Assembly: GCA_007121015.1 (NCBI GenBank)
Contig: SKMN01000048.1
Span: forward strand, 1,666 to 65,665
Length of the DNA stretch: 64,000 nt
Reading direction: 5' to 3'
Origin: Coriobacteriia bacterium
GTDB taxonomy: Bacteria; Actinomycetota; Coriobacteriia; Anaerosomatales; SLCP01
Shown: positions 1 through 64,000 of the stretch, piece after piece
How the letters are laid out: every line of letters starts with the position of its first letter
How positions within the stretch are numbered: position 1 is the stretch's first letter
Notes under the pieces: model-generated
What the model saw: the letters and a program-made list of their open reading frames with translations, nothing else
Told to the model about the DNA's origin: nothing
The model's database searches: none
Made by a program: the position numbers and the translations under genes

Positions 1-2
1 CC

Positions 3-125
3 CTGACGCGCCCGACCGATGAGCTGGTGGAGATGGTGACGCGGGCGTTTCCGGGCCTCAGCGGGGCGGCGCAAGGGGAGGGGCCCGGGTATCCGGCACC
101 ACTCATGTCCCTCGAGGACCACTAG
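3..125 (+). CDS. 3' end of an unidentified CDS that runs in from upstream of the window
   Basis: The frame is open from the window edge to TAG at 123-125. About 35 of 40 codons end in G/C, matching the GC3 bias of confident genes here. No product is recognisable. Confidence 0.4.
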   Translation: MTRPTDELVEMVTRAFPGLSGAAQGEGPGYPAPLMSLEDH

Positions 126-230
126 GCGCGCCCCGCCCACTTGCGTCGAGCGCACCGGCGCGCTACGGTTTCGTCCTCGAAGGGGAGTAGCCAGGCGGAG
201 CGCGGCCGAACTGTCAGTACCTGTCAAAAA

Positions 231-242
231 TTGAGCGCTCAA
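231..242. promoter_or_regulatory. Perfect 12-bp palindrome TTGAGCGCTCAA upstream of the merR-like gene; possible operator
   Basis: Read directly from the sequence. It lies in the 295-bp non-coding stretch before the MerR-family gene. The binding protein is unknown. Confidence 0.25.
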
Positions 243-419
243 GCGGACAGCCCTCCGAATGCCGACGGTTTGCGACAACTCTACCCGTACGTTAGAGTGC
301 GGTTCGCACTTGTCGGAACTCCGGGTCTTCCTACCGTTCGCCTGTAAGTCGGCGGCCGCGCATCTCTCGGCCAGACCCGAGCGGGTCGTCTCGGACTCGC
401 CATCGAAAGAGGCTCTACC

Positions 420-828
420 ATGAGTGACCGTGTTTCAGCCGGTCTGATGCAGATCGGAGATGTCGCTGCCCGCACCGGACTGTCGCTTCGCACAGTCCGT
501 TACTACGAGGAGGCGGGTCTCGTCGAGCCTTGCGAACGCAGCGCCGGCGGCTTCCGGCTCTACTCCGAAGCGGAGTGCGCGAGGCTCGAGTTCGTCAAGC
601 GGCTCAAGCCGCTGGGATTCACGCTCAAGGAGATGCGTGAGCTTATGGATGTGCTCGACGTGGTGCAGGACGCCACGCCGGACGACCCGGCCCGGCGTCG
701 ATTGGCGCCGTTCGCTGATGCCGCCGAGGAGCACTGCCGTAGGCTGCGCTCACAACTGAGCGACGCACAGCGGTTGACCAACCAGCTGCGGGCGGAATCC
801 TCACGCGAAGAAGTGGTGGCTCACGTCC

Positions 829-839
<11 letters not shown>
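420..839 (+). CDS. MerR-family HTH transcriptional regulator
   Basis: The N-terminal segment IGDVAARTGLSLRTVRYYEEAGLV is a typical MerR winged-HTH, followed by a coiled-coil dimerisation region. The stop overlaps the prfC GTG start by 11 nt. Confidence 0.85.
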
Positions 840-2424
<1,585 letters not shown>

Positions 2425-2628
2425 GCGCGTCCGAGCGGCTGAACGGGCGACGAGGAAGTGGCGCTGGCGGCGTGAGGGCGAGCGTGTCTCGAGCGCGTCG
2501 CAGGGGAGAGGGCCACGTCGGACTGACGTAGCGAGACCCGGAGCGGGTACACACACCTATGCACGGCCCGAACGCCCGCGCGCGCCGGCTGTCCGGTGTC
2601 TGGCGGGGTATGCGAGGAGATGATGGTC

Positions 2629-3102
2629 ATGCAGAGTCTCGATGTGCGCTCGCCGGAGATGGTCCACGGGGGGCCGATGAACGCCCGGTACGCTCACCAG
2701 AAGTCCGGTGGGCTCAACCAGTCGCCTCCGATATACATAGAGGGACTTCCTTCCGGGGTCCGCTCTATCTCGGTCATGCTCGTCGACCGCGACGCCGACG
2801 ACTTCGTCCACTGGCTCATCGTCGACCTTCCGCCGCAGACCACCCGCCTTGCCGAAGGTGCCTCGGGCGGCGAGTTGCCGGGTGCAGCCCGCGAAGTCTA
2901 TAACAGCGCCGGCTCACTGGGCTACTTCGGCCCGAACCCGCCTCCAAGAAGCGGCGAGCACCGCTACGAGATCGTCGCTTACGGCCTCGACATCGATTCG
3001 CTCGAGGTGGCCGACCATGTCGACGCAGCCGCGTTCGACGCGGCTGCGCGGGAGCACGCTGTCGCGAGGGGAAGCGAATACTGGGTGTTCGAGAACCGCT
3101 AG
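2629..3102 (+). CDS. YbhB/YbcL (PEBP/Raf-kinase-inhibitor-like) family protein
   Basis: Motifs SPPIYIEGLP, DDFVHWLIVDLP and GPNPPPRSGEHRYEIVAYGLD are typical of bacterial PEBP. The start was chosen at the Met about 10 nt after GAGGAG; the ORF opens at 2596. Confidence 0.8.
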   Translation: MQSLDVRSPEMVHGGPMNARYAHQKSGGLNQSPPIYIEGLPSGVRSISVMLVDRDADDFVHWLIVDLPPQTTRLAEGASGGELPGAAREVYNSAGSLGYFGPNPPPRSGEHRYEIVAYGLDIDSLEVADHVDAAAFDAAAREHAVARGSEYWVFENR

Positions 3103-3175
3103 ACAGCCATCGCGCACGAGACGATCGAGACGCAGTCCGATGGGCCATGGACACGATAGGAGCAGTGTGGGAGCG

Positions 3176-3772
3176 ATGAAGGGTGCAGGCGTGTTGTCTG
3201 CGGCGGGAGTGGCCGCGATCGCGTACGGGCTCGCCCGGCGCACCTCGTGGGGAAGTGTGCTCGGAGTCGGAGCGGGCGTCTTCCTCGGCGCACAGGCGTT
3301 CGCCGCGCTGACGGGCAAGAAGGGCACCGGGTCGGTCGAGCGGAGCATCCGGATAAAGCGTACGCCAAAGGACGTCTACGACTTCGTGCGGAACGTAGAG
3401 AGCCTGCCGGGACTGCTGCCCTACACGCACGACGTGAGAGAGGATCCCGACGGGCGTATCCACTGGGTCATCCGACTGTCTAACGGCCTGAAGCTGGCCT
3501 ACGACGGAGAGATGATCGACGATGTCCCGGGGAGCCTGTTCACCTACCGCTCCGCTGCCGAGGAGCCTATCGACGAGACGGGGACGCTCCTGTTCGAAGC
3601 CGTGGGCGATGGAGAGACCGAGTTCACCGTGCGCGTCGCATGGTCGTTCCCGGCCGGGGCGGCAGGCGACGCGCTCGCGAAGGTATTCGAGCCGATCACC
3701 TCGGACGCCCTCGATGAGGCGCTGCGGAGGTTCAAGCGGCACCTCGAGAGGGAGGGTGCCGGGGACCGGTAG
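3176..3772 (+). CDS. Membrane-anchored SRPBCC (polyketide cyclase/dehydrase-like) family protein
   Basis: Two N-terminal hydrophobic segments are followed by an SRPBCC-like core (RSIRIKRTPKDVYDFVRNVESLPGLLPY...). AGGAG precedes an in-frame GTG 3167 / ATG 3176. The long upstream part of ORF 2849-3772 overlaps the PEBP gene and is Arg/Ser-rich junk. Confidence 0.6.
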   Translation: MKGAGVLSAAGVAAIAYGLARRTSWGSVLGVGAGVFLGAQAFAALTGKKGTGSVERSIRIKRTPKDVYDFVRNVESLPGLLPYTHDVREDPDGRIHWVIRLSNGLKLAYDGEMIDDVPGSLFTYRSAAEEPIDETGTLLFEAVGDGETEFTVRVAWSFPAGAAGDALAKVFEPITSDALDEALRRFKRHLEREGAGDR

Positions 3773-3776
3773 GCGA

Positions 3777-5321
3777 ATGAGCGGACACCCACATCCCACT
3801 GCTCCCGTGGCGATCGTGGGTGCGGGGCCGGTCGGACTCGCGCTCGCTCTCGGCCTCGCCAGACAGGCGGTCTCCTCTGTCGTGTTGGAGAAGAGCGACT
3901 CGACGAGCGAGTTCTCCAAAGCGCCTGGAATCCATGTGCGGACGCGCGAGGTCTTCCGGCTGTGGGGGATAGAGCAGCGGTTCCTCGAAGCGGGCACGCT
4001 CGTACGGGAACTCGCCATGCACTCGGCCACGACCGGTCGACCGCCGTTCGTCAGGTTCGACTTCGGCGAGCTCGAGGCCGAGGCGGACGAGCCCGGCCTC
4101 CTGATCCTCGAACAGGGCCGGACCGAGAAGTTGCTCTTGGATGCGGTCCAGGAGACGGGAAGGTGCGACGTCCGTTTCGGTGCGGAGGCGACGGACCTGG
4201 CCCAGGACGGAGATGGTGTCACCGTCAGCTACGTCGAGGACGGCGAGGAGCGATCGATGCGCGCGGCGTTCGTGGTGGGCTGCGACGGGGCCGACTCGTT
4301 CGTGCGCAAGACGCTCGGCTTGCCGTTCGAAGGGGGGACCTACGAGCTCCGACCCGTACTTGCTGACGTGAGGATCGATGACGAGCGCGACGAACTCCCC
4401 TGGCCGCGCGCGTGCAATGCGGGCCACTCGTATTCGTTCGCGATCCGGCTCGAGGCCGGGCTATGGCGCGTGATCAACCTCGATCGCGATACCGGCATGC
4501 GCTCCGATGACGTGCCCGACGACGAGGCGCGCGAGATCGCATCCACGTTGTTGGGGCCCGGACCGATGGAGGTGGTCTGGAAGAGCCGATTCCAGATCCA
4601 CATACGTTCGAGTCCGCGCTTCAGGGTACGAAGAATCCTCTTAGCCGGGGACGCCGCCCACGTCCACAGTCCTGCGGGCGGGTTCGGCATGAACGGCGGG
4701 ATCCACGACGCGCACAACCTCTCGTGGAAGCTAGCCGCAGTGCTCGCGGGTGGCGATATCGAACGGTTGCTCGACTCCTACGAAGTCGAGCGAAGAGAGG
4801 TGATTGCAGAGAGCGTCTCTCCGTTCACGGATGTGGTCACGCGGGTCTTCGTCAGCACGCCGGCCTCGATACGACAGGCAGCGTTCGCCCTCGTGCGGAC
4901 CGCCATGCGCATCGGGCGCGTGAGACGGAGACTGTTGCGGCGTACCGCCATGATCGATCTGGACTACCCGACGTCCCCGCTGCTCAAGAGCGAATGGCCC
5001 TCGGCCGGTGTCCGGCTGCCGAACCCGCTCCTCCGTGCTCCCGACGGAAGCGAATCGCGGCTCTACGATCTCCTTTCCGAGGGACCGACGCTGATCGACA
5101 TGTCCCGTGACCCCCTTGGCGCCGCCGCGCCCGTCGAGAACGTGGTCCGGATCGGTCCGGATGGCTATCGTGACCCGAGCGGGCTGCTCGAGCGTCTGCT
5201 CGAGGGAGACGAAGGCTGGATCCTCGTGCGCCCCGACGCGCACGTCGCCTGGGCTCTCGACAGTCGATCCGCTCTCGAAGAGGCCGCGTCGTCTGCGCTC
5301 GGTGCAGGTTCAGGCGCGTAG
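3777..5321 (+). CDS. FAD-dependent aromatic-ring monooxygenase (PheA/TfdB/UbiH-like)
   Basis: It has the GxGxxG motif VAIVGAGPVGLALALGL and the second FAD motif LAGDAAHVHSPAGGFGMNGGIHDAHNLSWKL. The internal ATG sits 5 nt after the preceding stop. Confidence 0.85.
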   Translation: MSGHPHPTAPVAIVGAGPVGLALALGLARQAVSSVVLEKSDSTSEFSKAPGIHVRTREVFRLWGIEQRFLEAGTLVRELAMHSATTGRPPFVRFDFGELEAEADEPGLLILEQGRTEKLLLDAVQETGRCDVRFGAEATDLAQDGDGVTVSYVEDGEERSMRAAFVVGCDGADSFVRKTLGLPFEGGTYELRPVLADVRIDDERDELPWPRACNAGHSYSFAIRLEAGLWRVINLDRDTGMRSDDVPDDEAREIASTLLGPGPMEVVWKSRFQIHIRSSPRFRVRRILLAGDAAHVHSPAGGFGMNGGIHDAHNLSWKLAAVLAGGDIERLLDSYEVERREVIAESVSPFTDVVTRVFVSTPASIRQAAFALVRTAMRIGRVRRRLLRRTAMIDLDYPTSPLLKSEWPSAGVRLPNPLLRAPDGSESRLYDLLSEGPTLIDMSRDPLGAAAPVENVVRIGPDGYRDPSGLLERLLEGDEGWILVRPDAHVAWALDSRSALEEAASSALGAGSGA

Positions 5322-6680
5322 CTTGTCGAGCTCCTCTCCCAGGTGCCAGTAGACCTCGGCGAACGTGGGGAACTGGAACATGAGGTCACGCAGGTCAGTG
5401 TAGGGCAGCCGCGCCCGGATCGCGAGCGACGCGACGTGGATGAACTCGCTGGCGAGGGGGCCGCACACCGATGCGCCGAGTACCTCGCCGGTCGCGCGCT
5501 CGACCACCAGGACACCGATGCCCGACCAATCGGTCTGATACGTGTAGGGCCTGTCGAGTTCTTCGAACGGAAGGCTTGCGGACAGTGCGTCGATGCCCTG
5601 TTCGTGGGCGTGCGATTCCGTCATCCCTACGGCGGCAAGCTCCGGGTCGGTGAATGTCACGCGTGGCGTGGCGCGCTCGTCGAGCTGACGGGAGGGTCGA
5701 ACGATGTTCGCGGCGATGCACCGTGCGTGGTACATGGCGCGGTGCGTGAAGAACGGCGGACCCACGACGTCCCCGACGGCCCACAGGCCATCGCCGGCGC
5801 GACCGTACTCGTCCACACCGATACCACCATCGCCTTTCGGCTCGATGCCGACGGTGTCCAGACCGATGCCATCCGTGCGTGGTCGCCGTCCGACCGCGAC
5901 CACGACGTGCTGCACGCTCACCTCGGTGCCGTCCGAAAGGGCCACGGTGCGCGAGTCGCCCTCGCGTGTGACGCGCTGTACGGTGGTGCCGAGGCGCACG
6001 TCGATCCCATCGTCCCTCAGCGCGGAGAGGCACATCTCGCCGAGGGCGGGCTCTTCCCGCGGGAACAGCGAGTCTGCCTGCTCGACGATCGTCACGTCGG
6101 AACCGTAGCGACACAGCATCTGGCCGAGTTCGACGGCCACGGGGCCGCCGCCGATGAACAGCAGACTGCGCGGGACCTGCGTGACGGAGACCGCCTCCCG
6201 GTTCGTCCAGTATCCGGACTCTTCGAGGCCTTCGATGGGGGGGACGATGGGCTCGGACCCTGTGGCGATCACGACGTCCGGAGCGGTGAGCACGCGCTCT
6301 CCCGCGACGACCCGTCCGGGCCCGTCCAGGCCGCCGTCCCCCCGTACCAGCGTTATCCCGGCCTCATCGAGTCGGCCGGCGAAGATCGCGTCATCGTAGT
6401 GTCTGACCATCTCATCGCGGTAGTCCGAAATCTTCGGCCAGTCCACCTTCACCGGTTCGGTCCCGAAACACTTGACGCTCTCACCCCACAGGGACACCGG
6501 TCTGAGCAGCGTCTTACTCGGATTGCATGCCCAATATGCGCACTCGCCCTCGATTCTCTCGCGCTCCACCACGGCGACGTTCTTCCCCCTGGCCGCGAGT
6601 CGGTACGCGGTGAACTCGCCAGCGGGTCCGGTTCCCAGGACCACGACATCGAAGCTCTCTGTTCCTCCCATGGCAATCAT
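5310..6680 (-). CDS. Class I pyridine nucleotide-disulfide oxidoreductase (dihydrolipoyl dehydrogenase / mercuric reductase-like)
   Basis: Motifs seen are FDVVVLGTGPAGE, the redox-active CxxxxC (GECAYWACNPSK), a second Rossmann fold (FIGGGPVAVELG) and a C-terminal dimerisation domain. Confidence 0.85.
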   Translation of the reverse strand: MIAMGGTESFDVVVLGTGPAGEFTAYRLAARGKNVAVVERERIEGECAYWACNPSKTLLRPVSLWGESVKCFGTEPVKVDWPKISDYRDEMVRHYDDAIFAGRLDEAGITLVRGDGGLDGPGRVVAGERVLTAPDVVIATGSEPIVPPIEGLEESGYWTNREAVSVTQVPRSLLFIGGGPVAVELGQMLCRYGSDVTIVEQADSLFPREEPALGEMCLSALRDDGIDVRLGTTVQRVTREGDSRTVALSDGTEVSVQHVVVAVGRRPRTDGIGLDTVGIEPKGDGGIGVDEYGRAGDGLWAVGDVVGPPFFTHRAMYHARCIAANIVRPSRQLDERATPRVTFTDPELAAVGMTESHAHEQGIDALSASLPFEELDRPYTYQTDWSGIGVLVVERATGEVLGASVCGPLASEFIHVASLAIRARLPYTDLRDLMFQFPTFAEVYWHLGEELDKLRA

Positions 6681-6687
6681 CCCCTGC

Positions 6688-7308
6688 TCAGTGTCTACCC
6701 AATGCTTCCTCGGACGCGATCTCGTCGAGTGAGCGCCCGGAGGCGACCGAGTCCTGCTCGGTCGACACGGGGTTGCGACGCGCGTCGGCGGCCTCGTCCT
6801 TCTCCTTGACGAGCAGCCAGTCCTTTTCTGACCGAAAGCCCGTGTGAACCAGTGCGTAACCGCCGGAAAGCTTGTCGCCGTCGAGTCGGACGGTGAGACG
6901 ACCGGCCTCCAGCCCCTCGGCGATCGACACCGGCTCGTCTTCGTCGTCGGTCGTGGTGTTCTCGTAGGTGCCGGTGTCCCACACCATCACCGTGCCGGCG
7001 CCGTACTGACCCTCAGGTATCACGCCTTCGAACCCTGCGTAGTCGAACGGATGGTCCTCGGTCATGACGGCGAGCCGCTTCTCGGACGGATCGGTCGACG
7101 GACCTTTGGGGACGGCCCATGACTTGAGTGCTCCGTCGGCCTCGAGGCGAAAGTCGTAGTGCAGCTGTGATGCGTCGTGCTTATGGATGACGAAGCGGCC
7201 GGTCGCTCCGGGCTTGCCCGCATCCGGGTTCTCGTCGGCCGAACTGCCCTTGGGTTCCGGGGTAGACCGGAAGTCACGCTTCTCCTCGTACTCGTCGAGC
7301 GGCGTCAT
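6688..7308 (-). CDS. Stand-alone LigD 3'-phosphoesterase (PE) domain protein
   Basis: RFVIHKHDASQLHYDFRLE, SWAVPKGPS and MTEDHPFDYAGFEG are hallmark LigD-PE motifs. GGAGG lies 6 nt upstream of the internal ATG at 7308. Confidence 0.85.
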   Translation of the reverse strand: MTPLDEYEEKRDFRSTPEPKGSSADENPDAGKPGATGRFVIHKHDASQLHYDFRLEADGALKSWAVPKGPSTDPSEKRLAVMTEDHPFDYAGFEGVIPEGQYGAGTVMVWDTGTYENTTTDDEDEPVSIAEGLEAGRLTVRLDGDKLSGGYALVHTGFRSEKDWLLVKEKDEAADARRNPVSTEQDSVASGRSLDEIASEEALGRH

Positions 7309-7595
7309 GTCACTGCCTCCATCGTGGTGGTGCCATGGGGAGTGGGTACCCGCTTTCCGGCCAACGAACGCGACGAATCGCGACGACCGCTCGTCTTCCC
7401 AGACTTGACCGCCCGTCCGGCGTTGTCGATGACGGCAGTATGCACGCATGCTGGGTGGCGACATCACGGTCACCAGCGTGGCAGCAGAAGGTTCGACCTT
7501 CGTGTTGGCCGTGCCGAACAAGCCGGTCGTGGAAGACGTCTGCCTGCCACACCTGCGGGACGCCTGTCTGGACAGTGCCTCCTCCTTGGACTAGT

Positions 7596-7622
7596 GTAAT
7601 ACGACACTGAAAATCGTGTTAC
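7596..7622. promoter_or_regulatory. Widely spaced dyad GTAATACGA-N9-TCGTGTTAC; candidate NikR operator
   Basis: The 9-bp arms match 8/9. The dyad sits about 48 bp upstream of the first gene of the nickel-transport operon and overlaps a weak TTGGAC-N17-GAAAAT promoter-like element. nikR is encoded at the other end of the operon. Confidence 0.4.
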
Positions 7623-7669
7623 GCCAGGTGCGTCACCGTGTGACGACGCCGACCAGAGGAGGGACTTGA

Positions 7670-8527
7670 GTGATAGGAATCCGAACCACGAGGATGGTCG
7701 TACTCCTGGTCACGCTGCTTGCTGGGATCTTGACCTTCGCGGGGTGCGCCGCCGAAGGGGCGCCCGAGCCTGAGACTCCGGCGCCCGCTGCCGAGACCTC
7801 GGACACCGGACTTCTCGTGTTCGCCGCCGACGGTGAGGAGCACGCACGCGAGGGCACGGTCTCGAAGGAAGGATGGAATATCACGTTCGAGCACGCCTAC
7901 GTGACGCTCGCCGACATCGCCGCTTACCAGACCGACCCGCCCTACGACGTGGATGCCGACGGCTGGGACCTCGCCTACGACCACATGGTCTCCCTCCCGG
8001 GTGAGTTCACGATCGACCTGGCCGACCCGGCATCCGATCCCGCGATCCTCGGGGAGGTCGCCGACGCGCCGGCCGGCTTCTACAACGCCTTCTCCTGGCA
8101 CATGGTTCGGGCCGCGTCCGGGCCCGCCGAGGGCAACTCCATCGTGTTCATCGGTACGGCCGAGAAGGACGGCGAGACCGTCGACTTCACGCTCCGCTTC
8201 GACCAGGAGCTCGCCTACCAGGGTGGCGAGTACATCGGCGACGTCCGCAAAGGCATCCTCGACGCCGGCGGTGAGGCCGAGGCCGAGATGACCTTCCACT
8301 TCGACCACTTCTTCGGCAGGGCCGACAAGGACGCCGACGATCCGCTGAACACCGACGCTCTCGGCTTCGATCCTCTGGCTGCGCTGGCCACCGACGGCGT
8401 GGTCGACGTCAGCCTCGGCGACCTGAAGGAATCGCTCAGCGCAGAGGACTATGCCAGGCTGGAAGACATCCTCGTCCACTTCGGGCACATCGGCGAGAAC
8501 CACTGTATCGCCGAACCTCTGGAGTAG
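7670..8527 (+). CDS. Secreted lipoprotein, first gene of the nickel/cobalt ECF operon (possible NikK-type extracytoplasmic component)
   Basis: It has a lipobox (LLAGILTFAGCAAEG) and an acidic mature domain. A strong RBS AGAGGAGGG precedes the start, and only 12 nt separate it from the next gene. Confidence 0.55.
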   Translation: MIGIRTTRMVVLLVTLLAGILTFAGCAAEGAPEPETPAPAAETSDTGLLVFAADGEEHAREGTVSKEGWNITFEHAYVTLADIAAYQTDPPYDVDADGWDLAYDHMVSLPGEFTIDLADPASDPAILGEVADAPAGFYNAFSWHMVRAASGPAEGNSIVFIGTAEKDGETVDFTLRFDQELAYQGGEYIGDVRKGILDAGGEAEAEMTFHFDHFFGRADKDADDPLNTDALGFDPLAALATDGVVDVSLGDLKESLSAEDYARLEDILVHFGHIGENHCIAEPLE

Positions 8528-8539
8528 AACGGCTGGCCG

Positions 8540-8992
8540 ATGGACAGCGTGCGAGCCCTCACCCTTATCGTGACGATGGCGTTCCTGGTGCTGGCGATGC
8601 CGGCCGAGGTCGCCCTGGGTCATGGCGTCGAACTGAGCGTCGCGCCGCACGAGAGCATCGAGGTGAACGCCGCCTACGAAGCGGGCGAGCCGATGGCCGG
8701 CGCCCAGGTCGCGGTGTTCGCTCCCGGCGAACCGGCCGAACCGTGGCTCCGCGGGAGTGTCGACGAGGAGGGGCGCTTCTTCTTCGTGCCCGACTCCGAC
8801 CGTCCGGGCACGTGGGAGGTGCAGGTCCGCCAGGCAGGTCATGGCGGCATCGTCCGGATCGAGGTCGAGCCGGCCGGAGTCGTAGAGGTCACGGGCGGGG
8901 GTCTCACCCCGCTACAGAAGGCTTTGATGGCGGCTTGCGTCCTCTGGGGCTCGATCGGCACGGCACTCTACTTCAAGAGAAGGGCTGTCTGA
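8540..8992 (+). CDS. Bitopic membrane protein with a beta-sandwich-like extracytoplasmic domain (possible NikL/CbiN-replacing component)
   Basis: It has an N-terminal signal/TM, a carboxypeptidase-regulatory-like core (EEGRFFFVPDSDRPGTWEVQV) and a C-terminal TM (ALMAACVLWGSIGTALYF). Its stop overlaps the cbiM ATG (ATGA). Confidence 0.5.
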   Translation: MDSVRALTLIVTMAFLVLAMPAEVALGHGVELSVAPHESIEVNAAYEAGEPMAGAQVAVFAPGEPAEPWLRGSVDEEGRFFFVPDSDRPGTWEVQVRQAGHGGIVRIEVEPAGVVEVTGGGLTPLQKALMAACVLWGSIGTALYFKRRAV

Positions 8993-9642
8993 TGCATGTC
9001 CCCGACGGTATCGTCCCGGTCTCGGTAGCCGCAGGCGGGTTCGCGGCCGCCGGGGGCGTCACGTGGCTCTCGCTGCGGAAGATCGAGCGTGCCCACACCG
9101 TTCCCCGGAACGGCGTCCCCAAAGCGTCGCTGCTCACCGCCGTCTTCTTCATGGCGTCGCTCATACACTTCCCGGTCCCGCCGACGAGCGTCCACCTCGT
9201 GCTCTCGGGGCTGATGGGGGTGGTGCTCGGGTGGTACGCCTTCCCGGCGATCCTCGTCGGACTCTTCTTGCAGGCGGTCATGTTCCAGCACGGGGGTCTC
9301 ACGACGTTGGGCGTGAATGCATGCATCATCGGTATCCCCGCGCTGCTCGCGCACCGCGTCTTCACTCTGCGGACGAGGTTCGGCGCTCGCCGGCGCGCTG
9401 CAGGCACCGCTGCACTGGGCTTCGTCGCCGCGTTCGTCGCGGTGGCGCTGGGGGCGGCAGCCGCCTCTCTCCTCATAGTCACGACGGTGCCTGCCCACCT
9501 CGATGCCGTTGTCGAGCGGACCGCTGTGACGGCACTCCTCTTCGCGCACGTACCCCTCGGCGTGATCGAGGGAATGTTCACGGCGATAGTGGTGCTGTTC
9601 TTGCTCCGGGTGCAACCAGGACTGCTGGAGGAGAGGTTCTGA
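8992..9642 (+). CDS. cbiM: ECF transporter substrate-capture component CbiM/NikM
   Basis: The N-terminus MHVPDG is the conserved metal-ligating Met-His terminus. The protein is multi-TM and ATGA-coupled on both sides. Confidence 0.85.
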   Translation: MHVPDGIVPVSVAAGGFAAAGGVTWLSLRKIERAHTVPRNGVPKASLLTAVFFMASLIHFPVPPTSVHLVLSGLMGVVLGWYAFPAILVGLFLQAVMFQHGGLTTLGVNACIIGIPALLAHRVFTLRTRFGARRRAAGTAALGFVAAFVAVALGAAAASLLIVTTVPAHLDAVVERTAVTALLFAHVPLGVIEGMFTAIVVLFLLRVQPGLLEERF

Positions 9643-10400
9643 TGCTTGCTCGAGCCACGCTGGCCGCACCCACCGCCACCTCGCTCGCACGGTGGGAAGT
9701 CCGCCTGAAACTCATCGGGCTCCTCTGTCTCGTGTTCGCTTTCGCGGGGGTCAACGATGTCCGCCTCTTGCCGGTGATGCTCGCGACCGCCTTCGTCGTC
9801 TACCGACTCTCGTCGCTCCCCTTCAGGTATCTCATATCGCGTCTGAAGGTGCCCGGGATCTTCCTCGTCGCGCTCGCCGTGGTGCTGCCCCTCTTCTCCG
9901 GCGAGACCGTGATCGCGCAGTTCGGGCCGGTGGCCCTGCGGCTCGAAGGCACCGTGTCGTTCGTGTCGATCGCCGCACGTTTCGTCAGTATCATCACCGT
10001 TGCGACCGTGTTGTTCGCGACGACGCCGATGCCCACGCTCGTCAGGGCGATGAACTCCCTCGGACTGCCCCCACTCCTCGGCGACATGCTGCTCTTCACG
10101 TATCGCTACATCTTCCAACTTGCCGAGGACCTCAGCCGGGCGCGGACCGCAGCCCGGCTGCGCGGCGCGGACCTCGGCTCGGTGCGTTCGGTCAAGACCA
10201 CGGCCTACATCATCGGGTCGCTCCTGATACGCAGCAACTGGCAGGCCGAGCGGGTCCTTGCGGCGATGACGCTTCGCGGGTACGGTGCTTCTCGGGCTCG
10301 ATCGCCGCGCCACGCGCCGCAGGCCTGGGACGTCGCCGGGCTTGTCGCGTGCGTGGCCCTGGCCGCCGTCCTGGCGCTCTTCCCGGTACTTGTCCTGTAA
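9642..10400 (+). CDS. cbiQ: ECF transporter transmembrane (T) component CbiQ/NikQ
   Basis: It shows typical CbiQ topology and the coupling-helix region ARLRGADLGS...RSNWQAERVLAAMTLRGY. Confidence 0.8.
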   Translation: MLARATLAAPTATSLARWEVRLKLIGLLCLVFAFAGVNDVRLLPVMLATAFVVYRLSSLPFRYLISRLKVPGIFLVALAVVLPLFSGETVIAQFGPVALRLEGTVSFVSIAARFVSIITVATVLFATTPMPTLVRAMNSLGLPPLLGDMLLFTYRYIFQLAEDLSRARTAARLRGADLGSVRSVKTTAYIIGSLLIRSNWQAERVLAAMTLRGYGASRARSPRHAPQAWDVAGLVACVALAAVLALFPVLVL

Positions 10401-10446
10401 GGCGACCGGACGTGCGAGCCGCCCCCTGACGAGGAGAGAGTCTCTA

Positions 10447-11211
10447 GTGAGAGCAGTGCACGCCAGCAACCTCACCTTCGGGTACCCCGGTGGCACGCCG
10501 GTGCTCGACGGCGTGACGGTGGGACTCGACCCAGGAGAGAGGGTCGGCATCATCGGCCCGAACGGAGCGGGGAAGACGACCCTGTTCATGCTGGTGTGCG
10601 GGGTCGCCGAGCCGATGTCCGGAGGGCTCGAGGTCTTTGGACAGCGGGTCGAGACGGGAGCGTTCAGGCCCGAGATCGGGATGGTGTTCCACCACACGAA
10701 CGACCAGTTGATCTGCCCCACGGTGCGCGAAGACATCGCCTTCGGGCCACAGAATATCGCCCTTTCCCGACAGGAGGTCGAAGAACGGGTCGATGCTACG
10801 GTTTCGGCAACGGGGATCGTGCACCTGCTCGACCGGGCGCCCCACGAGCTCTCGAGCGGCGAGCAGCGTCTCGTCGCGCTCACCGGCGTTCTTGCGATGA
10901 TGCCACGGCTCCTTATCCTCGACGAGCCGACCTCAGACCTGGACCTTCGCTACCGGAGGCGGCTCATACAGATGCTCGCCGAGATGAAGGAGCATACCCT
11001 CATGATCGCCTCGCACGATCTCGAGTTCGTCCTCGAGACGTGCGACCGGGTCCTGTTGCTCGATCGGGGCAGGGTCCAAGCCGACGGCGTCCCAGCAGAC
11101 GTGATGTCGGACTCGGGACTGATGGAGGCGCACGGCCTCGAAGTGCCTCACTCGTTGATGGCGCAGTGGCATAGGCACAGCGCGCCCGCGCACGCAGACT
11201 CCGACGGGTGA
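10447..11211 (+). CDS. cbiO: ECF transporter ATPase CbiO/NikO
   Basis: Walker A GPNGAGKTT, signature LSSGEQRLV and Walker B LLILDEPTSDLD are present. The GTG start lies 7 nt after GAGGAGAGAG. Confidence 0.88.
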   Translation: MRAVHASNLTFGYPGGTPVLDGVTVGLDPGERVGIIGPNGAGKTTLFMLVCGVAEPMSGGLEVFGQRVETGAFRPEIGMVFHHTNDQLICPTVREDIAFGPQNIALSRQEVEERVDATVSATGIVHLLDRAPHELSSGEQRLVALTGVLAMMPRLLILDEPTSDLDLRYRRRLIQMLAEMKEHTLMIASHDLEFVLETCDRVLLLDRGRVQADGVPADVMSDSGLMEAHGLEVPHSLMAQWHRHSAPAHADSDG

Positions 11212-11221
11212 CCGGGTCCTA

Positions 11222-11641
11222 TCAGGTGATGCCCTCACCGGTCGTCGTCGCGACGAAGCGTCCGTGCTTTACCCCCTTGGTGCCGATGAGCTGCGACGCG
11301 AGTCGGTCGATCGCACGGATCTCTCCGCGAAGGACCACCACCTCGAGACAGTGGTGGGAGTCGAGATGGATGTGGAGCGTCGAAACGATCTCGTTATGGT
11401 GTGAGTGCTGGTGGTCTGTCAGCTTGTTCGACAGGTCTCGCGAGTGATGATCGTAGACGAGCGTCACGGTGCCGACGGCCTCACCCTCCGCGGCTTCCCA
11501 CTGTCGCTCGATGAGCGCGTTGCGCATGAGGTCGCGAACGGCTTCCGAGCGATTGACGTAGCCTTGGTCATGGATGAGTTCGTCGAACCGTTCAACGAGC
11601 TGGTCATCGGCTGAAACACTGAACCTGATGAGCTCCGACAT
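11222..11641 (-). CDS. nikR: Nickel-responsive regulator NikR (ribbon-helix-helix plus ACT-like metal-binding domain)
   Basis: The N-terminal RHH is [19 protein letters not shown]. The His/Cys nickel-site region is [40 protein letters not shown] precedes the internal ATG at 11641. Confidence 0.88.
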
Positions 11642-11889
11642 CTGTCTCCCCTCCGCGAGCTTCAACGCGCGAGTCCCACGCGACCTACATCGCGTCATGT
11701 TGCGCGCGAGGGACTCGAGTCCCGATCCGGTCTCACACTATCGCGACATGACCTCGGCTACCAGTGAGGTGTCGTGAGAGACTGACGGCCCTTCAGGGAA
11801 CTTACTATAGGACCGGCAGGTGATGTCGCCCCGCAGGTTTGGGTCCGGTTGAAGGGGTGCCGGTCGTCTGCCCTGGCCGATGAGGCTGC

Positions 11890-12975
11890 TTGCGAAGGCG
11901 GTTCGCTCTCATGACGAGACACGCACACCTCGGTCCGAGCCTTTCGGCCGTAGCGATCGTTCTGCTCCTGGTGTCGCTGGCGAGTGTTGCGGGTTGCGCT
12001 CCCGAGGCTCCGGTCGAGTCCGAGGTCGAAGACACCAGTCCCGTGCAGGCTGCCGTGCGTCCGCAGGATGCCCTCTCTGCGTTCGAGGTCTCCGTGCTCG
12101 CCTCGCGGGAGTCGTATCCGGACGGGGCGGAGACCATCGTTGTCGCGACGGGTCACGACTGGCCCGATGCGCTCGGCGGATCAGCTCTTGCGGGCGTGAT
12201 CGGAGGCCCCATCCTGTTCACGGCCACCCATGAGGTACCGGATATCGTAGCCGAGGAGATAGTGCGCCTCGGTGCATCCGCTGCGATCGTGCTAGGCGGC
12301 GAGGTCGCTCTCGGACCTGATGTCGATGCCGACCTCAAGCGCTTGGGGCTATCTGTCGAGCGTATCGCAGGGGCAGGTCGCTACGACACTGCCGAGCGCA
12401 TCGCACGACGGGTCATCGAGGACCTCGGCGATGCCTACGACGGTACTGCGTTCGTGGCGACGGGGGGCTCGTATGCGGATGCCGTCGCGGCGGCTCCGAT
12501 CGCTGCGGCACGCGGTTGGCCGATATACCTGGCACATCCCACCGGGGGCATCGTCACCTACTCGGAAGACGCATACGAGGGAGTGGGTTCGACCATCGTG
12601 CTCGGAGGGACGAACGCGGTTCACCCAGGGGCCGAGGCGTATCTGCGAAACGAGTTCACGGTCGTGCGGATCGCCGGTCAGAACCGCTACGACACCTCCG
12701 TCAGAATCGCCGAGTACGGGGTCGAGGAGGCCGGGCTCGCATGGGAGCGACTCGGCGTCGCCACCGGAGAGGGCTTCAGCGACGCGCTCGCGGGAGGCGT
12801 ACTCCAAGGTAAGGTGGGCGGCGTCTTGCTCCTGACGCCCCCCGAGTCGCTGAGTGCATACACGTCCGCATCGCTCGAGGCCAACAAGGCCGACATCGCG
12901 ACCGTGACGTTCTTTGGCGGTTCGGACGCGATCTCTCGAACGGTGCGCGATGCGGTGGCCGAGATCCTTCAGTAG
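11890..12975 (+). CDS. Lipoprotein consisting of three CWB2 (cell-wall-binding repeat 2) modules
   Basis: It has a lipobox (LASVAGCAPE). Three repeats carry the pattern DWPDALGG..LAG..GGPILF and AG.(G/N)RYDT..RIA. Confidence 0.8.
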   Translation: MRRRFALMTRHAHLGPSLSAVAIVLLLVSLASVAGCAPEAPVESEVEDTSPVQAAVRPQDALSAFEVSVLASRESYPDGAETIVVATGHDWPDALGGSALAGVIGGPILFTATHEVPDIVAEEIVRLGASAAIVLGGEVALGPDVDADLKRLGLSVERIAGAGRYDTAERIARRVIEDLGDAYDGTAFVATGGSYADAVAAAPIAAARGWPIYLAHPTGGIVTYSEDAYEGVGSTIVLGGTNAVHPGAEAYLRNEFTVVRIAGQNRYDTSVRIAEYGVEEAGLAWERLGVATGEGFSDALAGGVLQGKVGGVLLLTPPESLSAYTSASLEANKADIATVTFFGGSDAISRTVRDAVAEILQ

Positions 12976-13113
12976 GGTCGGGTCGTCGAGATCGTCACGA
13001 GATGGGGACGCGTGACCCGCCCGCTGAAGAGCACAGGCCCGGTACGATGTTGGGGATATAAGGTAGGAGGCACGTGCTATTGGACGACGATGCGGTGGAC
13101 GGGGGTGTGAGCC

Positions 13114-13260
13114 ATGATATGGACCATCATCGCGATCCTGATCGCTCTGTGGCTGGCGGGTTTCCTGCTTGAGATCGCCGGCAACTTCATACACCTACTG
13201 CTCGTCATCGCGCTGGCCGTGTTCATCTTCAATATGATCACCGGCCGTAGGGTTGCGTGA
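13114..13260 (+). CDS. lmo0937-family small membrane protein (48 aa)
   Basis: The translation is MIWTIIAILIALWLAGFLLEIAGNFIHLLLVIALAVFIFNMITGRRVA, which closely fits the two-TM lmo0937/DUF5670-type mini-protein. It is below the 60-aa cutoff of the ORF track. Confidence 0.7.
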   Translation: MIWTIIAILIALWLAGFLLEIAGNFIHLLLVIALAVFIFNMITGRRVA

Positions 13261-13282
13261 CACAAGCCTCCGGGCCGCTACC

Positions 13283-13591
13283 TCAGCCGCTCTCGCCCGA
13301 CCGCGAGCGGAGTTTCTCGATGCCGGTCTTCAGCTCCTTCATCATGGCCTGCACTCTTTCTTTGGCACCCTCCCAGTTCGACCGGTCCCGCTCCAGGTCG
13401 TCCAGTTCGCGGTCCACCGCCGAGCATCCCCGCTGCAGGTCCGCCAACTGCTCTTCATAGGAGAGCCGCGCTTTGGCCGACATCGCGATGGCCCTCTCTT
13501 GCAGACGCCTGACCTCCTCGGAACACTTGTTCCTCTCTGACCTGATCCTATCGATGAATTCGGCTCGCTCGTCCATCGCTCTGCCCTCCAT
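13283..13591 (-). CDS. Hypothetical coiled-coil protein
   Basis: This charged, heptad-like 102-aa ORF (EEVRRLQERAIAMSAKARLSYEEQLADLQ...) has good GC3 bias. No family was recognised, and the start may be the Met at 13576. Confidence 0.5.
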   Translation of the reverse strand: MEGRAMDERAEFIDRIRSERNKCSEEVRRLQERAIAMSAKARLSYEEQLADLQRGCSAVDRELDDLERDRSNWEGAKERVQAMMKELKTGIEKLRSRSGESG

Positions 13592-13718
13592 TCGACTCAG
13601 GGGGCCTGCCTCACCTCGTACTTCGCGAAATCAAGGGACGAGGGCACCCGCTCCTCGGACAAGAAGCAGATGCCCTCGTGCGCCTGTGCCTGGAGAGGAT
13701 TCTCCAGCGAACCACGGC

Positions 13719-13886
13719 TTACGGTTCCATGGCGTTCTCGTCGTTGGGTGCGGGTATGGCGTTCTCGTTCGGGTCATCGATGTCGTCGATGTCGTCCACC
13801 TCGCACCCGGTCGCGCCGAGCGCGAGCGCCGGGAACAGGAGTCCTACAGCCATCAGCCTCAGTACCGAACGGTTCTTGATCGTCAT
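13719..13886 (-). CDS. Small acidic lipoprotein (55 aa)
   Basis: The translation is MTIKNRSVLRLMAVGLLFPALALGATGCEVDDIDDIDDPNENAIPAPNDENAMEP, a signal peptide plus lipobox. It is not in the ORF track because it is under 60 aa. Confidence 0.5.
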   Translation of the reverse strand: MTIKNRSVLRLMAVGLLFPALALGATGCEVDDIDDIDDPNENAIPAPNDENAMEP

Positions 13887-13969
13887 GATGCGTTCAGACC
13901 ACCTTTCATCATCGGTTTCAGGGCCCTGAGCCCTACTTCATCGCTTTGCCCTTATGGGCGGGTCCTGCG

Positions 13970-15025
13970 CTACGGATAGAGCACCGCTTCGATCTGGGCA
14001 CGTGCGTTCTCGCTCACCGCAAGGTGGCCACCGAACACCCACGCGTCATCGGGATCGGTGTGGAGGGCTGCGAAATCGAGCGTCGCCTGTGGGGCGAACG
14101 CCTGCCAGGAGAGCAACATGACGCCGCCAGCCTGACCGGTGACGATCCCGCCGGTCAACGCATCAGGGAAATCCTCGCCGCTCGCGATGCCGATGTAGTC
14201 GCTCGAAGCGGGGATCCCGCCCGCTCCGAGTGCGTATTCGGCGAGCTCGACGGCGGTCTCGTAGCGGTCGTCTCCCGCGATGCGTGGTCCGTCGATGCCC
14301 ATCGCGTCACGCTGGGCGACGACGTTCGCAGAGATCGCGGCAGGTCCACCGACGATTCCGGCCCAGCTCACGTTCTCTTCCATGAACGTCGCTATCCCGG
14401 ATGGGATGGCGTCGCCAGGCGTCAGCAGGACGGGACGTGCGATCTGGTAGGCGTACGGCGAGACCGAGATTCCGTCCGGGAACAGGTCGCCGCGGGCGAG
14501 CCAGACCTCACCGCTCCACCTGTCGTCCTGAGCCTCAAGGAGTTGTTCGGCGATGGCGAGCGACGTCTCGTACCGGTTGTCTCCCGCGATGCGCGAGACC
14601 TCGAATCCAGCGGCTTCGAGTTGGTCCACCACCGGTTGCCCGATCACGGCAGTGCCGCCTATCAGGACCACCCTTCCGACGGCGGCATCGAACGGCGTGA
14701 CGCGGGCTATCTCGTCCATCACGTTGGCGGGCACCGAGCCCCACGATGTCAGGAGTAGAGGCGCGCGCAGTTCTCCGCAGAACGCCGAGGCCGACAGAGC
14801 GTCGGGATAGGAGAACGCACTTGCTAGCACGACTGTGTTGGTGCTGTTGTCGGCCCACTCCGATTGCGATCCGAGCAACGCCGTGTCGAACCGGTCAGCA
14901 CCGCCGAACCGGCCTACCCCTTCTTGAGCGAGTGCCGGCACGGCCATCATCAGCAGCGCCGCAAGAGTCACCCCAACGAGCAACCGCGCTCCCACGCCTC
15001 CACGTCTTCTTCTGCCCCTAGGCAT
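13970..15025 (-). CDS. Secreted protein consisting of three CWB2 modules (paralog of 11890-12975)
   Basis: It has an Arg-rich signal peptide. Repeats seen are GADRFDTALLGS, AGDNRYETSLAIAE and AGDDRYETAVELAEY, with FPDAL..G motifs. Confidence 0.8.
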   Translation of the reverse strand: MPRGRRRRGGVGARLLVGVTLAALLMMAVPALAQEGVGRFGGADRFDTALLGSQSEWADNSTNTVVLASAFSYPDALSASAFCGELRAPLLLTSWGSVPANVMDEIARVTPFDAAVGRVVLIGGTAVIGQPVVDQLEAAGFEVSRIAGDNRYETSLAIAEQLLEAQDDRWSGEVWLARGDLFPDGISVSPYAYQIARPVLLTPGDAIPSGIATFMEENVSWAGIVGGPAAISANVVAQRDAMGIDGPRIAGDDRYETAVELAEYALGAGGIPASSDYIGIASGEDFPDALTGGIVTGQAGGVMLLSWQAFAPQATLDFAALHTDPDDAWVFGGHLAVSENARAQIEAVLYP

Positions 15026-15283
15026 AGTGTTCCCTCCTCGGTTCGTCGTTTACGAGCCATGTAGGGCGTTACTTACCCACATTTCCGGCGACGCCACACG
15101 CCCACATGTGCCTCGCCTCGGTTGGCCCGGGTTCGTGTTTCGACGGGTGGCGATAGGGGGTAAGTGTTGACATGTGACTGGGTAGGGGGACGGGGAGTCG
15201 ACGACGTCGGCGGCCTCGTGTGGACTCGAAGCTGCCGCGCCGTCGCCCTCGGTCGCGTACCGACAACTGAGGGGTGGTGGATC

Positions 15284-16948
15284 GTGGACAATGGTGGCGT
15301 ACCCGTCGACCTGGGCCTGTGGCTCCTCGCCCTCGTCCCTATCGTCGTGCTGCTGGTGCTCCTGGTCGCTTTTCGCTGGAAGGCCCCGGAGGCCGGGCCG
15401 ATCGGGATGTTCGCGGCGGGGCTCATCGCGTACCTCGCGTACCAGGCACCCTGGGAGACTCTCGCGGTGGCTGGAGCAAAGGGCGTGTGGGACGCGCTGT
15501 TCATCCTGTACGTCGTGTGGCCCGCACTACTGTTGTACCGTGTCACGGATCGCGCCGGGGCGTTCCAGGCGCTCAGGCAGGGCATCGAGCGGTTCAGCAG
15601 TAACCAGCTGTTCTTGGTGATGGCCTTCGGCTGGGTCTTTGCCTCGTTCCTGCAGGGGATCGCGGGATTCGGGACGCCGATCGCTGTCGTCGCACCGCTC
15701 CTCATCGCGATCGGCGTCCGACCGCTCTACGCGGTAGCGATACCGCTCATCGGACACGCGTGGGCCAACATGTTCGGCACCCTTGCCGTGGGGTGGCTGG
15801 CGACGATATCGGTGGTCGAACTCGCTGACCTGACAGAGACTGCTTTCCAGACAGCCATCCTGCTCTGGGTCCCCAACATCCTTGCCGGCCTGACGATAGC
15901 CTGGCTCTTTGGCCGGATGACGGCTGTCAAGATCGCACTGCCGATGATCGCTGTCATCACGCTCATCCACGGAGGCGGCCAGCTCGTGCTCACGCTGTGG
16001 AACCCCGTCCTCTCGAACTTCCTTGCCGCCACGGCGGCGATGGTCGTGCTCTACCCGCTGTCGCGATGGTCCCGGTATTCGGAACGGGCCGAGGAGATCG
16101 AGGAGCGGCCGCTCATGCGCGAGCAGGGCGAGGGCGACGATATCGAGGGTGAAGGGGAGGGTGCCGAGGAAGCCGAACCGGCCATGGGGCTCGGTATGGC
16201 GTTCCTTCCTTACGGAATACTGACGGCAGCCACGGTGATCGGGTTGGTCATAGGACCCGTCGAGAGGTTCTTGGAGCAGTTCGAGGTCGGGCTGTCGTTC
16301 CCGGCGGTGGACACGGCGCTCGGTGTGGCCCAGGAGGCGGCCGAGCCGTACTCTCCGTTCGCCCCTCTGACCCACCCGGGAACGTTCTTGCTCATCGCGG
16401 CACTGGTCGCGTGGCTCGTCTATCGCAGTCAGGGTTACTACAAGGCGTGGGGAGAGTCGCACGAGGGCGAGAAGAGCATATGGCAAGGTCTCGTCGGGGA
16501 CGCCATCCCGGCCTCCGTCGCAGTCGTCGCGTTCCTGGTCATGAGTACGGTGATGGACCACTCGGGGCAGACGGAGGCTCTCGCCCTAGGGATCGCCGAA
16601 GTCGCTCCGCCGCCGATGTTCGCATTCGCCTCCAACTGGATCGGCGTGCTCGGCGCGTTCATGACGTCGAGCAACACCGCGTCCAACATCTTGTTCGCAC
16701 CGCTCCAGCAACAGACGGTCGCTGCGCTCGAGGGCCTCTCCGAAGCGACGATCATCGGTGCACAGAGTACGGGTGGAGCCATCGGTAACGCGATCGCGCC
16801 GGCGAACGTGGTGCTCGGGACGGGCACTGCCGGGATCATCGGTCGTGAGGGAGAAGTGCTGCGTAAGACCTTGCCGTGGGCTGCGGGGGTTGCCGTCCTG
16901 ACGGGCGCTCTCACGATCGTCCTCAACCAGATGACCTTTACGAGCTGA
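15284..16948 (+). CDS. LctP-family (L-lactate/glycolate) permease, paralog 1
   Basis: WKAPEAGPIG, WPALLLYRV, FASFLQGIAGFGTPIAVVAPLL and TSSNTASNILFAPLQ are typical LctP blocks. The GTG start was chosen by alignment with the paralog's N-terminus. Confidence 0.85.
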   Translation: MDNGGVPVDLGLWLLALVPIVVLLVLLVAFRWKAPEAGPIGMFAAGLIAYLAYQAPWETLAVAGAKGVWDALFILYVVWPALLLYRVTDRAGAFQALRQGIERFSSNQLFLVMAFGWVFASFLQGIAGFGTPIAVVAPLLIAIGVRPLYAVAIPLIGHAWANMFGTLAVGWLATISVVELADLTETAFQTAILLWVPNILAGLTIAWLFGRMTAVKIALPMIAVITLIHGGGQLVLTLWNPVLSNFLAATAAMVVLYPLSRWSRYSERAEEIEERPLMREQGEGDDIEGEGEGAEEAEPAMGLGMAFLPYGILTAATVIGLVIGPVERFLEQFEVGLSFPAVDTALGVAQEAAEPYSPFAPLTHPGTFLLIAALVAWLVYRSQGYYKAWGESHEGEKSIWQGLVGDAIPASVAVVAFLVMSTVMDHSGQTEALALGIAEVAPPPMFAFASNWIGVLGAFMTSSNTASNILFAPLQQQTVAALEGLSEATIIGAQSTGGAIGNAIAPANVVLGTGTAGIIGREGEVLRKTLPWAAGVAVLTGALTIVLNQMTFTS

Positions 16949-16951
16949 GGA

Positions 16952-17233
16952 GTGGCCATGAGCAAGATGTGGATACACGGGATCGCCCTGGTGCTGCTCA
17001 TCGCGGCTTTACCGCTCATAAGCATAGGGACCATGCAGGACTCTCCCGTCCTCTGGTGGACCGGCCTGGTCCTGCTCGTGGCGGCCGGCGCCGTCACGCC
17101 GGTAACCCGCTACGTGCTCAAGGACGAGAACGGCAAGGGTGCTGGGGACGATGACGGCGAGGATAGCGATGACGAAGGTGCCGGGGATGGCGACAACGAC
17201 GACGAGGCTACCGGGGAAAGCGAGACTTCATAG
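16952..17233 (+). CDS. Small two-TM protein with a poly-acidic C-terminal tail
   Basis: GAGGAG precedes the ATG and the gene starts 4 nt after the lctP1 stop. It has two hydrophobic helices followed by GDDDGEDSDDEGAGDGDNDDEATGESETS. Confidence 0.55.
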   Translation: MAMSKMWIHGIALVLLIAALPLISIGTMQDSPVLWWTGLVLLVAAGAVTPVTRYVLKDENGKGAGDDDGEDSDDEGAGDGDNDDEATGESETS

Positions 17234-17245
17234 GAGGGGTCGATC

Positions 17246-18907
17246 ATGAGGCATCCGAACGGACCGCGGACCGGACGTCCGCCGACACGCTCGGCAGAGG
17301 GAATGGTCGCCACCTCGCACTTCCTTGCGAGCGCGGCCGGGCTCGACGCGCTGCGTCGCGGAGGCAGCGCAGTCGACGCGGCGATAGCCGCGAATGCGGT
17401 ACTGTGCGTCGTCTACCCGCACATGGCTGGCTTGGGGGGTGACGGCTTCTGGCTCGTGCACGACCCTGCAGAGGGAGGGGTGCGCGCGCTGAACGCGAGC
17501 GGGCCGGCGGCTCGACTCGCGACGCGCGACTACTACCGGGACCGGGGCCATGAGGACTCCATCCCGCAACGAGGCCCCCTGGCCGCCCTCACCGTCCCCG
17601 GCGCCGTGGACGGCTGGGGCGTGATGCACGAGCGTCACGGGCGCCTCGACTGGGACGCTCTCTTCTCGGACGCGATCCGCTACGCGCGAGACGGGGTCCC
17701 CGTGGGCCGCTCGCTCGTCGACTGGATCGCAGAGGACATGCCGGTCTTCGAGGAGAACGAGAGCTCCGCACAGGTCTACGTGCCTGAAGGAAAGCAGCGA
17801 CGCGAGGGCGAACGGCTGGTTCAAGGACACCTCGCCGATACGCTACAGGCGATAGCCCGCGACGGAGCCCGGCGCGGCTTCTACGAAGGCGATATCGCCC
17901 AGCGCATCTGCGAGTCCCTCGAACGCGCAGACTCGCCACTGCGCACGGAGGATCTCGCGGAGTTCCACGCCGAGTGGGTCGAGCCGCTCTCCACCACCTA
18001 CCGGGGCTACACCGCGTACGAGTTTCCCCCGAACACGCAAGGGTTCGCGGCATTGCAGGTACTCAACATCATCGAGGGTTTCGATGTGGCCGCCTGGGGC
18101 GATGGCACGGTGGACTACTACCACCACATGGCAGAGGCGGTGAAGCTCGCTTTTGCCGATCGCGACGAATGGCTGACTGACCCCGCGTTCGTCGACATCC
18201 CGCTCGACCGCCTCCTGTCCAAGGAGTATGCAGAAGAGCGTCGGCGACTCATCGATCGCGAGCGCGCGATGGACATGAGCAGTGTCGAGCCGGGTATCCG
18301 TTTCGAGTCGAGCGCCCGGAGGGCCGACGCCGGGGGCGATACGTGCTACTTCTGCGCAGTCGACGACAGCGGTCTCGCCGTGAGTGTCATCCAATCGATC
18401 TACCACGATTTCGGCAGCGCGTTCGTCGCAGGCGACACCGGTGTGCTACTGCAGAACCGGGGTTCGTTCTTCTCGCTCGATGAGAGCCATCCGAATCGGC
18501 TCGAACCGGGCAAGCGGACATTCCATACACTCATCCCCGCCATGTTGTTCGAGGACGAGGAGCCGTATCTCGTCTACGGGACCATGGGTGGCGAGGGCCA
18601 GCCGCAGACCCATGCCGCGATGGTCACCCGTCTGCTCGACTTCGGCTACGACGTTCAGCAGGCGATCGAGGCGCCACGGTGGCTTATGGGCAGGACGTGG
18701 GGCACCCAGTCCCAGGACCTGTCGCTCGAAGGGCGCATCGCCGATGAGGTCATCCGCGAACTCGAGCTGCGCGGACAGCCGGTGAAGGTCCTGGCAGGCT
18801 GGGACGACAACATGGGCCACGCTCAGGCGATACGCTTCGACCGCGAGAACGGCTTCCTCGAAGGCGGCGCCGACCCGCGAGGCGACGGCGTCGCGCTCGG
18901 CTACTGA
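17246..18907 (+). CDS. Gamma-glutamyltransferase-family (Ntn-hydrolase) protein without a signal peptide
   Basis: MVATSHFLASAAGLDALRRGGSAVDAAIA is a GGT N-terminal block. GGDTCYFCAVD is the autoprocessing/nucleophile Thr region, and GTMGGEGQPQ is also present. A strong RBS TAGGAGGGG precedes the start. Confidence 0.85.
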   Translation: MRHPNGPRTGRPPTRSAEGMVATSHFLASAAGLDALRRGGSAVDAAIAANAVLCVVYPHMAGLGGDGFWLVHDPAEGGVRALNASGPAARLATRDYYRDRGHEDSIPQRGPLAALTVPGAVDGWGVMHERHGRLDWDALFSDAIRYARDGVPVGRSLVDWIAEDMPVFEENESSAQVYVPEGKQRREGERLVQGHLADTLQAIARDGARRGFYEGDIAQRICESLERADSPLRTEDLAEFHAEWVEPLSTTYRGYTAYEFPPNTQGFAALQVLNIIEGFDVAAWGDGTVDYYHHMAEAVKLAFADRDEWLTDPAFVDIPLDRLLSKEYAEERRRLIDRERAMDMSSVEPGIRFESSARRADAGGDTCYFCAVDDSGLAVSVIQSIYHDFGSAFVAGDTGVLLQNRGSFFSLDESHPNRLEPGKRTFHTLIPAMLFEDEEPYLVYGTMGGEGQPQTHAAMVTRLLDFGYDVQQAIEAPRWLMGRTWGTQSQDLSLEGRIADEVIRELELRGQPVKVLAGWDDNMGHAQAIRFDRENGFLEGGADPRGDGVALGY

Positions 18908-18918
18908 GGGGCCGGACG

Positions 18919-20565
18919 ATGCCTGACAACACCCAACTCCCGGTGGATCTGGGACACTGGCTACTCGCCCTCGCGCCGCTCGTGGTGCTGCTGTTCCTGC
19001 TCGTGGCACGGAAGTGGAAGGCGCCGGAAGCCGGTCCGATCGGACTGTTCGTCGCCGGCGGTATCGCCATACTGGCATTCCAGATGCCGATGGAGGCTCT
19101 GGCGGTGGCCGGCGGCAAGGGCGTGTGGGACGCGATCTTCATCCTCTACGTCATCTGGCCGGCGCTGCTCCTCTACCGGGTCGCCGACCGCGCGGGGGCG
19201 TTCGTGGCCTTGCGGGAGGGTATCGAGCGCTTCAGCAACAACGAGCTGTTCTTGGTGCTCGCGTTCTCATGGGTGTTCGCTTCGTTCCTGCAGGGGATTA
19301 CCGGTTTTGGCGCACCCATCGCGATCGTCGCACCCCTACTGGTCGCGATCGGTGTCAGGCCGGTGTACGCTGTGGTCCTGCCGCTAATCGGCCATGCGTG
19401 GGCGAACCTGTTCGGGACGCTCGCAGTGGCATGGCTTGCCACGCTGACAGTCGTCGATCTGCAGGACCAGGCCGCGGCGGCTTTCCAGACCGCGATCCTG
19501 CTCTGGATACCCAACCTCATGGCCGGTCTCGGGATCGCATGGCTGTTCGGGCGGCGTGCGGCGGTCATCCACGCCTTGCCCATGGTGGCGATCATCAGCG
19601 GCATACACGGAGGTGGGCAGCTGTTGCTCACCCTTTGGAACCCCGTCCTCGGCACGTTCCTCACCTCTACGGTCGCTCTGGTGGCCCTGTACCCGCTCTC
19701 TCGCTGGGAGCGGTACTCGGAACGGGCCGAGAGGATAGAGGAACGTCCCGCGATGGCCGAGTCCGCCGAAGAGGCGGAGCACGAGCGCGAGGAGCATGAA
19801 GCAGAAGAGCCGGAACCGGTCATGAACCTCACCATGGCACTGATGCCCTATGTGGTGCTCACCGTCCTGACGGTGGGAGTCCTCGTGACCCCTCCGATAG
19901 AAGAGGCACTCGGACGCCTCGAGGTGGGTCCGGCGTTCCCCGCGGTCGAGACCGGATTCGGCCTGTTCGAGGAGGCGGAGGATTCGTACTCACCCTTCGC
20001 CCCGCTCACGCACCCTGGCACGTTCCTGCTCGTGTCCGCGATCGTCGCTTGGCTGATGTATCGCTCGCGGGGATACTACCGCCGGTGGAAGAAGCGGACC
20101 GATGACGTCGAGGAGATCCTCCCCGGGGTCGTAAGTGATGCGATCCCGGCGTCGCTCGCGGTCGTAGTGTTCCTGGCGATGAGTACTATCATGGGCCACT
20201 CGGGACAGACCGCCGTACTGGCCGAGGGCATCGCTCTGGTCGCCCCTCCTCTCGTGTTCGCGGGGACCGCTAACGCCATCGGATTGCTGGGCTCGTTCAT
20301 GACATCGAGCAACACGGCGTCGAACATCTTGTTCGCGCCACTCCAGCAGAGCGTCGCCGAGGCAGAGGGGCTCGCGGAGTCAGCGATAATCGCAGCCCAG
20401 CATGCTGGCGGCGCCATCGGGAACTCGATCTCACCCGCGAACGTCGTCTTGGGTACGGGGACTGCCGGCATCGTGGGGCAGGAGGGAGCGGTGCTGCGCA
20501 AGACGCTCCCGTGGGCGCTACTTGCGGCCGTCGCCACCGGTCTGGCGACGCTCTTCTTACTGTGA
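18919..20565 (+). CDS. LctP-family permease, paralog 2
   Basis: It is collinear with 15284-16948 over the full length and shares the same conserved blocks. It starts 12 nt after the GGT stop. Confidence 0.85.
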   Translation: MPDNTQLPVDLGHWLLALAPLVVLLFLLVARKWKAPEAGPIGLFVAGGIAILAFQMPMEALAVAGGKGVWDAIFILYVIWPALLLYRVADRAGAFVALREGIERFSNNELFLVLAFSWVFASFLQGITGFGAPIAIVAPLLVAIGVRPVYAVVLPLIGHAWANLFGTLAVAWLATLTVVDLQDQAAAAFQTAILLWIPNLMAGLGIAWLFGRRAAVIHALPMVAIISGIHGGGQLLLTLWNPVLGTFLTSTVALVALYPLSRWERYSERAERIEERPAMAESAEEAEHEREEHEAEEPEPVMNLTMALMPYVVLTVLTVGVLVTPPIEEALGRLEVGPAFPAVETGFGLFEEAEDSYSPFAPLTHPGTFLLVSAIVAWLMYRSRGYYRRWKKRTDDVEEILPGVVSDAIPASLAVVVFLAMSTIMGHSGQTAVLAEGIALVAPPLVFAGTANAIGLLGSFMTSSNTASNILFAPLQQSVAEAEGLAESAIIAAQHAGGAIGNSISPANVVLGTGTAGIVGQEGAVLRKTLPWALLAAVATGLATLFLL

Positions 20566-20612
20566 GTCCCGCATAGCACTCGTGTCGTCCCGCGACAGAT
20601 TGTGGGTCGCGT

Positions 20613-21881
20613 CTACCGAGCGGTCCACTCGAGGTACGGTCGTGTCGACGCAGGGTACTCCTGGACCTCGCGCAGGTACCTGATGAGCGGGTCGTGACGC
20701 GTGACCGGGAGGGACGCGATCAAGTCTTCGAGCATGAGCGTGACTCGCTGGCACACCTGGACCGAGTCACGGCCGTAGTCGACGATCTCGCGCAGCGCGA
20801 GGGAGACCCAGCCTTCCCACGTCAGCTGTGGCGCGATGAACCTGGGCGTCCCGTCGTCATCGGTGCAGACCGATCCCGACGTGCTGGACCGCCCTCTCAT
20901 CTCGAGGATCTCGTGGATATGATCGAGCACCACGACGGCCATTCCCGGCTCGTTCACTCCGGCAGAGAGGGCTCTTACAGCGATGTCCACGAGTTCCTGA
21001 ACACCGTACGCCGGGTCGAGCGCGATGACGCGCTCCCTGGCGAGCGACACGGCTTCTGATAGGGGGAACTTCGTGTCGGCATCGTCACCATGTATGAGAA
21101 CGAGCGGTGCTCCCTCGACCACGAACGTGCCGACCGGACGCAAGAGTTCGATGAGGACGTCGTTCTCACGGGCCCACCTCATGCATACCTCGACGGAGAC
21201 GCCAGCGACGATCCCGCTCTCGGGAGCGCACACTGCACGTGACGGACGTCCTTCCAACGTCGACCGTACGCGTGCCGGTTCGGTTGCGGAACCCGCGCCC
21301 CCGGAGTCACTCTCGAGGACCGGAGTCGAGGCGAGCGCCGCGCGTGTCTGGCGCGCGATCGCAGTCGATATCGTTTCCAACCGGATCGATTGGGCGACTC
21401 GGTGGATGTAGTTGAGGAACGTGACGAGGCTGAGGGCGACAGCAGCGAACGCCAGGCTCACCGTGAGCACCGGGACGAGTCCCCCATCGCCGTTCGAAGG
21501 TATGCGTACGACCCAGAGGCCGACCAGTGCGTACGCGAACGTGCCCAGGAAGACGCCCATCGCGATCTTGCTCCAACGGTTCTGGAGGAACAGCGGAAGA
21601 ACCCGCGGTGTCAGCTGGGTGCTTGCCAGCTGGAGCACTATGAGCGTTATCGAGAAGACGAGGACCGCGAGCGACAACATCGCTGTCGCTATGGTGGCGA
21701 AGATCGTGTGCGCCCCCTCGGCCGAACCTCCGTAGAGTGAGAGATCCTCCCTCGCAGCGAGAACGTTCTGGTCCACGTATGCCGCTGCCACAGCGAGGGC
21801 GACGAAGCCCAGAAGCAGAAGGGATGGCACGAACCAGAGACTCTGCTTCAGGTGTTCTCTCAGGCGCTCGATCCGCAGCAT
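20613..21881 (-). CDS. DUF2254-like membrane protein
   Basis: Four N-terminal TM helices (LWFVPSLLLLGFVALAVAAAYV...) are followed by a soluble C-terminal domain. GGAGGAAGC precedes the internal ATG at 21881. Confidence 0.55.
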   Translation of the reverse strand: MLRIERLREHLKQSLWFVPSLLLLGFVALAVAAAYVDQNVLAAREDLSLYGGSAEGAHTIFATIATAMLSLAVLVFSITLIVLQLASTQLTPRVLPLFLQNRWSKIAMGVFLGTFAYALVGLWVVRIPSNGDGGLVPVLTVSLAFAAVALSLVTFLNYIHRVAQSIRLETISTAIARQTRAALASTPVLESDSGGAGSATEPARVRSTLEGRPSRAVCAPESGIVAGVSVEVCMRWARENDVLIELLRPVGTFVVEGAPLVLIHGDDADTKFPLSEAVSLARERVIALDPAYGVQELVDIAVRALSAGVNEPGMAVVVLDHIHEILEMRGRSSTSGSVCTDDDGTPRFIAPQLTWEGWVSLALREIVDYGRDSVQVCQRVTLMLEDLIASLPVTRHDPLIRYLREVQEYPASTRPYLEWTAR

Positions 21882-22017
21882 GCTTCCTCCTGATCCGGCC
21901 GAGCGAGCGATATCGTGTTCGGCGGTATCTCCCCAGTTCGGGAATACCCGAAGAGGGGGCCTTTCAACGCAGAAGCCGCAGCGGTCGGCTTCAGTCACAT
22001 CGGAAGGAGTGTCGAAC

Positions 22018-22725
22018 ATGGGCCTTGCCATCGTCACAGGCGGCTCGCGTGGTCTGGGGGGCGCACTCTGCGACCTCTATCGCGAACAGGGCTGGAGGGT
22101 CGTGGAGTTCTCCCGATCCGCGCCGCACCCTTTCAGCGTCGAGCTGGATCTTTCGGATGTCCGCAAGGTGACCGAGGTGTTCACCCGAGAGTTCGAGTCG
22201 TTGGCCGGGCTCGATGTCTCGGAGGTCGTGGCCGTGAGTAATGCCTCGCTGCTCGGTCCTGTCGGCCCGGTGGAGCGCTCGACGCCCGAGGATATCATCG
22301 GCCATCTTCACGCCAACGTCGTTTCCGCGATCCTGTTCGCCCGGGCGTTCGCCGGGGCGTTCCAGGACCACACCTGCCCCAAGACGTTCGTGAACATCTC
22401 GAGCGGAGCGGCGAGCCGGGGGCTTGCCGGCTGGTCCCTGTACTGCGCTAGCAAAGCGGCGCTCGAGAACTACGTCCGTGCCGTCGCCCTGGAACAGGAG
22501 GACCGTCCACATCCTATCCGGGCCATCAGCGTCAACCCCGGCGTGATGGACACGGTCATGCAAGAGGAGGTCCGCACCTCACGTCCGGAGGACTTTCCCG
22601 AGGTAGAGCGGTACGACCGTTTGCATCGAGAAGGCCAGCTCGCCGCTCCGTCGACGACAGCGTCACGCGTCGTCGAGCTCGTCGAATCGCGTCCGCGTCC
22701 GGGAGAGGTCTACTCGGCGCAGTGA
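22018..22725 (+). CDS. Short-chain dehydrogenase/reductase (sepiapterin-reductase-like SDR)
   Basis: It has TGGSRGLG, NISSGAA and the YCASKAAL (YxxxK) catalytic motif. The RBS is GGAAGGAG. Confidence 0.85.
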   Translation: MGLAIVTGGSRGLGGALCDLYREQGWRVVEFSRSAPHPFSVELDLSDVRKVTEVFTREFESLAGLDVSEVVAVSNASLLGPVGPVERSTPEDIIGHLHANVVSAILFARAFAGAFQDHTCPKTFVNISSGAASRGLAGWSLYCASKAALENYVRAVALEQEDRPHPIRAISVNPGVMDTVMQEEVRTSRPEDFPEVERYDRLHREGQLAAPSTTASRVVELVESRPRPGEVYSAQ

Positions 22726-22810
22726 TCCCGCGTGCCTGAGGTCCGCCTCGGCGGGTAGGTTCAGTTGTGTCGCAAGGTTGCGTCGCGTCCGGGAAGTGAG
22801 GAGGGTCCGC

Positions 22811-24175
22811 ATGTTCGTCCACCGTATCGAGAGCCCGGGTCTCGCTCACTGGTCGTACTACGTGGAGGACGCCGGAGAGGCGGTCGTCATCGACCCGCGG
22901 ATCGACGTCGCCGTCTACGTCGATCTCGCCCGAGAGAGGGGCGCACGGATCATCGCGGTCGTAGAGACGCACCGCAACGAGGACTACGTGGTCGGCAGCG
23001 TCGAACTCGAAACGCGCACCGGCGCGGACGTGCGACATGCGGACGGCGGGCTCGACTACGGTTACGGTGCCCCGATCGAGGACAGGGAGACGATCCCCTT
23101 TGGCTCGTTCGCGCTCGAAGCGCTCCATACGCCCGGGCACACGCCAGGGCACATGTGCTATCTGATCCGCGATGGAAAGACGCCGTGGATGCTCTTCTCG
23201 GGAGACCTCCTGTTCGCGGGGGAGACGGGCCGTGTCGACCTCGGCCCGGAAGGTTCGGCCGAGGAGTTCGCGACCGCACTGCACCGTTCGCTTCACGAGC
23301 GCGTGCTCCCCCTCGGCGATCATGTGCTACTGTGGCCTGCGCACGGAGCCGGATCGGCGTGTGGTAGCAGCATCGCCGGTCGATCCTACACGACCATCGG
23401 GATGGAGCGCGCCCTCAATCCCCAGTTGGGACTCGACGAACGGTCGTTCGTGCGCTCCGCCGTCGAGCACTCCGAGGCTATCGGCCGACCTGCGTACTTC
23501 GACCGCATGGAGGATCTGAATCTCGGCGGACACTGTTTCGACGAGCGCCGGGCTCTCCCGCTGCTGCAGCCCGAGGAGGTCGAAACGTGCTCGGACGACG
23601 GGGGTCTCGTAGTCGACACGCGGGACGTGGAGTGTTTTCTGGCGGCGCATGTGCCGGGGTCGCTCGCGCTGCCGCACGCGATGCTCGGCGTATGGGCCGG
23701 GTGGTTCATCGACCCCGGCACGCCGATCGTCCTCGTCTCCGCCGACCTGGCGCATGACGCGACAGCACTCGCGCGGATGGGATTCGACGACGTGCGCGGC
23801 TGTCTCGCTGGCGGTATGCAGCGCTGGGAGACGTCGGGTCGACCGGTCGCGAGCACACACGTAATCGACACGCCTGGCGTCTGTAGACGCCTCGACGAGG
23901 ACGCGATCCTGAGGGTCCTCGACGTCCGCAGCACCGCCGAGGTCGAGGCGCTCGGCATCACCGGAGCACTCGAGGTCCCGTTGCCGCAACTACCGGACCG
24001 TCTCGACGAGTTGTCCGAGCAGGATCCGATCGTGATCTTCTGCGGCAGCGGGCGACGTTCGACGATCGCTGCGAGCCTGCTCGAGCGCAACGGGCGGCGC
24101 ACCGAGGTCGTCCTCGGCGGGACGCACGGGTGGTTATCTACCCGATGTCCGCTCCGGGAAGTCGCGCCTGCGTGA
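22811..24175 (+). CDS. MBL-fold hydrolase fused to two rhodanese-like domains (CstB / persulfide-dioxygenase-sulfurtransferase-like architecture)
   Basis: The MBL core has ETHRNEDYVVGS, HTPGHTPGH and FSGDLLF. The C-terminal rhodanese has active-site Cys FCGSGRRST. Confidence 0.75.
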   Translation: MFVHRIESPGLAHWSYYVEDAGEAVVIDPRIDVAVYVDLARERGARIIAVVETHRNEDYVVGSVELETRTGADVRHADGGLDYGYGAPIEDRETIPFGSFALEALHTPGHTPGHMCYLIRDGKTPWMLFSGDLLFAGETGRVDLGPEGSAEEFATALHRSLHERVLPLGDHVLLWPAHGAGSACGSSIAGRSYTTIGMERALNPQLGLDERSFVRSAVEHSEAIGRPAYFDRMEDLNLGGHCFDERRALPLLQPEEVETCSDDGGLVVDTRDVECFLAAHVPGSLALPHAMLGVWAGWFIDPGTPIVLVSADLAHDATALARMGFDDVRGCLAGGMQRWETSGRPVASTHVIDTPGVCRRLDEDAILRVLDVRSTAEVEALGITGALEVPLPQLPDRLDELSEQDPIVIFCGSGRRSTIAASLLERNGRRTEVVLGGTHGWLSTRCPLREVAPA

Positions 24176-24272
24176 TGGCTCGCTACCGCTCATCAGAGGG
24201 ATGATCGTGGAGCAGAGATACACGTCAGGTCCGTTCTACGCAAGCGGAGCCCGCTTACAGCGGATACCTGCT

Positions 24273-25544
24273 CTACGTCACTTTCAGGCGAGCTGCGAAG
24301 CGCGGATCGTCCCAGAGCCGGTCGCGCAGCACGGTCTCGAGTTCCTCGGCAGCCCGGAGTACGTCGTCGAGGCTCAGGTAGAGCGGTGCGAAGCCGAAGC
24401 GCATCAGGTCGGGCGTGCGGAAGTCGCCGATCACGCCGCGCTCGATGAGCGCTTGCATCGCTGCGTACCCGTGTTCGAAACGGAAGGACACCTGAGAACC
24501 CCTCGCGAGTGGGTCGCGGGGGGATGCGAGAACGAGTTCGGGGCAGCGCGCCTCGACCTCGGCGACGAACGTCTCGCTGAGTTCGATCGAGCGCGCACGC
24601 ACGTCGGCGAGGTCGAGGCCCTCCCAGACCTCGAGGGCCGCATCGAGAGCTGTCATGGCGAGGACCGGGGGCGTGCCGACGAGCATCCTGCCCACTCCGG
24701 GTGCCGCCCGGTATCCGGGATCGAACGCGAAGGGCGTCTCGTGACCCATCCAGCCTGCGAGGAACGGATGCGCGTGCTCGGCGTGCTCCGGACGCACGTA
24801 GACGAAAGCGGGTGCGCCGGGGCCGCCATTGAGGTACTTGTAGCTGCAGCCCACCGCGAAGTCGGCCTCAGCCTCCTCGAGGTGCACCGGTAGGGCGCCC
24901 GCCGAGTGCGCGAGGTCCCACACGGTGGCGGCGCCCACTGCGCGAGCGCGGCGCGTGAGGTCGGCCATGTCGTGCAGGCGACCCGTGCGGTAGTCGACCT
25001 GTGTGAGCATGAGGACTGCGACGTTCTCGTCGAGCGCCTCGGCGACCTCCTCGGGCTCGACGACCTTCAGCTCGTGCCCGCGCTCGACTCCGCCGAGCAG
25101 CCCCTGCGCGACGTAGAGGTCGCTCGGGAAGTTCCCGCGGTCCGAGAGGACCACGCGGCGCTCCGGTCGCATCTGGAGTGCTGCGGACAACACCTTGAAC
25201 AGGTTCACGGAGGTAGAGTCGCACGCGACGACCGAACCAGGTGCTGCGCCCACGAGCGCGGCGATACGGTTCCCGACGATGTGGGGCAAGTCGATCCAGC
25301 CCGACTCGTTCCACCCTTTGATCAGCCGTGCGCCCCACTGGTTGTCGAGCTCGTCGGCGACCCGCATGCGTGCATCGTGCGTGAGAGGGCCGAGCGAATT
25401 GCCGTCGAGGTAGATGACGCCTTCAGGGAGATCGAAACGGCTGCGGGTAGCGGCGAAAACAGCGTCGAGGCGCTCCGCGGCCGAGTGAGAGCTGCTGGTG
25501 TCCATGCGCATAACGGTATCACGACGATGCGTCTTCATCGGCAT
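24273..25544 (-). CDS. kynU: Kynureninase (PLP-dependent)
   Basis: It has IYLDGNSLGP, WDLAHSAG and CSYKYLNGGPGAPAF (PLP lysine). The start is uncertain, with Met codons at 25544, 25511 and 25505. Confidence 0.88.
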   Translation of the reverse strand: MPMKTHRRDTVMRMDTSSSHSAAERLDAVFAATRSRFDLPEGVIYLDGNSLGPLTHDARMRVADELDNQWGARLIKGWNESGWIDLPHIVGNRIAALVGAAPGSVVACDSTSVNLFKVLSAALQMRPERRVVLSDRGNFPSDLYVAQGLLGGVERGHELKVVEPEEVAEALDENVAVLMLTQVDYRTGRLHDMADLTRRARAVGAATVWDLAHSAGALPVHLEEAEADFAVGCSYKYLNGGPGAPAFVYVRPEHAEHAHPFLAGWMGHETPFAFDPGYRAAPGVGRMLVGTPPVLAMTALDAALEVWEGLDLADVRARSIELSETFVAEVEARCPELVLASPRDPLARGSQVSFRFEHGYAAMQALIERGVIGDFRTPDLMRFGFAPLYLSLDDVLRAAEELETVLRDRLWDDPRFAARLKVT

Positions 25545-25636
25545 CTACGAGCGTTTTGCGACCACGTCTCTCGGGCAGAACCGACATGGTAGTGTGGAAT
25601 GTAGTCCGGCTGCTTCAGAGGAGAGGGGAGTGTTGT

Positions 25637-26830
25637 ATGAATGCGTTAGAGAACTTGTGGCACTCGGTCCTGGGTGCCGTGCCAGGAGTACTGGCGGCGC
25701 TGCTGCTGTTGGTTCTCGCCTACGTCGTTGCGAAGATAGCCAAGAAGGTCGTGATGAAGGCACTCGGTCTTCTCGGGGTCGAAAGGCACCTGGACAAGAT
25801 AGGTATCGAAGATGAGACCTCGGGCAACTCCCTTGAGTACGTGGGCAAGTTCGTCTTCCTGATCGTCTTCCTCTTGTTCCTGCCCGGCGTGTTGGACCAA
25901 CTCGGGATTCCCAGCGTATCCCAGCCGATAGCCGGGATGGTCAGTGAGGTCCTGCACTACGTGCCCAACCTGCTGGCGGCTGCCTTGATCCTGGTCGTGG
26001 GCTTTTTCATTGCCGGCCTGGTACGCCAGTTGACGGGACCGCTGTTGAAGCGGCTTGGCGTGGACAAGATCCAGGAGAAGCTCGGGGCGGTAGAGTCCGA
26101 AACGCCTGTGTCGTCCATGCTTGCCTACGTCGTGTACGTCGTCATCTTAGTCCCGGTGCTCATTGCCGCGTTGCAGGTCCTTGGCATCACCGCGATCTCT
26201 GCTCCGGCTGTTGCCATGCTCGACAGTATCTTCGCCTTCCTGCCGAGGATATTTGTCGCCATCGCAGTCGTCCTCGTCGGCGTCCTTATCGCGAAGCTAG
26301 CGGGTGAACTCCTCACCGAGATCCTGTCGAGCGTGGGCGCGGACCAACTGATGGGCAAGGTCATCAAGGACGAGACGCGACTGGGCAGCTTCTCGCTTTC
26401 CGCTTTCGTGGGCGGCCTGGTCAAGTACATCATCATGCTCCTATTCGCTGTAGAGGCACTGAATGTCGTGCAGCTCGAGGTGTTGCAGACGTTCGGCGCG
26501 GCTGTCGTCGCCTACCTGCCCTTCGCCATCAGTGCCGTGATCATCATGGGCGTCGGGCTCTTCCTCGCAACCTGGACCGAGAGCTCGATGAACAGCAGGT
26601 TCCCACAGTGGAAGATGACGCCCTTGATCGCGAAGGCGACCATAATCGCCGTCGCGGCATTCATGACCCTCAACCAGCTTGGGATAGCGACGGACATCGT
26701 CAATGCCGCCTTCATCATCATTCTCGGGGCTGCCGGTATCGCGTTCGCGGTGGCCTTTGGCGTAGGAGGAAGGCACTTCGCAGCAAGTACCCTACAGCGG
26801 TTCGAGGAGAAGAACCTCGGCGATACGTAG
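25637..26830 (+). CDS. Membrane protein with repeated conserved-TM-helix modules (CmpX / mechanosensitive-channel-associated type)
   Basis: Four internal repeats of a TM hairpin plus an amphipathic segment are visible (e.g. LLAALLLLVLAYVVAKIAKKVV.., LLAAALILVVGFFIAGLVRQL..). A GAGGAGAGGGGAG RBS precedes the start. Confidence 0.55.
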   Translation: MNALENLWHSVLGAVPGVLAALLLLVLAYVVAKIAKKVVMKALGLLGVERHLDKIGIEDETSGNSLEYVGKFVFLIVFLLFLPGVLDQLGIPSVSQPIAGMVSEVLHYVPNLLAAALILVVGFFIAGLVRQLTGPLLKRLGVDKIQEKLGAVESETPVSSMLAYVVYVVILVPVLIAALQVLGITAISAPAVAMLDSIFAFLPRIFVAIAVVLVGVLIAKLAGELLTEILSSVGADQLMGKVIKDETRLGSFSLSAFVGGLVKYIIMLLFAVEALNVVQLEVLQTFGAAVVAYLPFAISAVIIMGVGLFLATWTESSMNSRFPQWKMTPLIAKATIIAVAAFMTLNQLGIATDIVNAAFIIILGAAGIAFAVAFGVGGRHFAASTLQRFEEKNLGDT

Positions 26831-26890
26831 GCCGGCGCCGGGTGCGTTCGGACGGTGACATAGAACCCGTCTGCGGGTTCAGCTGTAGCA

Positions 26891-26926
26891 GAGGGCCCGC
26901 TTCTCCCTACCGGGAGGCGGGCCCTC
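26891..26926. terminator. GC-rich hairpin between convergent genes
   Basis: GAGGGCCCGC-N16-GCGGGCCCTC forms a perfect 10-bp stem. There is no U-tract, so its role as an intrinsic terminator is tentative. Confidence 0.4.
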
Positions 26927-27110
26927 CACCGAGTCATCTGCAGTTCGCGGACGAGGGCTTTCGCTGCTGCGCATCTCCACCCCCTGCATCATCCTTGCGA
27001 TCGATATCGCCTCGTACTCCTCGACTGATGCGGTACGAGGACCGACGAGGGGGCCCCACAGCCTGGAGTAGGGGGCTCCGGGGTAGCCGTCGATATTCGG
27101 CCAGCCAAGC

Positions 27111-28106
27111 CTACGCGATCACAGCGGCGCGAAGGTAGATGGCCAGCACGAGGACGGCGAGCGCCACGAGCCATGCCACGATGTAGACGGTCATCGAGCG
27201 CTTCGCGCGTTCCTTCTCCGACCACGTGCGTGGCCGCACGCCTTTGAGCAGGAAGACCACTTTGCTCGCGAGGTTGACGCACACCACGTTCACCGCGAGG
27301 AGCAGACCCGCGCCGGTGGCGAGGGTGAAGTCACCGTGCCCGAGCATGAGCCCCAGTGTCGTCGCCGGCGGGAGCAGCGCGACGGCCACCATCACCCCTA
27401 CGAGGATCGCCGGCAGACCCGTGGATATCGAGAGAGCCGCTGCGGCGCCTGAGGCGAGCGCGAGTACGATCGACTCGAGGCCGGCGTCGGTGCGGGTCAG
27501 TAGCTCAGGACTGCTCAGGTCCACGCTCAGTACCGCGCCCATCGCTGCGGAGAGGGCGACGGCGAGCGCGATGCCTGCTGCAAGCTTCTGTACCGACTTG
27601 CGGACGAGCTTGATATCGCCCAGCGACGTGCCGAGACTAAGCGCGAGGTTGGGTGCGAGCAGCGGCGCGATCACCATCGCGCCGATCACCACGGCGACGT
27701 TGTCCTTGACGAGCCCGATGGCGGCCACCACCGTCGAGAGAGCGACCAGCAGCAGATAGTCCCGGTCGAGACGGGCGTTACGCTCAGCCTCCTCGGCAAG
27801 CGTCTCGCGCGCCGCGATCGCCGAAGCGGTCTTCCCTTCACCGGAGCCGGACTCGTCCTCGACTGGCTTGGGCAGCGCGGCCTCGACGGCGAGCACCATG
27901 ATCCGAGCAGAGGGTTGGGCTCCCAGCACGTTCTGCAAGGCGTCGAGTACCGCCTGGAGCCTCTCGTCGGGAACGACGAGCCGCATGTACTGCATGCCGT
28001 CCTCACCGACCGCGCCGGCGCGGAAGTCGAGGGCCTTCTCTTTGGCGGCGATCTTCTCGACGGTCTCGGAACTCGTGGGCTTGGCTACCACTTCGACGTA
28101 TTTCAC
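27111..28106 (-). CDS. TIGR00341/DUF389-family membrane protein
   Basis: An N-terminal soluble domain is followed by LLVALSTVVAAIGLVKDNVAVVIGAMVIAPLLAPNLA, characteristic of DUF389. The start overlaps the upstream stop by 4 nt. Confidence 0.7.
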   Translation of the reverse strand: MKYVEVVAKPTSSETVEKIAAKEKALDFRAGAVGEDGMQYMRLVVPDERLQAVLDALQNVLGAQPSARIMVLAVEAALPKPVEDESGSGEGKTASAIAARETLAEEAERNARLDRDYLLLVALSTVVAAIGLVKDNVAVVIGAMVIAPLLAPNLALSLGTSLGDIKLVRKSVQKLAAGIALAVALSAAMGAVLSVDLSSPELLTRTDAGLESIVLALASGAAAALSISTGLPAILVGVMVAVALLPPATTLGLMLGHGDFTLATGAGLLLAVNVVCVNLASKVVFLLKGVRPRTWSEKERAKRSMTVYIVAWLVALAVLVLAIYLRAAVIA

Positions 28107-28768
28107 GGCCCTTGCTCTCCATCGGGGACTTCGTCGTCGAGGATGGCTTCGCCGAGCATCTCACCATAACGCTCGGCCGTTTCCAGTATCTCAGGACACT
28201 CGGCGACGGCACCCTTGCCGAACAGGCGTGCTACGGGTAACTGGTAGTCGACCGCGTAACCGAGGGCCTCCAGTGGCCTGCGCATCGCGTCGAGCGCGCG
28301 CACGATGTCGTCGATCTCGGGTTGCTCGGCGACTGCCGCGACGGCTGCGGTACGTCCCTGGCCTTGCAGGCGCGTCGACCACGGGCCCGGTCTCGGCTCG
28401 GTGAAGTCGTAGAAGCAGTACAGCCGGTCGATGAACCCCTTCACCCACGCGGTGATGTTGTAGTTGTGCACGGGAGAGACGAGTACGAGTCCACGGGCCT
28501 CGACGATCGCCGGGTAGACGGCGGTGAGGTCGTCTTCGAACCGGGAGCACTCGTGGGTCGTGCGACACATTTCGCAGCCGATGCATGGCGTGAAGTCGAG
28601 GTCCCTCAACTGGATCGTGTCGGTGCGCGCTCCGGTGCGCGCGGCGCCGAGGAGGAAGCGCTCGATCAGGATGTCGGAGTTGCCGCCCGCCCGGGGGCTG
28701 CCGCCGATGGCCAGTACCATCGGTCGGGCCCGGGCTGCGGGACCCTCTGCGGGAGGGTCGAGCGTCAT
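28103..28768 (-). CDS. Iron-sulfur flavoprotein (Isf-type NADPH-dependent FMN reductase family)
   Basis: It has the flavodoxin-like start MVLAIGGSPRAGGNSD plus the compact cluster motif CIGCEMCRTTHEC (CX2CX2CX5C) typical of Isf. Confidence 0.75.
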   Translation of the reverse strand: MTLDPPAEGPAARARPMVLAIGGSPRAGGNSDILIERFLLGAARTGARTDTIQLRDLDFTPCIGCEMCRTTHECSRFEDDLTAVYPAIVEARGLVLVSPVHNYNITAWVKGFIDRLYCFYDFTEPRPGPWSTRLQGQGRTAAVAAVAEQPEIDDIVRALDAMRRPLEALGYAVDYQLPVARLFGKGAVAECPEILETAERYGEMLGEAILDDEVPDGEQGP

Positions 28769-28930
28769 GGTCTCTCCTATGGGGTGGGGAACCGGAAAGA
28801 ACACATCATAACGCACGCGCGGAAGTCAGATGCGGACGTGCGGGCCAGGTCCTCTGCGCATTCCAGTATCGCTCGACACGCTCCGATACACTTGTGAGAG
28901 ACCGGAAACCAGCGTACTCAGGAGCGTCCT

Positions 28931-29494
28931 GTGCCTACGAGCGACCCATTCGACTCGATCCTCACTGCGGCTGGTCAAGGGGCGGAGTGGGCGTGGGAGC
29001 GCCTGGTCGCCGACCTTGATGGTGTGCTGCGGGGATACGTGCGCCGCCAGGGCGGCATGGACGCAGACGACCTTGTTGGAGAGACCTGGCTCCAGGTGGC
29101 ACGTGGCTTGAAACGCTTCTCGGGTGACGAGGCGGCGTTCCGCTCGTGGGTGTTCATGATCGCCCACCACCGCATCGTCGACGAGCGGCGTCGCGTCAGA
29201 CGCAAGCCGGTCGAGAGCGTCGATGAGACAGTGCTCGAAGAGGCCGCTCCGAAGGTGGGCTCGGCGGAGTCGGAAGCCGTTGCGCGTGTCGTTGACGAAG
29301 AACTCCAGCGAGTGCTCGACAGGCTACCTCCGGACCAACGTGAAGTGGTGATACTTCGGTTCGTCGCCTGCTTCGGCGTCACCGAGGTCGCGCGGATCGT
29401 CGGGAAGTCACCGGGGGCGGTCAGTGCCCTTCAGCGCAGAGCATTGAAGCGCCTCGAGAAGATTCTTGGCGAAGGTGGTACGTTTCTGCCGTAG
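28931..29494 (+). CDS. ECF-type RNA polymerase sigma-70 family factor
   Basis: Region 2 is DADDLVGETWLQVARGLKRF...FRSWVFMIAHHRIVDERR. Region 4 is LPPDQREVVILRF...VTEVARIVGKSPGAVSALQRRALKRL. Confidence 0.88.
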   Translation: MPTSDPFDSILTAAGQGAEWAWERLVADLDGVLRGYVRRQGGMDADDLVGETWLQVARGLKRFSGDEAAFRSWVFMIAHHRIVDERRRVRRKPVESVDETVLEEAAPKVGSAESEAVARVVDEELQRVLDRLPPDQREVVILRFVACFGVTEVARIVGKSPGAVSALQRRALKRLEKILGEGGTFLP

Positions 29495-29515
29495 CGCGTC
29501 GGTAACGGGAGTGAG

Positions 29516-30274
29516 ATGAGACGTTCGAAGCGACACTACGACGAGTGGGCAGACCGACTGGCTGCCGGAGACTGTGACCTTGGTGACGAGGACGCGGTGT
29601 CGGCGTTCACCGGGATGCTGCAGGCCGACTCGGCAGACGAGCCGGTCGATTCGCGGTTGCCCGCCACTCTCGCAGCGGAGGCGTTGCAGGTCGCCGAGAA
29701 CGCTCCAGTCCGTACCACGGGGGGCCGGGATGCGCGGCCTCTCACGATGAGATGGAGGCGACGCGCTATGATCAGCACCTTCCTTTCGACGTTGTTCGGG
29801 AAGATCGCAGTCGGCAGTGTGGCCGTGGCGGTCGCAGCTACGGGAGCCGCAGCGACCGGCAACCTGCCCGATGTCGCTCAGCAGCGGGTGGCAGACTCGC
29901 TGGCCGGGATCGGCATCGACATCCCAGCTCCGGATCGTGGCCCCGATGGCGCCGGTGACGAGGCTCTCAGCGAGTTCGAGGGCAGCGTCGAGACGACCGC
30001 CCCGGTTCTTCCTGACGAGGCTTCGGACAAGGCCAAGGGCGTCACCGACACGGTGTTCGAAGGAGATCCCGCCGATGGCCGTGATTTCGGTGAGGCCGTT
30101 TCCGGGACCGCCTCTGACGGTGCGGCTAGTGGCGCTCCCGAGGCACCCGCGGTCCCCGACAGGCCCGAGCAGCCCGTAGCGCCCGAGCAGCCGGTAACGC
30201 CCGAGCAGCCCGTAGCGCCACCGACCTCCGAGCTTCCCGGAGACGCTGACGAAGGACTCGACCGTCGGCCGTAG
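29516..30274 (+). CDS. Putative anti-sigma factor / single-pass membrane protein
   Basis: It starts 22 nt after the sigma gene. It has one central TM (ISTFLSTLFGKIAVGSVAVAVAATGAAA) and an acidic, Pro-rich extracytoplasmic tail. No conserved zinc-binding anti-sigma (ZAS) motif was seen. Confidence 0.5.
   Translation: MRRSKRHYDEWADRLAAGDCDLGDEDAVSAFTGMLQADSADEPVDSRLPATLAAEALQVAENAPVRTTGGRDARPLTMRWRRRAMISTFLSTLFGKIAVGSVAVAVAATGAAATGNLPDVAQQRVADSLAGIGIDIPAPDRGPDGAGDEALSEFEGSVETTAPVLPDEASDKAKGVTDTVFEGDPADGRDFGEAVSGTASDGAASGAPEAPAVPDRPEQPVAPEQPVTPEQPVAPPTSELPGDADEGLDRRP
30164..30217 (+). repeat. 3 x 18-bp in-frame tandem repeat (PEQPVA/PEQPVT/PEQPVA)
   Basis: The units CCCGAGCAGCCCGTAGCG / CCCGAGCAGCCGGTAACG / CCCGAGCAGCCCGTAGCG were read directly. 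Confidence 0.9.
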
Positions 30275-30299
30275 TAACACCAGCGTGTATCTTCACGGC

Positions 30300-30334
30300 A
30301 ACCCCGGCCGCTCCCTCAGGTGGCCGGGGTTTGT
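30300..30334 (+). terminator. Intrinsic-terminator-like hairpin after the anti-sigma-like gene
   Basis: AACCCCGGCC-N12-GGCCGGGGTT forms a perfect 10-bp stem followed by a short T-containing tail. Confidence 0.55.
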
Positions 30335-30446
30335 CATGTGGTGAGGAAGCTCCGGGCGGTTCGGATACAATCACCTCAGCGCCGGGATACCGTATCGGCA
30401 ACCGCCACCGGCCCCTTGTCTGCCCGGCCGAGGAGACCAGGCACTT

Positions 30447-31646
30447 ATGAGATCTTCGCACGTGTTCGCGGCAGCCTTCGCCATGCTTTGGGTGACCGCG
30501 GCGACCGCGATGCCCGCGATGGCTGCGGAGGCGATGCCGGCTACGGATGTGGCCGGAGAGGTCGCACGGTCGGACATCATGCTGCTCGTCGCCTTCGTGG
30601 CGATGGCGCTCATCATCTCGGCCCTCTGCTCGATCGCCGAATCGGTCCTGCTGAGCATCACGCCTTCCTACATCGAGGGCATGCGCGAGATGCATGCGAA
30701 GTTCGCCGCACTCCTGCGGCGTATCCGTCAGGAGAGCGTCGACCGTTCGCTGGCCGCGATCCTTACCCTCAACACGATCGCCAATACCGCTGGCGCGATC
30801 GGAGCGGGCGCCCAGGCCACGATCGTGTTCGGCAGCACGTGGACTGGGGTCTTCTCGGCGTTCATGACGCTCGGCATCCTCTTCCTCTCCGAGATCGTCC
30901 CGAAGACCATCGGCACCGTGTACTGGCGGACCCTCGTCAAGCCCACCGCGCTCTTCATCCGCGCATTGACGTTCGCGCTCTACCCGCTCGTACGGATATC
31001 CGAGTGGGTCACGAGGTTGATCGCCCGCGGCCGCGACGTGCACGTCTTCAGCCGACAGGAGTTCATCGCCATGGCGGGTGTGGCCGAGGAGCGCGGTCAC
31101 ATCGATGTCCATGAGTCGCGCATCTTCAGGAACTTGTTCCGGTTCGAATCGCTGAAGGCGAAGGATGCCATGACACCCCGCACGGTCATGATGGCGTTCC
31201 CCGAGTCGATGACGGTCAGAGAGCTACTTTCCGAGGTCGAGCCGATACCGTTCTCGCGCCTTCCGGTGTATAGCGCCGATACCGACCACATCACCGGGAT
31301 GGTGCTCAAAGACGACGTGCTGATGACCGAAGCGCGCGACGAGGGCGAGCGGACGCTGGCGTCGCTCAAGCGCGAGATGCCGGCGGTGCCCGCGGCGATG
31401 CCGCTGTCGCGGCTGTTGGAATTCTTCCTCGAGGAGCGTCATCAGATGGCGATCGTCGTCGACGAGTACGGCGGCACGAGCGGACTCATCACGCTCGAGG
31501 ACCTCATCGAGACCCTCCTCGGCATGGAGATCGTCGATGAGAGTGACAGCGTCGAGGACATGCAGGTACTTGCGCGCAGGCTCGCAGCGGAGCGCTCGGC
31601 CGCAGCGGGACGGCCTGGGGTGAAGAGCTCTTCGCAGACAGGGTGA
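30447..31646 (+). CDS. CNNM/DUF21-CBS-pair (hemolysin/CorC-family) membrane protein without the CorC_HlyC C-terminal domain
   Basis: The DUF21 block is LCSIAESVLLS...AAILTLNTIANTAGA, followed by a CBS pair ending in ITLEDLIETLLGMEIVDESD. Confidence 0.75.
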   Translation: MRSSHVFAAAFAMLWVTAATAMPAMAAEAMPATDVAGEVARSDIMLLVAFVAMALIISALCSIAESVLLSITPSYIEGMREMHAKFAALLRRIRQESVDRSLAAILTLNTIANTAGAIGAGAQATIVFGSTWTGVFSAFMTLGILFLSEIVPKTIGTVYWRTLVKPTALFIRALTFALYPLVRISEWVTRLIARGRDVHVFSRQEFIAMAGVAEERGHIDVHESRIFRNLFRFESLKAKDAMTPRTVMMAFPESMTVRELLSEVEPIPFSRLPVYSADTDHITGMVLKDDVLMTEARDEGERTLASLKREMPAVPAAMPLSRLLEFFLEERHQMAIVVDEYGGTSGLITLEDLIETLLGMEIVDESDSVEDMQVLARRLAAERSAAAGRPGVKSSSQTG

Positions 31647-31754
31647 CGTGTCCCGCCTGCATCCGCTGTCCCTGTGGTCGTCAGGCGCACTGCTGCACCG
31701 CTACCTGATTGAGCACGGGTGTTTTTCGGTACACACAAGTCAGAGGAGACGGGG

Positions 31755-32864
31755 GTGCCGGCGCTGAGTACGAACGAACGACAGCCTCAGGCCCGGCAGT
31801 GCGAGAGACTCGACTGGGAGCGCCTGCTCAAGATCACCTGGACCGTGATCGGCTGGATAGTGCTTCTGCTCGGCGCACTGTGGCTTCTCGGCAGGCTGTG
31901 GACGGTGCTGTTGCCCCTGGCTCTCGGGTTGATCATCGTGTTCTTCCTAAGGCCGCCCGTCGAGTGGCTCGCGGCGCGTAAGGTATCGAGGCTGGTGGCA
32001 GTCCTGCTCTGCTACCTTCTTGCGGTGGCCGTGCTGGTCGGCGGAGGTGTGATCTTGACGCCCGTCGTAGCGACACAGGCAGCGGAGTTCACGTCTGCGC
32101 TCCCCGGATACGTCGAACGGCTCCAGGCCGCGGCCGACCGGACCATCCTCCGCTACGAGGAACTGCTCCCGGCGTGGCTGCTCGAAGCGGTCAGCAGCGC
32201 TGCGGAAAGCGCGATGGGCGAGGTCGGAGGCGTAGCGTCGATCATCGCTGGTCAACTCGTTGCTATCGGTAACCGGGTGTTCGGGATCGTGACCGGCCTC
32301 GTGACGGGGACGGTCATCGGGTTCTATCTCCTCTACACCCTTCCTGCGGTCGGTCCGGGGATCATCGAATCGATGCCTCCGGGCTGGCGTCGGACCGCGC
32401 GGGAGATCGGTGCGCGTGTCGAAGAAAGCGTGGGCGGGTTCCTTCGCGGACAGCTCATACTCATGGTGATCGTCGGGATCATGACATGGGTCGGCATGTT
32501 GATCATAGGCATGCCGTACTCCGGGTTCATCGGCGTGCTCGCTGGAATACTGGAGTTCATCCCGTATCTCGGGCCCATCGCCGCCGCCGCCGTCGCGATC
32601 GTCATCGGGCTGATGACCGATCCCATTCTCGCGCTATGGGCACTGATCGTGATGGTGTTCATCCAGCAGATCGAGAGCAACGTGGCACGCCCCAAGGTCA
32701 TGGGCGACGCCATGGGGTTGCACCCGGTCGTCGTGATGCTCGCGATCATCGGGGCGACGACCTTGTTCGGGTTCATCGGACTCCTGCTCTCGGTTCCTGT
32801 CTTGGGCATCGTGAAGGTCCTCTACGGATACTGGGCCGAGAGGCGTGGATGGAGTCCGTGGTAG
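31755..32864 (+). CDS. AI-2E family (PerM/YhhT-like) transporter
   Basis: It has GFLRGQLILMVIVGI and ILEFIPYLGPIAAAAVAIVIGL. A GTG follows AGGAG by 6 nt; the ORF opens at 31719. Confidence 0.8.
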   Translation: MPALSTNERQPQARQCERLDWERLLKITWTVIGWIVLLLGALWLLGRLWTVLLPLALGLIIVFFLRPPVEWLAARKVSRLVAVLLCYLLAVAVLVGGGVILTPVVATQAAEFTSALPGYVERLQAAADRTILRYEELLPAWLLEAVSSAAESAMGEVGGVASIIAGQLVAIGNRVFGIVTGLVTGTVIGFYLLYTLPAVGPGIIESMPPGWRRTAREIGARVEESVGGFLRGQLILMVIVGIMTWVGMLIIGMPYSGFIGVLAGILEFIPYLGPIAAAAVAIVIGLMTDPILALWALIVMVFIQQIESNVARPKVMGDAMGLHPVVVMLAIIGATTLFGFIGLLLSVPVLGIVKVLYGYWAERRGWSPW

Positions 32865-32995
32865 TCCTTCAACTGAGTCGTTGTGCGTTGAGGTGCGCGT
32901 TTCCCACGGGTATCTACTGTCTGACAGTGTCCTCAGGCCTGTGGTGACATCCTCGTGAGCGATCGCCATCGCGCCGCTCGAGAACGGAGAAGACC

Positions 32996-33418
32996 GTGGT
33001 ACGCATCGCGCATTTCGATACGATCGGCGACATGCTCGACCAGACCCCCGAGCTGTCCACCTTCAACCAGCTCGTCCGTCGTTCGGGCGTGATCGTGGAC
33101 CTTGACGGGGAGGGGCCGTTCACCGTCTTCGCCCCCACGAACGAGGCGTTCGACAAGCTGCCGCCCAACGCGCTCGGGAACATCGTCAAAGTGCCCGCCG
33201 ACCTCGAACGTTTCGTGCGCCACCATGTCGCGCCCGGTTCGTTCGACCGGGAACGCATCATAGCCAGCGACGTGGTACCTACGGTGCTCGGGGTGGGGCT
33301 CGAGGTGATAGACGCAGAGCCTGGTCCTTACGTGGGCGGCGCGAGAGTGGTCGACGCGGATATCGGCACGGGTAACGGCGTGGTTCACACGGTCGATGAC
33401 GTCATCGGTCCAGAGTAG
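32996..33418 (+). CDS. Fasciclin (FAS1) domain protein with no signal peptide
   Basis: It has GPFTVFAPTNEAFDKLP and NGVVHTVDDVI. The domain starts within about 15 residues of the GTG start. Confidence 0.8.
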   Translation: MVRIAHFDTIGDMLDQTPELSTFNQLVRRSGVIVDLDGEGPFTVFAPTNEAFDKLPPNALGNIVKVPADLERFVRHHVAPGSFDRERIIASDVVPTVLGVGLEVIDAEPGPYVGGARVVDADIGTGNGVVHTVDDVIGPE

Positions 33419-34376
33419 AGTCGCGCGGGTCGTAGCCCACTTCGAGTGCGTCTGTCGCCCACGAACTTACTGAGAGGCTTGGACCGGACAAGAGCGCCGC
33501 GCGAAGCCACTCCCACACTGTTGCAACGGCATGCGCGGTGCTCCGACCGATGGCGGTGTCTGCGACTGCTCTTCCCTCGGCCATGCGCGCCATCGCATCT
33601 CGTAGAGCCGGGTCGTACGGTATCTCGGCCACGAGGGGGACGCACCGCTCGGCGCACAGGTCGCGCACTCGCTCGGCACCGGCTGATGAGAGATCGGCCT
33701 TGTTGAGCACGGCGGCCATCGGCACGTCGAGGTGTGTGACGAGCGACTCGAGCCGGCCGAGGTCGTGCGCTCCGGAGTACGTCGGTTCCGCCACGGCCAG
33801 AACCATGTCGGTGCCGGTCGCAGAAGCGATGGCGGGACATCCGGTTCCCGGGGGCCCGTCGATGAGCAGTAGTTCGGCTCCGTGGGCCGCTGCAAGTGCG
33901 GACGCGCGGCTCCGCACCTCGGTGACGAGCTTGCCGCTGAGGTCGTGACCAGGCCGGAGCTGCCCGAAGGCGAGCGGACCTACCGCTGACACCCCCGTGC
34001 TCACGCTGCCGGCGATGTCGCGCGAGAACGTCACGGCATCCACTGCGCACACGAACGCGCACGTCGTACACCCCTCGCAGGCGATCGTATCGACACGGTA
34101 GACATCATCGGTCGAGGAGATCGCACCGAATCGGCACGCGGCGGCACATGCCCCACACCCCATGCATCGCCCGGGATCGATCGACGCTGTCAGACCGCCC
34201 TCGAACACCTCGCTGCGTTCGTGCGCGAACCCGAGCGCGAGCGGCAGGTTCGAGGCCTCTACATCTGCGTCCGCTACCGCGATTCTGATCGATGAGGCCG
34301 AAAGGTGCGCTAACAGCGCCGAGAGGGTGGTCTTGCCCGTCCCGCCTTTGCCGGATGCGACCGTGATGGTTTTCAT
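33402..34376 (-). CDS. MinD/ParA-class P-loop ATPase with an inserted 2x[4Fe-4S] ferredoxin domain (COG1149 type), copy B
   Basis: It has the deviant Walker A ASGKGGTGKTT plus CMGCGACAAAC and CEGCTTCAFVC. The start overlaps the upstream stop (ATGA). The long N-terminal part of ORF 33402-34733 was rejected. Confidence 0.82.
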   Translation of the reverse strand: MKTITVASGKGGTGKTTLSALLAHLSASSIRIAVADADVEASNLPLALGFAHERSEVFEGGLTASIDPGRCMGCGACAAACRFGAISSTDDVYRVDTIACEGCTTCAFVCAVDAVTFSRDIAGSVSTGVSAVGPLAFGQLRPGHDLSGKLVTEVRSRASALAAAHGAELLLIDGPPGTGCPAIASATGTDMVLAVAEPTYSGAHDLGRLESLVTHLDVPMAAVLNKADLSSAGAERVRDLCAERCVPLVAEIPYDPALRDAMARMAEGRAVADTAIGRSTAHAVATVWEWLRAALLSGPSLSVSSWATDALEVGYDPRDSTLDR

Positions 34377-35314
34377 CGGTGGACCACGGCGGGTCGTGTG
34401 CCATGGGCGGAGACGCTCTCGATCCACGTGCCTATCGGCTCGAGCCACTGCGCCGGTGCATCGGCGTACTCCGACACGAGCGTACCGCCGGCGTACGCTT
34501 CGGCGATGCGCCGGTCGAACGGTATCGAGCACACCACCGATATGCCGTGTGCGGCCGCCAGCCGCTCTACGTCGTACGTCCCGTTGGTCACCTTGTTCGC
34601 CACGACGGTCGCAGGAACGTTCGTATCCGCTGCGAGGTGAAGTGCGAGCTCGAGGTCGTGGAGCCCGAAGGGTGTGGGCTCCGTGACGAACAGGAGCGCA
34701 TCGGCCGCACGCACCGTAGCGACGACGGGGCACGCGACGCCGGGTGGCGCATCGAGGAGTACGAGATCCGCCGGAGCGTGCATCGCCGCCGCTACCGCGT
34801 CACGGATGACGTCGGGTGCCTTGACCTGCCCGATGTCGAGCACACCTGCGACCAGCTGCAGCCCGGGGTGTCGCAGCGCACGGCTCATTGTAACGACGCC
34901 GACGCGCCTGCCGACGATCCGCACGGCATCAGCCGGACACACTCTTGCGCAGAGCCCGCACCCGTTGCATAGTTCCTCGAACACGACGACCCGGGTCCCG
35001 AGGAGTCTGAGCGCGCCGCGCGTGCACGCGTCTCGGCAGGCACCGCAGGCGTGGCAGGACGCAGGATCGATCTCTGACACCGGAGCCTCGACGACCGAGG
35101 TCTCCACGTGGGCCACCTTGAAGAACAGGTGGTCGTTGGGTGCGTCGGCGTCGCAGTCGACAAGCGTGACGCTTCGTCCGGAGTGGGCCGCCCACGCCGC
35201 AAGGTTGGCCGACACGAGTGTCTTGCCGGTTCCACCCTTGCCCGAGGCCACCGCGACGGTGAACGGCCCTCCGGGGCCCGCATGGAGCGGACTGGAAGCG
35301 ACACCTGCATCCAT
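34373..35314 (-). CDS. MinD/ParA-class P-loop ATPase with an inserted 2x[4Fe-4S] ferredoxin domain (COG1149 type), copy A
   Basis: It has ASGKGGTGKTL plus CHACGACRDAC and CNGCGLCARVCP. Confidence 0.82.
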   Translation of the reverse strand: MDAGVASSPLHAGPGGPFTVAVASGKGGTGKTLVSANLAAWAAHSGRSVTLVDCDADAPNDHLFFKVAHVETSVVEAPVSEIDPASCHACGACRDACTRGALRLLGTRVVVFEELCNGCGLCARVCPADAVRIVGRRVGVVTMSRALRHPGLQLVAGVLDIGQVKAPDVIRDAVAAAMHAPADLVLLDAPPGVACPVVATVRAADALLFVTEPTPFGLHDLELALHLAADTNVPATVVANKVTNGTYDVERLAAAHGISVVCSIPFDRRIAEAYAGGTLVSEYADAPAQWLEPIGTWIESVSAHGTRPAVVHR

Positions 35315-35318
35315 GGCG

Positions 35319-35699
35319 CTAGTGGCCTCCGCACACGAAGCGGTCGTCCATGGGCTCCACCTCGCGCCTCAGTACGCGAGCGACGACATCTCCGATGCCG
35401 AGCGTGACGTCGTCGAAGTAGACCTCGATGCCGACGTCGCGGAAGCCGGCGAGCGGTCGGGCTCCCATGCCGGCGACGACGAGTGCGTGCACCCCGTGCG
35501 AGGCGAGGAGCTCGACCGGGCGCAGGCAGCCTCCCTCGGCGTGCGGGGGATTATCGATGACGCGGACACCGACGACACCGTCTGCGCCCAACTCCACGAG
35601 CGTGAACACGTCGCAGCGGCCGAAGTGGCCGGAGCGTTCCCCTTCAAGTCCACCCGTGCCGACCGACGGTATCGCGAGCACGGTCGTTTCAGACATCAC
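35319..35699 (-). CDS. NifB/NifX-family (dinitrogenase Fe-Mo cofactor-binding fold, COG1433) protein
   Basis: It has GHFGRCDVFTLVEL...GGC...LLASHGVHALVVAGMGARP, typical of the family. Confidence 0.75.
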   Translation of the reverse strand: MMSETTVLAIPSVGTGGLEGERSGHFGRCDVFTLVELGADGVVGVRVIDNPPHAEGGCLRPVELLASHGVHALVVAGMGARPLAGFRDVGIEVYFDDVTLGIGDVVARVLRREVEPMDDRFVCGGH

Positions 35700-35752
35700 A
35701 GCACTCCATTCTCTCTACGTTGCCAGGATGGAAGACCCCTGAGTCGTATCGT

Positions 35753-36118
35753 TCAGCCGAGACCCGCATGACTCGTGTCCTTGCTCAGGGGGTGCAAGTG
35801 GCCCTCTGCGAAAGCGTGTACGGCCTCTCGCACCTGCATACCTCCCGCAGCCCGGTATCCGCCGATGTCGGCGAGCGCGAGCGCATCGTACGCTTTGGGG
35901 CCGAGGTGCCCGGTGATCACCGCCGCGGCCCCGGCCCGCGCGACGGCTTCGGCTGTACCGGGGCCGGCACCTTGGAGCGCATTGCAGTTCGCACGGTTGT
36001 CGATCGGTTCTGCCGCGAAGGTCTCCGTGTCCACGACCACAAGGTAGGTGGCCCGGCCGAAGCGCTCGTCGACCGGGTCGTCCAGCGTCGGTCCGTAGGC
36101 ACTCACTGCGACCTTCAC
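35753..36118 (-). CDS. NifB/NifX-family (COG1433) protein, second copy
   Basis: It has VDERFGRATYLVVVDTET...GAGPGTAEAVARAGAAAVITGHLGPKA. Its GTG start overlaps the DUF5320 stop (GTGA). Confidence 0.72.
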   Translation of the reverse strand: MKVAVSAYGPTLDDPVDERFGRATYLVVVDTETFAAEPIDNRANCNALQGAGPGTAEAVARAGAAAVITGHLGPKAYDALALADIGGYRAAGGMQVREAVHAFAEGHLHPLSKDTSHAGLG

Positions 36119-36342
36119 AGCCGCCACCCGCGTCCGCCGCGCGCGCCCGGGCCGTGGCGGCGATGTCCGCCCCGGCCTAAGGTTCCCCTCTGGAACCCTG
36201 CTCCGCTCAGCCCTCCGCCGACTCCCAGCCCGCGACGGAGGAATCGCTGTACGATCCGCGGTTCGTCGCTCATGCACTCCCCGCGTCCTCCGCCGGTCAT
36301 CTCTCCGCGGCCCTCCGGGCCACTTCTGTCCAGTCCAGGCAT
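36115..36342 (-). CDS. DUF5320-family Gly/Arg-rich small protein
   Basis: The N-terminus MPGLDRSGPEGRGEMTGGGRGEC matches the MP(R/G).D.TGP.G.GPMTGRG.G.C signature. A strong RBS GGAAGGAGG precedes the start. Confidence 0.7.
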   Translation of the reverse strand: MPGLDRSGPEGRGEMTGGGRGECMSDEPRIVQRFLRRGLGVGGGLSGAGFQRGTLGRGGHRRHGPGARGGRGWRL

Positions 36343-36365
36343 CGTCCTGCCTCCTTCCTCGAGTA

Positions 36366-36791
36366 TCACGCCGTGTCGGTTTCTTTGAGCGCAGAAGACA
36401 GCGCATCCGCTACTCGGGCAGCGACGCGCTGACGCTCCTTCAGGTGGGCGACCCAGTCGCTCGCCAACTCGCGGCCCTCGGCGGTCAGTTCGTACTCGCG
36501 TCGCTGCGGACCGGAGTCACCCTCGGCCCACGTCGACGTCACGAACCCGTCCTCCTCGAGGCGCCGCAGCACGCGGTACAAGCCGCCCGCGTCGACCTCA
36601 AGCTCACCGCCGGTCAACTCTCGTATCTCGCGTCGCAGGTCGTAGCCGTGACCGCCCTGTCGCGCGAGCGCGGCGAGAGCGGCAGGCTCCACGAACGCAC
36701 CCGCCCCCGAACCCGAACCTCGGCGGCAACACGGGCGGCCACCACCGTGCATCCCGCCGCGTCCGGCGTGGAATCCGTGTCCAGCTGTCAC
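36366..36791 (-). CDS. PadR-family transcriptional regulator with a Gly/His/Cys-rich N-terminal extension
   Basis: The winged-HTH core is GHGYDLRREIRELTGGELEVDAGGLYRVLRRLEEDGFV...REYELT. The GTG start follows GGAGG. Confidence 0.82.
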   Translation of the reverse strand: MTAGHGFHAGRGGMHGGGRPCCRRGSGSGAGAFVEPAALAALARQGGHGYDLRREIRELTGGELEVDAGGLYRVLRRLEEDGFVTSTWAEGDSGPQRREYELTAEGRELASDWVAHLKERQRVAARVADALSSALKETDTA

Positions 36792-36816
36792 AGGAGCCCT
36801 CCTCTAGATGTAATCA

Positions 36817-36828
36817 ACAGCTAGCTGT
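36817..36828. promoter_or_regulatory. Perfect palindrome ACAGCTAGCTGT; candidate PadR operator
   Basis: It lies just downstream of the predicted -10 of the PadR-operon promoter. Half-site-related AGCTGTCA copies occur at 36783-36790 and 36856-36863. Confidence 0.45.
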
Positions 36829-36835
36829 ATGGCAC

Positions 36836-36864
36836 AGTATATGAAGCCGACATATAGCTGTCAA
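36836..36864 (-). promoter_or_regulatory. Near-consensus sigma-70-type promoter for the PadR/DUF5320/NifX/MinD operon
   Basis: The minus strand reads TTGACA-N17-TATACT, with -35 at 36859-36864 and -10 at 36836-36841. It sits in the only clearly AT-rich intergenic stretch of this region. Confidence 0.5.
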
Positions 36865-36994
36865 CCGAGCACGGGGGAAGCCCCGTCTGTGCCACCCGGG
36901 CTGCAAGTAGTGGTAGTCTCGTACGGTCAAGACCGCTCGCGGGGGCCGAGCCATACCTCCCCGCACGACTTCTGGAGAATCGGAGACCACCACT

Positions 36995-38356
36995 ATGAAG
37001 CTGTCGGCGTACACAGATCTCAAGCCCGGACCTCTCGATGCGGACTTCCTCAACCTGCTCATCTTCGACATCGTCGGGGACATGCGCTCGGTGAGCCTGC
37101 CGCGAGGACACGTGTCCGAGGCGACGTTCACCGACGGCATCGGCTTCGACGCTTCCAATTACGGCTTCGCGAAGGTCGATCAGTCCGACATGGTCGCTGT
37201 CCCCGATTGCGACTCGGCGTGGCTCGAGGAGCGGGACGGGTTCCGCATCGTGCATGTGATCTGCGACGCGCTTACCGCGGACCGCGAGCCCTTCGACCAG
37301 TACCCGCGTGCCGTTGCCGCTCGCACCGCCGCCTACATCCAGGAGCAGGGGATCGCCGATGCCGCTCAGATGCTCGTCGAACTCGAGCTGTACGTCTTCG
37401 ATGCGCTCGAGTACTCTACCGGCCTGGATCACGCGACGTACTCGGTGGGGTCTGCCGAGGGCCTCGGTGAGGGGTACAACAAGCAGCAGCGCTTCGCCCC
37501 CCTCAAGGGCTACCACAAACTGCCGCCCGAGGACCGCTTCTTCGACTACCGGAACAATGCCGTCCGGCTCATGGAGGATGCGGGTATCGCGGTGAAGTAC
37601 CACCACCATGAGGTGGGCGCTTCGCAGCTCGAGATCGAACTCGACCTCATGGACCTCATGAGGGCTGCCGACAGCACGGCCATCGCCAAGTGGATCCTCC
37701 GTTCGATCGCCGAGGAGATGGGCTTCAAGGTCACGTTCATGGCCAAGCCGCTCTACAAGAAGCCGGGCAGCGGCATGCACGTCCACCAGTACCTCGAGAA
37801 AGATGGTGAGAGCCTCTTCCCCGGTGACGGGTTGCACGGGCTTTCGAAGAAGGGGCTCTCGTATACCGCAGGCCTGCTCGAGCACAGCTTGTCCGGAAGT
37901 CTGCTCGCGTTCACGAACCCGAGCACCAACAGCTTCCGCCGTCTCGTGCCCGGTTACGAGGCACCCATCAGCGCCACGTTCGCGAAGGGTTCGCGGACCG
38001 CGGCTGTACGCATCCCCGGGTACCTGAAGGCCGATCAAGTCCGCGTGGAGTACCGGACCGGCGACGCCTCGGCGAACACGCACTACATGCTCGCGGCGAT
38101 GGTGCTTGCGGGTGTCGACGGCATACTGCGCGATGCAGATCCGGTCGCGTTGGGCTTCAACAGCCCCGAGGCCATGCACGAGAAGGTGTTCCCGCTCAAC
38201 CTACGCTCGGTGCTCAAGGGCTTGGAGGCGGACAACGAGTGGCTCAAGCCGGCGTTTCCCGACAAGCTGCTTGAGGTCTGGGCGGAGCGTAAGCGTGAGG
38301 AGGCGGACTACGTGTACAACGCGCCCACGCCGCAAGAGTACGAGCTGTACTTCTAG
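36995..38356 (+). CDS. Glutamine synthetase family protein (type I-like catalytic domain)
   Basis: It has KYHHHEVGASQLEIEL, KPLYKKPGSGMHVHQ, NSFRRLVPGYEAP and RVEYRTGDASANTHY. Substrate specificity (Gln versus gamma-glutamyl-amine) cannot be read from the sequence. Confidence 0.8.
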   Translation: MKLSAYTDLKPGPLDADFLNLLIFDIVGDMRSVSLPRGHVSEATFTDGIGFDASNYGFAKVDQSDMVAVPDCDSAWLEERDGFRIVHVICDALTADREPFDQYPRAVAARTAAYIQEQGIADAAQMLVELELYVFDALEYSTGLDHATYSVGSAEGLGEGYNKQQRFAPLKGYHKLPPEDRFFDYRNNAVRLMEDAGIAVKYHHHEVGASQLEIELDLMDLMRAADSTAIAKWILRSIAEEMGFKVTFMAKPLYKKPGSGMHVHQYLEKDGESLFPGDGLHGLSKKGLSYTAGLLEHSLSGSLLAFTNPSTNSFRRLVPGYEAPISATFAKGSRTAAVRIPGYLKADQVRVEYRTGDASANTHYMLAAMVLAGVDGILRDADPVALGFNSPEAMHEKVFPLNLRSVLKGLEADNEWLKPAFPDKLLEVWAERKREEADYVYNAPTPQEYELYF

Positions 38357-38416
38357 GCTGCGCGCTCCCATATCGCCCATCGATGAGATCGCGCCGTCAG
38401 AGAGGCTGATGCCCGC

Positions 38417-38908
38417 ATGAGCGAAAGGCCTTCCGTGAAGACGAACCTGTCGCAGCGCATACCCAATTACACGAGGTTCGTCGTGGCCATCCCGGTACTC
38501 GGCCTGTTCGCGAGTGCCGTCACACTCACGGTCATGGCTGCGGTCGAGACCGCGAACGTCATCGGCCAGGCCGCGGTGGGCGAGCTCCTCAAGAAGGATG
38601 CGGTACTCGAGTTCATCGAGCTGGCCGATGTGTTCCTACTGGCGACCGTCCTCTATATCATGTCGCTCGGCCTCTACGAATTGTTCATCGACGACTCGGC
38701 GCCGCTGCCCGACTGGCTGTCGATCACGTCACTCGACGACCTCAAGAGCAAGCTCGTAGGCGTGGTCGCGGTGGTGCTCGCGGTCTCGTTCCTCGGCTCG
38801 GTCATCAAAGGGATCGACCCGCAGGCGCTTGCGTTCCAGGGGGTCGGCATCGCAGCGGTCGTTGCGGCGATGGCCTACTTCCTCGGTAGTGGTAAGAACT
38901 CAAAGTAG
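38417..38908 (+). CDS. YqhA/UPF0114-family membrane protein
   Basis: It has four TM segments and the pattern LEFIELADVFLLATVLYIMSLGLYELFID...LDDLKSKLVGVV. Confidence 0.6.
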   Translation: MSERPSVKTNLSQRIPNYTRFVVAIPVLGLFASAVTLTVMAAVETANVIGQAAVGELLKKDAVLEFIELADVFLLATVLYIMSLGLYELFIDDSAPLPDWLSITSLDDLKSKLVGVVAVVLAVSFLGSVIKGIDPQALAFQGVGIAAVVAAMAYFLGSGKNSK

Positions 38909-38934
38909 AGACGACGGCAAGGGGAGAGTGTGAC

Positions 38935-39492
38935 ATGGCTGTCGAGTTGTTCGTGACCGATCGTGATGTACTGCGGCAGCGTGGATGGCCGACCATATTG
39001 TGGGGAGTCGCGATGCTGTTGTTCGGTGTCGCGGTGCTGGCGTGGCCGGAACCCACCGGGACGGTTCTCGTCACCCTCATCGGAGCCGTGATACTCGCTG
39101 TCGGGTTCGCGCTCACCTACGGAGCGTGGCGTCTGCGCGAGGTCGCGGAACGCCTGTGGGTCGTCTCTCTCATACCAGCACTCATCGTGACGGCCTTCGG
39201 CCTCATAGTGCTGGCGTTTCCCGATGAGGTCGGGACCGTGCTCCTCGTAGTCGTGGCGGTATTCGTCATCATCGCCGGTATCGGTGACGTCGCGTCCTCG
39301 TTTGCCCTCATCCCGATGGTCGGCTGGTGGTGGGTGCGGCTGCTGCGTGGCGCACTGTTGGTCGGGGCCGGGGCCTGGCTGATCCTGAGCGATATCTCGG
39401 GTCTGCTTGCGATCGGGGTGCTTGTCGGCGTGTGGGCACTGCTCCTCGGCGCGATAACGATCGCGTTCGGCGTACTGGCGCTGCGCGCCTGA
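38935..39492 (+). CDS. HdeD/DUF308-family membrane protein
   Basis: It has six TM segments with the repeated G..LL.GV.VL.WP pattern. Confidence 0.6.
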   Translation: MAVELFVTDRDVLRQRGWPTILWGVAMLLFGVAVLAWPEPTGTVLVTLIGAVILAVGFALTYGAWRLREVAERLWVVSLIPALIVTAFGLIVLAFPDEVGTVLLVVVAVFVIIAGIGDVASSFALIPMVGWWWVRLLRGALLVGAGAWLILSDISGLLAIGVLVGVWALLLGAITIAFGVLALRA

Positions 39493-39575
39493 GGCCGTCT
39501 GGTCCGCGGCGATCACCTGTGGAGATGAGGGTAGGAACTACACGACGAAGTCACGCGAACCAAGGAGGCTCGATC

Positions 39576-39734
39576 ATGGAGGTCAAGGATGGCGACGTAC
39601 TGGTCTGCACCTGCGAGGACTGCGACATAGAGCTGACCGTCACGCGCACGTGCTCTGGCGACACGTGCACTCACGAGACCGAGTGTGAACTGTCGGTGAT
39701 GTGTTGCGGTCGCCCGATGCAGGTCAAAGAGTGA
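39576..39734 (+). CDS. Cys-rich 52-aa protein with a desulforedoxin-like CxxC...CCG..M signature
   Basis: The translation is MEVKDGDVLVCTCEDCDIELTVTRTCSGDTCTHETECELSVMCCGRPMQVKE. A strong RBS AAGGAGG lies 7 nt upstream. It is an internal start within ORF 39327-39734. Confidence 0.6.
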   Translation: MEVKDGDVLVCTCEDCDIELTVTRTCSGDTCTHETECELSVMCCGRPMQVKE

Positions 39735-39783
39735 GGTGAGCGAGCGCCGCGCGATCGGCGAGGGGTGAGTCGGAGGTATACGG

Positions 39784-41010
39784 ATGGGCGTAGAGCTTCC
39801 GATCGAAGACCCAATACTCCAATTCACGGTGCTCGTGGGCATCGCCCTCGTCGTCCAAGCAGTCTTCAAACGGATCCATATCCCGGGACTCGTCGGTCTA
39901 CTCGCGGCAGGCATGCTCATCGGGCCCGACGGGTTCGGGGTCCTTCCCGAGGGCACGGTCGTGGAACTGCTCGGGTCGATAGGCCTGCTCTACATCATGT
40001 TCCTCGCGGGACTCGAGATAGATCTCGACGTGGTCAAGGAGCACCGGGAAGAGTCGGCCGCCGTCGGCCTCCTCACGTTCGCCCTCCCGATGCTGTTCGT
40101 GGCGGGAGTCGGCGTGGCGATGGGCTACGGCTGGTCCGGGGTGCTGCTTCTCGGCGCCGCTCTCTCGTCGCACACGCTGGTCGCCTACCCGATGCTCGAG
40201 CAGATGCGCTTGCTGAGCCGCAGACCGGTCGTCGCGGCTGTGGGCGGCACGCTCGTGACCGATACGCTGGCGCTGCTCCTGCTGGTCGTGATCATCCGAA
40301 GGGCGACCCACGAGGGTTCCGATGTCCTCGGCTGGTCGGGGCCGATACTGCTGCTCGCGGTGCTCGTCACGGTGTCGTTGCTTCTCGTCCCGCGCGTCGC
40401 GCGGGCCTTCATGGAGCGGATCGACACCGAGCAGGCTCTCGGCGCACTCTTCGCTCTCGCCGTGCTGATGCTGCTATCTGCTGGAGCGGGGCTGATCGGG
40501 ACCGAGGAGATACTGGGGGCCTTCCTCGCGGGGGTGTGTCTCAACACCGCGGTGCGGCGTCACCGTGTGCTGAGCGAGCACATCCAGTTCGTCGGGCGCA
40601 TGTTGTTCATACCATTCTTCTTCATCTCGACGGGTATGCTGCTCGAACTCGAAGTGTTCATCGAATCGACCGACACGTGGGTGCTCGCTGCAGGACTGCT
40701 CGGAGCTGTCGTGCTCGGCAAAGGTGGCGCTGCGTGGTTCGCGGGCCGCGTGTTCTCATACTCGCCGATGTGGCGCACTATGATCTTCGGGTTGACGATC
40801 CCCCAGGCGGCCGCGACGTTGGCCGTCGTCGTCATCGCGCAGCAGGCGGGCTTGCTCGATGCCCGTGCGGTGGATGCGGTGATCATCGTGATCTTCCTTA
40901 CCTGCACCGCGGGACCGTTGATCACGGAGTACACCGGCAGCCGGGTCCTCGACCGCGACTTCCGGGGCGACATCCTGGTCGTGGACCCCGAGCAGGAGGG
41001 GAGAGGGTGA
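39784..41010 (+). CDS. Cation:proton antiporter (CPA2/Kef-type Na+/H+ exchanger family), no RCK domain
   Basis: The N-terminus PILQFTVLVGIALVVQAVFKRIHIPGLVGLLAAGMLIGP and about 12 TM segments fit the family. Confidence 0.82.
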   Translation: MGVELPIEDPILQFTVLVGIALVVQAVFKRIHIPGLVGLLAAGMLIGPDGFGVLPEGTVVELLGSIGLLYIMFLAGLEIDLDVVKEHREESAAVGLLTFALPMLFVAGVGVAMGYGWSGVLLLGAALSSHTLVAYPMLEQMRLLSRRPVVAAVGGTLVTDTLALLLLVVIIRRATHEGSDVLGWSGPILLLAVLVTVSLLLVPRVARAFMERIDTEQALGALFALAVLMLLSAGAGLIGTEEILGAFLAGVCLNTAVRRHRVLSEHIQFVGRMLFIPFFFISTGMLLELEVFIESTDTWVLAAGLLGAVVLGKGGAAWFAGRVFSYSPMWRTMIFGLTIPQAAATLAVVVIAQQAGLLDARAVDAVIIVIFLTCTAGPLITEYTGSRVLDRDFRGDILVVDPEQEGRG

Positions 41011-41014
41011 GGGC

Positions 41015-42325
41015 TTACTTCGAGGACGGGGACTCGAATTCGAAGGTGAGCATCTGCGTGAGGCGCTCGTACTTCTCCTCGAGGTCGTCTTCATCGGCCC
41101 CGCCGAGGTAGGCGACGGCGTACTCGTAGCTGTAACTGTCCTGTTCGACCATCTCTCCGAGGACCGTTCCTGGCTGGACACGGAGTTCGAGATGCAGCTC
41201 CGGGAACTCCTCACGCGCTTGCTCGACCTCTTCATCGGAGGGGATGGCCGTGACGACACCATCCTCGAAGCGGCGCAGCATGAACTTCGCGGCGCATGCG
41301 AACTCTCCTTCGCCGCGCGGGTAGTCGGGCCGACGCCCGAGCGATAGTTCGACGGCGACCTCGTTATGAGGGGTGCCCTCCACCATCTGGAAGATAGGGC
41401 TGTGGGCGCCACTGATCCGAGCGTTCGTCTCGAGCACCCACACCTTGTCGGTGTCCTCGTCGTAGAAGAACTCCATGTTGAAGGGACCGTTGTCGTATCC
41501 GGTACGTCGCAGGATCTTGTGGGCCGCGGCGACCATGCGGTCCTGCACCTTCCGGGGCAACCTCGAGGGGTACTGGTACCGGACGAAGCTCGATCCGCCT
41601 TCCGCCCGCACCGAGTCGACCACACCGTATACGAGCGGTTCGCCGTCGTACACGTAACCTTCGAGGGTGCACTGCTTGTCCGAGGAGATGATCTCTTCGG
41701 CGACGCAGTGATAGCCATCGGCCTCGGCGATCTCCGGAGGGATGTCGGCGAATCCGAGAAGGTGGTTGAAGGGTTCGGCGAAACGGCCGATCCCGTCCCG
41801 GATCTGTTCGAGGGCACGGCGCAGGTCGTCATCGCTCTCGATGAGGAACCCGAGGACCGAGGCATACGACCTCACCGGCTTGATCCAGAACGGGTAGTCG
41901 AGGGCGATGTCTCCCGCGCCATCGACGTCGTAGGGGTCGACCAGAGCGAATCGGGGGACATGCTCGGGCACGACGGCCTGTTGCTCGACGCGGCTCCAGT
42001 ACTTGTGCTCGCAGCGCAGCACGCTCTCGAGCGAAGGTCCGGGGAGGCCGAGTGCTTCTCGGAGGATCGGAGCCATCGTCGAGGACGGGAAGTCACGGTG
42101 CGTGAGCAGTCCGTCGATCCGTTCCGGGAATGCTCGCAGTGTCCCCTCGGCCTCCTCGAGCAGTTCGGCGACCGGGTAGTGGGACGCGCCGTACACCTGG
42201 TTGGCTGAAAGGAGTGGATGGAAACGGTACCGGTGGGCGTTGCGTATCGCTTCGAAGTACCGCATCGAGTAGCTGTGCGAGGGGTCGGACTCGACGACCC
42301 CTATCACGAAGACGTTCTCGGCCAT
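41015..42325 (-). CDS. ATP-grasp domain carboxylate-amine ligase-like protein
   Basis: It has the central block YPFWIKPVRSYASVLGF and FNMEFFYDEDTDKVWVLETNARISG. The substrate is unknown. Confidence 0.6.
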   Translation of the reverse strand: MAENVFVIGVVESDPSHSYSMRYFEAIRNAHRYRFHPLLSANQVYGASHYPVAELLEEAEGTLRAFPERIDGLLTHRDFPSSTMAPILREALGLPGPSLESVLRCEHKYWSRVEQQAVVPEHVPRFALVDPYDVDGAGDIALDYPFWIKPVRSYASVLGFLIESDDDLRRALEQIRDGIGRFAEPFNHLLGFADIPPEIAEADGYHCVAEEIISSDKQCTLEGYVYDGEPLVYGVVDSVRAEGGSSFVRYQYPSRLPRKVQDRMVAAAHKILRRTGYDNGPFNMEFFYDEDTDKVWVLETNARISGAHSPIFQMVEGTPHNEVAVELSLGRRPDYPRGEGEFACAAKFMLRRFEDGVVTAIPSDEEVEQAREEFPELHLELRVQPGTVLGEMVEQDSYSYEYAVAYLGGADEDDLEEKYERLTQMLTFEFESPSSK

Positions 42326-42451
42326 GCGGCTCCTTCGTGTCCAGGTGAGTGCGGTACGGCTGACACCTTAGATATTCCCATCGGCGCGCGATCGCGCTGG
42401 GTACCGCATCACGCCAGGACGGTATCGTGACGTTTCTGGCGACAGGAGAGC

Positions 42452-45025
42452 TTACCGTGCTGCGAGCAGGACCGCCAAAAGGACCACGAGCATGATGGAG
42501 AGGGCGAGATCGAGGTCTCGGGTAACGGCGTTCGAGACCCGCCTCAGCGTCACGATGCGCTCCTGCTCGGGCCGGTCCTCGCCCCAGTCGGTGCGCTCTC
42601 TCGTGAACGCCGCGACGACGAGCTGGACGATGTCGGTGATCCAGGCGCCGAGCGTTCTTGGAAGCGGCGAAGCGGACGGCGAGGTGTCTGGCTGGACCGT
42701 CGGAGACGGGCCGAGAGGCCCCTGCGTATGCCAGCCGGGCGGCATCGTGCGTGCGATGTTCCCGGCGAAGTCCTCGGAGTGAAGGATCCGCACGACGAGT
42801 GTCGACATGTGCGGGATCACGTTCTCCCCTGCCATCCTGCGCAGGGCCAGGTCGTGCACGGCGGCGATGATGGTCTCTCTCGTGCGGTCCCCCGCCTCTC
42901 TCAGGGCGATCTCGACGGCTTCAAGAGAGCGCTCGGGATCGGATCGCACCATCCTCGTCGCCGTGGCGATGCGGTCGTTGCGCACCCGCCACGCGGTGTA
43001 GTCGACGATGTCTCGCACGGCATCGATGTACTCGTCGCAGCCTCGTCCCGGGCACGCCGGCGCCTCGCGTTGCCGTTCCTCGGCATGTGCCACGGCGTGT
43101 TCGACCGTGGCGACGCGATCGTCTTCCAGCACGTCACTGATGTGCTGGAAGACGATCGCTGCATGCCTGTCCGGCGAGCCCTCGACGATCGTCGCGATAG
43201 CGCGCTGCCTAGCCCTGCGCCACCGGAGTCGCATGAGTGAGGCACTCGCCGACGCCGACCGGATGGCCCGTGAGGTCGAAACGATGTGCGCCTCGTAGCG
43301 GGTGCCAGCGAGACTCGCCACCTGCAGCCCAGCCTCGATGGAGCGGTCGTACCAGTAGTCGATCGAGGCCCAGCGGGGGACACGTGCGCGAGACACGTCT
43401 ACGCGCGCATCGAGCGCGAAGATGGCGGCGCCCATCGCGAGGGCGAGCAGTGAGAAGCCGGCGTGCTCCCAGGTGAACTGGCGGTAGGAGACGAGTACCG
43501 ACGGGTCGAGACCGAACCCCTGCACGGCCGGGGTGATGGTGCTGTGCAGCAAGACCAGCGGCGCCCACCCTATGGCGAGCATCGCCGCACTCAGCGCGAC
43601 CATCCCCGCCAGCATGCGTGGTGACGCGTCCGCTACCTTCTTCAGCCCGGCGTTCGCCGGGCCACCGAACGTCATCCAGAGCAGTTTCGCGAGTACCGCG
43701 ACCGTTCCGCCGCCGGCGAGCACGAAGGCGGCTTCGAAGGGGCCGATCGCGCCGAGGAGGCGCACCGGTTCGGCTGCCTCGACAGCGTGGTGCAGGAGCG
43801 ACTTGCTCACGAATCCGTTGAGCAAGGGGAGCCCGGTTATCCCGGCGGTTGCGACGACCATGACGGTCAGCGTCTTTGGCATGCTGCGCCACAACCCGCC
43901 GAGGCGGCGCAGTTCCGTCGTGCCCGCATTCTTGAGGACGGCGCCCGCGCCGAGGAAGAGCGCGGCCTTGTAGAGCGCGTGGTTCACGATGTGATAGAGG
44001 CTGCCGGACAGGCCGTACGCGGCCGAGCGGTCACCCGTCAGATACGCCGCCGCCCCGAGTCCGGCGATGACGAAGCCGATCTGGCTGATGCTGCTGTACG
44101 CGAGCATCCGCTTCATGTCGTCTTGCGCAAGGGCGATGGCTACCCCGGCGATCGCCCCGGTCAGGCCTACCACGAGCAGCACGAGGCCCGCAGCCGCACT
44201 GGGATCGACGGAGAGGTCTATCCCTTCGGCAGGCACGAGCAGCATGTACAGCGTGCGCAAGATACCGTACGCACCTGTCTTGATGAGGACGCCCGAGAGC
44301 AGCGCGCTTGCCGGGGACGGGGCCACCGAGTGTGCGTCGGGAAGCCAGATATGCACCGGGAGCATACCCGCTTTGACGCCGAAGCCGAGTACCAGGAGTG
44401 CGGCCGCCAGCCAGCGCAGCGCCGACGTGTCCTCCTGGAAGGGGACGGGAGCGAGCGAATCGCCGCCACCGATGTGGAAAGTGAGCAGCACTCCTGCCAG
44501 CAGAAGGAAACCGCTCGCGATCGTCAGGACGAGGTACTTCGCGGCCGCCCGCTCCGCCTTTCCGGTACGCTTGTGCACCACGAACAGATAGGCGAGGAGA
44601 CCCATGAGCTCGAAGGCGAGGAAGAGCGTCACGAGGTCTCCTGCGAGCACGACCCCCATCGTCGCGCCCAGCGTCGCCAGCGCGGTGACGTGGAATCGGC
44701 TCGAGTCGTCGTCGTCTCGCAGGTAGTCGAGCGAGTGCACGGCGCAGCATGTCCACACGAAGGCGACGACGACCGTCAACAGGTGCGCGAACAGGTCGAG
44801 TGTCAGGGTCGCTTCGGCTAGCAGGAACGGGACCGACACGTGCAGCGGGTAGACGCCACTCGCGACCGGCACGAGCGCGACCGCAGCGACGAGGGTCGCC
44901 GAACTGGCCGCCACGACGAGCGCATCGCGCTGCCGACCCGCTCCGCCTACCACCCCTACGAGCGCCGCCCCGGCGAACGGGAGGCCTACGAGCGCGAGTA
45001 CGAGGGCCGTCATCGGACTCGGCAT
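42452..45025 (-). CDS. MrpA/NuoL-like antiporter-type subunit with a roughly 300-aa hydrophilic C-terminal extension and a terminal TM helix
   Basis: The proton-antiporter core has LAFELMGLLAY, HIWLPDAHSVAPSPASALLSGVLIKTG and HIVNHALYKAALFLGAG. The start was chosen at the ATG 6 nt after GAGGAGG and 14 nt after the upstream stop; the ORF opens at 45097. Confidence 0.82.
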   Translation of the reverse strand: MPSPMTALVLALVGLPFAGAALVGVVGGAGRQRDALVVAASSATLVAAVALVPVASGVYPLHVSVPFLLAEATLTLDLFAHLLTVVVAFVWTCCAVHSLDYLRDDDDSSRFHVTALATLGATMGVVLAGDLVTLFLAFELMGLLAYLFVVHKRTGKAERAAAKYLVLTIASGFLLLAGVLLTFHIGGGDSLAPVPFQEDTSALRWLAAALLVLGFGVKAGMLPVHIWLPDAHSVAPSPASALLSGVLIKTGAYGILRTLYMLLVPAEGIDLSVDPSAAAGLVLLVVGLTGAIAGVAIALAQDDMKRMLAYSSISQIGFVIAGLGAAAYLTGDRSAAYGLSGSLYHIVNHALYKAALFLGAGAVLKNAGTTELRRLGGLWRSMPKTLTVMVVATAGITGLPLLNGFVSKSLLHHAVEAAEPVRLLGAIGPFEAAFVLAGGGTVAVLAKLLWMTFGGPANAGLKKVADASPRMLAGMVALSAAMLAIGWAPLVLLHSTITPAVQGFGLDPSVLVSYRQFTWEHAGFSLLALAMGAAIFALDARVDVSRARVPRWASIDYWYDRSIEAGLQVASLAGTRYEAHIVSTSRAIRSASASASLMRLRWRRARQRAIATIVEGSPDRHAAIVFQHISDVLEDDRVATVEHAVAHAEERQREAPACPGRGCDEYIDAVRDIVDYTAWRVRNDRIATATRMVRSDPERSLEAVEIALREAGDRTRETIIAAVHDLALRRMAGENVIPHMSTLVVRILHSEDFAGNIARTMPPGWHTQGPLGPSPTVQPDTSPSASPLPRTLGAWITDIVQLVVAAFTRERTDWGEDRPEQERIVTLRRVSNAVTRDLDLALSIMLVVLLAVLLAAR

Positions 45026-45038
45026 GTGCGACCTCCTC

Positions 45039-46562
45039 TCATCGGGATCCCGCCAGTGATTCGGCCGCAAGGCGGGCGAGCGAGAGTGCGGACCCATCGG
45101 CGAACGCGGCGATCCCGAGTAGCGCCGTGATCGCGGTGAGCGCGACTATCGGCGCGAGCATGGACGGTGCGGCCTCGTTCCCGGGTCGGGCCGGGGCGAG
45201 CGACCCCTCGCGCTCCTCGGACGGCTCGCCGAGATACGCGATGCGCACTACCGGTAGCAGGTAGACGGCGGCGAGCGCGGCCCCGCCGAGAAGGACCACA
45301 AGGTAACCTCCCGCGCCCGCATCGAGCATGCCGTAGCCGAGGACCCACTTGCTCACGAAGCCCGCCAGCGGCGGGATGCCGATCAAGGCGAGAGCGGAGA
45401 GAGTGAACGCAGCCATCGTCACCGGGAACCGCCGCGCGATCCCTCCCATCTGGCTTACCCGCGTGATGCCCGCGTTTCGTGCGAGCAGCCCGGCGCACAG
45501 GAAGAGACACCCCTTCATGGACGCGTGGTTGGTGATGTGCACGAGTGCGCCTGTCAGCGGGCCGGGTGCGAGCAGGGACGCTCCGAGTGTGATGTATGCC
45601 ATCTGGCTGACCGTCGAATACGCTAGCCGTCGCTTGAGGTCGTCCTGTTTGATGGCGACCACTGCGGCGGAGATCGCCGTGAAGGCCGCAACGGCAGCGA
45701 GCCCGCGGTCGATGGCCAGGACAGCGAGCCATCGCGCTCCCACGACCTCGTAGACGACACGCACGATCCCGAAGGTGCCGGCGGCGACCATGACACCCGA
45801 CAGTGCCGCCGAGAACGGTGCGGGAGCGGCCGGGTGGGCATCGGCCACCCACCCGTGAAGCGGGAAGAGGGCAGCCTTCACCCCGAACCCGGCGATCAGC
45901 AGGAGGGCGGCGCCCGTGGCGGTGGTCGGAGGGGTGCCTGGTCCGAGTACGCCGCCGGCCGCGAAATCGGCAGCGCCCGAGGCGGAGAAGGCGAGGGCGC
46001 CGCCCATCACGAGCAAGCTCCCGCCGGCCGCGATGTAGACGATGTACTTGCGGGCCGCGGCGATCGCGCTGGAGGTGCCCTCGTGCACTATAAGAGCATA
46101 GGACATGATCGAGAAGAGTTCGTAGAAGGCGAGGAAAGTGATCAGGTCCCCGGCGTACGCGACACCCATCAGGCCCGCGAGACAGAGCATCGAGAACGTA
46201 TGGTATCGGCCTGCGTACCGGTCGTCGCGCAGGTAGCCGACGGAGAACACGAATATGAACGACCACAGCACCGCAACGCTCAGTCCGAAGAGAGCGCCTG
46301 CCGCGTCCACGCGGAGCGACAGGTACACGTCTGGCATCAGCCGGACCAGACGTATCTCGTGCGAGGACCCTGCGAGCACGCCGCGGACGAGTATCGCCGC
46401 GAACAGCGCCGAGGCGACGGGCGCGGTGCCGAGCAGGAGGAAGCGCCCACGTCGTGGCAGCCGACCGTAGAGCAGGGAGAGGCACGCTGCGGCGAGGGGA
46501 AGGAGAACCGCCCACAGCGCGGGTGATAGGAGGCTGTTCGAATGGACGGACATCCTAGTCAC
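45039..46562 (-). CDS. MrpD/NuoM/N-like antiporter-type subunit (third copy)
   Basis: It has AFYELFSIMSY, HGWVADAHPAAPAPFSAALSGVMVAAG and HITNHASMKGCLFLCAG. Confidence 0.85.
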   Translation of the reverse strand: MTRMSVHSNSLLSPALWAVLLPLAAACLSLLYGRLPRRGRFLLLGTAPVASALFAAILVRGVLAGSSHEIRLVRLMPDVYLSLRVDAAGALFGLSVAVLWSFIFVFSVGYLRDDRYAGRYHTFSMLCLAGLMGVAYAGDLITFLAFYELFSIMSYALIVHEGTSSAIAAARKYIVYIAAGGSLLVMGGALAFSASGAADFAAGGVLGPGTPPTTATGAALLLIAGFGVKAALFPLHGWVADAHPAAPAPFSAALSGVMVAAGTFGIVRVVYEVVGARWLAVLAIDRGLAAVAAFTAISAAVVAIKQDDLKRRLAYSTVSQMAYITLGASLLAPGPLTGALVHITNHASMKGCLFLCAGLLARNAGITRVSQMGGIARRFPVTMAAFTLSALALIGIPPLAGFVSKWVLGYGMLDAGAGGYLVVLLGGAALAAVYLLPVVRIAYLGEPSEEREGSLAPARPGNEAAPSMLAPIVALTAITALLGIAAFADGSALSLARLAAESLAGSR

Positions 46563-46565
46563 CCC

Positions 46566-48047
46566 CTACATCCCGAACGCCTGCGCGACGGCGGTCCGAG
46601 CGATCGACAGCGGCATGCCCGGCAGGTCGCTTACGAGGCCGAGCAGTATCACGAGGACGGCGCAGACGAGTGTCGGGTAGAGCAGCGACGGGCGGGCCTC
46701 GCCCAGCGTCGGTTCCTCGGACACCGGCTTGAAGAAGGCGAGATAGAGCATCGGGAACCAGTACGCGGCGTTCAGCAGCGCGCTCGCGGCCATGACGAGT
46801 GCTACCCACCACATCCCGGAGTCGAACCCGCCGACCGACATATGCCACTTGCTGATGAAGCCCGCAAGCAGCGGCATCCCCGTGAAGCCGAGCGCCGCCA
46901 CCCCGAAGGCGCCCATCGTCGCGGGCATCCGCCGTCCGATGCCGCTCATCTCACTGATGTTCGTCTTGCCGGTGGTCCGCTGTATCGCGCCGGCGGCGAA
47001 GAACATGGTCACCTTCTGCACCGCCTGGTTCGCGATGTGGACGACGGCCGCGACCGCTGCCCAGGGATTGAGTAGTGCGATGCCGAGAAGCACGTACGAG
47101 AGCTGGCTGACGGTCGAGTACGCGAGTCTTCGCTTGAGGTTGTCTTGCAGCAAGGCCATCACCGATGCGGCGATGATGGTGAATGCGGCGAGATAGGCCA
47201 GGGCGTCCGGGAGCCAGGTCTGTCGCAAGAGCTCGACGCCGAAGACATCGTGCACGGTGCGCACCACGCCGAACGCCCCTGCCTTGACGACCGCGACCGC
47301 GTGAAGTAGCGCGCTGACGGGTGTGGGCGCGACCATCGCTCGTGGCAGCCAGCCGTGGAGCGGCATGATCGCCGCCTTCACGCCGAACCCGAGCGTCAGC
47401 ATGACGAAGAGTATCGCAAGCACCGCGGGTGTCGTGTCTGGCGGCACGATGCCGTTGTGGCCGAACGCGAGGACGCCGTCCGACACGACGTAGGTCATCG
47501 CTATGCCGAGGAGTATCACGCCGCCGCCGGTGAGGGTGTAGGTGAAGTACGTGCGCCCGGCTCTCAGCGCCTCCGGCGTCTCGTCGTGGACCACGAGGGG
47601 GTAGGCGCTGATGGTGAGGACCTCGTAGAAGATGAAGAGGGTGAGCAGGTTCTCGGCGAGAGCCAGGGCGACCGTAGCGGAGACGCATAAGGCGAAGAAA
47701 CCGAAGAAGCGGCCCAGTGACCGCTCGCCCTTCATGTAGCCGATCGAATACACGGTCGCCACGACCCACAGCAGTGACGACACGGTCGCGAACGCCATCC
47801 CGAGGGCATCGGCACGGAACCCTATGCCGATGCCCGGCGCGAACTCGGCAAAACGGAAGGTGTAGGCGACGCCTCCCACGGTACCGGGAAGCATGGAGGC
47901 AACGATGATGAACTTGAGGAGCGCGGCGCTCATGCTCCAGAAGCGCCGCCAGCCCGCTCTGCTCCCGCCGATGAAGACGAGCAGTGCGCATACGAAGGAG
48001 ACCATCGGCGCGAGAGCCGGACGTATGTCCCACACCTCGACGGGCAT
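46566..48047 (-). CDS. MrpD/NuoM/N-like antiporter-type subunit (second copy)
   Basis: It has IFYEVLTISAY, HGWLPRAMVAPTPVSALLHAVAVVKAG and HIANQAVQKVTMFFAAG. Confidence 0.85.
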   Translation of the reverse strand: MPVEVWDIRPALAPMVSFVCALLVFIGGSRAGWRRFWSMSAALLKFIIVASMLPGTVGGVAYTFRFAEFAPGIGIGFRADALGMAFATVSSLLWVVATVYSIGYMKGERSLGRFFGFFALCVSATVALALAENLLTLFIFYEVLTISAYPLVVHDETPEALRAGRTYFTYTLTGGGVILLGIAMTYVVSDGVLAFGHNGIVPPDTTPAVLAILFVMLTLGFGVKAAIMPLHGWLPRAMVAPTPVSALLHAVAVVKAGAFGVVRTVHDVFGVELLRQTWLPDALAYLAAFTIIAASVMALLQDNLKRRLAYSTVSQLSYVLLGIALLNPWAAVAAVVHIANQAVQKVTMFFAAGAIQRTTGKTNISEMSGIGRRMPATMGAFGVAALGFTGMPLLAGFISKWHMSVGGFDSGMWWVALVMAASALLNAAYWFPMLYLAFFKPVSEEPTLGEARPSLLYPTLVCAVLVILLGLVSDLPGMPLSIARTAVAQAFGM

Positions 48048-49535
48048 CTAGCCTCCCCCCAGAAGCCGCATCACCCCGGGAAGGGCGATGCCGATCGGCA
48101 CCTGGGCGATGAGGCCCAGCGCCAGTGACGCACCCGAAAGAAGGACCACGGGGGCGAGCATATCGAGGGGCGGATCGACCGCTCTCTCGACCTCCTCGTG
48201 CACGGCGGGACGGAAGTAGAACGCGTTGACGATCCGGAGGTAGTAGATGAGCATCACGAGTGCACTGAAGACGAGCGTCGCGGCCAGGAGCGGACGGGCT
48301 GCGGCCACCGCTCCGACCGCCAGATACCACTTCGTCACGAATCCCGCAGTGGGCGGGACGCCGACGACGGATATCACGGCGACGGAGAGGGCACCGACGG
48401 TGATGGGCATGCGCCGTCCTATCCCGCGGAGGTCCGACACCGTGCGATACCCCGTCCGAAAGGTCAGTGCGCCGAGGGCGAGGAACAGCGCCGCCTTGAT
48501 GACCGCGTGATTGAAGATGTGTATCGATGCACCGGTGAGCCCGCTCTCGTTGAATAATCCCAGTCCGACGGCGATGTAGCCGATGTTGGAAACGGTCGAG
48601 TAGGCCAGCATGAGCTTGATGTCGTCTTGGATGAGTGCGAGGACCGCGCCGAACACGATCGCTATGGCGCCAAGGGTCGAAAGTCCCATGTTGAACGTGG
48701 GCAGATCGACGCCGCCGGCTCCCTGGAAGATATCGTAGGTCCGGATCAGGCCCACGATCCCCATCTTGACCACGAGTCCGGACAGGATCGCGCTCACAGG
48801 ACTTGGCGCGGCGGCGTGCGCGTCGGGTAGCCACAGGTGGAGTGGGAAGACGGCAGCTTTGGTCATGAAGCCGAGGGCGAGCGCCCCGAATGCAAGCACG
48901 ACTGGACGGTGTGGCACGCCGTCCGCGAGGCGATACGCCATATCGGCCATGTTGAGCGTTCCCGTCAGCTGGTAGAGCAGGCCGATCGAGAAGAGCACGA
49001 GCAGCGACGAGAACGCACCCATGACGAGGTACCTGAACGACGCCGCGGCCGCGACCTTCTGCTTGCCGTACGCGACCAGCGCGTAGGCCGACAGCGAGAA
49101 CAGCTCCATGAACACGAAGAGGTTGAAGAGGTCGCCGGTGAACGAGAAGCCGAGGAGACCCCCGAGGTTGATCAGCAAGAGCGCGTCGTAGGGGCCTCGG
49201 CGCGCCGCTTCGACCGCGTGGCGCGAGTACCGGACGCCGTAGAAGACCACCAGGGCGAACACAGGGGCGGCGAGTCCGACGAGGGCCCCGAACTGGTCTG
49301 CCCTCAGCTCGATCCCCCACGGAGCCAGCCACCCTCCGAGGTGGTGGGAGAAGGGGCCGACGTGCGAGACCCTCACGCTCACCATGAATGCGCCGGCACA
49401 CGTCACCGTCGTCACGAGTAGGGTCCACGCGGTCGCCACCCGGTCCGAGATCCGATGGAGTGGAAGGCACAGGGCTGCGCCTGTCACCGGGAGCGCAAGC
49501 ACGCTCACGAGGAGCTGTCCCGGCCACTCGCTCAT
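48048..49535 (-). CDS. MrpD/NuoM/N-like antiporter-type subunit (first copy)
   Basis: It has FMELFSLSAY, HLWLPDAHAAAPSPVSAILSGLVVKMG and HIFNHAVIKAALFLALG. The start overlaps the mnhC stop (ATGA). Confidence 0.88.
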   Translation of the reverse strand: MSEWPGQLLVSVLALPVTGAALCLPLHRISDRVATAWTLLVTTVTCAGAFMVSVRVSHVGPFSHHLGGWLAPWGIELRADQFGALVGLAAPVFALVVFYGVRYSRHAVEAARRGPYDALLLINLGGLLGFSFTGDLFNLFVFMELFSLSAYALVAYGKQKVAAAASFRYLVMGAFSSLLVLFSIGLLYQLTGTLNMADMAYRLADGVPHRPVVLAFGALALGFMTKAAVFPLHLWLPDAHAAAPSPVSAILSGLVVKMGIVGLIRTYDIFQGAGGVDLPTFNMGLSTLGAIAIVFGAVLALIQDDIKLMLAYSTVSNIGYIAVGLGLFNESGLTGASIHIFNHAVIKAALFLALGALTFRTGYRTVSDLRGIGRRMPITVGALSVAVISVVGVPPTAGFVTKWYLAVGAVAAARPLLAATLVFSALVMLIYYLRIVNAFYFRPAVHEEVERAVDPPLDMLAPVVLLSGASLALGLIAQVPIGIALPGVMRLLGGG

Positions 49536-49882
49536 CGGCCGCCCCGCAACTCATCGGCTTCGATGGTGCCATGCTCGGCGTGTATCCGCGTGACGAGGCT
49601 GAGCGCGAGTGCCGTGACGCTGACCGCGACGACGATGCCCACGAGCACGATCGTCTGGGAGACCGGGTCGTGGTAGGGGGACGTCGTGTCCTGCGTCACG
49701 AGTGGCGGACTGCCGTCTCGGGCAAGACCGCCCGTGATGATGAATATGAAGACGGCCGTCTCCATGATGTTGAGTCCGATGATCTTCTTGATGAGGTTGC
49801 TCTTCGCCACGAGGGCGTAGAGGCCTATCAGGAAAAGGATGATGGCGAGGACGTAGTCGGCCCTGTCGAGCAACATCGTCAT
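49532..49882 (-). CDS. mnhC: Na+/H+ antiporter subunit C (MnhC/MrpC, NuoK-like)
   Basis: It has LAIILFLIGLYALVAKSNLIKKIIGLNIMETAVFIFII. The internal ATG overlaps the mnhB stop. Confidence 0.85.
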   Translation of the reverse strand: MTMLLDRADYVLAIILFLIGLYALVAKSNLIKKIIGLNIMETAVFIFIITGGLARDGSPPLVTQDTTSPYHDPVSQTIVLVGIVVAVSVTALALSLVTRIHAEHGTIEADELRGGR

Positions 49883-50589
49883 GCGCGTCCCTCCATCGAC
49901 CAGAACACCGATGCGATGATGGCCGCGCTTGCCGCGCCGATTCCCGCCTCGATGAACAGCATCAGCCACTCTCGCGCCCACGGGAGGGCGGCCGTAGAGG
50001 GGTACGCGAACACTCCGGCGCCAGTGAGGGGTCCGATGGCTGCGAAGAGGAGGAACACCACCATCGCCGCCCCGTGCAGCCACGCCGCGACGTGCTCGGG
50101 CAGGAACTCTCGGGCATGGTCCGAGCCCACGCCGAGAGAGAGGGATATCGCCGCAGCACCAAGGATCACCCCACCCTGGAACGCACCGCCCGGGCCGGCA
50201 TGGCCGGAAAGGACCAGGTAGGTTCCGAAGATCACGATCGCCGGCACCGTGCGGCCGACGACGTAGCCGGTCACCTGTCCAGGGGCGGCCCGGTCGTGGT
50301 GTCCGCCGGAGCCGGACCGGTCCCGCGGGGGGAGGACGGCGAGCACACCGGCGAGTGCGGTGAAGATGACCGCCGCCTCGCCAAAGGTGTCGAAGAGGCG
50401 GTACTCGAGAAGCACGGCCTTGACGATGTTCGTGGTACCGACCTCTTCTGCCCCCTGTTCGAGGTAGTGCTGTGAGACGTGCGAGCGGAACGGCATCTCG
50501 GGAGAGCCCGGGGCGGGCAGTTCGACGACTGCTGACAGCAGCATGACCGCCAGCAACGCGAGCAGGAGGAGTGTCGCAAGCCGTCTCAT
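49879..50589 (-). CDS. mnhB: MnhB/MrpB-domain subunit (MbhE/F-like)
   Basis: It has NIVKAVLLEYRLFDTFGEAAVIF and GHAGPGGAFQGGVILGAA. The ATG overlaps the upstream stop (ATGA). Confidence 0.8.
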   Translation of the reverse strand: MRRLATLLLLALLAVMLLSAVVELPAPGSPEMPFRSHVSQHYLEQGAEEVGTTNIVKAVLLEYRLFDTFGEAAVIFTALAGVLAVLPPRDRSGSGGHHDRAAPGQVTGYVVGRTVPAIVIFGTYLVLSGHAGPGGAFQGGVILGAAAISLSLGVGSDHAREFLPEHVAAWLHGAAMVVFLLFAAIGPLTGAGVFAYPSTAALPWAREWLMLFIEAGIGAASAAIIASVFWSMEGRA

Positions 50590-50828
50590 CGTTCTTCTCG
50601 CTCGGTCCGTTCGATGGCGAGTAGGAACAAGACAGTGGTCACGCCGGCCCCCACGGCCGCCTCGGCCAAGGCCACGTCGGGTGCGCCTCGGAATTGCCAT
50701 AAGACCGAGAGCACGAGTCCGTAGACGGCGAACACGACCACGGATGTCGTGAGGGCCTTCGCGCTCACCGCGAACACGGCTGTCGTGATCAACAGGACGA
50801 ACAGGAGCACATCGAGAGCCTCGGTCAC
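50586..50828 (-). CDS. DUF4040 protein (MrpA C-terminal-region / MbhD-like subunit)
   Basis: It has GAPDVALAEAAVGAGVTTVLFLLAI. Its GTG overlaps the mnhG stop (GTGA). Confidence 0.72.
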   Translation of the reverse strand: MTEALDVLLFVLLITTAVFAVSAKALTTSVVVFAVYGLVLSVLWQFRGAPDVALAEAAVGAGVTTVLFLLAIERTEREER

Positions 50829-51142
50829 TGGTCTCGCCTCCAGGGTACGATGCCGATGCGATACGACGCGCGTGCCAGTGCATGGCCGGATGTCGGGCTG
50901 TAGACCGCGATGAGCGCAAGCAGCGCAACGAGCTTGAGCGTCTGTGGATCGATCCCTTGTCTGAGTATGAGCGCCACGATGAGCAGTCCCGCGCCGAGCG
51001 TGTCGCACTTCGTTGCGGCGTGGGTCCTACAGTAGAAGTCCGGGAAGCGAAGGAGCCCGACCGTGCCGGCCACGAAGAAGAACGTGCCGAGGCACGCGAG
51101 TACCAGGGACATCATCTCGACGATCACGGAGACATCCGTCAT
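50825..51142 (-). CDS. mnhG: Na+/H+ antiporter subunit G (MnhG/MrpG)
   Basis: It has GTVGLLRFPDFYCRTHAATKCDTLGAGL. Confidence 0.85.
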   Translation of the reverse strand: MTDVSVIVEMMSLVLACLGTFFFVAGTVGLLRFPDFYCRTHAATKCDTLGAGLLIVALILRQGIDPQTLKLVALLALIAVYSPTSGHALARASYRIGIVPWRRDQ

Positions 51143-51414
51143 CGCGGGTTCCCTTTCAATCGTCCGGTCTCCAGCATCCGTGAGGCCGCCAGGGCGATCA
51201 CGTAGTTCAGCAGTCCGTAGACGATCGCCACGTCCGCGAACATCTCGCGGTCGAACGCGTGAGCGATGAGCGCGAGCAGCACGAGGGTCTTGGTGCCCAC
51301 CACGTTCACCGCGAGGAGCCTGTCAGGCAGCGTGGGACCGAGCGCCACTCGCAGCAGACAGAGGAGTGCATTCGCAAGCAGGATGACTGCGAGCACCTGT
51401 AGTACGGGGAACAT
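51139..51414 (-). CDS. mnhF: Na+/H+ antiporter subunit F (MnhF/MrpF)
   Basis: It has LLCLLRVALGPTLPDRLLAVNVVGTKTLVLLAL...DVAIVYGLLNYV. Confidence 0.85.
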   Translation of the reverse strand: MFPVLQVLAVILLANALLCLLRVALGPTLPDRLLAVNVVGTKTLVLLALIAHAFDREMFADVAIVYGLLNYVIALAASRMLETGRLKGNPR

Positions 51415-51417
51415 CGC

Positions 51418-51909
51418 TCACTCTTCCAGGGCTTGTGCGATCCGGTATTCGATGCGTCCTTCTTCGAGGGCGTCGGCGAAACGCTCGGACAAGCAGTGCA
51501 CGAGAACGGTGCCGTCGTCTGAGTCGAGTGCCAAGGTACCCGGGGAGAGGGTGATAGTGTTGACGTACAGTGCCTGCGAGAGCGTGCGCGACAGGCCGGT
51601 GTCGCGCTCCACCACTCGGGGGGCGAACGACGGGTGTGGCCGCAGCGCGTCCCACGCCACCTGCACGCCCCCGGTGACGGTGCTCCATACGAGTGCCGCA
51701 GCGTGTCCGAGCAGTCCGAGAGCTCGGTGTGGCGTCAGCCGGGGTGCGCGCTCCGCCACCGTCAGGCGCGGGACCCACCGGGCGAGCGCCGCGCATACGA
51801 CGAGTCCGATGGTCACCTGTTCGATACTCGGGGTACCTACCAGCAACAGCCAGAAGGCCATGAGGACCGCCGATGTCCGGGCAAACCTCGCTCCGTTCAC
51901 GTCGCACAC
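51418..51909 (-). CDS. mnhE: Na+/H+ antiporter subunit E (MnhE/MrpE)
   Basis: It has FWLLLVGTPSIEQVTIGLVV...LYVNTITLSPGTLALDSDD. The start is uncertain because an internal Met is possible. Confidence 0.8.
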   Translation of the reverse strand: MCDVNGARFARTSAVLMAFWLLLVGTPSIEQVTIGLVVCAALARWVPRLTVAERAPRLTPHRALGLLGHAAALVWSTVTGGVQVAWDALRPHPSFAPRVVERDTGLSRTLSQALYVNTITLSPGTLALDSDDGTVLVHCLSERFADALEEGRIEYRIAQALEE

Positions 51910-51953
51910 TCCTTCCTGTCATCGTGACAGCCCCAACAGCCCCGATCGTCGGC

Positions 51954-54008
51954 TCAGATGTGGTCCCGAGGGACCGAGCTCTGCCAGGACTTGCAGAACA
52001 CGCGGGCCCCGTTGAGGTAGGCATCGAGGTCCGCCTGTATGTGGAAGGACTCCGGGTCGCAGCTGAGGGTCGTGTGGGTCACGGTGCGGACGTCCCAGCC
52101 GCTCCGGCTGAGTCCCCGGGTCGACAGCACCTCACCGGCGAGCGAGTCGAACTCATCGGCGACCGACGAGTACCACTCGGTCGTGGAGTCCTCGATCTCG
52201 AGATCAATCGATTCGAGGTAGTAGGTGCCCTCGTTCTTGATCACCTTGAGGGTCGAACGGTCCTCCTCGAGGTCTCTCGTCACGAGCCAGTTGTGTTGCG
52301 TCTCCGTGAGCTGCGTGACCGGGTCGGAGGGAGCCGCCTCAGCCACGTCGAACGGCCGGAGACGGGCATCCGATTCCTTTGGCGTGCGTACCGGCAGCGT
52401 GAGCGTGCTTGCTCCGGAGAAGATCGAGAGGCGCACGGGTCGGGGGGGCGCCCACGCGAGCGGCCAGTACGAGGTGGATACCGATATCCGGAGCCGGTGG
52501 CCGGCCGGAAAGACCTGGGCGACATCGTTGAGCTGGACATGGACGGTGTACGTGGTCCCGGGCTCGAGCGGCTCGGGGTGCTCGTGGCCGTTGCGATGGG
52601 TCAGGTTTAGCAGACCGTAGGTGACGCGGGTGGCCTTGTCGTCCGGTGCCACGTCGGAGAGGCGGACGGCCACCATGGCGACCGGCTCCTCGCTGATGAG
52701 AGAGAGTTCGACCACCGGGGCCCCCATGATCTCGAGCTGCCCGTCGAGGGGGATGCTCTCGAACACGAGTGCGCCGCCGTCCTCTTCTCGCTGGTCGTGG
52801 GGCAGGTCGGGTGTGGCGCTGTACGAGCACCACTTGCCTGCGAACAAGCCGACGGACAAGGGCGAGCGGACCGTCTTCATCTCGTGAGGCGCGGAAGCGG
52901 CATCCTCGACGGCTTCGGATGCTACGAGCGGCCAGTCGAGTGCGAAGGTGCGCTCTTCGATGTCTTCCGATGGCCAAGACGGCTCGGCCACCCAACGCCC
53001 GGAGCGGGAACGGTATCGGGTCGTAGGGGCCACACTGTCGAGCATCCACACACGGAGCATGTCCTCCTCCATGATCCCGGTGTCCTCACCCTTGAGCCAC
53101 TGGTCCCACCAGCGCAGACACTCTTGGAGGAAGCCGATGGCAGGGCCAGGTCTGCCCACGTGAGGATAGCGGTGGCTCCACGGGCCGATGAGCCCCTTCC
53201 GGGGCACGTCGAGTTCGCGCATGAGGCGGAAGACGGCGTTGGAATACCCGTCTGCCCAGCCGCTTGCGGCGAAGACCGGACACTCGATCGCGCGGAAGTC
53301 TTCGCACACCGAGCCGTGCTTCCAGTAGTCGTCACGCCGCTGGTGGCGCAGCCACGTCTCGAGCCACAGCCCGCTTCCCTGGAGCCGCTCGAACCACATT
53401 TCCCGCCATACATCGCCTACGACGAGCGGGTCCGGGGGTAGGGAGTTGTACGCGAACATCACCGAGGCCCACGAGAGGTTGTCGCCTAGCAGACAGCCGC
53501 CCATGTAGTGGACGTCGTCGGCGTAGCGGTCGTCCGTGGACGACAGGGTGATGATGGCACCGAGCTCAGGTGGTCTGCGAGCGGCGATCTGCAGGCCGTT
53601 GAAGCCGCCCCACGAGATGCCGATCATGCCGACCTTGCCGTTGCACCACGGCTGAGTCGCGATCCACGTCAGTATCTCCTCGCCGTCCTGGAGTTCCCGC
53701 TCCAGGTACTCGTCGGTCAGCACGCCCTCCGAGTCTCCACTGCCACGTATATCGACCCGCACACATGCGTAGCCGTGACCGGCGAAGTAGCGGTGCACGC
53801 CCTCATCCCGCGTCCTCTTCAAGTCTCGCTTGCGGTAGGGGATGTACTCGAGCACCGCCGGGACCGGATCGGTCTCGGCACCGTCGGGTATCCAGAGCCG
53901 AGCGGCGAGCCGGACCCCGTCGGACACGGGGATCCAGGTGTTCTCGATCTCCGAGAACCGGTACGGCAGCGAATCGTTGATGCGCATCGGTTGCCCCCGT
54001 TCCATCAC
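51954..54008 (-). CDS. CocE/NonD-family alpha/beta hydrolase (X-Pro dipeptidyl-peptidase S15-like)
   Basis: It has PVPAVLEYIPYRKRD, VRVDIRGSGDSEG, the nucleophile elbow GMIGISWGG and a C-terminal jelly-roll domain. Confidence 0.85.
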   Translation of the reverse strand: MMERGQPMRINDSLPYRFSEIENTWIPVSDGVRLAARLWIPDGAETDPVPAVLEYIPYRKRDLKRTRDEGVHRYFAGHGYACVRVDIRGSGDSEGVLTDEYLERELQDGEEILTWIATQPWCNGKVGMIGISWGGFNGLQIAARRPPELGAIITLSSTDDRYADDVHYMGGCLLGDNLSWASVMFAYNSLPPDPLVVGDVWREMWFERLQGSGLWLETWLRHQRRDDYWKHGSVCEDFRAIECPVFAASGWADGYSNAVFRLMRELDVPRKGLIGPWSHRYPHVGRPGPAIGFLQECLRWWDQWLKGEDTGIMEEDMLRVWMLDSVAPTTRYRSRSGRWVAEPSWPSEDIEERTFALDWPLVASEAVEDAASAPHEMKTVRSPLSVGLFAGKWCSYSATPDLPHDQREEDGGALVFESIPLDGQLEIMGAPVVELSLISEEPVAMVAVRLSDVAPDDKATRVTYGLLNLTHRNGHEHPEPLEPGTTYTVHVQLNDVAQVFPAGHRLRISVSTSYWPLAWAPPRPVRLSIFSGASTLTLPVRTPKESDARLRPFDVAEAAPSDPVTQLTETQHNWLVTRDLEEDRSTLKVIKNEGTYYLESIDLEIEDSTTEWYSSVADEFDSLAGEVLSTRGLSRSGWDVRTVTHTTLSCDPESFHIQADLDAYLNGARVFCKSWQSSVPRDHI

Positions 54009-54286
54009 TCCCGCCAGAGCACGTCGTGTCCCGGGTGATGCCGATGCGTATCGGCCGGCACGAGGGACGGCGACACATGTTCTGGCTTACGTCGCACGGA
54101 TACGATGACCTCTACGTATGTGTTAGTTCCCTTTCCGAGGATACGGGCCCGTGGGCGACGGTCCGCACGTCGGGTCCGCCCGGAGAGGGCTTCACGGAGA
54201 GCGCGGGACGGGAGGAGGCTCATGTTTGCCGAGCATCCGGAAGCGGTAAGCAAGAGGTATCCGTAACGCATCGATTGGAGTCCTCC

Positions 54287-55015
54287 ATGGATTCGTCCCG
54301 ACGGACCCTCATCGTCGCCGTGGCCGTGGTGGTTGCATTGCTGATCGCCGGCCTGTTCTTCCTGGCGACGCAATCCGAACCGGAGTTCGAGCCCCAGCCG
54401 GAGCTGATCCCGGACATACCGGATCCCGACGTCGAGCCCGACCCGGACCAGGCGCCCGAGCCGGAGACCGAACTTCCCAGCGAGATCGAGGTCACAGCCG
54501 AGGAGATCCGTGACCAGGACGGCGAACTCCTGCTGCACATCACCGACCTGCCTGACGAGGTGGAGCCCGACGCCGACAGCAGCTTCGGCGGACCCACGAG
54601 GTTCACGAATGCGGTGCTCTCGGTCGATGGCAGCTGGATCGCGATCGGCGCCGCCGGTGACGCGCACGGCTACGGCTTCCTGTACGACGTGCCCGCCGAG
54701 GAGCACCACCTGGTGGCATTCCAGTTCGGGGGAGAGGTCGGTCCGCACTCATGGAGTCCCGACGACCGCTTTGCTCTCTTCACTTTGAGCTCTCCGGCTC
54801 CGGCCGAGTTCCTGAAGCTCGTGGACAGGGAGGATATCCGAGAGTACGCCATCGACACCGGATTCCAGGTCGAAGTCGAGCAGGAAGAGGAGTTGGCGCC
54901 ACCCTTCGAATACGAGCCGACCGAGTGGCGCGAGCCACACGACCTCTGCTTCCGGCTTGCAGGTGTCGGCTACTGCGTGGATGCCTGGACCGAAGAGGTT
55001 CAGGAGGAAAGGTAA
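54287..55015 (+). CDS. Hypothetical single-pass membrane protein with an acidic Pro-rich linker
   Basis: The internal ATG follows GGAG. It has a TM segment (LIVAVAVVVALLIAGLFFLA), then PEFEPQPELIPDIPDPDVEPDPDQAPEPE and a globular domain. No family was recognised. Confidence 0.5.
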   Translation: MDSSRRTLIVAVAVVVALLIAGLFFLATQSEPEFEPQPELIPDIPDPDVEPDPDQAPEPETELPSEIEVTAEEIRDQDGELLLHITDLPDEVEPDADSSFGGPTRFTNAVLSVDGSWIAIGAAGDAHGYGFLYDVPAEEHHLVAFQFGGEVGPHSWSPDDRFALFTLSSPAPAEFLKLVDREDIREYAIDTGFQVEVEQEEELAPPFEYEPTEWREPHDLCFRLAGVGYCVDAWTEEVQEER

Positions 55016-55046
55016 GCCGCCCGGCGACCGCGCGTTGCGCGGGGCG

Positions 55047-56036
55047 CTACTCCGGTGCGCTGTGGCGTGCGCCGTCCCGACGCTTACTCCGGAACCAGAG
55101 CATCGCGATGCCGATCACACCCACGAGTACTCCGGCCGACGTAAGGTAGCCCATCCACGCCTCCAGCGGTCCGAGGAGCGCATCGGTGGACTCGGCGGTG
55201 CTGGCCGAGGATGCCGAGAACGCCGAACGCATCAGTGAATCCATCCGGGCGGCTTCCGCGTGCGCGATCCTCAAGGCCACTTGACTGCCGGCGACGAGCG
55301 CGAGGCCTCCTCCCATCAGGACGTATCCTCTCACCGGGGCCACGATGAGGGCGAGTAGGAATGCGGCGGCGGCGCCCCACGCAAGGTACGGGCGAGCAGC
55401 CTGGAGGTCGCCAAGGGGCGCAAGACGATCCGCAATGGGACCGGCGTCGAACACCTCGACCTGTATCTGCCGGACGGGATCGGGGACGAAGTTCACGATG
55501 ATGGCGTGCACGAGCGGCTCCTCGACCTCCTCGGCCAGCAGGTCGATGTAGGGACCGAGCGTCACCTGCATCGCGGCATCGTCGGCCACGCTGTCCGGCT
55601 GAGCGGAGCGGACCGCGTTCGCCCAACCCCGGTGCCATGAACGCATCTCTGCGAGCCACAGTTCGCCGAACGTGTCGGTCGCTACCGCTGCGGTGACGGT
55701 CTGGCGAACGAGCGTCTCGAACTCGGCGACCATCTCGTCGGAGATGAGTTGTTCGGCACCGGGAAGGACGGAGCGGGCGAGTTCCCGGAGATCGAAGAGT
55801 TCGAGAAGCGTGTCCGATATCCTGTCGGACGCCTCGTCCCGTACCGCGTCATCATCGACGAGCGGTTCCATAGCTGCGACGAACGTGTCGGTGTCGAGCA
55901 GGACGGAGTCGCTCCAGTACGCGATGACGACGAGGCAGACCGCGACCGCCGCTGCGACCGTGAGGAGTGCGGCGACGGCTGTCCGCATGTAGTCCGCGAC
56001 ACCCCGCGTCCGTCCATCCGTTCGCGGTGTGCTCAT
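55047..56036 (-). CDS. Hypothetical membrane protein
   Basis: This 329-aa ORF has one N-terminal and about three C-terminal TM helices and good GC3 bias. No family was recognised. Confidence 0.5.
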   Translation of the reverse strand: MSTPRTDGRTRGVADYMRTAVAALLTVAAAVAVCLVVIAYWSDSVLLDTDTFVAAMEPLVDDDAVRDEASDRISDTLLELFDLRELARSVLPGAEQLISDEMVAEFETLVRQTVTAAVATDTFGELWLAEMRSWHRGWANAVRSAQPDSVADDAAMQVTLGPYIDLLAEEVEEPLVHAIIVNFVPDPVRQIQVEVFDAGPIADRLAPLGDLQAARPYLAWGAAAAFLLALIVAPVRGYVLMGGGLALVAGSQVALRIAHAEAARMDSLMRSAFSASSASTAESTDALLGPLEAWMGYLTSAGVLVGVIGIAMLWFRSKRRDGARHSAPE

Positions 56037-56371
56037 CGGTCTGCCCGCGCACGCGTCGTGATGATGGCCGCCGCTACCCCGGCGGGGAGCATGGCTGCTG
56101 CGATGCTGGAACTGCGGGTCATCGGGGCGCGAGTGACGACCGAGCGTACGGCCACGGTAGCGGAGTGCACGTGGACCACCTTTCTGCCGGGTGACTATGA
56201 CGTCTCTACCCGTTCAGGCGGCCTTGCGAGCGTGGTGGGCTTGGCCCCCTTCATGCTTGAGTGCTCCGGGTCGATCGTTGCCGTTCGTCACGTGCATTCG
56301 AGTCGGGGCTTGTTCGCGCCGATTCAGAAATGAGAAGCGGAATCTCTGATAGTGAAGGGCACCACGACGAT

Positions 56372-59300
56372 ATGATCGGCTACACGATGCCCTCGAGGCA
56401 CATCTCGTTCCTGATCGCCGTGCTCGTAGCGGTCTTGTTCGCAGGAGTCACTCCCGCACGGGCTACGACAGATGACGGGGTGCGTACCTGGGGGCCGTCG
56501 CCCTTCCCCGACGCCGATCCCCCAGCACACCAGCTTATCGTGCGCTTCGTCCCGCACCTCGAGTTCAACTTCGCGGCTCAAGGCGTGGCACATGTACGCG
56601 CCGGCACCACGCGTGTCCGCGGATTGTGGGGTATGCCTGGCTACGATCTCGTCTCGGTGCCGAAGGGTTCCTCGGCAGAGCAAGCCATGCGGCGCTATCT
56701 TGCAGACCCGTCCGTGTCTTACGTCGAGCCAGACCATGCCGTGCGCGCCTGGGTGCTTCCAGACGACCCGCTCTTCGGGCAGCAGTGGGCGCTCAGGAAC
56801 ACCGGCCAGAGTGGCGGAACGCCCGGGGCTGATATCGGCGCTGCGGACGCATGGACAGTGACCACCGGCGGGCCGGACGTGCTGGTAGCGGTCGTGGACA
56901 CCGGCGTCGACTACGAGCACCCCGACCTCGCACCGAACATGTGGAGCAAGCTCGGCTGGAACTTCGCCGAGAGGAACTCCGATCCGATGGATAACCACGG
57001 CCACGGTACGCACGTGGCCGGGACCGTCGCTGCTGCGGGAAACGACAGCTACGGCGTGGCAGGCGTAGCGTGGGAAGCGCAGATCATGGCGCTCAAGGCG
57101 CTCGGCGATGACGGACGCGGGTGGACGTCGGACATCATCGACGCTGTCAACTATGCGAGCTACTATGGCGCCGACATCATCAACATGTCGCTCGGGGGCG
57201 GTTCTTACTCGCAGGCGTTCTACGATGCCATCGAGGCATCCGAGGCGCTCATCGTCGCCGCCGCGGGCAACAACGGAAGAGACAACGACTCCTCGCCGAG
57301 TTATCCGGCCTCCTACGACCTCGACAACATCATCGCCGTCGCCGCCACCGACCGTGACGACGCACTTGCGAGCTGGTCGAACTACGGGGCCGAGAGCGTC
57401 GACCTCGGCGCTCCCGGCGTGGCGATCCTCAGCACGGTCCCGGGACACACGTACGAGGCGACCACGGCGTTCGCCGATCCGTTCGACACCCTGGACGCAT
57501 GGAGCACCAACTCCTACTGGTACCATCCCTGGACGCTGAGCTCGACGCGGTACGTGAGTCCTCCACATTCGGCGGGCCATGCGCCGAGCGGCGGGTACGT
57601 CGCCAACGAGCAGTCATGGATCTTCACCACCGACTACGTCTCGCTCCTCGACGCGGATCGCATAGCCGTGCGTTTCATGGCGCGCCTCGACACGGTCTCA
57701 AGCGATGATTGGTTGGTCCTCGCGGCGAAGCCGGAAGGCGCTCTCGGGTGGACTGCTCTGGCGATCATCGCCGGTCCGACCGGGGAGTTCAGGAGCTACG
57801 GACTAGAGACGACGGCGATGGCCGGGACGCGGGCCCAGTTCGCGTTCGTGTTCGTGAGCGGAGACGCAGGTGGGGGCGCAGGTGTGTGGGTGGATGACGT
57901 CGAGATCGATTCACTGGTACGGGACAGCGACTCCGACTACAGCGATGCGCACGGCTACATGAGCGGGACATCGATGGCCGCTCCTCACGTCGCGGGCGTG
58001 GCTGCGCTACTCAAGGCGTACGCTCCCGGCCTCGACGCCATCGGCCTCAAGGGGGCGATCCTCGACACGGTCGCGCCCCTCCCGGGTCTCGATGGCACAA
58101 CGCTCACCGGCGGCAGGCTCGACGCGGGTGCGGCGGTCGCCTCGGTAAAGCCTCCCAAAAGCGCTCCGGTGGCGCGAGATGACTCCTACACGGCCGAGGC
58201 CGGCTTCGAGCTCACGGTTGTGGCACCCGGCGTGCTCGCCAACGATACCGATGCCGACGGCGACGAACTCGTCGCGGAGCCGATCACTCATCCGGCCGAG
58301 GGCAAGCTCTCATTGCACGCCGACGGTTCGTTCGCGTACATGCCGCCACACGGGTTCATCGGCCAGGAGACGTTCACCTACCAGGCATACGACGGCGTGG
58401 AATACTCGGATCCAGCGACGGTCACCATCACGGTGGCCGACACCATCGATCCGATGAGCGTTGCCGTACTCGACCCCTCACCGGCTGATGGCGCGCAAGG
58501 ATGGTTCGTGAGCGTCCCTGCGATCAGCATCGAGGCCACCGACACCGGTTCGGGCGTCGATCACGTCGAGTGGAGATTCGGTGACGACGAGTGGGTGAAG
58601 GATCCCGTGGTGACAGGCGTCGTGGACGGGAAGCACGTGCTGCTCTATCGCTCGATAGACATAGCGGGCAACGTCGAGGAGGCTCGGCGCATCGAGTTGG
58701 CGGTGGACACGAGTCCGCCAGTGACCATGTCGGATGTGGCCGAGGAGGTATATGCCGCCCCCACGACGATATCCCTCGTCGCCACCGACACGGTCTCGGG
58801 GGTTGCGGCTACGTACTACTCACTCGATGGCAGCGAGGCCACGACGTACACGACCCCCATCGACATCGCGGAACCTGGTGAGTACACGCTCTCCTTCAGG
58901 AGTATCGACGTTGCGGGGAATACCGAGGAGACGCAGACGGTCGGGTTCACGCTCCTGCCGCCCGTCATCGAGATCGCGGGCGCTACGCGTTTCGACACTG
59001 CGGTGGAAGCGTCACGGGAGGCGTTTCCGGACGGTGCGGATGTCGTCATCATCGCGACAGGGACAGACTGGCCTGATGCTCTCGGCGGTTCGGCCCTTGC
59101 GGGCGTGCTCGACGGGCCGGTCCTGCTCGTGCAACATGATTCGGTGCCGGCCTCGGTGCGCGCGGAGATCGAACGTCTCGGTGCGAGCCGGGCGGTCATC
59201 GTCGGTGGTAAGGCGGCTGTCGGCACTGCGGTGTCGGATGCGTTCGGTGCTGCCGGGTTGGATGTCGAGCGTATCGCAGGGGCATCTCGCTACGAGACCG

Positions 59301-59893
59301 CCGACGAGGTCGCATCGTACGTGATCGAGGCGATCGGGGAGTCCTTCGACGGTACCGCGCTGGTGGCGACCGGAGCAGATTTCCCGGATGCGCTTGCAGC
59401 AGCCCCGCTTGCCGTCGCCAATGGTTGGCCGCTCTACCTGGCACACCCTCAGCACGGGCTACTTCCTGCGACCAGGGTCGCGATGGAGGACATCGACCGC
59501 GCGATCATCCTCGGTGGCACCGAGGTGGTGGACTCGAGCACCCAGACCGCTCTTGAAACGACATACGGGGAGATGAACGTCGTGCGCCTTGCAGGCGCGA
59601 CTCGATACGAGACTGCCGTCGAGGTCGCCGAATATGGTGTCGGTAGCGCGGGTCTGGGATGGAATCGCGTCGGGATCACAACCGGTGAGCTGTTCCCGGA
59701 TGCGCTCGCCGGCGGAGCACTGCAAGGAAGGGCGAGGAGCGTCATGCTTCTCACGGGTACGGATTCACTCCCCGCCGAGACGCGAGCCGCACTCACTGCC
59801 AACAAGGAAAGCATCTCCACCGTCACCTACTTCGGTGGGGACCGCGCTGTGAGTCAGGACGTTCGCAGAGCAGTTGCGCGAGCCCTCCACTAG
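56372..59893 (+). CDS. Cell-wall-anchored S8 (subtilisin-family) serine peptidase with Ig-like modules and three C-terminal CWB2 repeats
   Basis: The catalytic triad motifs are VVDTGVDYEHPDL, HGTHVAGTVAA and SGTSMAAPHVAGVAALL. It also has a signal peptide, a cadherin/Big_9-like module (VLANDTDADGDEL...FTYQAYDG) and two repeated Ig-like modules (..YRSIDIAGNVEE / ..FRSIDVAGNTEE). CWB2 x3 follows (ATRFDTA.., ASRYETA.., ATRYETA..). The alternative start is 56387. Confidence 0.9.
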   Translation: MIGYTMPSRHISFLIAVLVAVLFAGVTPARATTDDGVRTWGPSPFPDADPPAHQLIVRFVPHLEFNFAAQGVAHVRAGTTRVRGLWGMPGYDLVSVPKGSSAEQAMRRYLADPSVSYVEPDHAVRAWVLPDDPLFGQQWALRNTGQSGGTPGADIGAADAWTVTTGGPDVLVAVVDTGVDYEHPDLAPNMWSKLGWNFAERNSDPMDNHGHGTHVAGTVAAAGNDSYGVAGVAWEAQIMALKALGDDGRGWTSDIIDAVNYASYYGADIINMSLGGGSYSQAFYDAIEASEALIVAAAGNNGRDNDSSPSYPASYDLDNIIAVAATDRDDALASWSNYGAESVDLGAPGVAILSTVPGHTYEATTAFADPFDTLDAWSTNSYWYHPWTLSSTRYVSPPHSAGHAPSGGYVANEQSWIFTTDYVSLLDADRIAVRFMARLDTVSSDDWLVLAAKPEGALGWTALAIIAGPTGEFRSYGLETTAMAGTRAQFAFVFVSGDAGGGAGVWVDDVEIDSLVRDSDSDYSDAHGYMSGTSMAAPHVAGVAALLKAYAPGLDAIGLKGAILDTVAPLPGLDGTTLTGGRLDAGAAVASVKPPKSAPVARDDSYTAEAGFELTVVAPGVLANDTDADGDELVAEPITHPAEGKLSLHADGSFAYMPPHGFIGQETFTYQAYDGVEYSDPATVTITVADTIDPMSVAVLDPSPADGAQGWFVSVPAISIEATDTGSGVDHVEWRFGDDEWVKDPVVTGVVDGKHVLLYRSIDIAGNVEEARRIELAVDTSPPVTMSDVAEEVYAAPTTISLVATDTVSGVAATYYSLDGSEATTYTTPIDIAEPGEYTLSFRSIDVAGNTEETQTVGFTLLPPVIEIAGATRFDTAVEASREAFPDGADVVIIATGTDWPDALGGSALAGVLDGPVLLVQHDSVPASVRAEIERLGASRAVIVGGKAAVGTAVSDAFGAAGLDVERIAGASRYETADEVASYVIEAIGESFDGTALVATGADFPDALAAAPLAVANGWPLYLAHPQHGLLPATRVAMEDIDRAIILGGTEVVDSSTQTALETTYGEMNVVRLAGATRYETAVEVAEYGVGSAGLGWNRVGITTGELFPDALAGGALQGRARSVMLLTGTDSLPAETRAALTANKESISTVTYFGGDRAVSQDVRRAVARALH

Positions 59894-59907
59894 GAGTGCG
59901 GCGGAAG

Positions 59908-60516
59908 CTAGCGATCCTCGTCCAGGCCGCCGGGTCCGTGGCAGTCGAGACACGTCTCTACCGCGAAGTCCCGGTGGTTGTCGGGTAGCGTGCTCCTCGG
60001 TTCGACATGGTGACAGTAGTCGCAGTCCTCGAAGATGCCGTCGGTCGCGTGTGGGATGGGGTCTGTGACGCTGCGCGACAGGCCGGCAGGCGGAGGCTGA
60101 CGGTTGCGGAATCTCTCATCGACCGGGTGACAGAGGAGGCATTCGCCGGATTCGTAGCGCAGGTGGCTTTCCGGGACGCCGTGGTCGCGAGCGGGCTCGC
60201 CGTGGCAGAGCGGGCAGCGCTCGTCGCCCATCGCGACGGAGTGGGGCACCAACACACGTATGGCCTGCCGATGGCACGACCCGCACGTGTGAACCGCGTA
60301 GTGCCGGTGCGTGATGGGGATCGAGTCCAGTTCGAGGTTGTGGCAATCGAGGCAGGGATCGGTGCGCTCCTCGGGCGGATGGGGGTTGTCGGGAGCAGGG
60401 ATCACCTCGGCGTCGGAAGGACTCAGGGCGGTGGTCGCCCACGCGAAGAGTCCCCCGGCGCCCACGAACAGCCCTACGATGATCACGACCACTGTCGACA
60501 CGATGCGGTGGTTCAT
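59908..60516 (-). CDS. Signal-anchored hexaheme c-type cytochrome
   Basis: It has one N-terminal TM helix followed by six CxxCH motifs: CLDCH, CGSCH, CPLCH, CLLCH, CDYCH and CLDCH. The RBS is AGGGGGG, and it starts 10 nt after the upstream stop. Confidence 0.85.
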   Translation of the reverse strand: MNHRIVSTVVVIIVGLFVGAGGLFAWATTALSPSDAEVIPAPDNPHPPEERTDPCLDCHNLELDSIPITHRHYAVHTCGSCHRQAIRVLVPHSVAMGDERCPLCHGEPARDHGVPESHLRYESGECLLCHPVDERFRNRQPPPAGLSRSVTDPIPHATDGIFEDCDYCHHVEPRSTLPDNHRDFAVETCLDCHGPGGLDEDR

Positions 60517-60526
60517 GGGCCCCCCT

Positions 60527-61867
60527 TTACACCATGTCGAATCGTTCGGTGTGGATGCGGTCTGACGGTACGCCGATCTCCGGGAGCGCCTTTTCCATCG
60601 CGTCCATCAACGGTCCGGGGCCGCAGATGAAGTACTGGAAACGACGGTAGAGGGCGGGAGGGAGGTAGCGCAGGAGCATTTCCGGGGTGACGAACCCGCT
60701 CTCGCCCTCCCAGCCTTCGTGCGGATAGAGAAGGACGGTCACGAGCGTGAGGGACGGCATGCGTTTGGCCATGACAGCGAGCTCTTCTCGGAAGGTGAGG
60801 TCGTCGTAGTCGTTGGCCGCGTGGAACAGGAACACCGGCCGGACGTCTTCGCGGGTCTCGAGGGCCTGGAGCATCGAGTACAGCGGGGTGATGCCTACGC
60901 CGCCGCCGATGAGCACGAAGCCGGCGCCCTCTTCTCGGTCGATCGTGAACACGCCGTGAGGGCCATCGACCCAGGCGGTCGCCCCCCGGGTGACGTGCGG
61001 GACCACATCGGTCGACCAGTCGCCGAGTTGCTTGATGGTGAACGAGACCTGACCTTCCTCGCTCGGTATGTCGCCGTTGGAGGAGAACGATATGGGATGG
61101 CTGTCGGTGCTGAACGGACTGCGCCCGAACCCGATCCAGGCGAACTGGCCAGGTGCGAAGCGGAACCCATCGTGGCCGACGGGGCGCAACACGATCGTGT
61201 GCGATTGCCCGTGCTCAGGACGGTTCTCGACGACCTCCCACGGCTTATTCGTGAGGGAGAGCGGCCGGAACACCCGGTAGCGCAGGAACATGCCGATGAA
61301 GAAGACGAGGTAGACCGCCCACAGTCCTCGCATAGCGGGGAGCGCGGCGAAGCGGCCGATGCCGAGCGCGTGGACGGCCGCGAATGCGATGAGAGCGACG
61401 GAGAAGATGCCGTGGGTCGTGTGCCAGATCTCGTATGGCAAGCGCAGTTGCCGACGGTAGACCGAGAGCCCCACGACGAGCGCGGCGAGCACCAATGCCG
61501 CAGCTCCGAGATTCACCGGCCATGGACTCGATGTCGAAGGAGCGAGCGAGCGCGCGGTGTACGCGCGGTCAGCGACCAACAGTGCGGGATGTGCAATGGC
61601 GAACGCTACCGCGGCGATGCCGATCTGACGGTGGAACTGGAGTAGAGAGTCGAGGCCGAACGCGCCGGCGACACCTTTCAAACGAGCGACGAGCATGAGT
61701 TCGGTCGCCATGAGAGCGAGCGCGATGTAGCCCGCGGCGGCCGAGAGATAGATTAGCGGACTCGCCGCGTGGTCCGGTTCGAAGAACACCGCGCCGACCA
61801 CGAGCGGGAAGAGGATGACCGTCAGGTACAAGCCGAACCAGAACACGCCGCGTATGATCAGGCGCAT
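60527..61867 (-). CDS. NOX/ferric-reductase-type flavocytochrome b (ferric-reductase TM domain plus FAD- and NAD(P)H-binding domains)
   Basis: It has six TM helices with His pairs HRQIGIAAVAFAIAH and HGIFSVALIAFAAVH. The FAD motif is HPISFSS, the NAD(P)H motif is VLIGGGVGITP, and FICGPGPLMD lies near the C-terminus. Confidence 0.85.
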   Translation of the reverse strand: MRLIIRGVFWFGLYLTVILFPLVVGAVFFEPDHAASPLIYLSAAAGYIALALMATELMLVARLKGVAGAFGLDSLLQFHRQIGIAAVAFAIAHPALLVADRAYTARSLAPSTSSPWPVNLGAAALVLAALVVGLSVYRRQLRLPYEIWHTTHGIFSVALIAFAAVHALGIGRFAALPAMRGLWAVYLVFFIGMFLRYRVFRPLSLTNKPWEVVENRPEHGQSHTIVLRPVGHDGFRFAPGQFAWIGFGRSPFSTDSHPISFSSNGDIPSEEGQVSFTIKQLGDWSTDVVPHVTRGATAWVDGPHGVFTIDREEGAGFVLIGGGVGITPLYSMLQALETREDVRPVFLFHAANDYDDLTFREELAVMAKRMPSLTLVTVLLYPHEGWEGESGFVTPEMLLRYLPPALYRRFQYFICGPGPLMDAMEKALPEIGVPSDRIHTERFDMV

Positions 61868-62020
61868 ACTGAATTACCTCGCGTTTCCCGCGGTGGTGAA
61901 CCGCGCACGTCGTGCGTGCCCCTCGTGGGCGAGTATACCCAATCGGCTGGTTTCGCTGGACACGCGTACGCGCCCGCACCGTCGGCGACTCCCTGCTAGA
62001 ATGACTATCGCACCACCAGA

Positions 62021-62095
62021 GGGCGATTAACTCAGCGGGAGAGTGCCTCCCTTACAAGGAGGAAGTCGGCGGTTCAAATCCGTCATCGCCCACCA
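62021..62095 (+). tRNA. tRNA-Val (anticodon TAC), CCA-encoded
   Basis: The cloverleaf was folded by hand. The acceptor stem is GGGCGAT/ATCGCCC, the D stem ACTC/GAGT and the anticodon stem CCTCC/GGAGG with loop CTTACAA. The T stem is GGCGG/CCGTC with loop TTCAAAT, and the 3' end is ACCA. Confidence 0.9.
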
Positions 62096-62101
62096 GCGAA
62101 C

Positions 62102-62142
62102 AAAACAGGTCGGAGGAAGTGTTCACCCCTCCGACCTGTTTT
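62102..62142. terminator. Bidirectional intrinsic terminator
   Basis: AAAACAGGTCGGAGG-N11-CCTCCGACCTGTTTT forms a perfect 15-bp stem flanked by A- and T-tracts. It sits between tRNA-Val (+) and the convergent CWB2 gene (-). Confidence 0.8.
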
Positions 62143-62159
62143 CGTCCTCATCGGCGGAT

Positions 62160-63998
62160 CTATCTTGTCGCGTTCCACTTGTAGCTCATATTGGCCCTGA
62201 AAGCAGTGGAGTTCTCGTCATGCGACGCGGTTCCAACCACGGTGCTGGCCGACGTGAAGGTGCCACTGACCTGTTTTCTTCCGCCGACAGACGATATGGT
62301 TCCCCACGTATGGGAGAACGCGCCGTTGGTGATCGGGATGTCTTGGTACACGTACGCGACCATGGTGACGTTGGAGTAGGGATACTTGACGATCATCGAT
62401 GCACCTTGCGGCAGCGTGGACCCCTCTCTCGTGATCATGTTATTCCTGACGTTCAGCGTCACCGCCTCGTAGGTGGTTCCATCTATGAAGCCGTGCCAGA
62501 CGCCGTTCTGGACGCTGCCTGGCGGGCTAGGAGGGCTCCACGAGCCGGCTAGCGCTGCAATCACGTCGTTGCGTACACTTTGCGTGAGTGCTCCGGTGCC
62601 ACCGAAGAACGTCACAGTACTGATGGAAGAACGCTTGGTGTAGAGCGTCTCCCCCGTTTCGTGACACAGGATGTTCGACGGCGTGAGCAGCATGACGCTC
62701 CCGACCTTTCCTTGCAGGACACCTCCGGCGAGTGCATCGGGGTAGTTCATGCCGGTTGCGATCCCCGCGCGATTCCAGCCGAGGCCAGCACTGTTCACTC
62801 CGTATGCTGCCACTTTGCAGGCGGTGTCGTAGCGGTTGCTGCCTGCGAGCCGCGATACGCTGAAGGCGCCTGAGAGGTCGGATTGCACTGCGCTTGAGAC
62901 CGCGGCGGTGCCTCCGAGGATGATGACCTCGTTGACCCCCGCCATCGCGGTCTTCGTCGCTCCTGAGAGTCCGGTCGTAGGGTTGGCGAGGTACAAGGGC
63001 CACCCGTTGGCTGCGGCAAGCGGCGCCGCGGCGAGCGCATCGGGGAAGTTCCCCCCGGTGGAGACGAACGCTCTGCCGTCGAATGAGGCTCCGAGTTCGG
63101 TGATCACGCGACGCGCGACCCTGTTGGCGGTGTCGTACCGGTCGGACCCGGCTATGCGGTCGACAGACCCGACCTCAGACCTGAGGGCGCTCTCCACACC
63201 GGCGCTCACCGCCGAGTAGCCACCGAGTATCACGGCCCGGTGAGCTCCGAGGCGGCGGATCTCTGTGCGCACGGCGGCAGGCAACGAACCGGGTTCGGTG
63301 AGCAGGATCGGCCCATCGAGCACGCCTGCAAGAGCAGAGCCACCGAGCGCATCAGGCCAGTTCATTCCCGTCGCGATCACGACCGTGGACGCCGTACCGG
63401 GATAGGCGAGCTTGGACGCCTCGATCGCCGTTTCGTAACGCGTCCCGCCAGCTACCTCGAGAACCGGCGGAAGCGGCGGCGCAACGGTCACATCGACATC
63501 GGTCGTGTTCGAATAGGCTCTGCCGTCGTGGGCGCGATACGTGAACGTGTCCACCCCATGGAACCCTGCGTTCGGCGTGTAAGTGAAGCCGCCGTTCGCG
63601 TTAAGGGTCACCGTGCCGTTCGAGGGGTCACCTACCTTCGATGCCGTTAGCGTGTCATCCTCGGCATCCGTGTCATTGGACAGTACTCCCGGAGCGGGAA
63701 CGATGAGCGGGGTCTCGTATGCGGTCTGGTAGCTGTCCGGATTGGCGATCGGGGGCGTGTTAGGAGTCGCCACCTCTGCAGTGACCCGGACGTTGTCGAC
63801 ATAGGCGCCTTCGCCGGTGACGCTCTCGTCGCTCACGAAGATGAACGCGATCCAGACGGTAGGTTCGCCGGTGAAGTCGACCGCGCCGTCACCGTGGACG
63901 TCGGCGAGGTCGATCTCGACCGCATACCAGCCATCCGAGTTGCCCGTCCACCCTCGCGTTGCGAAAGAGGATCCGTCTGCGGAAACCCCGGCCAACAA
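62160..63998 (-). CDS. Surface protein (5'-truncated by the window edge) with a Big_9/cadherin-like module, three CWB2 repeats and an unassigned C-terminal domain of about 150 aa
   Basis: It has VLSNDTDAEDDTL...FTYRAHDG and CWB2 repeats (GGTRYETA.., GSDRYDTA.., GSNRYDTA..). The ORF is open to the end of the window. Confidence 0.8.
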   Translation of the reverse strand: MLAGVSADGSSFATRGWTGNSDGWYAVEIDLADVHGDGAVDFTGEPTVWIAFIFVSDESVTGEGAYVDNVRVTAEVATPNTPPIANPDSYQTAYETPLIVPAPGVLSNDTDAEDDTLTASKVGDPSNGTVTLNANGGFTYTPNAGFHGVDTFTYRAHDGRAYSNTTDVDVTVAPPLPPVLEVAGGTRYETAIEASKLAYPGTASTVVIATGMNWPDALGGSALAGVLDGPILLTEPGSLPAAVRTEIRRLGAHRAVILGGYSAVSAGVESALRSEVGSVDRIAGSDRYDTANRVARRVITELGASFDGRAFVSTGGNFPDALAAAPLAAANGWPLYLANPTTGLSGATKTAMAGVNEVIILGGTAAVSSAVQSDLSGAFSVSRLAGSNRYDTACKVAAYGVNSAGLGWNRAGIATGMNYPDALAGGVLQGKVGSVMLLTPSNILCHETGETLYTKRSSISTVTFFGGTGALTQSVRNDVIAALAGSWSPPSPPGSVQNGVWHGFIDGTTYEAVTLNVRNNMITREGSTLPQGASMIVKYPYSNVTMVAYVYQDIPITNGAFSHTWGTISSVGGRKQVSGTFTSASTVVGTASHDENSTAFRANMSYKWNATR

Positions 63999-64000
63999 GC

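Follow-up and report, generated by a model that had tools for sequence, protein, structure and literature searches.

The window, that is, the whole 64-kb stretch of DNA analysed here, carries on its minus strand six tightly packed genes between 33402 and 36791. All six were found, and Pfam and related HMM assignments matched the families that a preliminary description had given them, namely a PadR regulator (PF03551), a DUF5320-type small protein (PF17253), two NifX-fold proteins (both PF02579) and two CbiA/ParA-type ATPases. The GTGA overlap reported at 36115-36118 is real, and so is the ATGA overlap, although its coordinates had been misprinted as 34373-36376 and should read 34373-34376. The divergent glutamine-synthetase gene is present as well, but at the other loci examined it is not a conserved neighbour of the module, and it is regarded as incidental.

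The operon is headed by a PadR-family regulator of the short, LmrR-like type (36366..36791, minus strand, 141 aa), in which PF03551 matches residues 39-109 (1.8e-20) behind an N-terminal tail of about 32 residues composed of Gly, His, Arg and Cys; in the PadR proteins of the PDB, the wHTH begins at residue about 4-23. The tail motif HGGGRPCCRR[AG]GGGG recurs in 111/120 PadR homologs, and its vicinal cysteine pair (Cys21-Cys22, codons 36726-36731) stands exactly 12 residues ahead of helix 1 in 89 of 109 homologs, so that the echo of the DUF5320 peptide previously noticed in the PadR N-terminus is a position-specific conserved motif. Upstream lies a strong sigma-70-type promoter (36836..36864, minus strand) consisting of the -35 element TTGACA (36864-36859), a 17-nt spacer and the -10 element TATACT (36841-36836), with 11 of 12 consensus matches; 0.2 promoter-like sites are expected in shuffles of the region, and TTGAC and TATAGT-like hexamers occupy the same place in loci L001, L002, L013, L094 and L095.

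Between the two hexamers, and overlapping the -10 element, is the dyad CTATATG-N7-CATATAC (O1, 36837..36857, minus strand), which occurs once in the window and in 0/100 shuffles. A dyad of the form CTA[TG]ATG-N7-CATATA[GC] lies just after the -35 element in 7/8 promoters of PadR genes with the cysteine pair and, among 96 loci, is confined to such promoters, and we propose O1 as the candidate site of PadR autorepression. The palindrome at 36817-36828, formerly suggested for PadR binding, does exist, but the element kept in relatives is O1. That palindrome is overlapped by a weaker second dyad, O2 (CTAGCTG-N7-CATCTAG, 36804..36824, minus strand), which lies downstream of the transcription start region but ahead of the ribosome-binding site, departs from the O1 consensus in 3 places and is therefore a candidate only; L001, L003 and L095 have a ACATCTAC-like element about 20 nt upstream of the start codon.

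The DUF5320-type protein (36115..36342, minus strand, 75 aa) scores 28.5 bits against a PF17253 cut-off of 27. Its start is assigned to the ATG at 36342, 23 nt after the PadR stop, and not to the GTG at 36369, because both homology (MPGLDR...) and a GGAGG ribosome-binding site point to it. The profile is matched over positions 1-58 of 99, its N-terminal half only: the N-terminal motif MPGLDRSGPEGRGEMTGGGRGEC is followed by a Gly/Arg-rich tail, and the coiled-coil half found in canonical DUF5320 proteins is missing. Orthologs occur in L001, L003, L012 and L096, and the 9 representative relatives found are all stand-alone proteins of 69-96 aa. Gly/Arg(/Cys) tails are shared by DUF5320, the PadR N-terminus and the C-terminus of DUF134, the latter two being regulators of ORP (orange protein) modules, and they are present in 17/33 regulators as against 2/150 control ORFs.

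The third gene, NifX-like A (35753..36118, minus strand, 121 aa), encodes an ORP/Orp8 homolog of the NifX fold, which aligns with the Desulfovibrio gigas ORP (PDB 2WFB; E=1.1e-22) at 46% identity over 107 residues, gap-free, shares 44-45% identity with the ORPs of L092 and L093, and retains 14/14 positions conserved at 80% or more among 64 ORP-type sequences; in these sequences, NifX-like A included, no cysteine is conserved. The second NifX-fold protein, NifX-B (35319..35699, with its start at 35696 or 35699, minus strand, 125-126 aa; PF02579, 1e-16), has conserved residues Cys29, Cys58, Cys123, His25 and His53 and is a probable Fe-S binder. It is 43% identical to the NifX-like gene 3′ of the ATPases in the ORP operons L092 and L093, and its best NCBIfam match is the Di-Nase part of MrpORP, a domain in which a [3Fe-4S] cluster is bound through HFGHC-type motifs and which the three-cysteine NifX-B resembles.

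ATPase A (34373..35314, minus strand, 313 aa) belongs to the Orp3/Orp4 class. Its deviant Walker A motif, GKGGTGKT, is of the MinD/Mrp class, its inserted 2x[4Fe-4S] ferredoxin domain has eight cysteines (Cys 87, 90, 93, 97 and 116, 119, 122, 126) that are invariant alignment columns, and Cys195 within PPGxxCP is conserved. Its AF2 model (pLDDT 87.7) finds metallochaperone-type (ATPase-type) HypB, MinD, FleN, Soj, ApbC and NifH as best Foldseek matches, and it shares 38-41% sequence identity with the ATPase that comes first in ORP operons. ATPase B (33402..34376, minus strand, 324 aa), whose start overlaps the ATPase A stop, is 40% identical to the second ATPase of these operons and 36% to the first; its C-terminal extension of about 30 aa is specific to the window (relatives have 296-305 aa), and it overlaps a convergent fasciclin gene by 17 nt. 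The two are non-identical paralogs (37% identity), each with GKGGTGKT and two CxxCxxCxxxC motifs, as previously described.

The six genes had been treated as an unnamed module, which overlooked their correspondence to the ORP system of Desulfovibrio. Operons around close homologs of the D. gigas ORP (68-75% identity; L092 and L093, taken as proxies for DVU2103/DVU2104) have the gene order ORP-ATPase-ATPase-NifX-like, and reciprocal best matches pair the window's first ATPase with their first, its second with their second, and NifX-B with their NifX-like protein NX2. By sequence, the four core genes, ORP, NifX-B and the two ATPases, are thus 1:1 counterparts of the ORP-operon core. The operon as a whole is probably a variant of the ORP system within one sigma-70-type transcription unit, and the set is a high-GC, PadR-controlled version, from an uncultured bacterium that probably belongs to Actinomycetota, of the metal-sulfide/ATPase ORP system of sulfate reducers. 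In D. vulgaris, Orp3, Orp4 and Orp8 co-purify as an Fe-S complex, the Fe-S content of which is supported by the spectrum of holo-Orp3-4-8 and by cluster transfer from MrpORP (PMC6345978); MrpORP loads the clusters of this complex, and OrpR switches on the genes of the complex at low redox potential only (PMC6345978; PMC8359166). The earlier view that no biochemical role has been established is therefore too strong with respect to biochemistry (PMC6345978; PMC8359166), though the physiological function of the Desulfovibrio system is still stated as unclear, the sole D. vulgaris phenotype being an altered cell morphology after OrpR inactivation (PMC8359166). Orp5 (Zn_ribbon_8 type), Orp7 and Orp9/MrpORP were not found anywhere in the 64-kb window, and the absence of the last leaves the system here without the known cluster donor. 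The Desulfovibrio system is governed by the sigma54 activator OrpR, whereas the window operon has PadR in its place; what is new relative to the known system is this cysteine-tailed PadR, its conserved candidate operator and the shared Gly/Arg(/Cys) tails.

The core four genes are co-conserved over many phyla, and close relatives of ORP number >2,200. In a survey of 88 loci, the second ATPase lies directly downstream of the first in 62/65 informative loci, an arrangement far beyond chance; a NifX-fold gene is found within 4 kb in 33/36 loci and the DUF5320 motif nearby in 26/36. The presence of PadR instead of DUF134, which had been read as a local difference, is lineage-wide, since the same PadR-headed module recurs in Coriobacteriia and Thermoleophilia MAGs and metagenome contigs (L001, L002, L003, L094, L096). 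A census of 150 neighbouring ORFs turned up neither client enzymes nor Mo/W genes that are conserved.

Based on these findings, we consider it fairly likely that the operon encodes an ORP-system variant in which an ATP-switched cluster-handling complex is combined with PadR control through a sensing tail. The two ATPases would form an ATP-switched heterodimer with four [4Fe-4S] clusters, a pairing supported by their constant association, by natural A-B fusions (P0068, L030, L079) and by the co-purification of Orp3, Orp4 and Orp8 (PMC6345978). This heterodimer would dock the NifX-fold carriers; the likeness to nucleotide-switch and NifX-like carrier systems had been rightly noted. Nucleotide-driven conformational change, together with electrons from the ferredoxin domains, could serve to load or release an anionic metal-sulfide species, or to transform it. 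This species, either Fe-S or thiometallate, would be held by ORP, with the cationic DUF5320 peptide as a presumed accessory. PadR would repress its own operon from the conserved dyad that covers the -35/-10 region, and the HGGGRPCCRR tail could be its signal input, a counterpart of the Fe-S PAS domain of OrpR, which is the precedent for Fe-S/redox control (PMC8359166); with the tail as such a sensor, production of the system would be confined to a reduced cytoplasm replete with metal and sulfide.

The tails of PadR and DUF5320 might instead be partner peptides that sense no ligand but dock on the deviant-Walker-A ATPase dimer, stimulating it through an arginine-finger-like contact; PadR would be both autorepressor and ATPase cofactor, and the ATP-bound dimer would control its DNA binding by sequestering it. 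We regard this as possible but doubtful. ParF, ParA and MinD are stimulated in this way by N-terminal tails on ParG, ParB and MinE, and the ATPases here belong to a class so regulated; moreover, the tails are rich in Arg, flanked by Gly and flexible by prediction, they occur both on DUF5320 and on DNA-binding regulators whose two folds are unrelated, and the window pair MTGGGRGEC and MHGGGRPCC is alike. However, an arginine finger needs neither the invariant vicinal Cys pair nor the extra Cys or CxxC found upstream in many homologs, and the Gly/Arg/Trp-rich repeats that make up many DUF5320 tails bear a closer likeness to the tail with which IssA binds thioferrate. A positioning or cell-division system of MinD/ParA kind, first proposed for Desulfovibrio, in which placing the divisome would fall to the ATPases, bound to membrane or nucleoid, while the NifX-fold and Fe-S parts would be redox-dependent modulators only, appears improbable: the morphological defects of OrpR-inactivated D. 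vulgaris, from which a direct or indirect role in division was hypothesised (PMC8359166), are an indirect phenotype, and the fold, nearest to MinD, FleN and Soj, is fitted about equally by ATPase-type HypB, ApbC and NifH. An amphipathic helix like that of MinD has been reported at the C-terminus of Orp3 and Orp4, and MrpORP is polar; both window ATPases end in non-amphipathic tails. None of the loci examined has a MinC, MinE or ParB-type partner within the module or close to it, and the invariant partners are metal-cluster carriers.

That the operon is left over from nitrogenase cofactor biosynthesis, or is an accessory to that pathway, with NifX/NafY-type carriers and a NifH-like ATPase, is barely credible and disfavoured, even though the Pfam name Nitro_FeMo-Co, a weak Fer4_NifH match and NifH among the distant structural matches recall it, since nif genes are absent from the window and all related loci examined, ORP, MTH1175 and TM1816, and not NifX or NafY, come out as the best matches, and the ATPases have inserted ferredoxin domains in place of the NifH bridging cluster. 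The nature of the ligand raises two further alternatives. ORP-type proteins hold a Mo-Cu-S cluster non-covalently (PMC6345978; PMC8359166), and the D. gigas protein, to which the window protein is so similar, was isolated with [S2MoS2CuS2MoS2]3- and aids the formation of related clusters in vitro, so that the Mo-Cu-S cluster could be the true ligand and the system serve thiomolybdate/thiotungstate-copper handling, as Mo/W detoxification or salvage in a sulfidic cytoplasm. MoaE and xanthine-dehydrogenase-type genes lie upstream in one related locus (L003), but the neighbours at other PadR-type loci are unrelated, Mo/W cofactor or transport genes are not enriched in the neighbour census, the remaining components are Fe-S proteins and the ORP family is very widespread. 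We hold this reading at low probability; the Mo-Cu cluster of ORP may have arisen during isolation, or it may be just one of the ligands that are possible. It is unlikely as well that the genes scaffold, carry or store Fe-S in the manner of Mrp/NBP35 or IssA, with the ATPase dimer interface bridging a transferable cluster and the NifX-fold and DUF5320 proteins storing Fe and S as thioferrate. MrpORP and ApbC are structural relatives, Cys195 is conserved in a switch II-like position, and a parallel is offered by IssA, in which a NifX fold carries a cationic Gly/Arg/aromatic tail able to bind thioferrate and to rebuild [4Fe-4S] ferredoxin, in that DUF5320 looks like a separately encoded IssA-type tail; but the bridging CxxC motif of Mrp/NBP35 is absent, leaving one conserved Cys per subunit, the NifX domain and the cationic tail are on separate proteins in the window, and ORP-type proteins have no conserved Cys. 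This Fe-S scaffold reading overlaps with the ORP-system variant that we prefer, the main difference being the ligand named.

The operon comprises six co-directional genes on the minus strand at 33402-36791, an arrangement given in the preliminary description and borne out by both the ORF listing and the sequence; its family assignments also stand, as PadR, DUF5320, two PF02579 proteins and two CbiA/ParA-type ATPases were all matched in Pfam. In the direction of transcription, these are a PadR regulator (36791-36366; PF03551, 1.8e-20), a DUF5320 protein (36342-36115; PF17253, 28.5 bits against a cut-off of 27), the NifX-fold proteins NifX-like A (36118-35753; PF02579, 3e-17) and NifX-like B (35696 or 35699 to 35319; PF02579, 1e-16), and the ATPases A (35314-34373) and B (34376-33402), both of the CbiA/ParA type with Fer4 matches. 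The GTGA overlap at 36115-36118 and the ATGA overlap at 34373-34376 are real, the coordinate 36376 previously printed for the latter being a typing error. The DUF5320 start was set at ATG 36342 (MPGLDRSGP...) because of homology and a ribosome-binding site, and the resulting 75-aa protein begins 23 nt past the PadR stop codon. The unit has a strong promoter of the sigma-70 type (TTGACA-17-TATACT) at 36864-36836 on the minus strand, no terminator-like site was seen inside the six-gene unit, and an Rfam scan of the window revealed no riboswitch near the operon, its sole match being a tRNA gene at 62021-62092 (+). At the distal end, ATPase B shares 17 nt (33402-33418) with a convergent gene for a fasciclin-domain protein (32996-33418, +). 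Its C-terminus is longer by about 30 aa (LLSGPSLSVSSWATDALEVGYDPRDSTLDR) than in its relatives of 296-305 aa; an ancestral stop codon may have been lost here.

Weak and partial NCBIfam matches to MrpORP, covering only the N-terminal ~50 residues and far under the cut-off, were the lead to the orange-protein (ORP) system of Desulfovibrio. NifX-like A aligns with the D. gigas orange protein (PDB 2WFB) at E=1.1e-22, with 46% identity over 107 aa and no gap, keeps all 14 positions conserved among 64 ORP-type sequences and, as ORP itself, has no conserved Cys. With D. gigas ORP as the query, genomic contexts were taken for two close homologs of 68% and 75% identity (loci L092 and L093), and the Orp3/Orp4 counterparts were judged through these operons as proxies for DVU2103/DVU2104. 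Both loci have the order ORP, ATPase, ATPase, NifX-like and Zn_ribbon_8, and that of L093 is headed by DUF134 and a small Gly/Arg/Gln-rich ORF. In BLASTP, ATPase A has 38-41% identity to the first ATPase of these operons versus 32-33% to the second, ATPase B has 40% to the second versus 36% to the first, and NifX-like B has 43% to the trailing 3-Cys NifX-like protein. Because these relations are cleanly one to one, it is well supported at the level of sequence comparison that the window encodes the four-gene ORP core. NifX-like B carries H25, C29, H53, C58 and C123, in motifs as in the Di-Nase part of MrpORP, and these are kept in 16 relatives.

The ORP complex of D. vulgaris consists of Orp3, Orp4, Orp5, Orp8 and Orp9, among which the paralogs Orp3 and Orp4 have two [4Fe-4S] motifs apiece; Orp4 and Orp8 "systematically" co-purify with His-Orp3, the holo complex displays an Fe-S spectrum, and the apo Orp3-Orp4-Orp8 complex can be reloaded by MrpORP (Orp9) (PMC6345978). 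The window ATPases resemble this pair in that both contain GKGGTGKT and two CxxCxxCxxxC motifs and are paralogous, with 37% mutual identity compared with a similarity of 41% for Orp3/Orp4. Natural fusions of ATPase A with ATPase B in the same gene order occur in the protein P0068 and at L030 6010-7821 and L079 2040-3379, each with two Walker A and four ferredoxin motifs. These fusions, together with the published co-purification, support a predicted heterodimer of ATPases A and B. The AF2 model of P0068 gave no view of the interface, its second half being without alignment depth and under a pLDDT of 50. The AF2 model of ATPase A was confident (pLDDT 87.7), with the ATPase-type Ni metallochaperone HypB, MinD, FleN, Soj, ApbC and NifH as its nearest solved folds. 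The inserted ferredoxin domain is found in no solved structure. [quoted passage not shown] Their scores for the MinD-type families TIGR01968 and TIGR01969 are far under the cut-offs, no minC- or minE-like gene adjoins the operon, and a hydrophobic-moment scan for a MinD-like C-terminal membrane helix was non-discriminating, both proteins ending in non-helical tails.

As in the D. vulgaris ORP system, the window combines an ORP-type NifX-fold protein and paralogous ATPases with clustered, co-transcribed genes and a dedicated Cys-bearing regulator. It differs in gene order (ORP, NifX-like B, ATPase A, ATPase B, versus ORP, ATPase A, ATPase B, NifX-like B or two divergent operons), in the addition of DUF5320, and in its high-GC, actinobacterial-like host. 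The accessory genes for Orp7 and Orp9/MrpORP were not found in the 64-kb window, nor were homologs of the Zn-ribbon, Cys-rich Orp5 (Zn_ribbon_8-like), of DUF134 or of Mrp/NBP35, or any further deviant-Walker-A proteins. Orp5, Orp7 and Orp9/MrpORP are said to lie outside the 'core' of the ORP system. At L092 (9651-9905), L093 (9669-9917) and 12 other Desulfobacterota-like loci, the ORP core is followed by a small Zn_ribbon_8 protein with a Cys-rich C-terminus (...GCCG..P..AGCAGPG.CCGK), of which the window has no copy and which is probably the Orp5/Dde_3197-type [2Fe-2S] protein.

The genes are also conserved together beyond the source genome, a point on which the preliminary description had made its account depend. 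Relatives of ATPase A number in the thousands, and the nearest (50-64% identity) come from MAGs named Coriobacteriia, Thermoleophilia, Gaiellaceae or Actinomycetota. We surveyed 88 loci, 80 from metagenomes and 8 from genomes, with ATPase relatives of 34-57% identity, and the second ATPase lay directly downstream of the first in 62 of the 65 informative ones, a constancy that, like the natural fusions, lends indirect support to a physical complex of the Orp3-Orp4-Orp8 kind. A NifX-fold gene was present within 4 kb in 33 of 36 loci (32 with the ORP type and 21 with the B type), the DUF5320 N-terminal motif in 26/36, and a recognisable regulator in 18/36, namely 12 DUF134, 4 PadR and 2 sigma54 EBP. 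The PadR-headed form recurs in five other loci, namely L001, L002 (Coriobacteriia), L003 (Thermoleophilia), L094 and L096, three of which have DUF5320. The flanking genes, among them the divergent glutamine-synthetase-family neighbour mentioned in the preliminary description, are not conserved at related loci, and a functional link to this neighbour was dropped. When 150 neighbouring ORFs from 45 loci were assigned to Pfam families, neither a common client enzyme nor Mo/W genes emerged; the counts for Radical_SAM (9/150), for methyltransferases (6) and for Lactamase_B (6) are no higher than anaerobe genomes would be expected to yield. A literature search on DUF5320, COG1149, COG1433 and DUF134 returned no relevant papers.

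The window PadR scores 73 bits for PF03551 (cut-off 27) and has the form of the short subfamily, with a winged helix and a C-terminal dimerisation helix in ~110 aa; 43 PadR proteins in the PDB match residues ~33-135, and the first 32 aa are an extra segment missing in solved PadR structures. It is more conserved than the enzymes, with 77-83% identity to its nearest relatives, and its family is small (217 proteins at E<=1e-8); at least 19 of the listed PadR homologs probably share contigs with listed ATPase A homologs. Among the best 120 of the 217, 111 have the tail motif [M]HGGGRPCCRR[AG]GGGG[GR]GA[LF]VEP, the remaining 9 being N-terminally truncated gene calls, and the motif is position-specific, with CC exactly 12 residues ahead of helix 1 in 89/109 homologs. 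Compared with PadR subfamily 2 (LmrR-like), the protein shares the single winged-helix domain with C-terminal helix, the ~110-aa core, the first place in the presumed target operon and, as candidate operator, an AT-rich dyad with ATGT/ACAT-like half sites, but it differs in this conserved HGGGRPCCRR-Gly tail of ~32 aa. The B. subtilis PadR operator is ATGT-N8-ACAT, and its half-site spacing is unlike that of the window dyad.

This dyad, CTA[TG]ATG-N7-CATATA[GC], follows directly after the -35 element and overlaps the -10 element in 7/8 promoters. In the window it is located at 36837-36857, its only occurrence in the 64 kb, and it appeared in 0/100 shuffles; among 96 loci it was confined to promoters of PadR with the vicinal Cys tail. 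The palindrome at 36817-36828, proposed in the preliminary description as the PadR target, was therefore rejected as the main operator in favour of the adjacent conserved dyad; a weaker second dyad at 36804-36824 overlaps it. Because the predicted PadR site spans the core promoter, PadR would autorepress the operon. At L095 (5001-5845), a PadR of the same type with a conserved operator is followed by only one 145-aa NifX-fold gene and no ATPases. This is a reduced regulator-carrier pair, and ATPases may be encoded elsewhere in that genome.

The only ORP regulator studied so far is OrpR (DVU2106), an enhancer-binding activator for sigma54 that senses through a [4Fe-4S] PAS domain, switches on the orp genes only at low redox potential and is confined to delta-Proteobacteria (PMC8359166). 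The window regulator resembles OrpR in being encoded with the orp genes, in having conserved cysteines in a proposed sensory appendage and in its candidate palindromic operator. However, OrpR is an AAA+ protein, whereas the window has a small PadR winged helix, probably a repressor of sigma-70 transcription, and in place of a PAS domain its proposed sensor is the ~30-aa tail with the vicinal Cys pair. In the window, a sigma-70-type promoter and PadR thus stand in place of the control of expression at low redox potential by sigma54, IHF and OrpR.

Tails rich in Gly and Arg, often with Cys, recur in the regulators of ORP modules. PadR bears them at its N-terminus and DUF134 at its C-terminus (such as ...CRGRGRGCRRRE at L093), and the MTGGGRGEC of the window DUF5320 matches the MHGGGRPCC of PadR in place. 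In a strict test for such tails, 5/12 PadR and 12/21 DUF134 proteins passed, compared with 2/150 control neighbour ORFs, and CC or CxC was present in 10 of the 12 PadR proteins. The DUF5320 family has an N-terminal motif MPxGDxTGPxGxGPxTGRGxGxC, a middle part rich in Gly and Arg and a C-terminal coiled coil. The Pfam match of the window DUF5320 covers profile positions 1-58 of 99, with the N-terminal motif present and the coiled coil absent, and the score of a canonical member at L022 is 104 bits. Three types of DUF5320 protein occur: some have a coiled coil, others a Zn-ribbon, and those of Actinobacteria are the tail only. In the short zinc-ribbon subtype, found at L009 6783-7007, L022 4431-4688, L066 1227-1439, L074 3192-3404 and other loci and often directly before the first ATPase, the N-terminal MPRGDGTGP...GRG motif leads into a 4-Cys ribbon (CxCPxCG...CPxCG) in place of the coiled coil. 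When the window DUF5320 was compared with all representatives, no fusion to PadR, NifX or DUF134 appeared, only 9 short stand-alone proteins.

Two readings of these tails may be considered. They could bind an anionic metal-sulfide species or cluster, which fits with the invariant Cys pair and with the precedent of OrpR. A related case is IssA, the thioferrate storage protein of Pyrococcus furiosus, which has a NifX fold and uses its cationic tail of Gly, Arg and aromatic residues to bind the anionic thioferrate (PMC5524996). The window system shares with IssA the NifX fold (IPR003731), a cationic Gly/Arg/aromatic and probably disordered sequence, and an anaerobic sulfide-rich context; however, the tail of IssA is fused to its NifX domain, whereas both window NifX-fold proteins lack such a tail and the comparable sequence is in the separate DUF5320 gene and the regulator tail. 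Furthermore, IssA has no ATPase partners, and nanoparticles are not evidenced for the window system. Alternatively, by analogy the tails could be partner peptides of the ATPase dimer, as are ParG, ParB and MinE: ParF-ParG, ParA-ParB and MinD-MinE likewise join a deviant-Walker-A dimer with a small DNA-binding autorepressor bearing a flexible, Arg-containing terminal tail. This analogy would be functional only; the window shows no evident centromere or division role and has metal-cluster-carrier partners and an invariant Cys-Cys tail. A bolder idea, which we hold to be rather unlikely, is that the tails of DUF5320, of PadR and of DUF134 (C-terminal GRG(C)) form one undescribed module with a common target, be it the anionic inorganic metal sulfide on which the ORP machinery works, much as thioferrate is bound by the tail of IssA, or a place on the Orp3/Orp4 ATPase dimer where the tails dock, and that unrelated transcription factors acquired it convergently to report the loading state of ORP.

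We propose, as the best-supported reading, a working scheme in which we infer both the chemistry and the physiological product of the module. An ATP-switched heterodimer of the Orp3/Orp4 type with four [4Fe-4S] clusters would work on a metal-sulfide species borne by the ORP and 3-Cys NifX-fold proteins, DUF5320 would be a cationic accessory, and PadR would autorepress the unit with its Cys-Cys tail as the signal input.

The ORP system is among the most widespread anaerobe-associated modules of unsolved function: the ORP search gave >2,200 close relatives, and homologs of the module occur in Actinomycetota, Desulfobacterota, Calditrichota, Bacteroidota, Eremiobacterota, Lentisphaerota and archaeal MAGs. 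The novelty of the locus with respect to the known ORP system lies in its regulator, operator, gene order, lack of Orp5, Orp7 and Orp9, and lineage, as the ORP core is kept here under wholly different control, exerted by a small PadR whose Cys-Cys tail is sharply conserved and whose candidate operator is a defined stretch of 21 bp. If the tail does sense Fe-S or thiometallate, it would be a new sensor type in the PadR family, and if the tails are indeed one shared module, they would be the first means of approaching the ORP ligand and function directly by experiment. The locus does not solve ORP function but makes the question more testable, through a minimal module of four core genes without MrpORP and Orp5, which suits reconstitution, and through the short, synthesisable tails of PadR, DUF134 and DUF5320, with which the physiological ligand or partner could be fished for.

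Several other features of the window deserve mention. A 52-aa Cys-rich ORF (MEVKDGDVLVCTCEDCDIELTVTRTCSGDTCTHETECELSVMCCGRPMQVKE, 9 Cys; 39576-39734, +) with no Pfam match has a DUF308 membrane protein on one side and a Na+/H+ exchanger on the other; it may encode a metal-binding peptide or be no gene at all. A 636-aa ORF (8973-10883, -), without a Pfam match at E<=1e-5 and overlapped on the opposite strand by a 445-aa ORF (9063-10400), could be a spurious long ORF in DNA of 65% GC. Unrelated to the operon, a cluster at 42452-49535 (-) with at least three Proton_antipo_M proteins (881, 493 and 495 aa) looks like a multisubunit cation/proton antiporter of the Mrp type or else a module resembling complex I. 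Finally, a 1210-aa subtilase (Peptidase_S8; 56261-59893, +) combines domains of the cadherin/Big type with three cell-wall-binding repeats (CWB2), which suggests a Gram-positive-type envelope, consistent with the actinobacterial-like host.

Follow-up and report, generated by a model that had tools for sequence, protein, structure and literature searches.

A ten-gene Mrp/Mbh-type operon with four antiporter-like subunits, probably encoding a stand-alone cation/proton antiporter with an extended proton arm

A tightly packed ten-gene operon

The locus of interest lies in a 64,000-nucleotide stretch of a Coriobacteriia genome (GCA_007121015.1 SKMN01000048.1:1666-65665; hereafter the window, with positions counted from its first letter). 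It consists of ten co-directional, tightly packed genes on the minus strand, running from position 51909 to 42452. All ten members of the membrane gene cluster that the original prediction placed here are present, and a Pfam HMM search matched each encoded protein to its expected family, with E-values far beyond chance. The genes and features are as follows:

51418-51909, minus strand: mrpE/mnhE, 163 aa, GTG start; Pfam MNHE, E = 5e-25
51139-51414, minus strand: mrpF, 91 aa; Pfam MrpF_PhaF, E = 1e-13
50825-51142, minus strand: mrpG, 105 aa; Pfam PhaG_MnhG_YufB, E = 2e-26
50586-50828, minus strand: mbhD-like gene, 80 aa, GTG start; Pfam MbhD, E = 6e-20
49879-50589, minus strand: mbhE+mrpB(MbhF) fusion, 236 aa; Pfam MbhE, E = 1e-7, and MnhB, E = 5e-14
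49532-49882, minus strand: mrpC (NuoK/ND4L-like), 116 aa; Pfam Oxidored_q2, E = 5e-24
48048-49535, minus strand: D1, 495 aa; Pfam Proton_antipo_M, E = 9e-65
46566-48047, minus strand: D2, 493 aa; Pfam Proton_antipo_M, E = 5e-53, and Proton_antipo_N, E = 7e-8
45039-46562, minus strand: D3, 507 aa, alternative ATG start at 46553; Pfam Proton_antipo_M, E = 2e-51
42452-45025, minus strand: D4 (distal), 857 aa; Pfam Proton_antipo_M, E = 9e-56
42452-43387, minus strand: C-terminal extension of D4, residues 547-857 (AlphaFold2 models, conservation among homologues)
42458-42514, minus strand: predicted C-terminal transmembrane anchor of D4, residues 838-856, LDLALSIMLVVLLAVLLAA (hydropathy)

The four 4-nt overlaps on which translational coupling had been proposed (GTGA at 50825-50828; ATGA at 50586-50589, 49879-49882 and 49532-49535) are all found at the junctions, together with a fifth between mrpF and mrpG (ATGA at 51139-51142). 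The remaining intergenic gaps measure 3, 0, 3 and 13 nt, and the ten genes are thus packed as one unit.

While the families and the gene order stood as originally listed, two of the genes turned out to be more elaborate. Firstly, the gene taken for mnhB is a fusion, in which Pfam MbhE covers residues 33-86 and MnhB residues 112-217. Secondly, the last gene is not the plain antiporter-like gene it was thought to be: it carries a ~310-aa C-terminal extension that has no Pfam match. Its start is most likely the ATG at 45025, behind GAGAGGAGG, which gives an 857-aa product identical to database protein P0001; the gene does not start at 45097.

All Mrp subunit families—the C-terminal part of MrpA, B, C, D, E, F and G—occur in this single cluster, in the order E-F-G-MbhD-(MbhE+B)-C-D1-D2-D3-D4 and with no fused mrpA. 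No operon protein reaches the cut-off of the NCBIfam MrpA, MrpB, MrpC or MrpD equivalogs. MrpG scores above the cut-off of TIGR01300 (81.6 versus 63.1 bits), and the best NCBIfam model for MrpC is "antiporter subunit C".

Four antiporter-like subunits and the extension of D4

D1 is predicted to be the MrpD/MbhH/NuoN-type neighbor of MrpC, with PDB bit scores of 223 for MbsH, 222 for MbhH, 182 for MrpD and about 117 for MrpA. D2 has a NuoL-type N-terminal domain and two signatures, LPxAM and a TM11 Gln, that are fixed in 20/20 genomes. In D3, the TM8 Lys is replaced by Ala (again in 20/20 genomes), while its other key residues are invariant. Across 20 genomes, TM5 Glu, TM7 Lys, TM11 His/Lys and TM12 Lys are retained in all four subunits, which thus carry the channel residues typical of Mrp (TM5 Glu, TM7 Lys, TM12 Lys/Glu).

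It could be argued that at least two of the large genes arose as duplicates that are recent, redundant or in decay, and that "four" is an accident of this genome—a possibility that the original prediction had itself raised. Indeed, the closest paralogue of D2 is D3, and vice versa (about 290 bits; identity 38-39%). However, positional orthologues in other phyla match far better than operon mates do (377-612 versus 155-292 bits for the four large proteins). D1 scores 486 and 403 bits against its positional orthologues in loci L001 and L002, and 171-192 bits against its own operon mates; the corresponding orthologue scores are 612 and 543 bits for D2, and 388 and 377 bits for D3. This positional orthology spans Actinomycetota and Gammaproteobacteria (a cultured Coriobacteriia isolate; Wenzhouxiangella). 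All four reading frames are intact in 18 of 20 loci, namely those with a complete D4; the frame of D4 is cut short in L016 and, by the end of the contig, in L015. The orthologue-versus-paralogue scores, together with invariant channel residues and paralogue-specific substitutions fixed in all 20 genomes, refute recent or decaying duplication, which we regard as extremely improbable. By these sequence comparisons, D1-D4 are ancient, conserved and differentiated paralogues.

D4 consists of an MrpA-N/NuoL-like core of about 545 residues, followed by the extension; its alignment to Anoxybacillus flavithermus MrpA extends to residue 558. The closest relative by sequence is MbhH, then MrpA, while by fold it is MrpA (AlphaFold2 model, pLDDT 83.7; top Foldseek matches 7qru_A and 6z16_A). 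Seven residues do not vary among 71 homologues: E139, K218, K249, H345, H349, K353 and K408. Alignment and model together identify D4 as the putative functional equivalent of the MrpA N-terminal domain, in which case MrpA is split rather than absent.

The D4 extension is modeled by AlphaFold2 as a 60-residue helix, further helices of 33-35 residues, a disordered linker and an amphipathic helix. It has residues that are conserved among homologues, and its composition includes 40 Arg, no Lys and 41 acidic residues. No fold match was found in the PDB (best E = 0.087), and a profile search of 1.84 billion proteins returned only 58 clusters, with every full-length match forming the C-terminus of an 812-973-aa protein. 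The anchor (residues 838-856) is the strongest hydropathy peak of D4 (mean Kyte-Doolittle 2.75), and a terminal hydrophobic helix is present in 10/10 terminal subunits inspected from relatives with three or four antiporter-like genes. Terminal subunits are 661-822 aa long in the former and 832-976 aa long in the latter. The extension is probably an elongated lateral-helix clamp, with a path that would run along D3-D1. In the AlphaFold2 monomer, most of it is packed as a bundle rather than as one straight helix; given this packing, and a length far beyond the ~26 residues that extended complex I adds per extra subunit, the extension may do more than clamp.

Small subunits, neighboring genes and known systems

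The best matches of the small subunits are Pyrococcus furiosus MBH/MBS chains. The mbhD-like gene, the counterpart of the initial portion of the MrpA C-terminal domain, encodes a protein with MbhD (6cfw_D) and MbsD (6u8y_D) as best PDB matches and a motif, APDVALAEAAVGAG, that equals that of P. furiosus MbhD except at one position. The fusion protein has the architecture of MbsE, its best PDB match (6u8y_E, 235 aa); MbhE and MbhF rank next.

Two positions in the cation module depart from canonical Mrp. MrpF Asn37 (codon 51304-51306) aligns with an Asp of solved homologues (Asp38 in Bacillus pseudofirmus) that is present in all five aligned chains (MbhB, MbsB and three MrpF chains); at 52 related loci, this position holds Asn 45 times, Ser 5 times, and Gln and Gly once each, while Asp does not occur. 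The conserved acidic residue of Mrp MrpF is thus lacking here; on the basis of simulations, Asp38 has been proposed to play a central part in binding and transferring Na+ (PMC9568556). In an ungapped alignment anchored on the APD motif, MrpA Glu687 aligns with Gly, and a Glu lies one helical turn earlier, as in MbhD and MbsD. Other path residues are kept: MrpF Asp31 (PDR motif), the MrpB-type GHxxPGGxFQGG and the MbhE GEA motif. With Asn in place of Asp38, the complex may guide its cation along another path, or have another specificity, than other Mrp.

As the original prediction had it, the operon lies between a hydrolase gene and an ATP-grasp gene: a Peptidase_S15 (CocE/NonD-type) gene ends 44 nt upstream (given earlier as 45 bp), and the ATP-grasp gene begins 126 nt downstream. 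The predicted lack of a flanking redox module also held within the range searched, namely the 64-kb window and loci of ~22 kb. The window ORFs scanned (most large ones) include no family of complex I, hydrogenase or formate dehydrogenase, no NuoH/MbhM-like connector, and no NuoB/NuoD (MbhJ/L) or NuoI (MbhN). Nor do redox families occur among the 25 most frequent families in 118 ORFs flanking 16 syntenic loci with four antiporter-like genes.

An identical operon, gene for gene, occurs in Coriobacteriia and Gammaproteobacteria with different neighboring genes, and a near-identical four-gene version at two further loci, in an archaeal MAG and a Schekmanbacteria MAG; mrpE comes first at every syntenic locus. 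Soda-lake Bacillota and Actinomycetota commonly carry a sister form with three subunits, and related operons with 3 to 6 antiporter-like genes were common in the survey. Carriers are mostly microbes of alkaline, salty or deep-subsurface habitats: many source genomes bear alkaliphile genus names (e.g., Wenzhouxiangella, Thioalkalivibrio) or sample codes (CSSed, B1Sed, CROMO) that point to sediment of soda lakes and groundwater from serpentinite.

The cluster belongs to what is loosely called "group 3 Mrp", a label for systems with no fused mrpA, an irregular gene order and at least one mrpD-like gene (PMC8415708, PMC5703873). All three features are evident here, with the caveat that D4 is the likely MrpA N-terminal equivalent. 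A loose name thus already exists; the group 3 literature notes multiple mrpD copies and characterizes no multi-D member. The archaeal Mbh/Mnh-type order that had been predicted equals that of the stand-alone group 3 Mrp of P. furiosus, mrpEFGBB'CD, whose deletion has a pH-related phenotype (Haja et al. 2021, PMC8415708). Both systems have E-F-G followed by MrpA-C-terminal/MrpB-type genes, C and D, with MBH-type small subunits and neither a fused mrpA nor an adjacent redox module. They differ in that P. furiosus Mrp (i) has one antiporter-like subunit rather than four, (ii) fuses MbhD with MbhE and leaves MbhF separate, whereas the operon leaves MbhD separate and fuses MbhE with MbhF, and (iii) lacks an MrpA-N-like distal subunit bearing a lateral extension, as D4 does.

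The MBS arm (MbsA-E, G, H, H'; 6u8y) and MBH (6cfw) provide the best matches for D1, MrpF, MbhD and the B fusion. MBS shares the MbsE-type fusion, and its second antiporter-like subunit, H', has a C-terminal TM15-16 and is similar to D4 (151 bits). Unlike the operon, MBS and MBH have a redox module (MbsJKLMN/MbhJKLMN) and a NuoH-like subunit, only one or two antiporter-like subunits, and, in MbhB and MbsB, the Asp that is Asn in the operon's MrpF. Canonical group 1/2 Mrp (B. pseudofirmus 7qru, A. flavithermus 6z16, Dietzia 7d3u) shares all seven subunit families, the nearest fold to D4 (MrpA), a lateral helix with anchor (predicted for D4), and the Lys/Glu channel residues. It differs in gene order (mrpABCDEFG, or mrpA'CDEFG in group 2), in its single 21-TM MrpA, in having two antiporter-like domains (MrpA-N, MrpD) where the operon has four Proton_antipo_M genes, and in bearing Glu687 and Asp38 at the aligned positions.

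That four antiporter-like subunits in a row are unusual holds for characterized Mrp, MBH and MBS, but not for complex I, of which four- and five-pump variants have been described from genomes: Nitrospira 2M, the rhizobial "green" type and Complex_I_3 of "Ca. Manganitrophaceae" (PMC9040806, citing Chadwick et al. 2018). In these, the subunits stand in series, as predicted for D1-D4, and the last subunit has a longer lateral helix that reaches across the added one(s), which the D4 extension may parallel. Unlike the operon, they are redox-driven, with a full Q-module, and of Nuo-type rather than Mbh-type lineage, and the lateral-helix insertion is ~26 residues rather than a ~310-residue domain. 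The descriptions of two multi-D group 3 clusters are also similar, without implying the same clade: those of "Ca. Nitrospira alkalitolerans" (PMC7784846) and NPL-UPA2 Unc8 ("MrpEFGBBBCD, MrpDD"; PMC6305446). Both combine Mrp with extra NuoL/M- or MrpD-like genes, come from alkaline habitats and were read as Na+/H+ antiporters; unlike the operon, they have three large genes, and the papers mention them in passing, with no analysis of paralogue identity, terminal extension or the MrpF residue.

Function of the four-subunit complex

The operon encodes an uncharacterized variant of a known machine, with four pump-like subunits instead of the usual two. Of the two functions originally offered for it—stand-alone antiporter or membrane arm of a respiratory complex—the evidence favors the former. 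In the latter case, the arm of a complex I/MBH/MBS-like enzyme would dock with a redox module (NuoB/C/D/H/I or MbhJ-N type) encoded elsewhere. MBH/MBS subunits are the closest to D1 and the small subunits, group 3 Mrp modules often occur within respiratory complexes (PMC8415708), complex I can accommodate four or five pumps, and the large, conserved cytoplasmic domain of D4 could serve as a docking surface. An incomplete nuo locus (NuoACDHJKLM) is moreover reported for a cultured relative, Es71-Z0120 (PMC9686372). Yet each of the two nuo loci of Es71-Z0120, which lie elsewhere in its genome, has a nuoL and a nuoM of its own, and one of them includes nuoN as well (PMC9686372). No connector or redox family was seen in the window ORFs or the 16 flanks, which come from several phyla; the operon stays the same, gene for gene, in Coriobacteriia and Gammaproteobacteria despite differing neighbors; and D4, with a lateral extension and anchor of its own, would close off the arm as MrpA does in stand-alone Mrp. 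We therefore consider a respiratory arm quite unlikely.

It is also unlikely that this is an Mrp-derived complex with a substrate or coupling other than Na+/H+, such as K+ or Ca2+/H+ exchange or a proton-only conduit. This proposal stems from the remodeled cation module: Asp38 is replaced by Asn in MrpF (Asp in none of the 52 related loci), the MbhD motif is of MBH type, with Glu687 replaced by Gly and a Glu one turn earlier, and a Ca2+/H+ Mrp is known in Thermomicrobium roseum (PMC5703873). On the other hand, MBH and MBS share the shifted MbhD Glu yet use Na+ (PMC8415708), the other three path motifs are retained, and neighborhood and habitat are consistent with salt and alkali homeostasis.

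The operon thus probably encodes a stand-alone secondary cation/proton antiporter of Mrp type (CPA3, "group 3", Mbh/Mbs-like) with an extended proton arm. Homology to the solved structures of Mrp, MBH and MBS predicts a cation module of MrpE-G-F and the MrpB part of the fusion, a junction of MbhD, the MbhE part and MrpC, and then D1, D2, D3 and D4 in series. From the D4 core, the long cytoplasmic helical extension would reach back along D3-D1, pinned by its C-terminal transmembrane helix, in the manner of an elongated MrpA/NuoL lateral-helix clamp. Membrane potential would drive proton entry via up to four Lys/Glu half-channel pairs, and charge movements would pass along the central polar axis, such that a cation—most likely Na+—is expelled via the small-subunit module. 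The resulting H+:cation ratio would exceed the ~2 assumed for canonical Mrp, which would suit alkaline, saline or low-energy anaerobic habitats; alkaline pH homeostasis requires electrogenic antiport (PMC7419157). Such a complex could also run in reverse.

More speculatively, the operon may represent a distinct "long-arm Mrp" class, a tentative proposal to which we attach only a modest chance. In such a class, evolution could vary how many proton-channel subunits there are (relatives have 3 to 6) and so set the H+:cation gearing; the new, family-restricted ~310-residue domain of D4 would hold the arm and might also dock a soluble partner or regulator; and the cation site would have been rebuilt (MrpF Asp to Asn). 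If so, these operons would amount to a natural experiment in the number of antiporter modules that a single coupling event can drive, and their product could be a novel kind of energy converter and not just an exchanger of Na+ for H+.

In many relatives, a GGDEF gene is translationally coupled upstream.

Gene content and surroundings of the operon

The ten-gene operon at 42452–51909 on the minus strand is real, and the original prediction needed only small corrections. Each of the ten ORFs carries the expected Pfam family (E-values from 1e-7 to 1e-64):

Gene 1, minus strand, MNHE
Gene 2, minus strand, MrpF_PhaF
Gene 3, minus strand, PhaG_MnhG_YufB
Gene 4, minus strand, MbhD
Gene 5, minus strand, MbhE and MnhB, two domains within a single 236-aa protein
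Gene 6, minus strand, Oxidored_q2 (NuoK/MrpC-like)
Genes 7–10, minus strand, Proton_antipo_M in all four (the large antiporter-like subunits D1–D4)

Five junctions are 4-nt start/stop overlaps (51139–42, 50825–28, 50586–89, 49879–82 and 49532–35), and the remaining intergenic gaps measure 3, 0, 3 and 13 nt. The last gene, D4, most plausibly starts at ATG 45025, which is preceded by the Shine-Dalgarno sequence GAGAGGAGG and yields a protein of 857 aa, identical to database protein P0001. A promoter and terminator scan was uninformative, as was RNA folding of the spacer downstream of D4 (z = -0.5). Among the operon's proteins, only TIGR01300 (MrpG) meets its NCBIfam cut-off, and so no curated equivalog can be assigned to the cluster. 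Publicly, members of the D4 family are labelled 'complex I subunit 5 family protein', 'NADH dehydrogenase' or 'hydrogenase-4 component B'; such labels can misdirect metabolic reconstructions.

Three genes lie close to the operon:

51954–54008, Peptidase_S15 gene, 44 nt upstream of the operon
41015–42325, ATP-grasp gene, downstream of the operon
39784–41010, plus strand, single-gene CPA-type Na+/H+ exchanger (Pfam Na_H_Exchanger, E = 4e-56)

The operon is possibly co-transcribed with the Peptidase_S15 gene. The exchanger gene sits ~1.4 kb past the operon end, on the opposite strand, and genes of its family also flank two further four-D loci (homologous loci, L001 onwards, are called four-D or three-D by their number of antiporter-like genes). 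Other membrane proteins of the window include an MscS-like channel, CNNM/CBS, AI-2E, DUF389 and DUF2254 proteins, some with ion or osmotic roles. Further features of the window are:

59908–60516, minus strand, small putative multihaem cytochrome c (weak, sub-threshold Pfam matches only)
60527–61867, minus strand, ferric-reductase-like membrane flavocytochrome (Ferric_reduct and NAD_binding_1), adjoining the cytochrome c gene
11890–12975, 13970–15025, 56261–59893 and 62160–63998, four proteins with triple CWB2 cell-wall-binding repeats
15164–16948 and 18919–20565, plus strand, L-lactate permease paralogues
17246–18907, gamma-glutamyltranspeptidase gene, between the two permease genes

The cytochrome c and the flavocytochrome may form an electron-transfer pair with no relation to the operon. 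The four CWB2 proteins, one of them a 1210-aa subtilase with cadherin/Ig-like domains, suggest an S-layer-type or wall-anchored surface proteome.

The large subunits and the cation module

The affinities of the large subunits were judged from PDB bit-score profiles. MbhH or MbsH is the top match for each of D1–D4; next come MrpD and NuoN-type chains for D1, and MrpA and MbsH' for D4, with D2 and D3 (both with a NuoL-type N-terminal domain) intermediate in affinity. D4 can be aligned with A. flavithermus MrpA past TM15, as far as the beginning of the lateral helix. In an all-against-all BLAST, each subunit scores 377–612 bits against its positional counterparts in Coriobacteriia bacterium Es71-Z0120 (L001) and Wenzhouxiangella sp. 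XN24 (L002), but 155–292 bits against its own operon mates. All four subunits keep the TM5 Glu, the TM7 Lys, the TM11 His/Lys and the TM12 Lys without exception in the 20 genomes whose operons run D1-D2-D3-D4. Paralogue-specific changes are equally fixed (20 of 20 genomes): in D2, LPxAM replaces LPDAH and Gln replaces the second TM11 His, a loss of two His residues; in D3, Ala replaces the TM8 Lys. D1–D4 are old, differentiated paralogues.

The nearest PDB chains of the small subunits are those of P. furiosus MBH and MBS: (i) MrpF best matches MbhB and MbsB, (ii) the 80-aa gene-4 protein matches MbhD and MbsD, its motif APDVALAEAAVGAG being the MbhD motif bar one position, and (iii) the 236-aa gene-5 protein matches MbsE, the MbhE+MbhF fusion of MBS. 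MrpF Asn37 (window codon 51304–51306) aligns with Asp38 of B. pseudofirmus MrpF, which Lee et al. name, from simulations, as central to Na+ binding and transfer (PMC9568556). All five solved homologues (MbhB, MbsB and three MrpF chains) have Asp at this position; the 52 related multi-D loci have Asn in 45, Ser in five, Gln and Gly in one each, and Asp in none. In a gap-free alignment with the APD motif as anchor, MrpA Glu687 falls on a Gly, with a Glu four residues before it—the same pattern as in MbhD and MbsD. The shifted, MbhD-type Glu and the MrpF Asn thus describe a cation module that is MBH-like with one family-specific change; ion specificity is not readable from sequence.

D4 carries a C-terminal extension of ~310 residues, with conserved positions all along it in an alignment of 71 homologues. 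In the AlphaFold2 model (mean pLDDT 83.7), the antiporter core extends to about residue 545 and is followed by a 60-residue helix, by helices of 35, 33, 35 and ~24 residues (pLDDT mostly >80), and finally by a disordered linker, an amphipathic helix and a C-terminal transmembrane helix, the strongest hydropathy peak of the protein. The extension contains 40 Arg, no Lys and 41 acidic residues. A Foldseek search with the whole model placed MrpA first (7qru_A, 6z16_A), with NuoL/NdhF among the top matches; these matches cover the antiporter core only. Modelled alone (pLDDT 79.9), the extension found no significant neighbour among PDB folds; the best E-value was 0.087, and since only generic helical bundles were matched, the fold gave no functional clue. 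When 1.84 billion representative proteins were searched with a profile of the extension, only 58 clusters matched, and full-length matches are always C-terminal, in proteins of 812–973 aa. Terminal subunits of related operons all end in a hydrophilic stretch and a terminal transmembrane helix, and these ends are not alignable across sub-families; the subunits measure 661–822 aa in operons with three antiporter-like genes and 832–976 aa in those with four.

D4 would be the MrpA-N/NuoL equivalent, and its extension an enlarged form of the lateral-helix clamp. The lateral helix of MrpA is cytoplasmic, and a transmembrane helix near MrpD serves as its anchor (PMC9568556; PMC7419157). The D4 extension is far larger than the ~26 residues per extra subunit of extended complex I (PMC9040806), and so may have a further role besides that of a clamp.

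A candidate long-arm antiporter and its alternatives

The cluster is probably a stand-alone electrogenic cation/proton antiporter. Four proton-channel subunits in series, braced by the D4 extension, would drive a single cation module, and the H+:cation ratio would exceed the ~2 assumed for canonical Mrp (PMC7419157); a higher ratio would help under an inverted pH gradient or a small proton-motive force. For subunit order, direction, ion and stoichiometry we rely on inference.

The original prediction, which left the choice between a stand-alone antiporter and the membrane arm of a respiratory complex whose redox module lies elsewhere, was essentially right, and the evidence favours the former. 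We consider the respiratory arm quite unlikely. Pfam searches covering almost every other large ORF of the 64-kb window detected no complex I, hydrogenase or formate dehydrogenase families, and neither complex I nor hydrogenase families are among the 25 most frequent in 118 flanking ORFs of 16 four-D loci. Es71-Z0120 is described as having two nuo loci elsewhere in its genome, both with nuoL and nuoM and one also with nuoN (PMC9686372). An altered substrate or coupling is unlikely too; the features to be weighed here are the MrpF Asn and the otherwise MBH-like cation module. That the large genes are decaying duplicates has been refuted and retains next to no probability: counterparts in other genomes outscore operon mates, and this positional orthology, residue conservation and fixed paralogue-specific changes together rule out recent duplication or pseudogene decay. 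A DAB-type CO2 hydration system or a NuoL-only system was also ruled out, because the full Mrp small-subunit set is present.

The stand-alone mrpEFGBB'CD of P. furiosus has the same gene order as the window operon (PMC8415708). 'Group 3 Mrp' is a loose category, defined by the absence of mrpA, an irregular gene order and mrpD in sometimes several copies (PMC8415708, PMC5703873), and the cluster fits it. Extra D genes have been mentioned in passing for a 'Ca. Nitrospira alkalitolerans' cluster (PMC7784846) and an NPL-UPA2 MAG (PMC6305446). Our literature search found no paper analysing or characterising a four-subunit Mrp and nothing relevant on mrpD1/2/3 nomenclature. Four- or five-pump chains with lengthened lateral helices are on record only from genomic descriptions of complex I variants (PMC9040806). 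The gene content of the cluster is recognisable; new to the literature are the set of four differentiated subunits, the MrpF substitution, and an MrpA that is split and bears a new ~310-residue domain.

Both the relay of charge movement along chains of antiporter-like subunits and the contribution of the lateral helix are still debated. With its four differentiated subunits, much-enlarged clamp and altered MrpF site, this variant offers a natural, redox-free system for testing chain length, gearing and clamp function. To the bioenergetics specialist it would be useful for tests but hardly surprising, since multi-D Mrp operons are found widely and there are precedents for extended arms.

Homologous loci in other genomes

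D4 homologues of ~880 aa are numerous in Coriobacteriia/Anaerosomatales MAGs and also occur in Gammaproteobacteria; the nearest relatives of the window D4 are from Coriobacteriia MAGs (59% identity for that of L019). The ten-gene order is identical in two cultured organisms that would make tractable hosts, Wenzhouxiangella sp. XN24 and Coriobacteriia isolate Es71-Z0120:

651935–674562 of contig JAMCCO010000001.1, Coriobacteriia bacterium Es71-Z0120, locus L001

The species description of Es71-Z0120 makes no mention of the operon (PMC9686372).

A scan of species-representative genomes gave 80 loci, and gene order was then surveyed. About 20 genomes have the four-D form; besides MAGs of Coriobacteriia and other Actinomycetota, they comprise a single MAG labelled Eubacteriales and, from the Gammaproteobacteria, XN24 plus two unclassified MAGs. 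A four-gene version classed as D1-D2-D2-D4 is present in two further MAGs, one of a Methanosarcinales archaeon and one of Schekmanbacteria, and the three-D form is common among Actinomycetota, Syntrophomonadaceae and other Bacillota. Longer rows also exist, with six antiporter-like genes in L054 and five in L064. Many of the source MAGs bear sample codes that we take to denote soda-lake sediments (CSSed, B1Sed) or serpentinising groundwater (CROMO). The operon is enriched in lineages that seem to be those of soda lakes, serpentinites and deep aquifers; this suggests that it helps its hosts to survive at high pH and high salt and on little energy.

The commonest neighbour is a GGDEF gene (Pfam, 118 flanking ORFs of 16 four-D loci). 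In eight of the 16 loci, all from Coriobacteriia or other Actinomycetota MAGs, it lies directly upstream of mrpE and overlaps the mrpE start; the window has no such gene. The eight loci are:

L001, 2180–3088, GGDEF gene
L004, 2151–3035, GGDEF gene
L007, 3381–4397, GGDEF gene
also L005, L006, L008, L009 and L010

One GGDEF gene also has a weak match to DUF4118, a sensor-type family. The GGDEF neighbour hints at c-di-GMP-linked regulation.

A rearranged core, B-C-D1-E-F-G-MbhD-B-D2-D4, is found in MAGs of Syntrophomonadaceae and other Bacillota (L029, L040; also L039, L050, L067, L072, L081), and beside it as many as five antiporter-like genes in a row are divergently transcribed, D4(718 aa)-D2-D2-D2-D4(727 aa); several of these MAGs bear what are presumably soda-lake sample codes. 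In the gammaproteobacterial loci, a second E-F-G-MbhD-B-C cluster, divergent and again with four large genes, follows directly downstream (L002 13488–22096; L017, L020, L013). The third large gene of this second cluster (L002 18804–20366, 520 aa) matches Proton_antipo_M at 21.6 bits, barely at threshold, and its product is, on sequence, a highly diverged antiporter-like subunit.

Follow-up and report, generated by a model that had tools for sequence, protein, structure and literature searches.

A predicted helical domain inserted in the probable lateral-helix clamp of the terminal subunit of a four-antiporter Group-3 Mrp operon

The antiporter-like subunits NuoL and MrpA carry a lateral helix (HL), and it has long been debated whether this helix is a mechanical coupling element or a simple clamp. 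In the 64,000-nucleotide stretch of Coriobacteriia DNA analyzed here (the window), a subunit of this type continues past its antiporter core for about 315 hydrophilic residues before it ends in one transmembrane (TM) helix. What is this tail, and how much of it belongs to a clamp?

The tailed subunit and its operon

The gene for this terminal NuoL/MrpA-like subunit lies at 42452..45025 on the minus strand, as do all of the features described below, and encodes 857 amino acids plus a stop codon. The longest open reading frame starts at 45097 and is translated without a break into 881 amino acids (42452..45097). A database protein, P0001, is 100% identical to the subunit and starts at M25 (45025), giving the 857-amino-acid form whose numbering is used here unless the longer form is named. 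The extension described in the original prediction (42455-43411) corresponds to residues 563 to 881 of the longer form, and every string quoted for it (AIFALDARVDVSR, CPGRGC, GPLGPSPTVQPDTSPSASPLP, and the terminal LALSIMLVVLLAVLLAAR) was found there.

The tailed subunit is encoded by the last of 10 genes in the order MnhE-F-G-MbhD-MbhE/B-C-D-D-D-L. Using Pfam and the list of open reading frames, we assigned a proximal Mrp module (49532..51909) that comprises MnhE (51418-51909), MrpF (51139-51414), MnhG (50825-51142), MbhD (about 50586-50840), MbhE/MnhB (about 49879-50592), and an MnhC/NuoK-like protein (about 49532-49882). The families matched were PF01899, PF04066, PF03334, PF13244, PF20501, PF04039, and PF00420. 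Three MrpD-like antiporter-like subunits (45039..49535) precede the tailed gene, at 48048-49535, 46566-48047, and 45039-46562; they match PF00361 (E = 8.5e-65, 4.7e-53, and 1.8e-51, respectively) and MrpD-type NCBIfam models, and the array is thus one of four antiporters, as had been proposed.

Group 3 Mrp systems contain all of the subunit types in a noncanonical order, lack a classical MrpB-fused MrpA, and sometimes have mrpD in multiple copies (PMC8415708, PMC5703873). All of the listed subunit types, together with three MrpD-like subunits and one L-like subunit, are present in the window. By gene content, the operon is a predicted stand-alone Group-3 Mrp cation/proton antiporter cluster (CPA3) with four antiporter-like subunits, and by homology we infer cation/proton antiport activity for its product. 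The 10-gene operon is conserved in Coriobacteriia and Gammaproteobacteria, including Wenzhouxiangella. No hydrogenase or NuoB/D/H-like genes flank it in the window or at three other loci (L001, L002, and L004); the neighboring genes differ among these four loci, and no conserved partner gene was found beside the operon. A terminator and promoter scan on the 3' side of the tailed gene found none.

The antiporter core, TM1 to TM15 (residues 1 to 542, 43400..45025), was delimited with AF2, where pLDDT is mostly >90, and with Foldseek. It matches PF00361 (Proton_antipo_M) at residues 152 to 445 of the 881-amino-acid form, with an E value of 1e-55 and a score of 189.5 bits (cut-off, 21.5). Among 107 family members, E139, K218, H345, H349, and K353 show no variation, and at least 90% have K408. 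These residues presumably correspond to the charged proton path, that is, the TM5 Glu, the TM7 Lys, the His/His/Lys string of TM11, and the TM12 Lys, if they are placed on helices by AF2 and by established knowledge of NuoL. Foldseek matched the core to MrpA (7qru_A and 6z16_A), which ranked first, and to MbhH (6cfw_H) and NuoL. The best sequence match in the PDB was MbhH (6cfw_H), with MrpA and NuoL also closest by profile and fold, and the MrpA profile match extends to chain residue 588, which is already within the start of the tail. The top-scoring NCBIfam model on the core was hydrogenase-4 subunit B (HyfB, NF005086; residues 33 to 524), an identity that we rejected: the score, 281.5 bits, fell far short of the 667 that the model requires, the alignment ends before the tail, and no hydrogenase genes are adjacent.

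Architecture of the tail

A Kyte-Doolittle scan found no hydrophobic segment between TM15 (about residues 519 to 542) and the last helix (centered on 841 to 848), so that about 315 hydrophilic residues are followed by one TM helix, just as had been claimed. The tail is 13.8% Ala and 13.2% Arg and contains 42 Arg, no Lys, and 43 Asp plus Glu residues. TM15, a hydrophilic, all-helical segment at 546 to 837, and a single TM helix at 838 to 856 together have the layout of the NuoL/MrpA-type C-terminal module. The tail therefore occupies the position, between TM15 and the terminal TM helix, at which NuoL and MrpA carry their lateral helix and anchor, again in line with the original prediction.

Three parts of the tail resemble a clamp. 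The start of the lateral helix, HL1 (residues 546 to 613, 43187..43390), opens with the motif HxxxPxW..DYWY and continues as a 59-residue AF2 helix (555 to 613); in the window sequence it is weakly amphipathic, with a hydrophobic moment of 0.2 to 0.9. HL2 (residues 787 to 811, 42593..42667), with a conserved W795, has a mean hydropathy of 1.5 and a hydrophobic moment of 1.27. HL3 and the TM16 anchor (residues 820 to 857, 42455..42568) begin with the motif TRxxIQRYARDxSLNV and run into a hydrophobic helix with a Kyte-Doolittle peak of 2.75 at 841 to 848; at least 90% of sequences share each of R828, I831, R833, Y834, R836, D837, and N841. HL2 and HL3 are both strongly amphipathic (hydrophobic moment, 1.27 to 1.68), and both have low AF2 pLDDT; in the AF2 model the chain closes with two low-confidence helices, the second of which is the TM helix.

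Homologues of 828 to 942 amino acids, which form more than 100 clusters and cover 92 to 97% of the query, conserve the tail throughout, with the exception of a linker. Shorter homologues of 651 to 721 amino acids contain HMM positions 2 to 50 and 245 to 323 and lack 51 to 244. They thus share with the window protein the first ~60 residues of the tail (HL1) and the last ~75 (HL2, HL3, and TM16). Orthologues therefore do not stop at the antiporter core: most carry the extension, and the short ones retain the lateral helix and the anchor. The terminal subunits of three-antiporter clusters have HL1 alone in common with the tail (HMM positions 1 to 56/66). One homologue of 690 amino acids has about 130 residues between TM15 and its last TM helix and belongs to an identical 10-gene operon with three D genes. 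This form implies that the ancestral clamp needs about 110 to 130 residues, a length that would appear to be enough for a four-antiporter array. As judged by these alignments, the middle ~190 residues of the tail are an insert in the putative ancestral clamp.

The insert begins with an all-alpha domain (residues 614 to 760, 42746..43186) that was defined by AF2, by conservation, and by its absence from the short homologues. A conserved TGAPG-type turn (614 to 619), in which G616 is present in 97% of sequences, leads into helices 620 to 654, 663 to 695, 697 to 731, and 737 to 760. AF2 gave these four 24- to 35-residue helices a pLDDT of mostly 85 to 96, and the full-length and tail-only runs were concordant; the helices are probably packed as an antiparallel bundle. 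Because four confidently predicted helices lie in the middle of the tail and the homologues that lack exactly this part retain both flanks, the added soluble domain that had been offered as an alternative is supported. R671 and R685 are invariant in the 107 sequences, and many further positions reach at least 90% conservation. The domain is followed by a Pro/Ser-rich linker (residues 761 to 786, 42668..42745; pLDDT, about 40), which has the highest entropy of any alignment block and differs in length among family members (14 to 117 residues). The strong conservation of the charged residues R671, R685, E636, R637, R642, R730, and E751, all invariant or nearly so, exceeds what a passive spacer would need, and these residues could mark a binding site.

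Database searches agreed with the claim that the tail is unlike any known family. Pfam and NCBIfam had no match on the tail, and a relaxed Pfam scan of 28 family members returned no consistent family there. In the PDB, the best profile-search E value for the insert was 0.52, and the best Foldseek E value was 0.035, with a query TM-score of ≤0.25; the top matches were generic designed helical repeats. When 1.84 billion proteins were searched exhaustively with an HMM, no copy of the insert appeared outside the terminal-subunit family, and short matches that might have been stand-alone copies begin within the antiporter core and are fragments. A word-indexed search with the tail alone returned nothing, which reflects a limit of sensitivity, since the full-length and exhaustive HMM searches did recover the family. 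An internal duplication of the bundle was set aside: hhalign aligned hairpins 1-2 and 3-4 in register but only weakly (E = 0.003, probability 10%). We also rejected homology of the insert to the long spacers of a 759- and an 806-amino-acid subfamily, with which the first ~30 residues alone align.

The insert is kept in Actinomycetota, Gammaproteobacteria, and one metagenome-assembled genome (MAG) labeled Eubacteriales. In a neighbor-joining tree without support values, several lineages have the operon and lack the insert, which points to probable repeated loss of the insert from a retained operon. These lineages imply that the insert is not structurally required.

Possible roles of the tail and the insert

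We regard it as probable that the tail is a NuoL/MrpA-type clamp of the distal subunit that holds an inserted, family-specific, cytoplasmic all-alpha accessory domain, which would act as a buttress. The chain path, the packing of the bundle, and its placement with respect to the D subunits are read from secondary structure and pLDDT in a monomer AF2 model. The chain would leave TM15 on the cytoplasmic side, and HL1 (about 60 residues, roughly 90 Å) would follow the surface of the membrane across the L-like subunit and the neighboring D subunit. At the conserved TGAPG turn the chain would depart from the surface and fold into the four antiparallel helices, probably a four-helix bundle, and the flexible, variable-length Pro/Ser linker would bring it back. 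HL2 and HL3 (about 45 residues, roughly 65 Å) would then cover the remaining D subunits, and TM16 would enter the membrane close to the proximal end of the array, which it would lock. The ancestral clamp parts would together span about 150 Å, which fits four subunits at roughly 39 Å each, the equivalent of the reported 26-residue increment for each extra pump subunit. We infer that the insert stabilizes or regulates the complex; its most likely role would be that of a cytoplasmic buttress that stiffens or positions an unusually long brace, and the invariant Arg residues of the bundle could contact loops of the D subunits.

It is less likely that the bundle modulates the array from the middle of the brace, either by sensing pH, Na+, a nucleotide, or a small anion in the cytoplasm or by offering a docking site to a second complex or a soluble partner. 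In favor of this reading, invariant or near-invariant charged residues are grouped in the soluble helices, the three taxonomic groups named above have kept the insert, and the record titles of many source MAGs contain site codes that would point to soda lakes or serpentinizing sites. Nevertheless, the insert has no similarity to sensor or binding domains in Pfam, NCBIfam, the PDB sequences, or Foldseek, the operon lacks a conserved flanking partner gene, and the probable repeated loss of the insert left the operon in place. That the insert is a cytoplasmic control or coupling module, relaying a signal or the docking of a partner via the brace to the four antiporter-like subunits, is similarly doubtful; if true, the lateral helix would serve as a lever for regulation and be more than a mere clamp.

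A still weaker case can be made for one very long clamp formed by all ~300 residues, as a helical hairpin or coiled coil that extends along or beyond the array, for instance, across a dimer, in which case the bundle would be an artifact of monomer prediction. All of the region is helical, long hydrophilic TM15-TM16 spacers of 191 to 262 residues (one made of ~26-residue tandem repeats) also occur in other terminal-subunit subfamilies, and HL length is known to scale with subunit number (PMC9040806). However, the identical four-antiporter operon with a spacer about 190 residues shorter speaks against this reading, and 300 residues as a single helix would measure about 450 Å against roughly 150 Å for four subunits. 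Furthermore, helices of 24 to 35 residues with short loops, a conserved Gly turn, and high pLDDT are typical of a folded bundle, and the disordered linker breaks up the region. An elongated clamp of this length, which the original prediction had also entertained, is thus improbable, given the 690-amino-acid homologue and its spacer of about 130 residues. Finally, an assembly artifact (read-through, frameshift, or fusion of two genes), for which the sole oddity is the 59-nucleotide overlap of the longest-frame start at 45097 with the upstream gene, is refuted by more than 100 independent homologues of equal length and architecture from NCBI, JGI, ENA, and Logan assemblies, by the presence of the gene in an identical operon in several phyla, and by one continuous frame with uniformly high GC3 (0.79 to 0.89) across the entire gene; the tail is a real feature and not a separate gene.

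In a survey of 80 loci, a crude hydropathy scan measured TM15-TM16 spacers of 44 to 96 residues with two antiporter genes, 93 to 262 with three, and 58 to 350 with four, where gene counts are lower bounds on incomplete contigs and the four-gene arrays L017, L018, L042, and L047 were left out as uninformative values. A simple rule by which spacers lengthen in proportion to the number of subunits was discarded.

Relation to known systems

A clamp with an inserted buttress, the reading we prefer, builds on parts that are familiar from other complexes. The HL of MrpA and NuoL "braces the complex" on the cytoplasmic side, from TMH15 to TMH16 (PMC7419157). Group 1/2 MrpA (6z16_A, 7qru_A, and 7d3u_A) is among the best sequence-profile matches and is the best fold match of the window subunit. 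Like that subunit, it is a distal antiporter-like protein with an amphipathic cytoplasmic helix after TM15, which in MrpA braces MrpD, and then a TM helix (PMC7419157). The MrpA chain, however, runs past HL into a fused MrpB-like domain (TM17 to TM21), whereas in the window the MrpB-like part is separate (MbhD and MbhE/MnhB) and the subunit ends at TM16. The window also has three MrpD copies where MrpA systems have one, and it has the unrelated ~190-residue helical domain inserted in the HL region.

NuoL is about 610 amino acids long and has an HL of about 110 Å. NuoL/Nqo12/ND5 of complex I (3rko_L and 4he8_L) has the same 15-TM core, HL, and TM16 anchor. The HL of NuoL contains no inserted domain, however, and the operon in the window has no adjoining redox module (NuoB/D/H-like genes). 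C-terminal truncation of NuoL yields a fragile complex (PMC3274701), which is consistent with a clamp role. An HL insertion of 26 residues per additional pump subunit has been reported for NuoL of the Nitrospira "2M" complex I and for MrpD2 of "Ca. Manganitrophus" Complex_I_3 (PMC9040806). Similarly, the ancestral clamp parts in the window (about 110 to 130 residues) would exceed those of three-subunit complex I; in contrast to those ~26-residue insertions, which lengthen the helix, the ~190 residues in the window are predicted to fold back on themselves and are unexplained by subunit count. The stand-alone Group-3 Mrp of Pyrococcus furiosus (mrpEFGBB'CD) and the archaeal MBH and MBS complexes have a proximal module with the same order and the same split (PMC8415708). 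The P. furiosus Mrp differs in that it has one MrpD, no L/A-like subunit, and no soluble helical-bundle insert, and MBH differs in that its lateral helix resides on a separate small protein, MbhI (MbsH' in MBS), also with no such insert.

The general layout, a row of antiporter subunits held by a lateral clamp, is well known, and the gain here is incremental: a domain inserted in the clamp is undescribed, and this one is conserved, belongs to no Pfam family, and lacks relatives among known structures. Its carriers form a distinct four-antiporter Group-3 Mrp clade that is found widely among uncultured Coriobacteriia/Actinomycetota and haloalkaliphilic Gammaproteobacteria. This family amounts to a natural experiment: a domain of ~190 residues and a linker of 14 to 117 residues entered the helix midway and disappeared from some lineages, and the same four-pump operon persisted. 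Because the lateral element would tolerate such large interruptions, a brace fits better than a rigid piston.

The CPGRGC pair highlighted earlier (43037..43054) lies in the loop that joins the first two helices of the bundle, where the matching alignment columns are variable. Its occurrence in 2 of 107 sequences rules out a metal or redox site of the family, and the pair is a lineage-specific trait of the window protein and P0002.

The terminal subunit, its operon, and its conserved extension

The NuoL/MrpA-like terminal subunit (42452-45025, minus strand) is encoded by the tenth and final of ten co-directional genes. Ahead of it, on the minus strand, lie MnhE (51418-51909), MrpF (51139-51414), MnhG (50825-51142), MbhD (about 50586-50840), MbhE/MnhB (about 49879-50592), and a MnhC/NuoK-like gene (about 49532-49882), followed by three MrpD-like genes (PF00361; D genes) before the terminal gene. 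An S15 peptidase and an ATP-grasp protein flank the operon, and no hydrogenase or NuoB/D/H-like gene was found beside it in the window. The operon fits what the literature defines as a Group-3 Mrp cluster: its gene order is irregular, it lacks a classical MrpA, and it has mrpD in several copies (PMC8415708; PMC5703873). By profile search, the nearest relatives of the antiporter core were MbhH, MrpA, and NuoL; MrpA (7qru_A and 6z16_A) ranked first by predicted fold, and the best NCBIfam model, HyfB, fell far short of its cutoff (281 versus 667 bits). The ATP-grasp gene (PF13535, PF02786; 41015-42325, minus strand) shares the operon's strand and begins 126 nt past its end, and the window scan found no terminator-like site between it and the operon; this neighbor is not kept in the other genomes compared. 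In one Coriobacteriia metagenome-assembled genome (MAG), a GGDEF-domain gene directly upstream of the operon (L002:2248-3144) overlaps the start of mnhE; it was not seen in the window or in the related loci L001 and L004.

A hydropathy scan placed the last core helix at about residues 519 to 542 and detected no hydrophobic segment between it and a single strong peak at 841 to 848. The tail between these helices is Ala/Arg rich and contains 42 Arg and 43 Asp plus Glu residues but not a single Lys. A word-indexed search with the tail alone returned no match because word indexing has limited sensitivity. Querying with the whole protein gave 2,495 matches; about 105 of the best 120 were 828 to 942 amino acids long and covered 92 to 97% of the query. 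These long homologues were 35 to 41% identical to the query (59% for P0002), and the named sources among the best 120 were mostly Coriobacteriia or Actinomycetota, with one Wenzhouxiangella. In an alignment of 107 long homologues, the whole tail was conserved except for a Pro/Ser linker. R671 and R685 were invariant, and about 20 more tail positions were kept in at least 90% of sequences, among them G616, E636, R637, R642, R730, G733, E751, W795, R828, R836, and D837. In the core, the proton-path residues E139, K218, H345, H349, and K353 were invariant, and K408 was kept in at least 90%. Most orthologs keep both the extension and its terminal transmembrane (TM) helix, and judged by this alignment the extension is a trait conserved across the family. 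The CPGRGC pair that the original prediction had singled out is not general to the family, occurring in only 2 of the 107 sequences, and was ruled out as a family feature.

Architecture of the tail and relatives of the insert

AlphaFold2 with the 107-sequence alignment gave a model with a mean pLDDT of 85.3 and a pTM of 0.73. Its tail begins with lateral helix 1 (HL1; 555-613, 59 residues) and, where the conserved TGAPG motif lies, a turn modeled at low confidence. Next are four helices (620-654, 663-695, 697-731, and 737-760; pLDDT mostly 85 to 96), then a disordered linker (761-786; pLDDT about 40), HL2 (787-811), and HL3 including the TM helix (820-856), the last two at low confidence. A tail-only run (28 sequences, pLDDT 80.8) gave the same elements. 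Joined by short loops, the four helices (24 to 35 residues each) would most plausibly pack as an antiparallel bundle. Strong amphipathicity (hydrophobic moment, 1.27 to 1.68) was seen in HL2 and in HL3 ahead of its TM helix; that of HL1 is only weak.

Shorter homologues of 651 to 721 amino acids (P0098 to P0100, P0103, and P0111) align to the start of the tail (HxxAPxWFGVDYWY...YE) and to its end (EDR..TRxxIQRYARDMSxNV plus the TM helix), and the roughly 190 residues between are missing. Against the tail HMM, a 690-amino-acid homologue matched only positions 2 to 50 and 245 to 323. Since this homologue is encoded in an identical E-F-G-MbhD-MbhE/B-C-D-D-D-L operon, where L is the terminal subunit, the lateral element of a four-antiporter array needs only about 110 to 130 residues, and the rest of the tail is an insert. 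The more distant terminal subunits (710 to 748 amino acids) of three-antiporter clusters share only the first 56 to 66 tail positions, that is, HL1, which identifies HL1 as the ancestral beginning of the lateral helix. In a neighbor-joining tree of the core, short forms fall among and beside long forms, and the window lineage (P0001, the window protein itself, and P0002) branches deep. This tree, which carries no support values, tentatively suggests that the clade's ancestor already had the insert and that several losses followed.

The original prediction recognized no known family in the tail, and our searches agree. The insert had zero matches in Pfam and NCBIfam, scanning 28 members against Pfam at relaxed stringency gave no consistent family, and the insert profile reached a best E-value of 0.52 against all PDB sequences. 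In a Foldseek search of the PDB, the tail model reached a best E-value of 0.035 and query TM-scores of at most 0.25, with designed helical repeats in the top ranks. Searched exhaustively with HMMER, 1.84 billion representative proteins yielded only 61 matches; all those inspected were C termini of family members of about 800 to 970 amino acids or fragments starting inside the antiporter core. As far as sequence searches reach, the insert domain is therefore known solely from this terminal-subunit context, and we found no published description of it. Taken together, these results show that the tail is real and conserved and that it departs, in a way not described before, from a well-known architecture: the domain inserted into its lateral-helix clamp has no detectable relatives.

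Predicted role of the tail

Helix HL of Mrp and complex I connects TMH15 with TMH16 along the cytoplasmic face, where it acts as a brace for the antiporter-like subunits (PMC7419157), and truncation of the NuoL C terminus yields a fragile complex (PMC3274701). One report associates an extra pump subunit with a 26-residue HL insertion (PMC9040806). Here, HL1 (about 59 residues, roughly 88 Å), HL2 (about 25 residues, roughly 37 Å), and the pre-TM HL3 (about 18 residues, roughly 27 Å) sum to about 150 Å. Because this is close to 4 × 39 Å, we read the tail as a brace that would cross all four pumps of the array and be anchored at its far end by TM16; the four-helix insert would be an accessory cytoplasmic domain mounted on it.

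The insert most likely stabilizes or positions the brace. Its invariant arginines would also be compatible with a role in regulation or docking. The original prediction had offered an elongated clamp or an added soluble domain; the latter stands as an inserted helical domain, and a single extended clamp over the whole tail is unlikely, given that the 690-amino-acid form occupies the identical operon.

An artefact is excluded: GC3 is 0.79 to 0.89 in a single frame over the entire gene length, which gives no sign of a frameshift or concealed second gene. Every tail string quoted in the original prediction was found in the translation, and translation, hydropathy, and GC3 confirm the hydrophilic C-terminal extension ending in one TM helix. 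The stop-free open reading frame runs from 42452 to 45097 (minus strand; 881 amino acids). Its ATG at 45097 implies a 59-nt overlap with the upstream MrpD-like gene (stop codon, 45039-45041). The database entry P0001, 100% identical, starts at Met25 (45025), leaving a 13-nt gap, and has 857 amino acids, the form used for residue numbers here. Homologue N termini support the shorter form.

Spacers and clusters in related loci

We compared the spacer from TM15 to the last TM helix of the terminal subunit in 80 related loci by a crude hydropathy scan. Spacers were 44 to 96 residues with two antiporter genes, 93 to 262 with three, and 58 to 350 with four, omitting four four-gene arrays with an uninformative hydropathy value. 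This wide variation ruled out a simple proportionality of spacer length to gene number. Long hydrophilic spacers in other subfamilies are unrelated in sequence to the window insert; the HL region of Group-3 terminal subunits thus appears to be an insertion hot spot. In L049 (terminal 759-amino-acid gene, 7830-10109) and the similar Syntrophomonadaceae loci L051, L056, L059, and L066, a spacer of about 191 residues contains a tandemly repeated unit of about 26 residues (DSxLDxFYEKSGKAARKLADRSTDM). This repeat length equals the published per-subunit HL increment, yet these clusters have only three antiporter genes.

The identical ten-gene operon, with three D genes ahead of the long gene, occurs in Wenzhouxiangella sp. 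XN24 and in Coriobacteriia MAGs; among GTDB representative genomes, it was found in Coriobacteriia and Actinomycetota. Truncated contigs of Thioalkalivibrio and Gammaproteobacteria, and a MAG labeled Eubacteriales, also carry long-form genes. Right after the first cluster, Wenzhouxiangella sp. XN24 carries a second, tandem Mrp-like cluster (L001:13488-22096) with E-F-G-MbhD-MbhE/B-C, two D-like genes (479 and 524 amino acids), and a 520-amino-acid gene without a Pfam match. It ends in a 577-amino-acid terminal subunit (636 by open reading frame call) whose TM15-TM16 spacer is only about 88 residues. Among carriers of window-type and related clusters (L006 to L085), many are MAGs with names that point to alkaline or saline sites (CSSed, T1Sed, and CROMO codes; Thioalkalivibrio; Wenzhouxiangella). 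The carrier names fit a predicted role of the cluster in Na+/pH homeostasis.

Small open reading frames of 95 to 166 amino acids follow the 710- to 748-amino-acid terminal subunits of three-antiporter clusters (L032:13687-14106 and L029:13886-14335; also L021, L022, L025, L033, L039, and L041). The HL1 portion of the tail profile matches them (best E = 3e-5, with less significant matches in several loci), and its TM16 end does so only very weakly. These matches make them candidates for free-standing lateral-helix proteins that would resemble MbhI.
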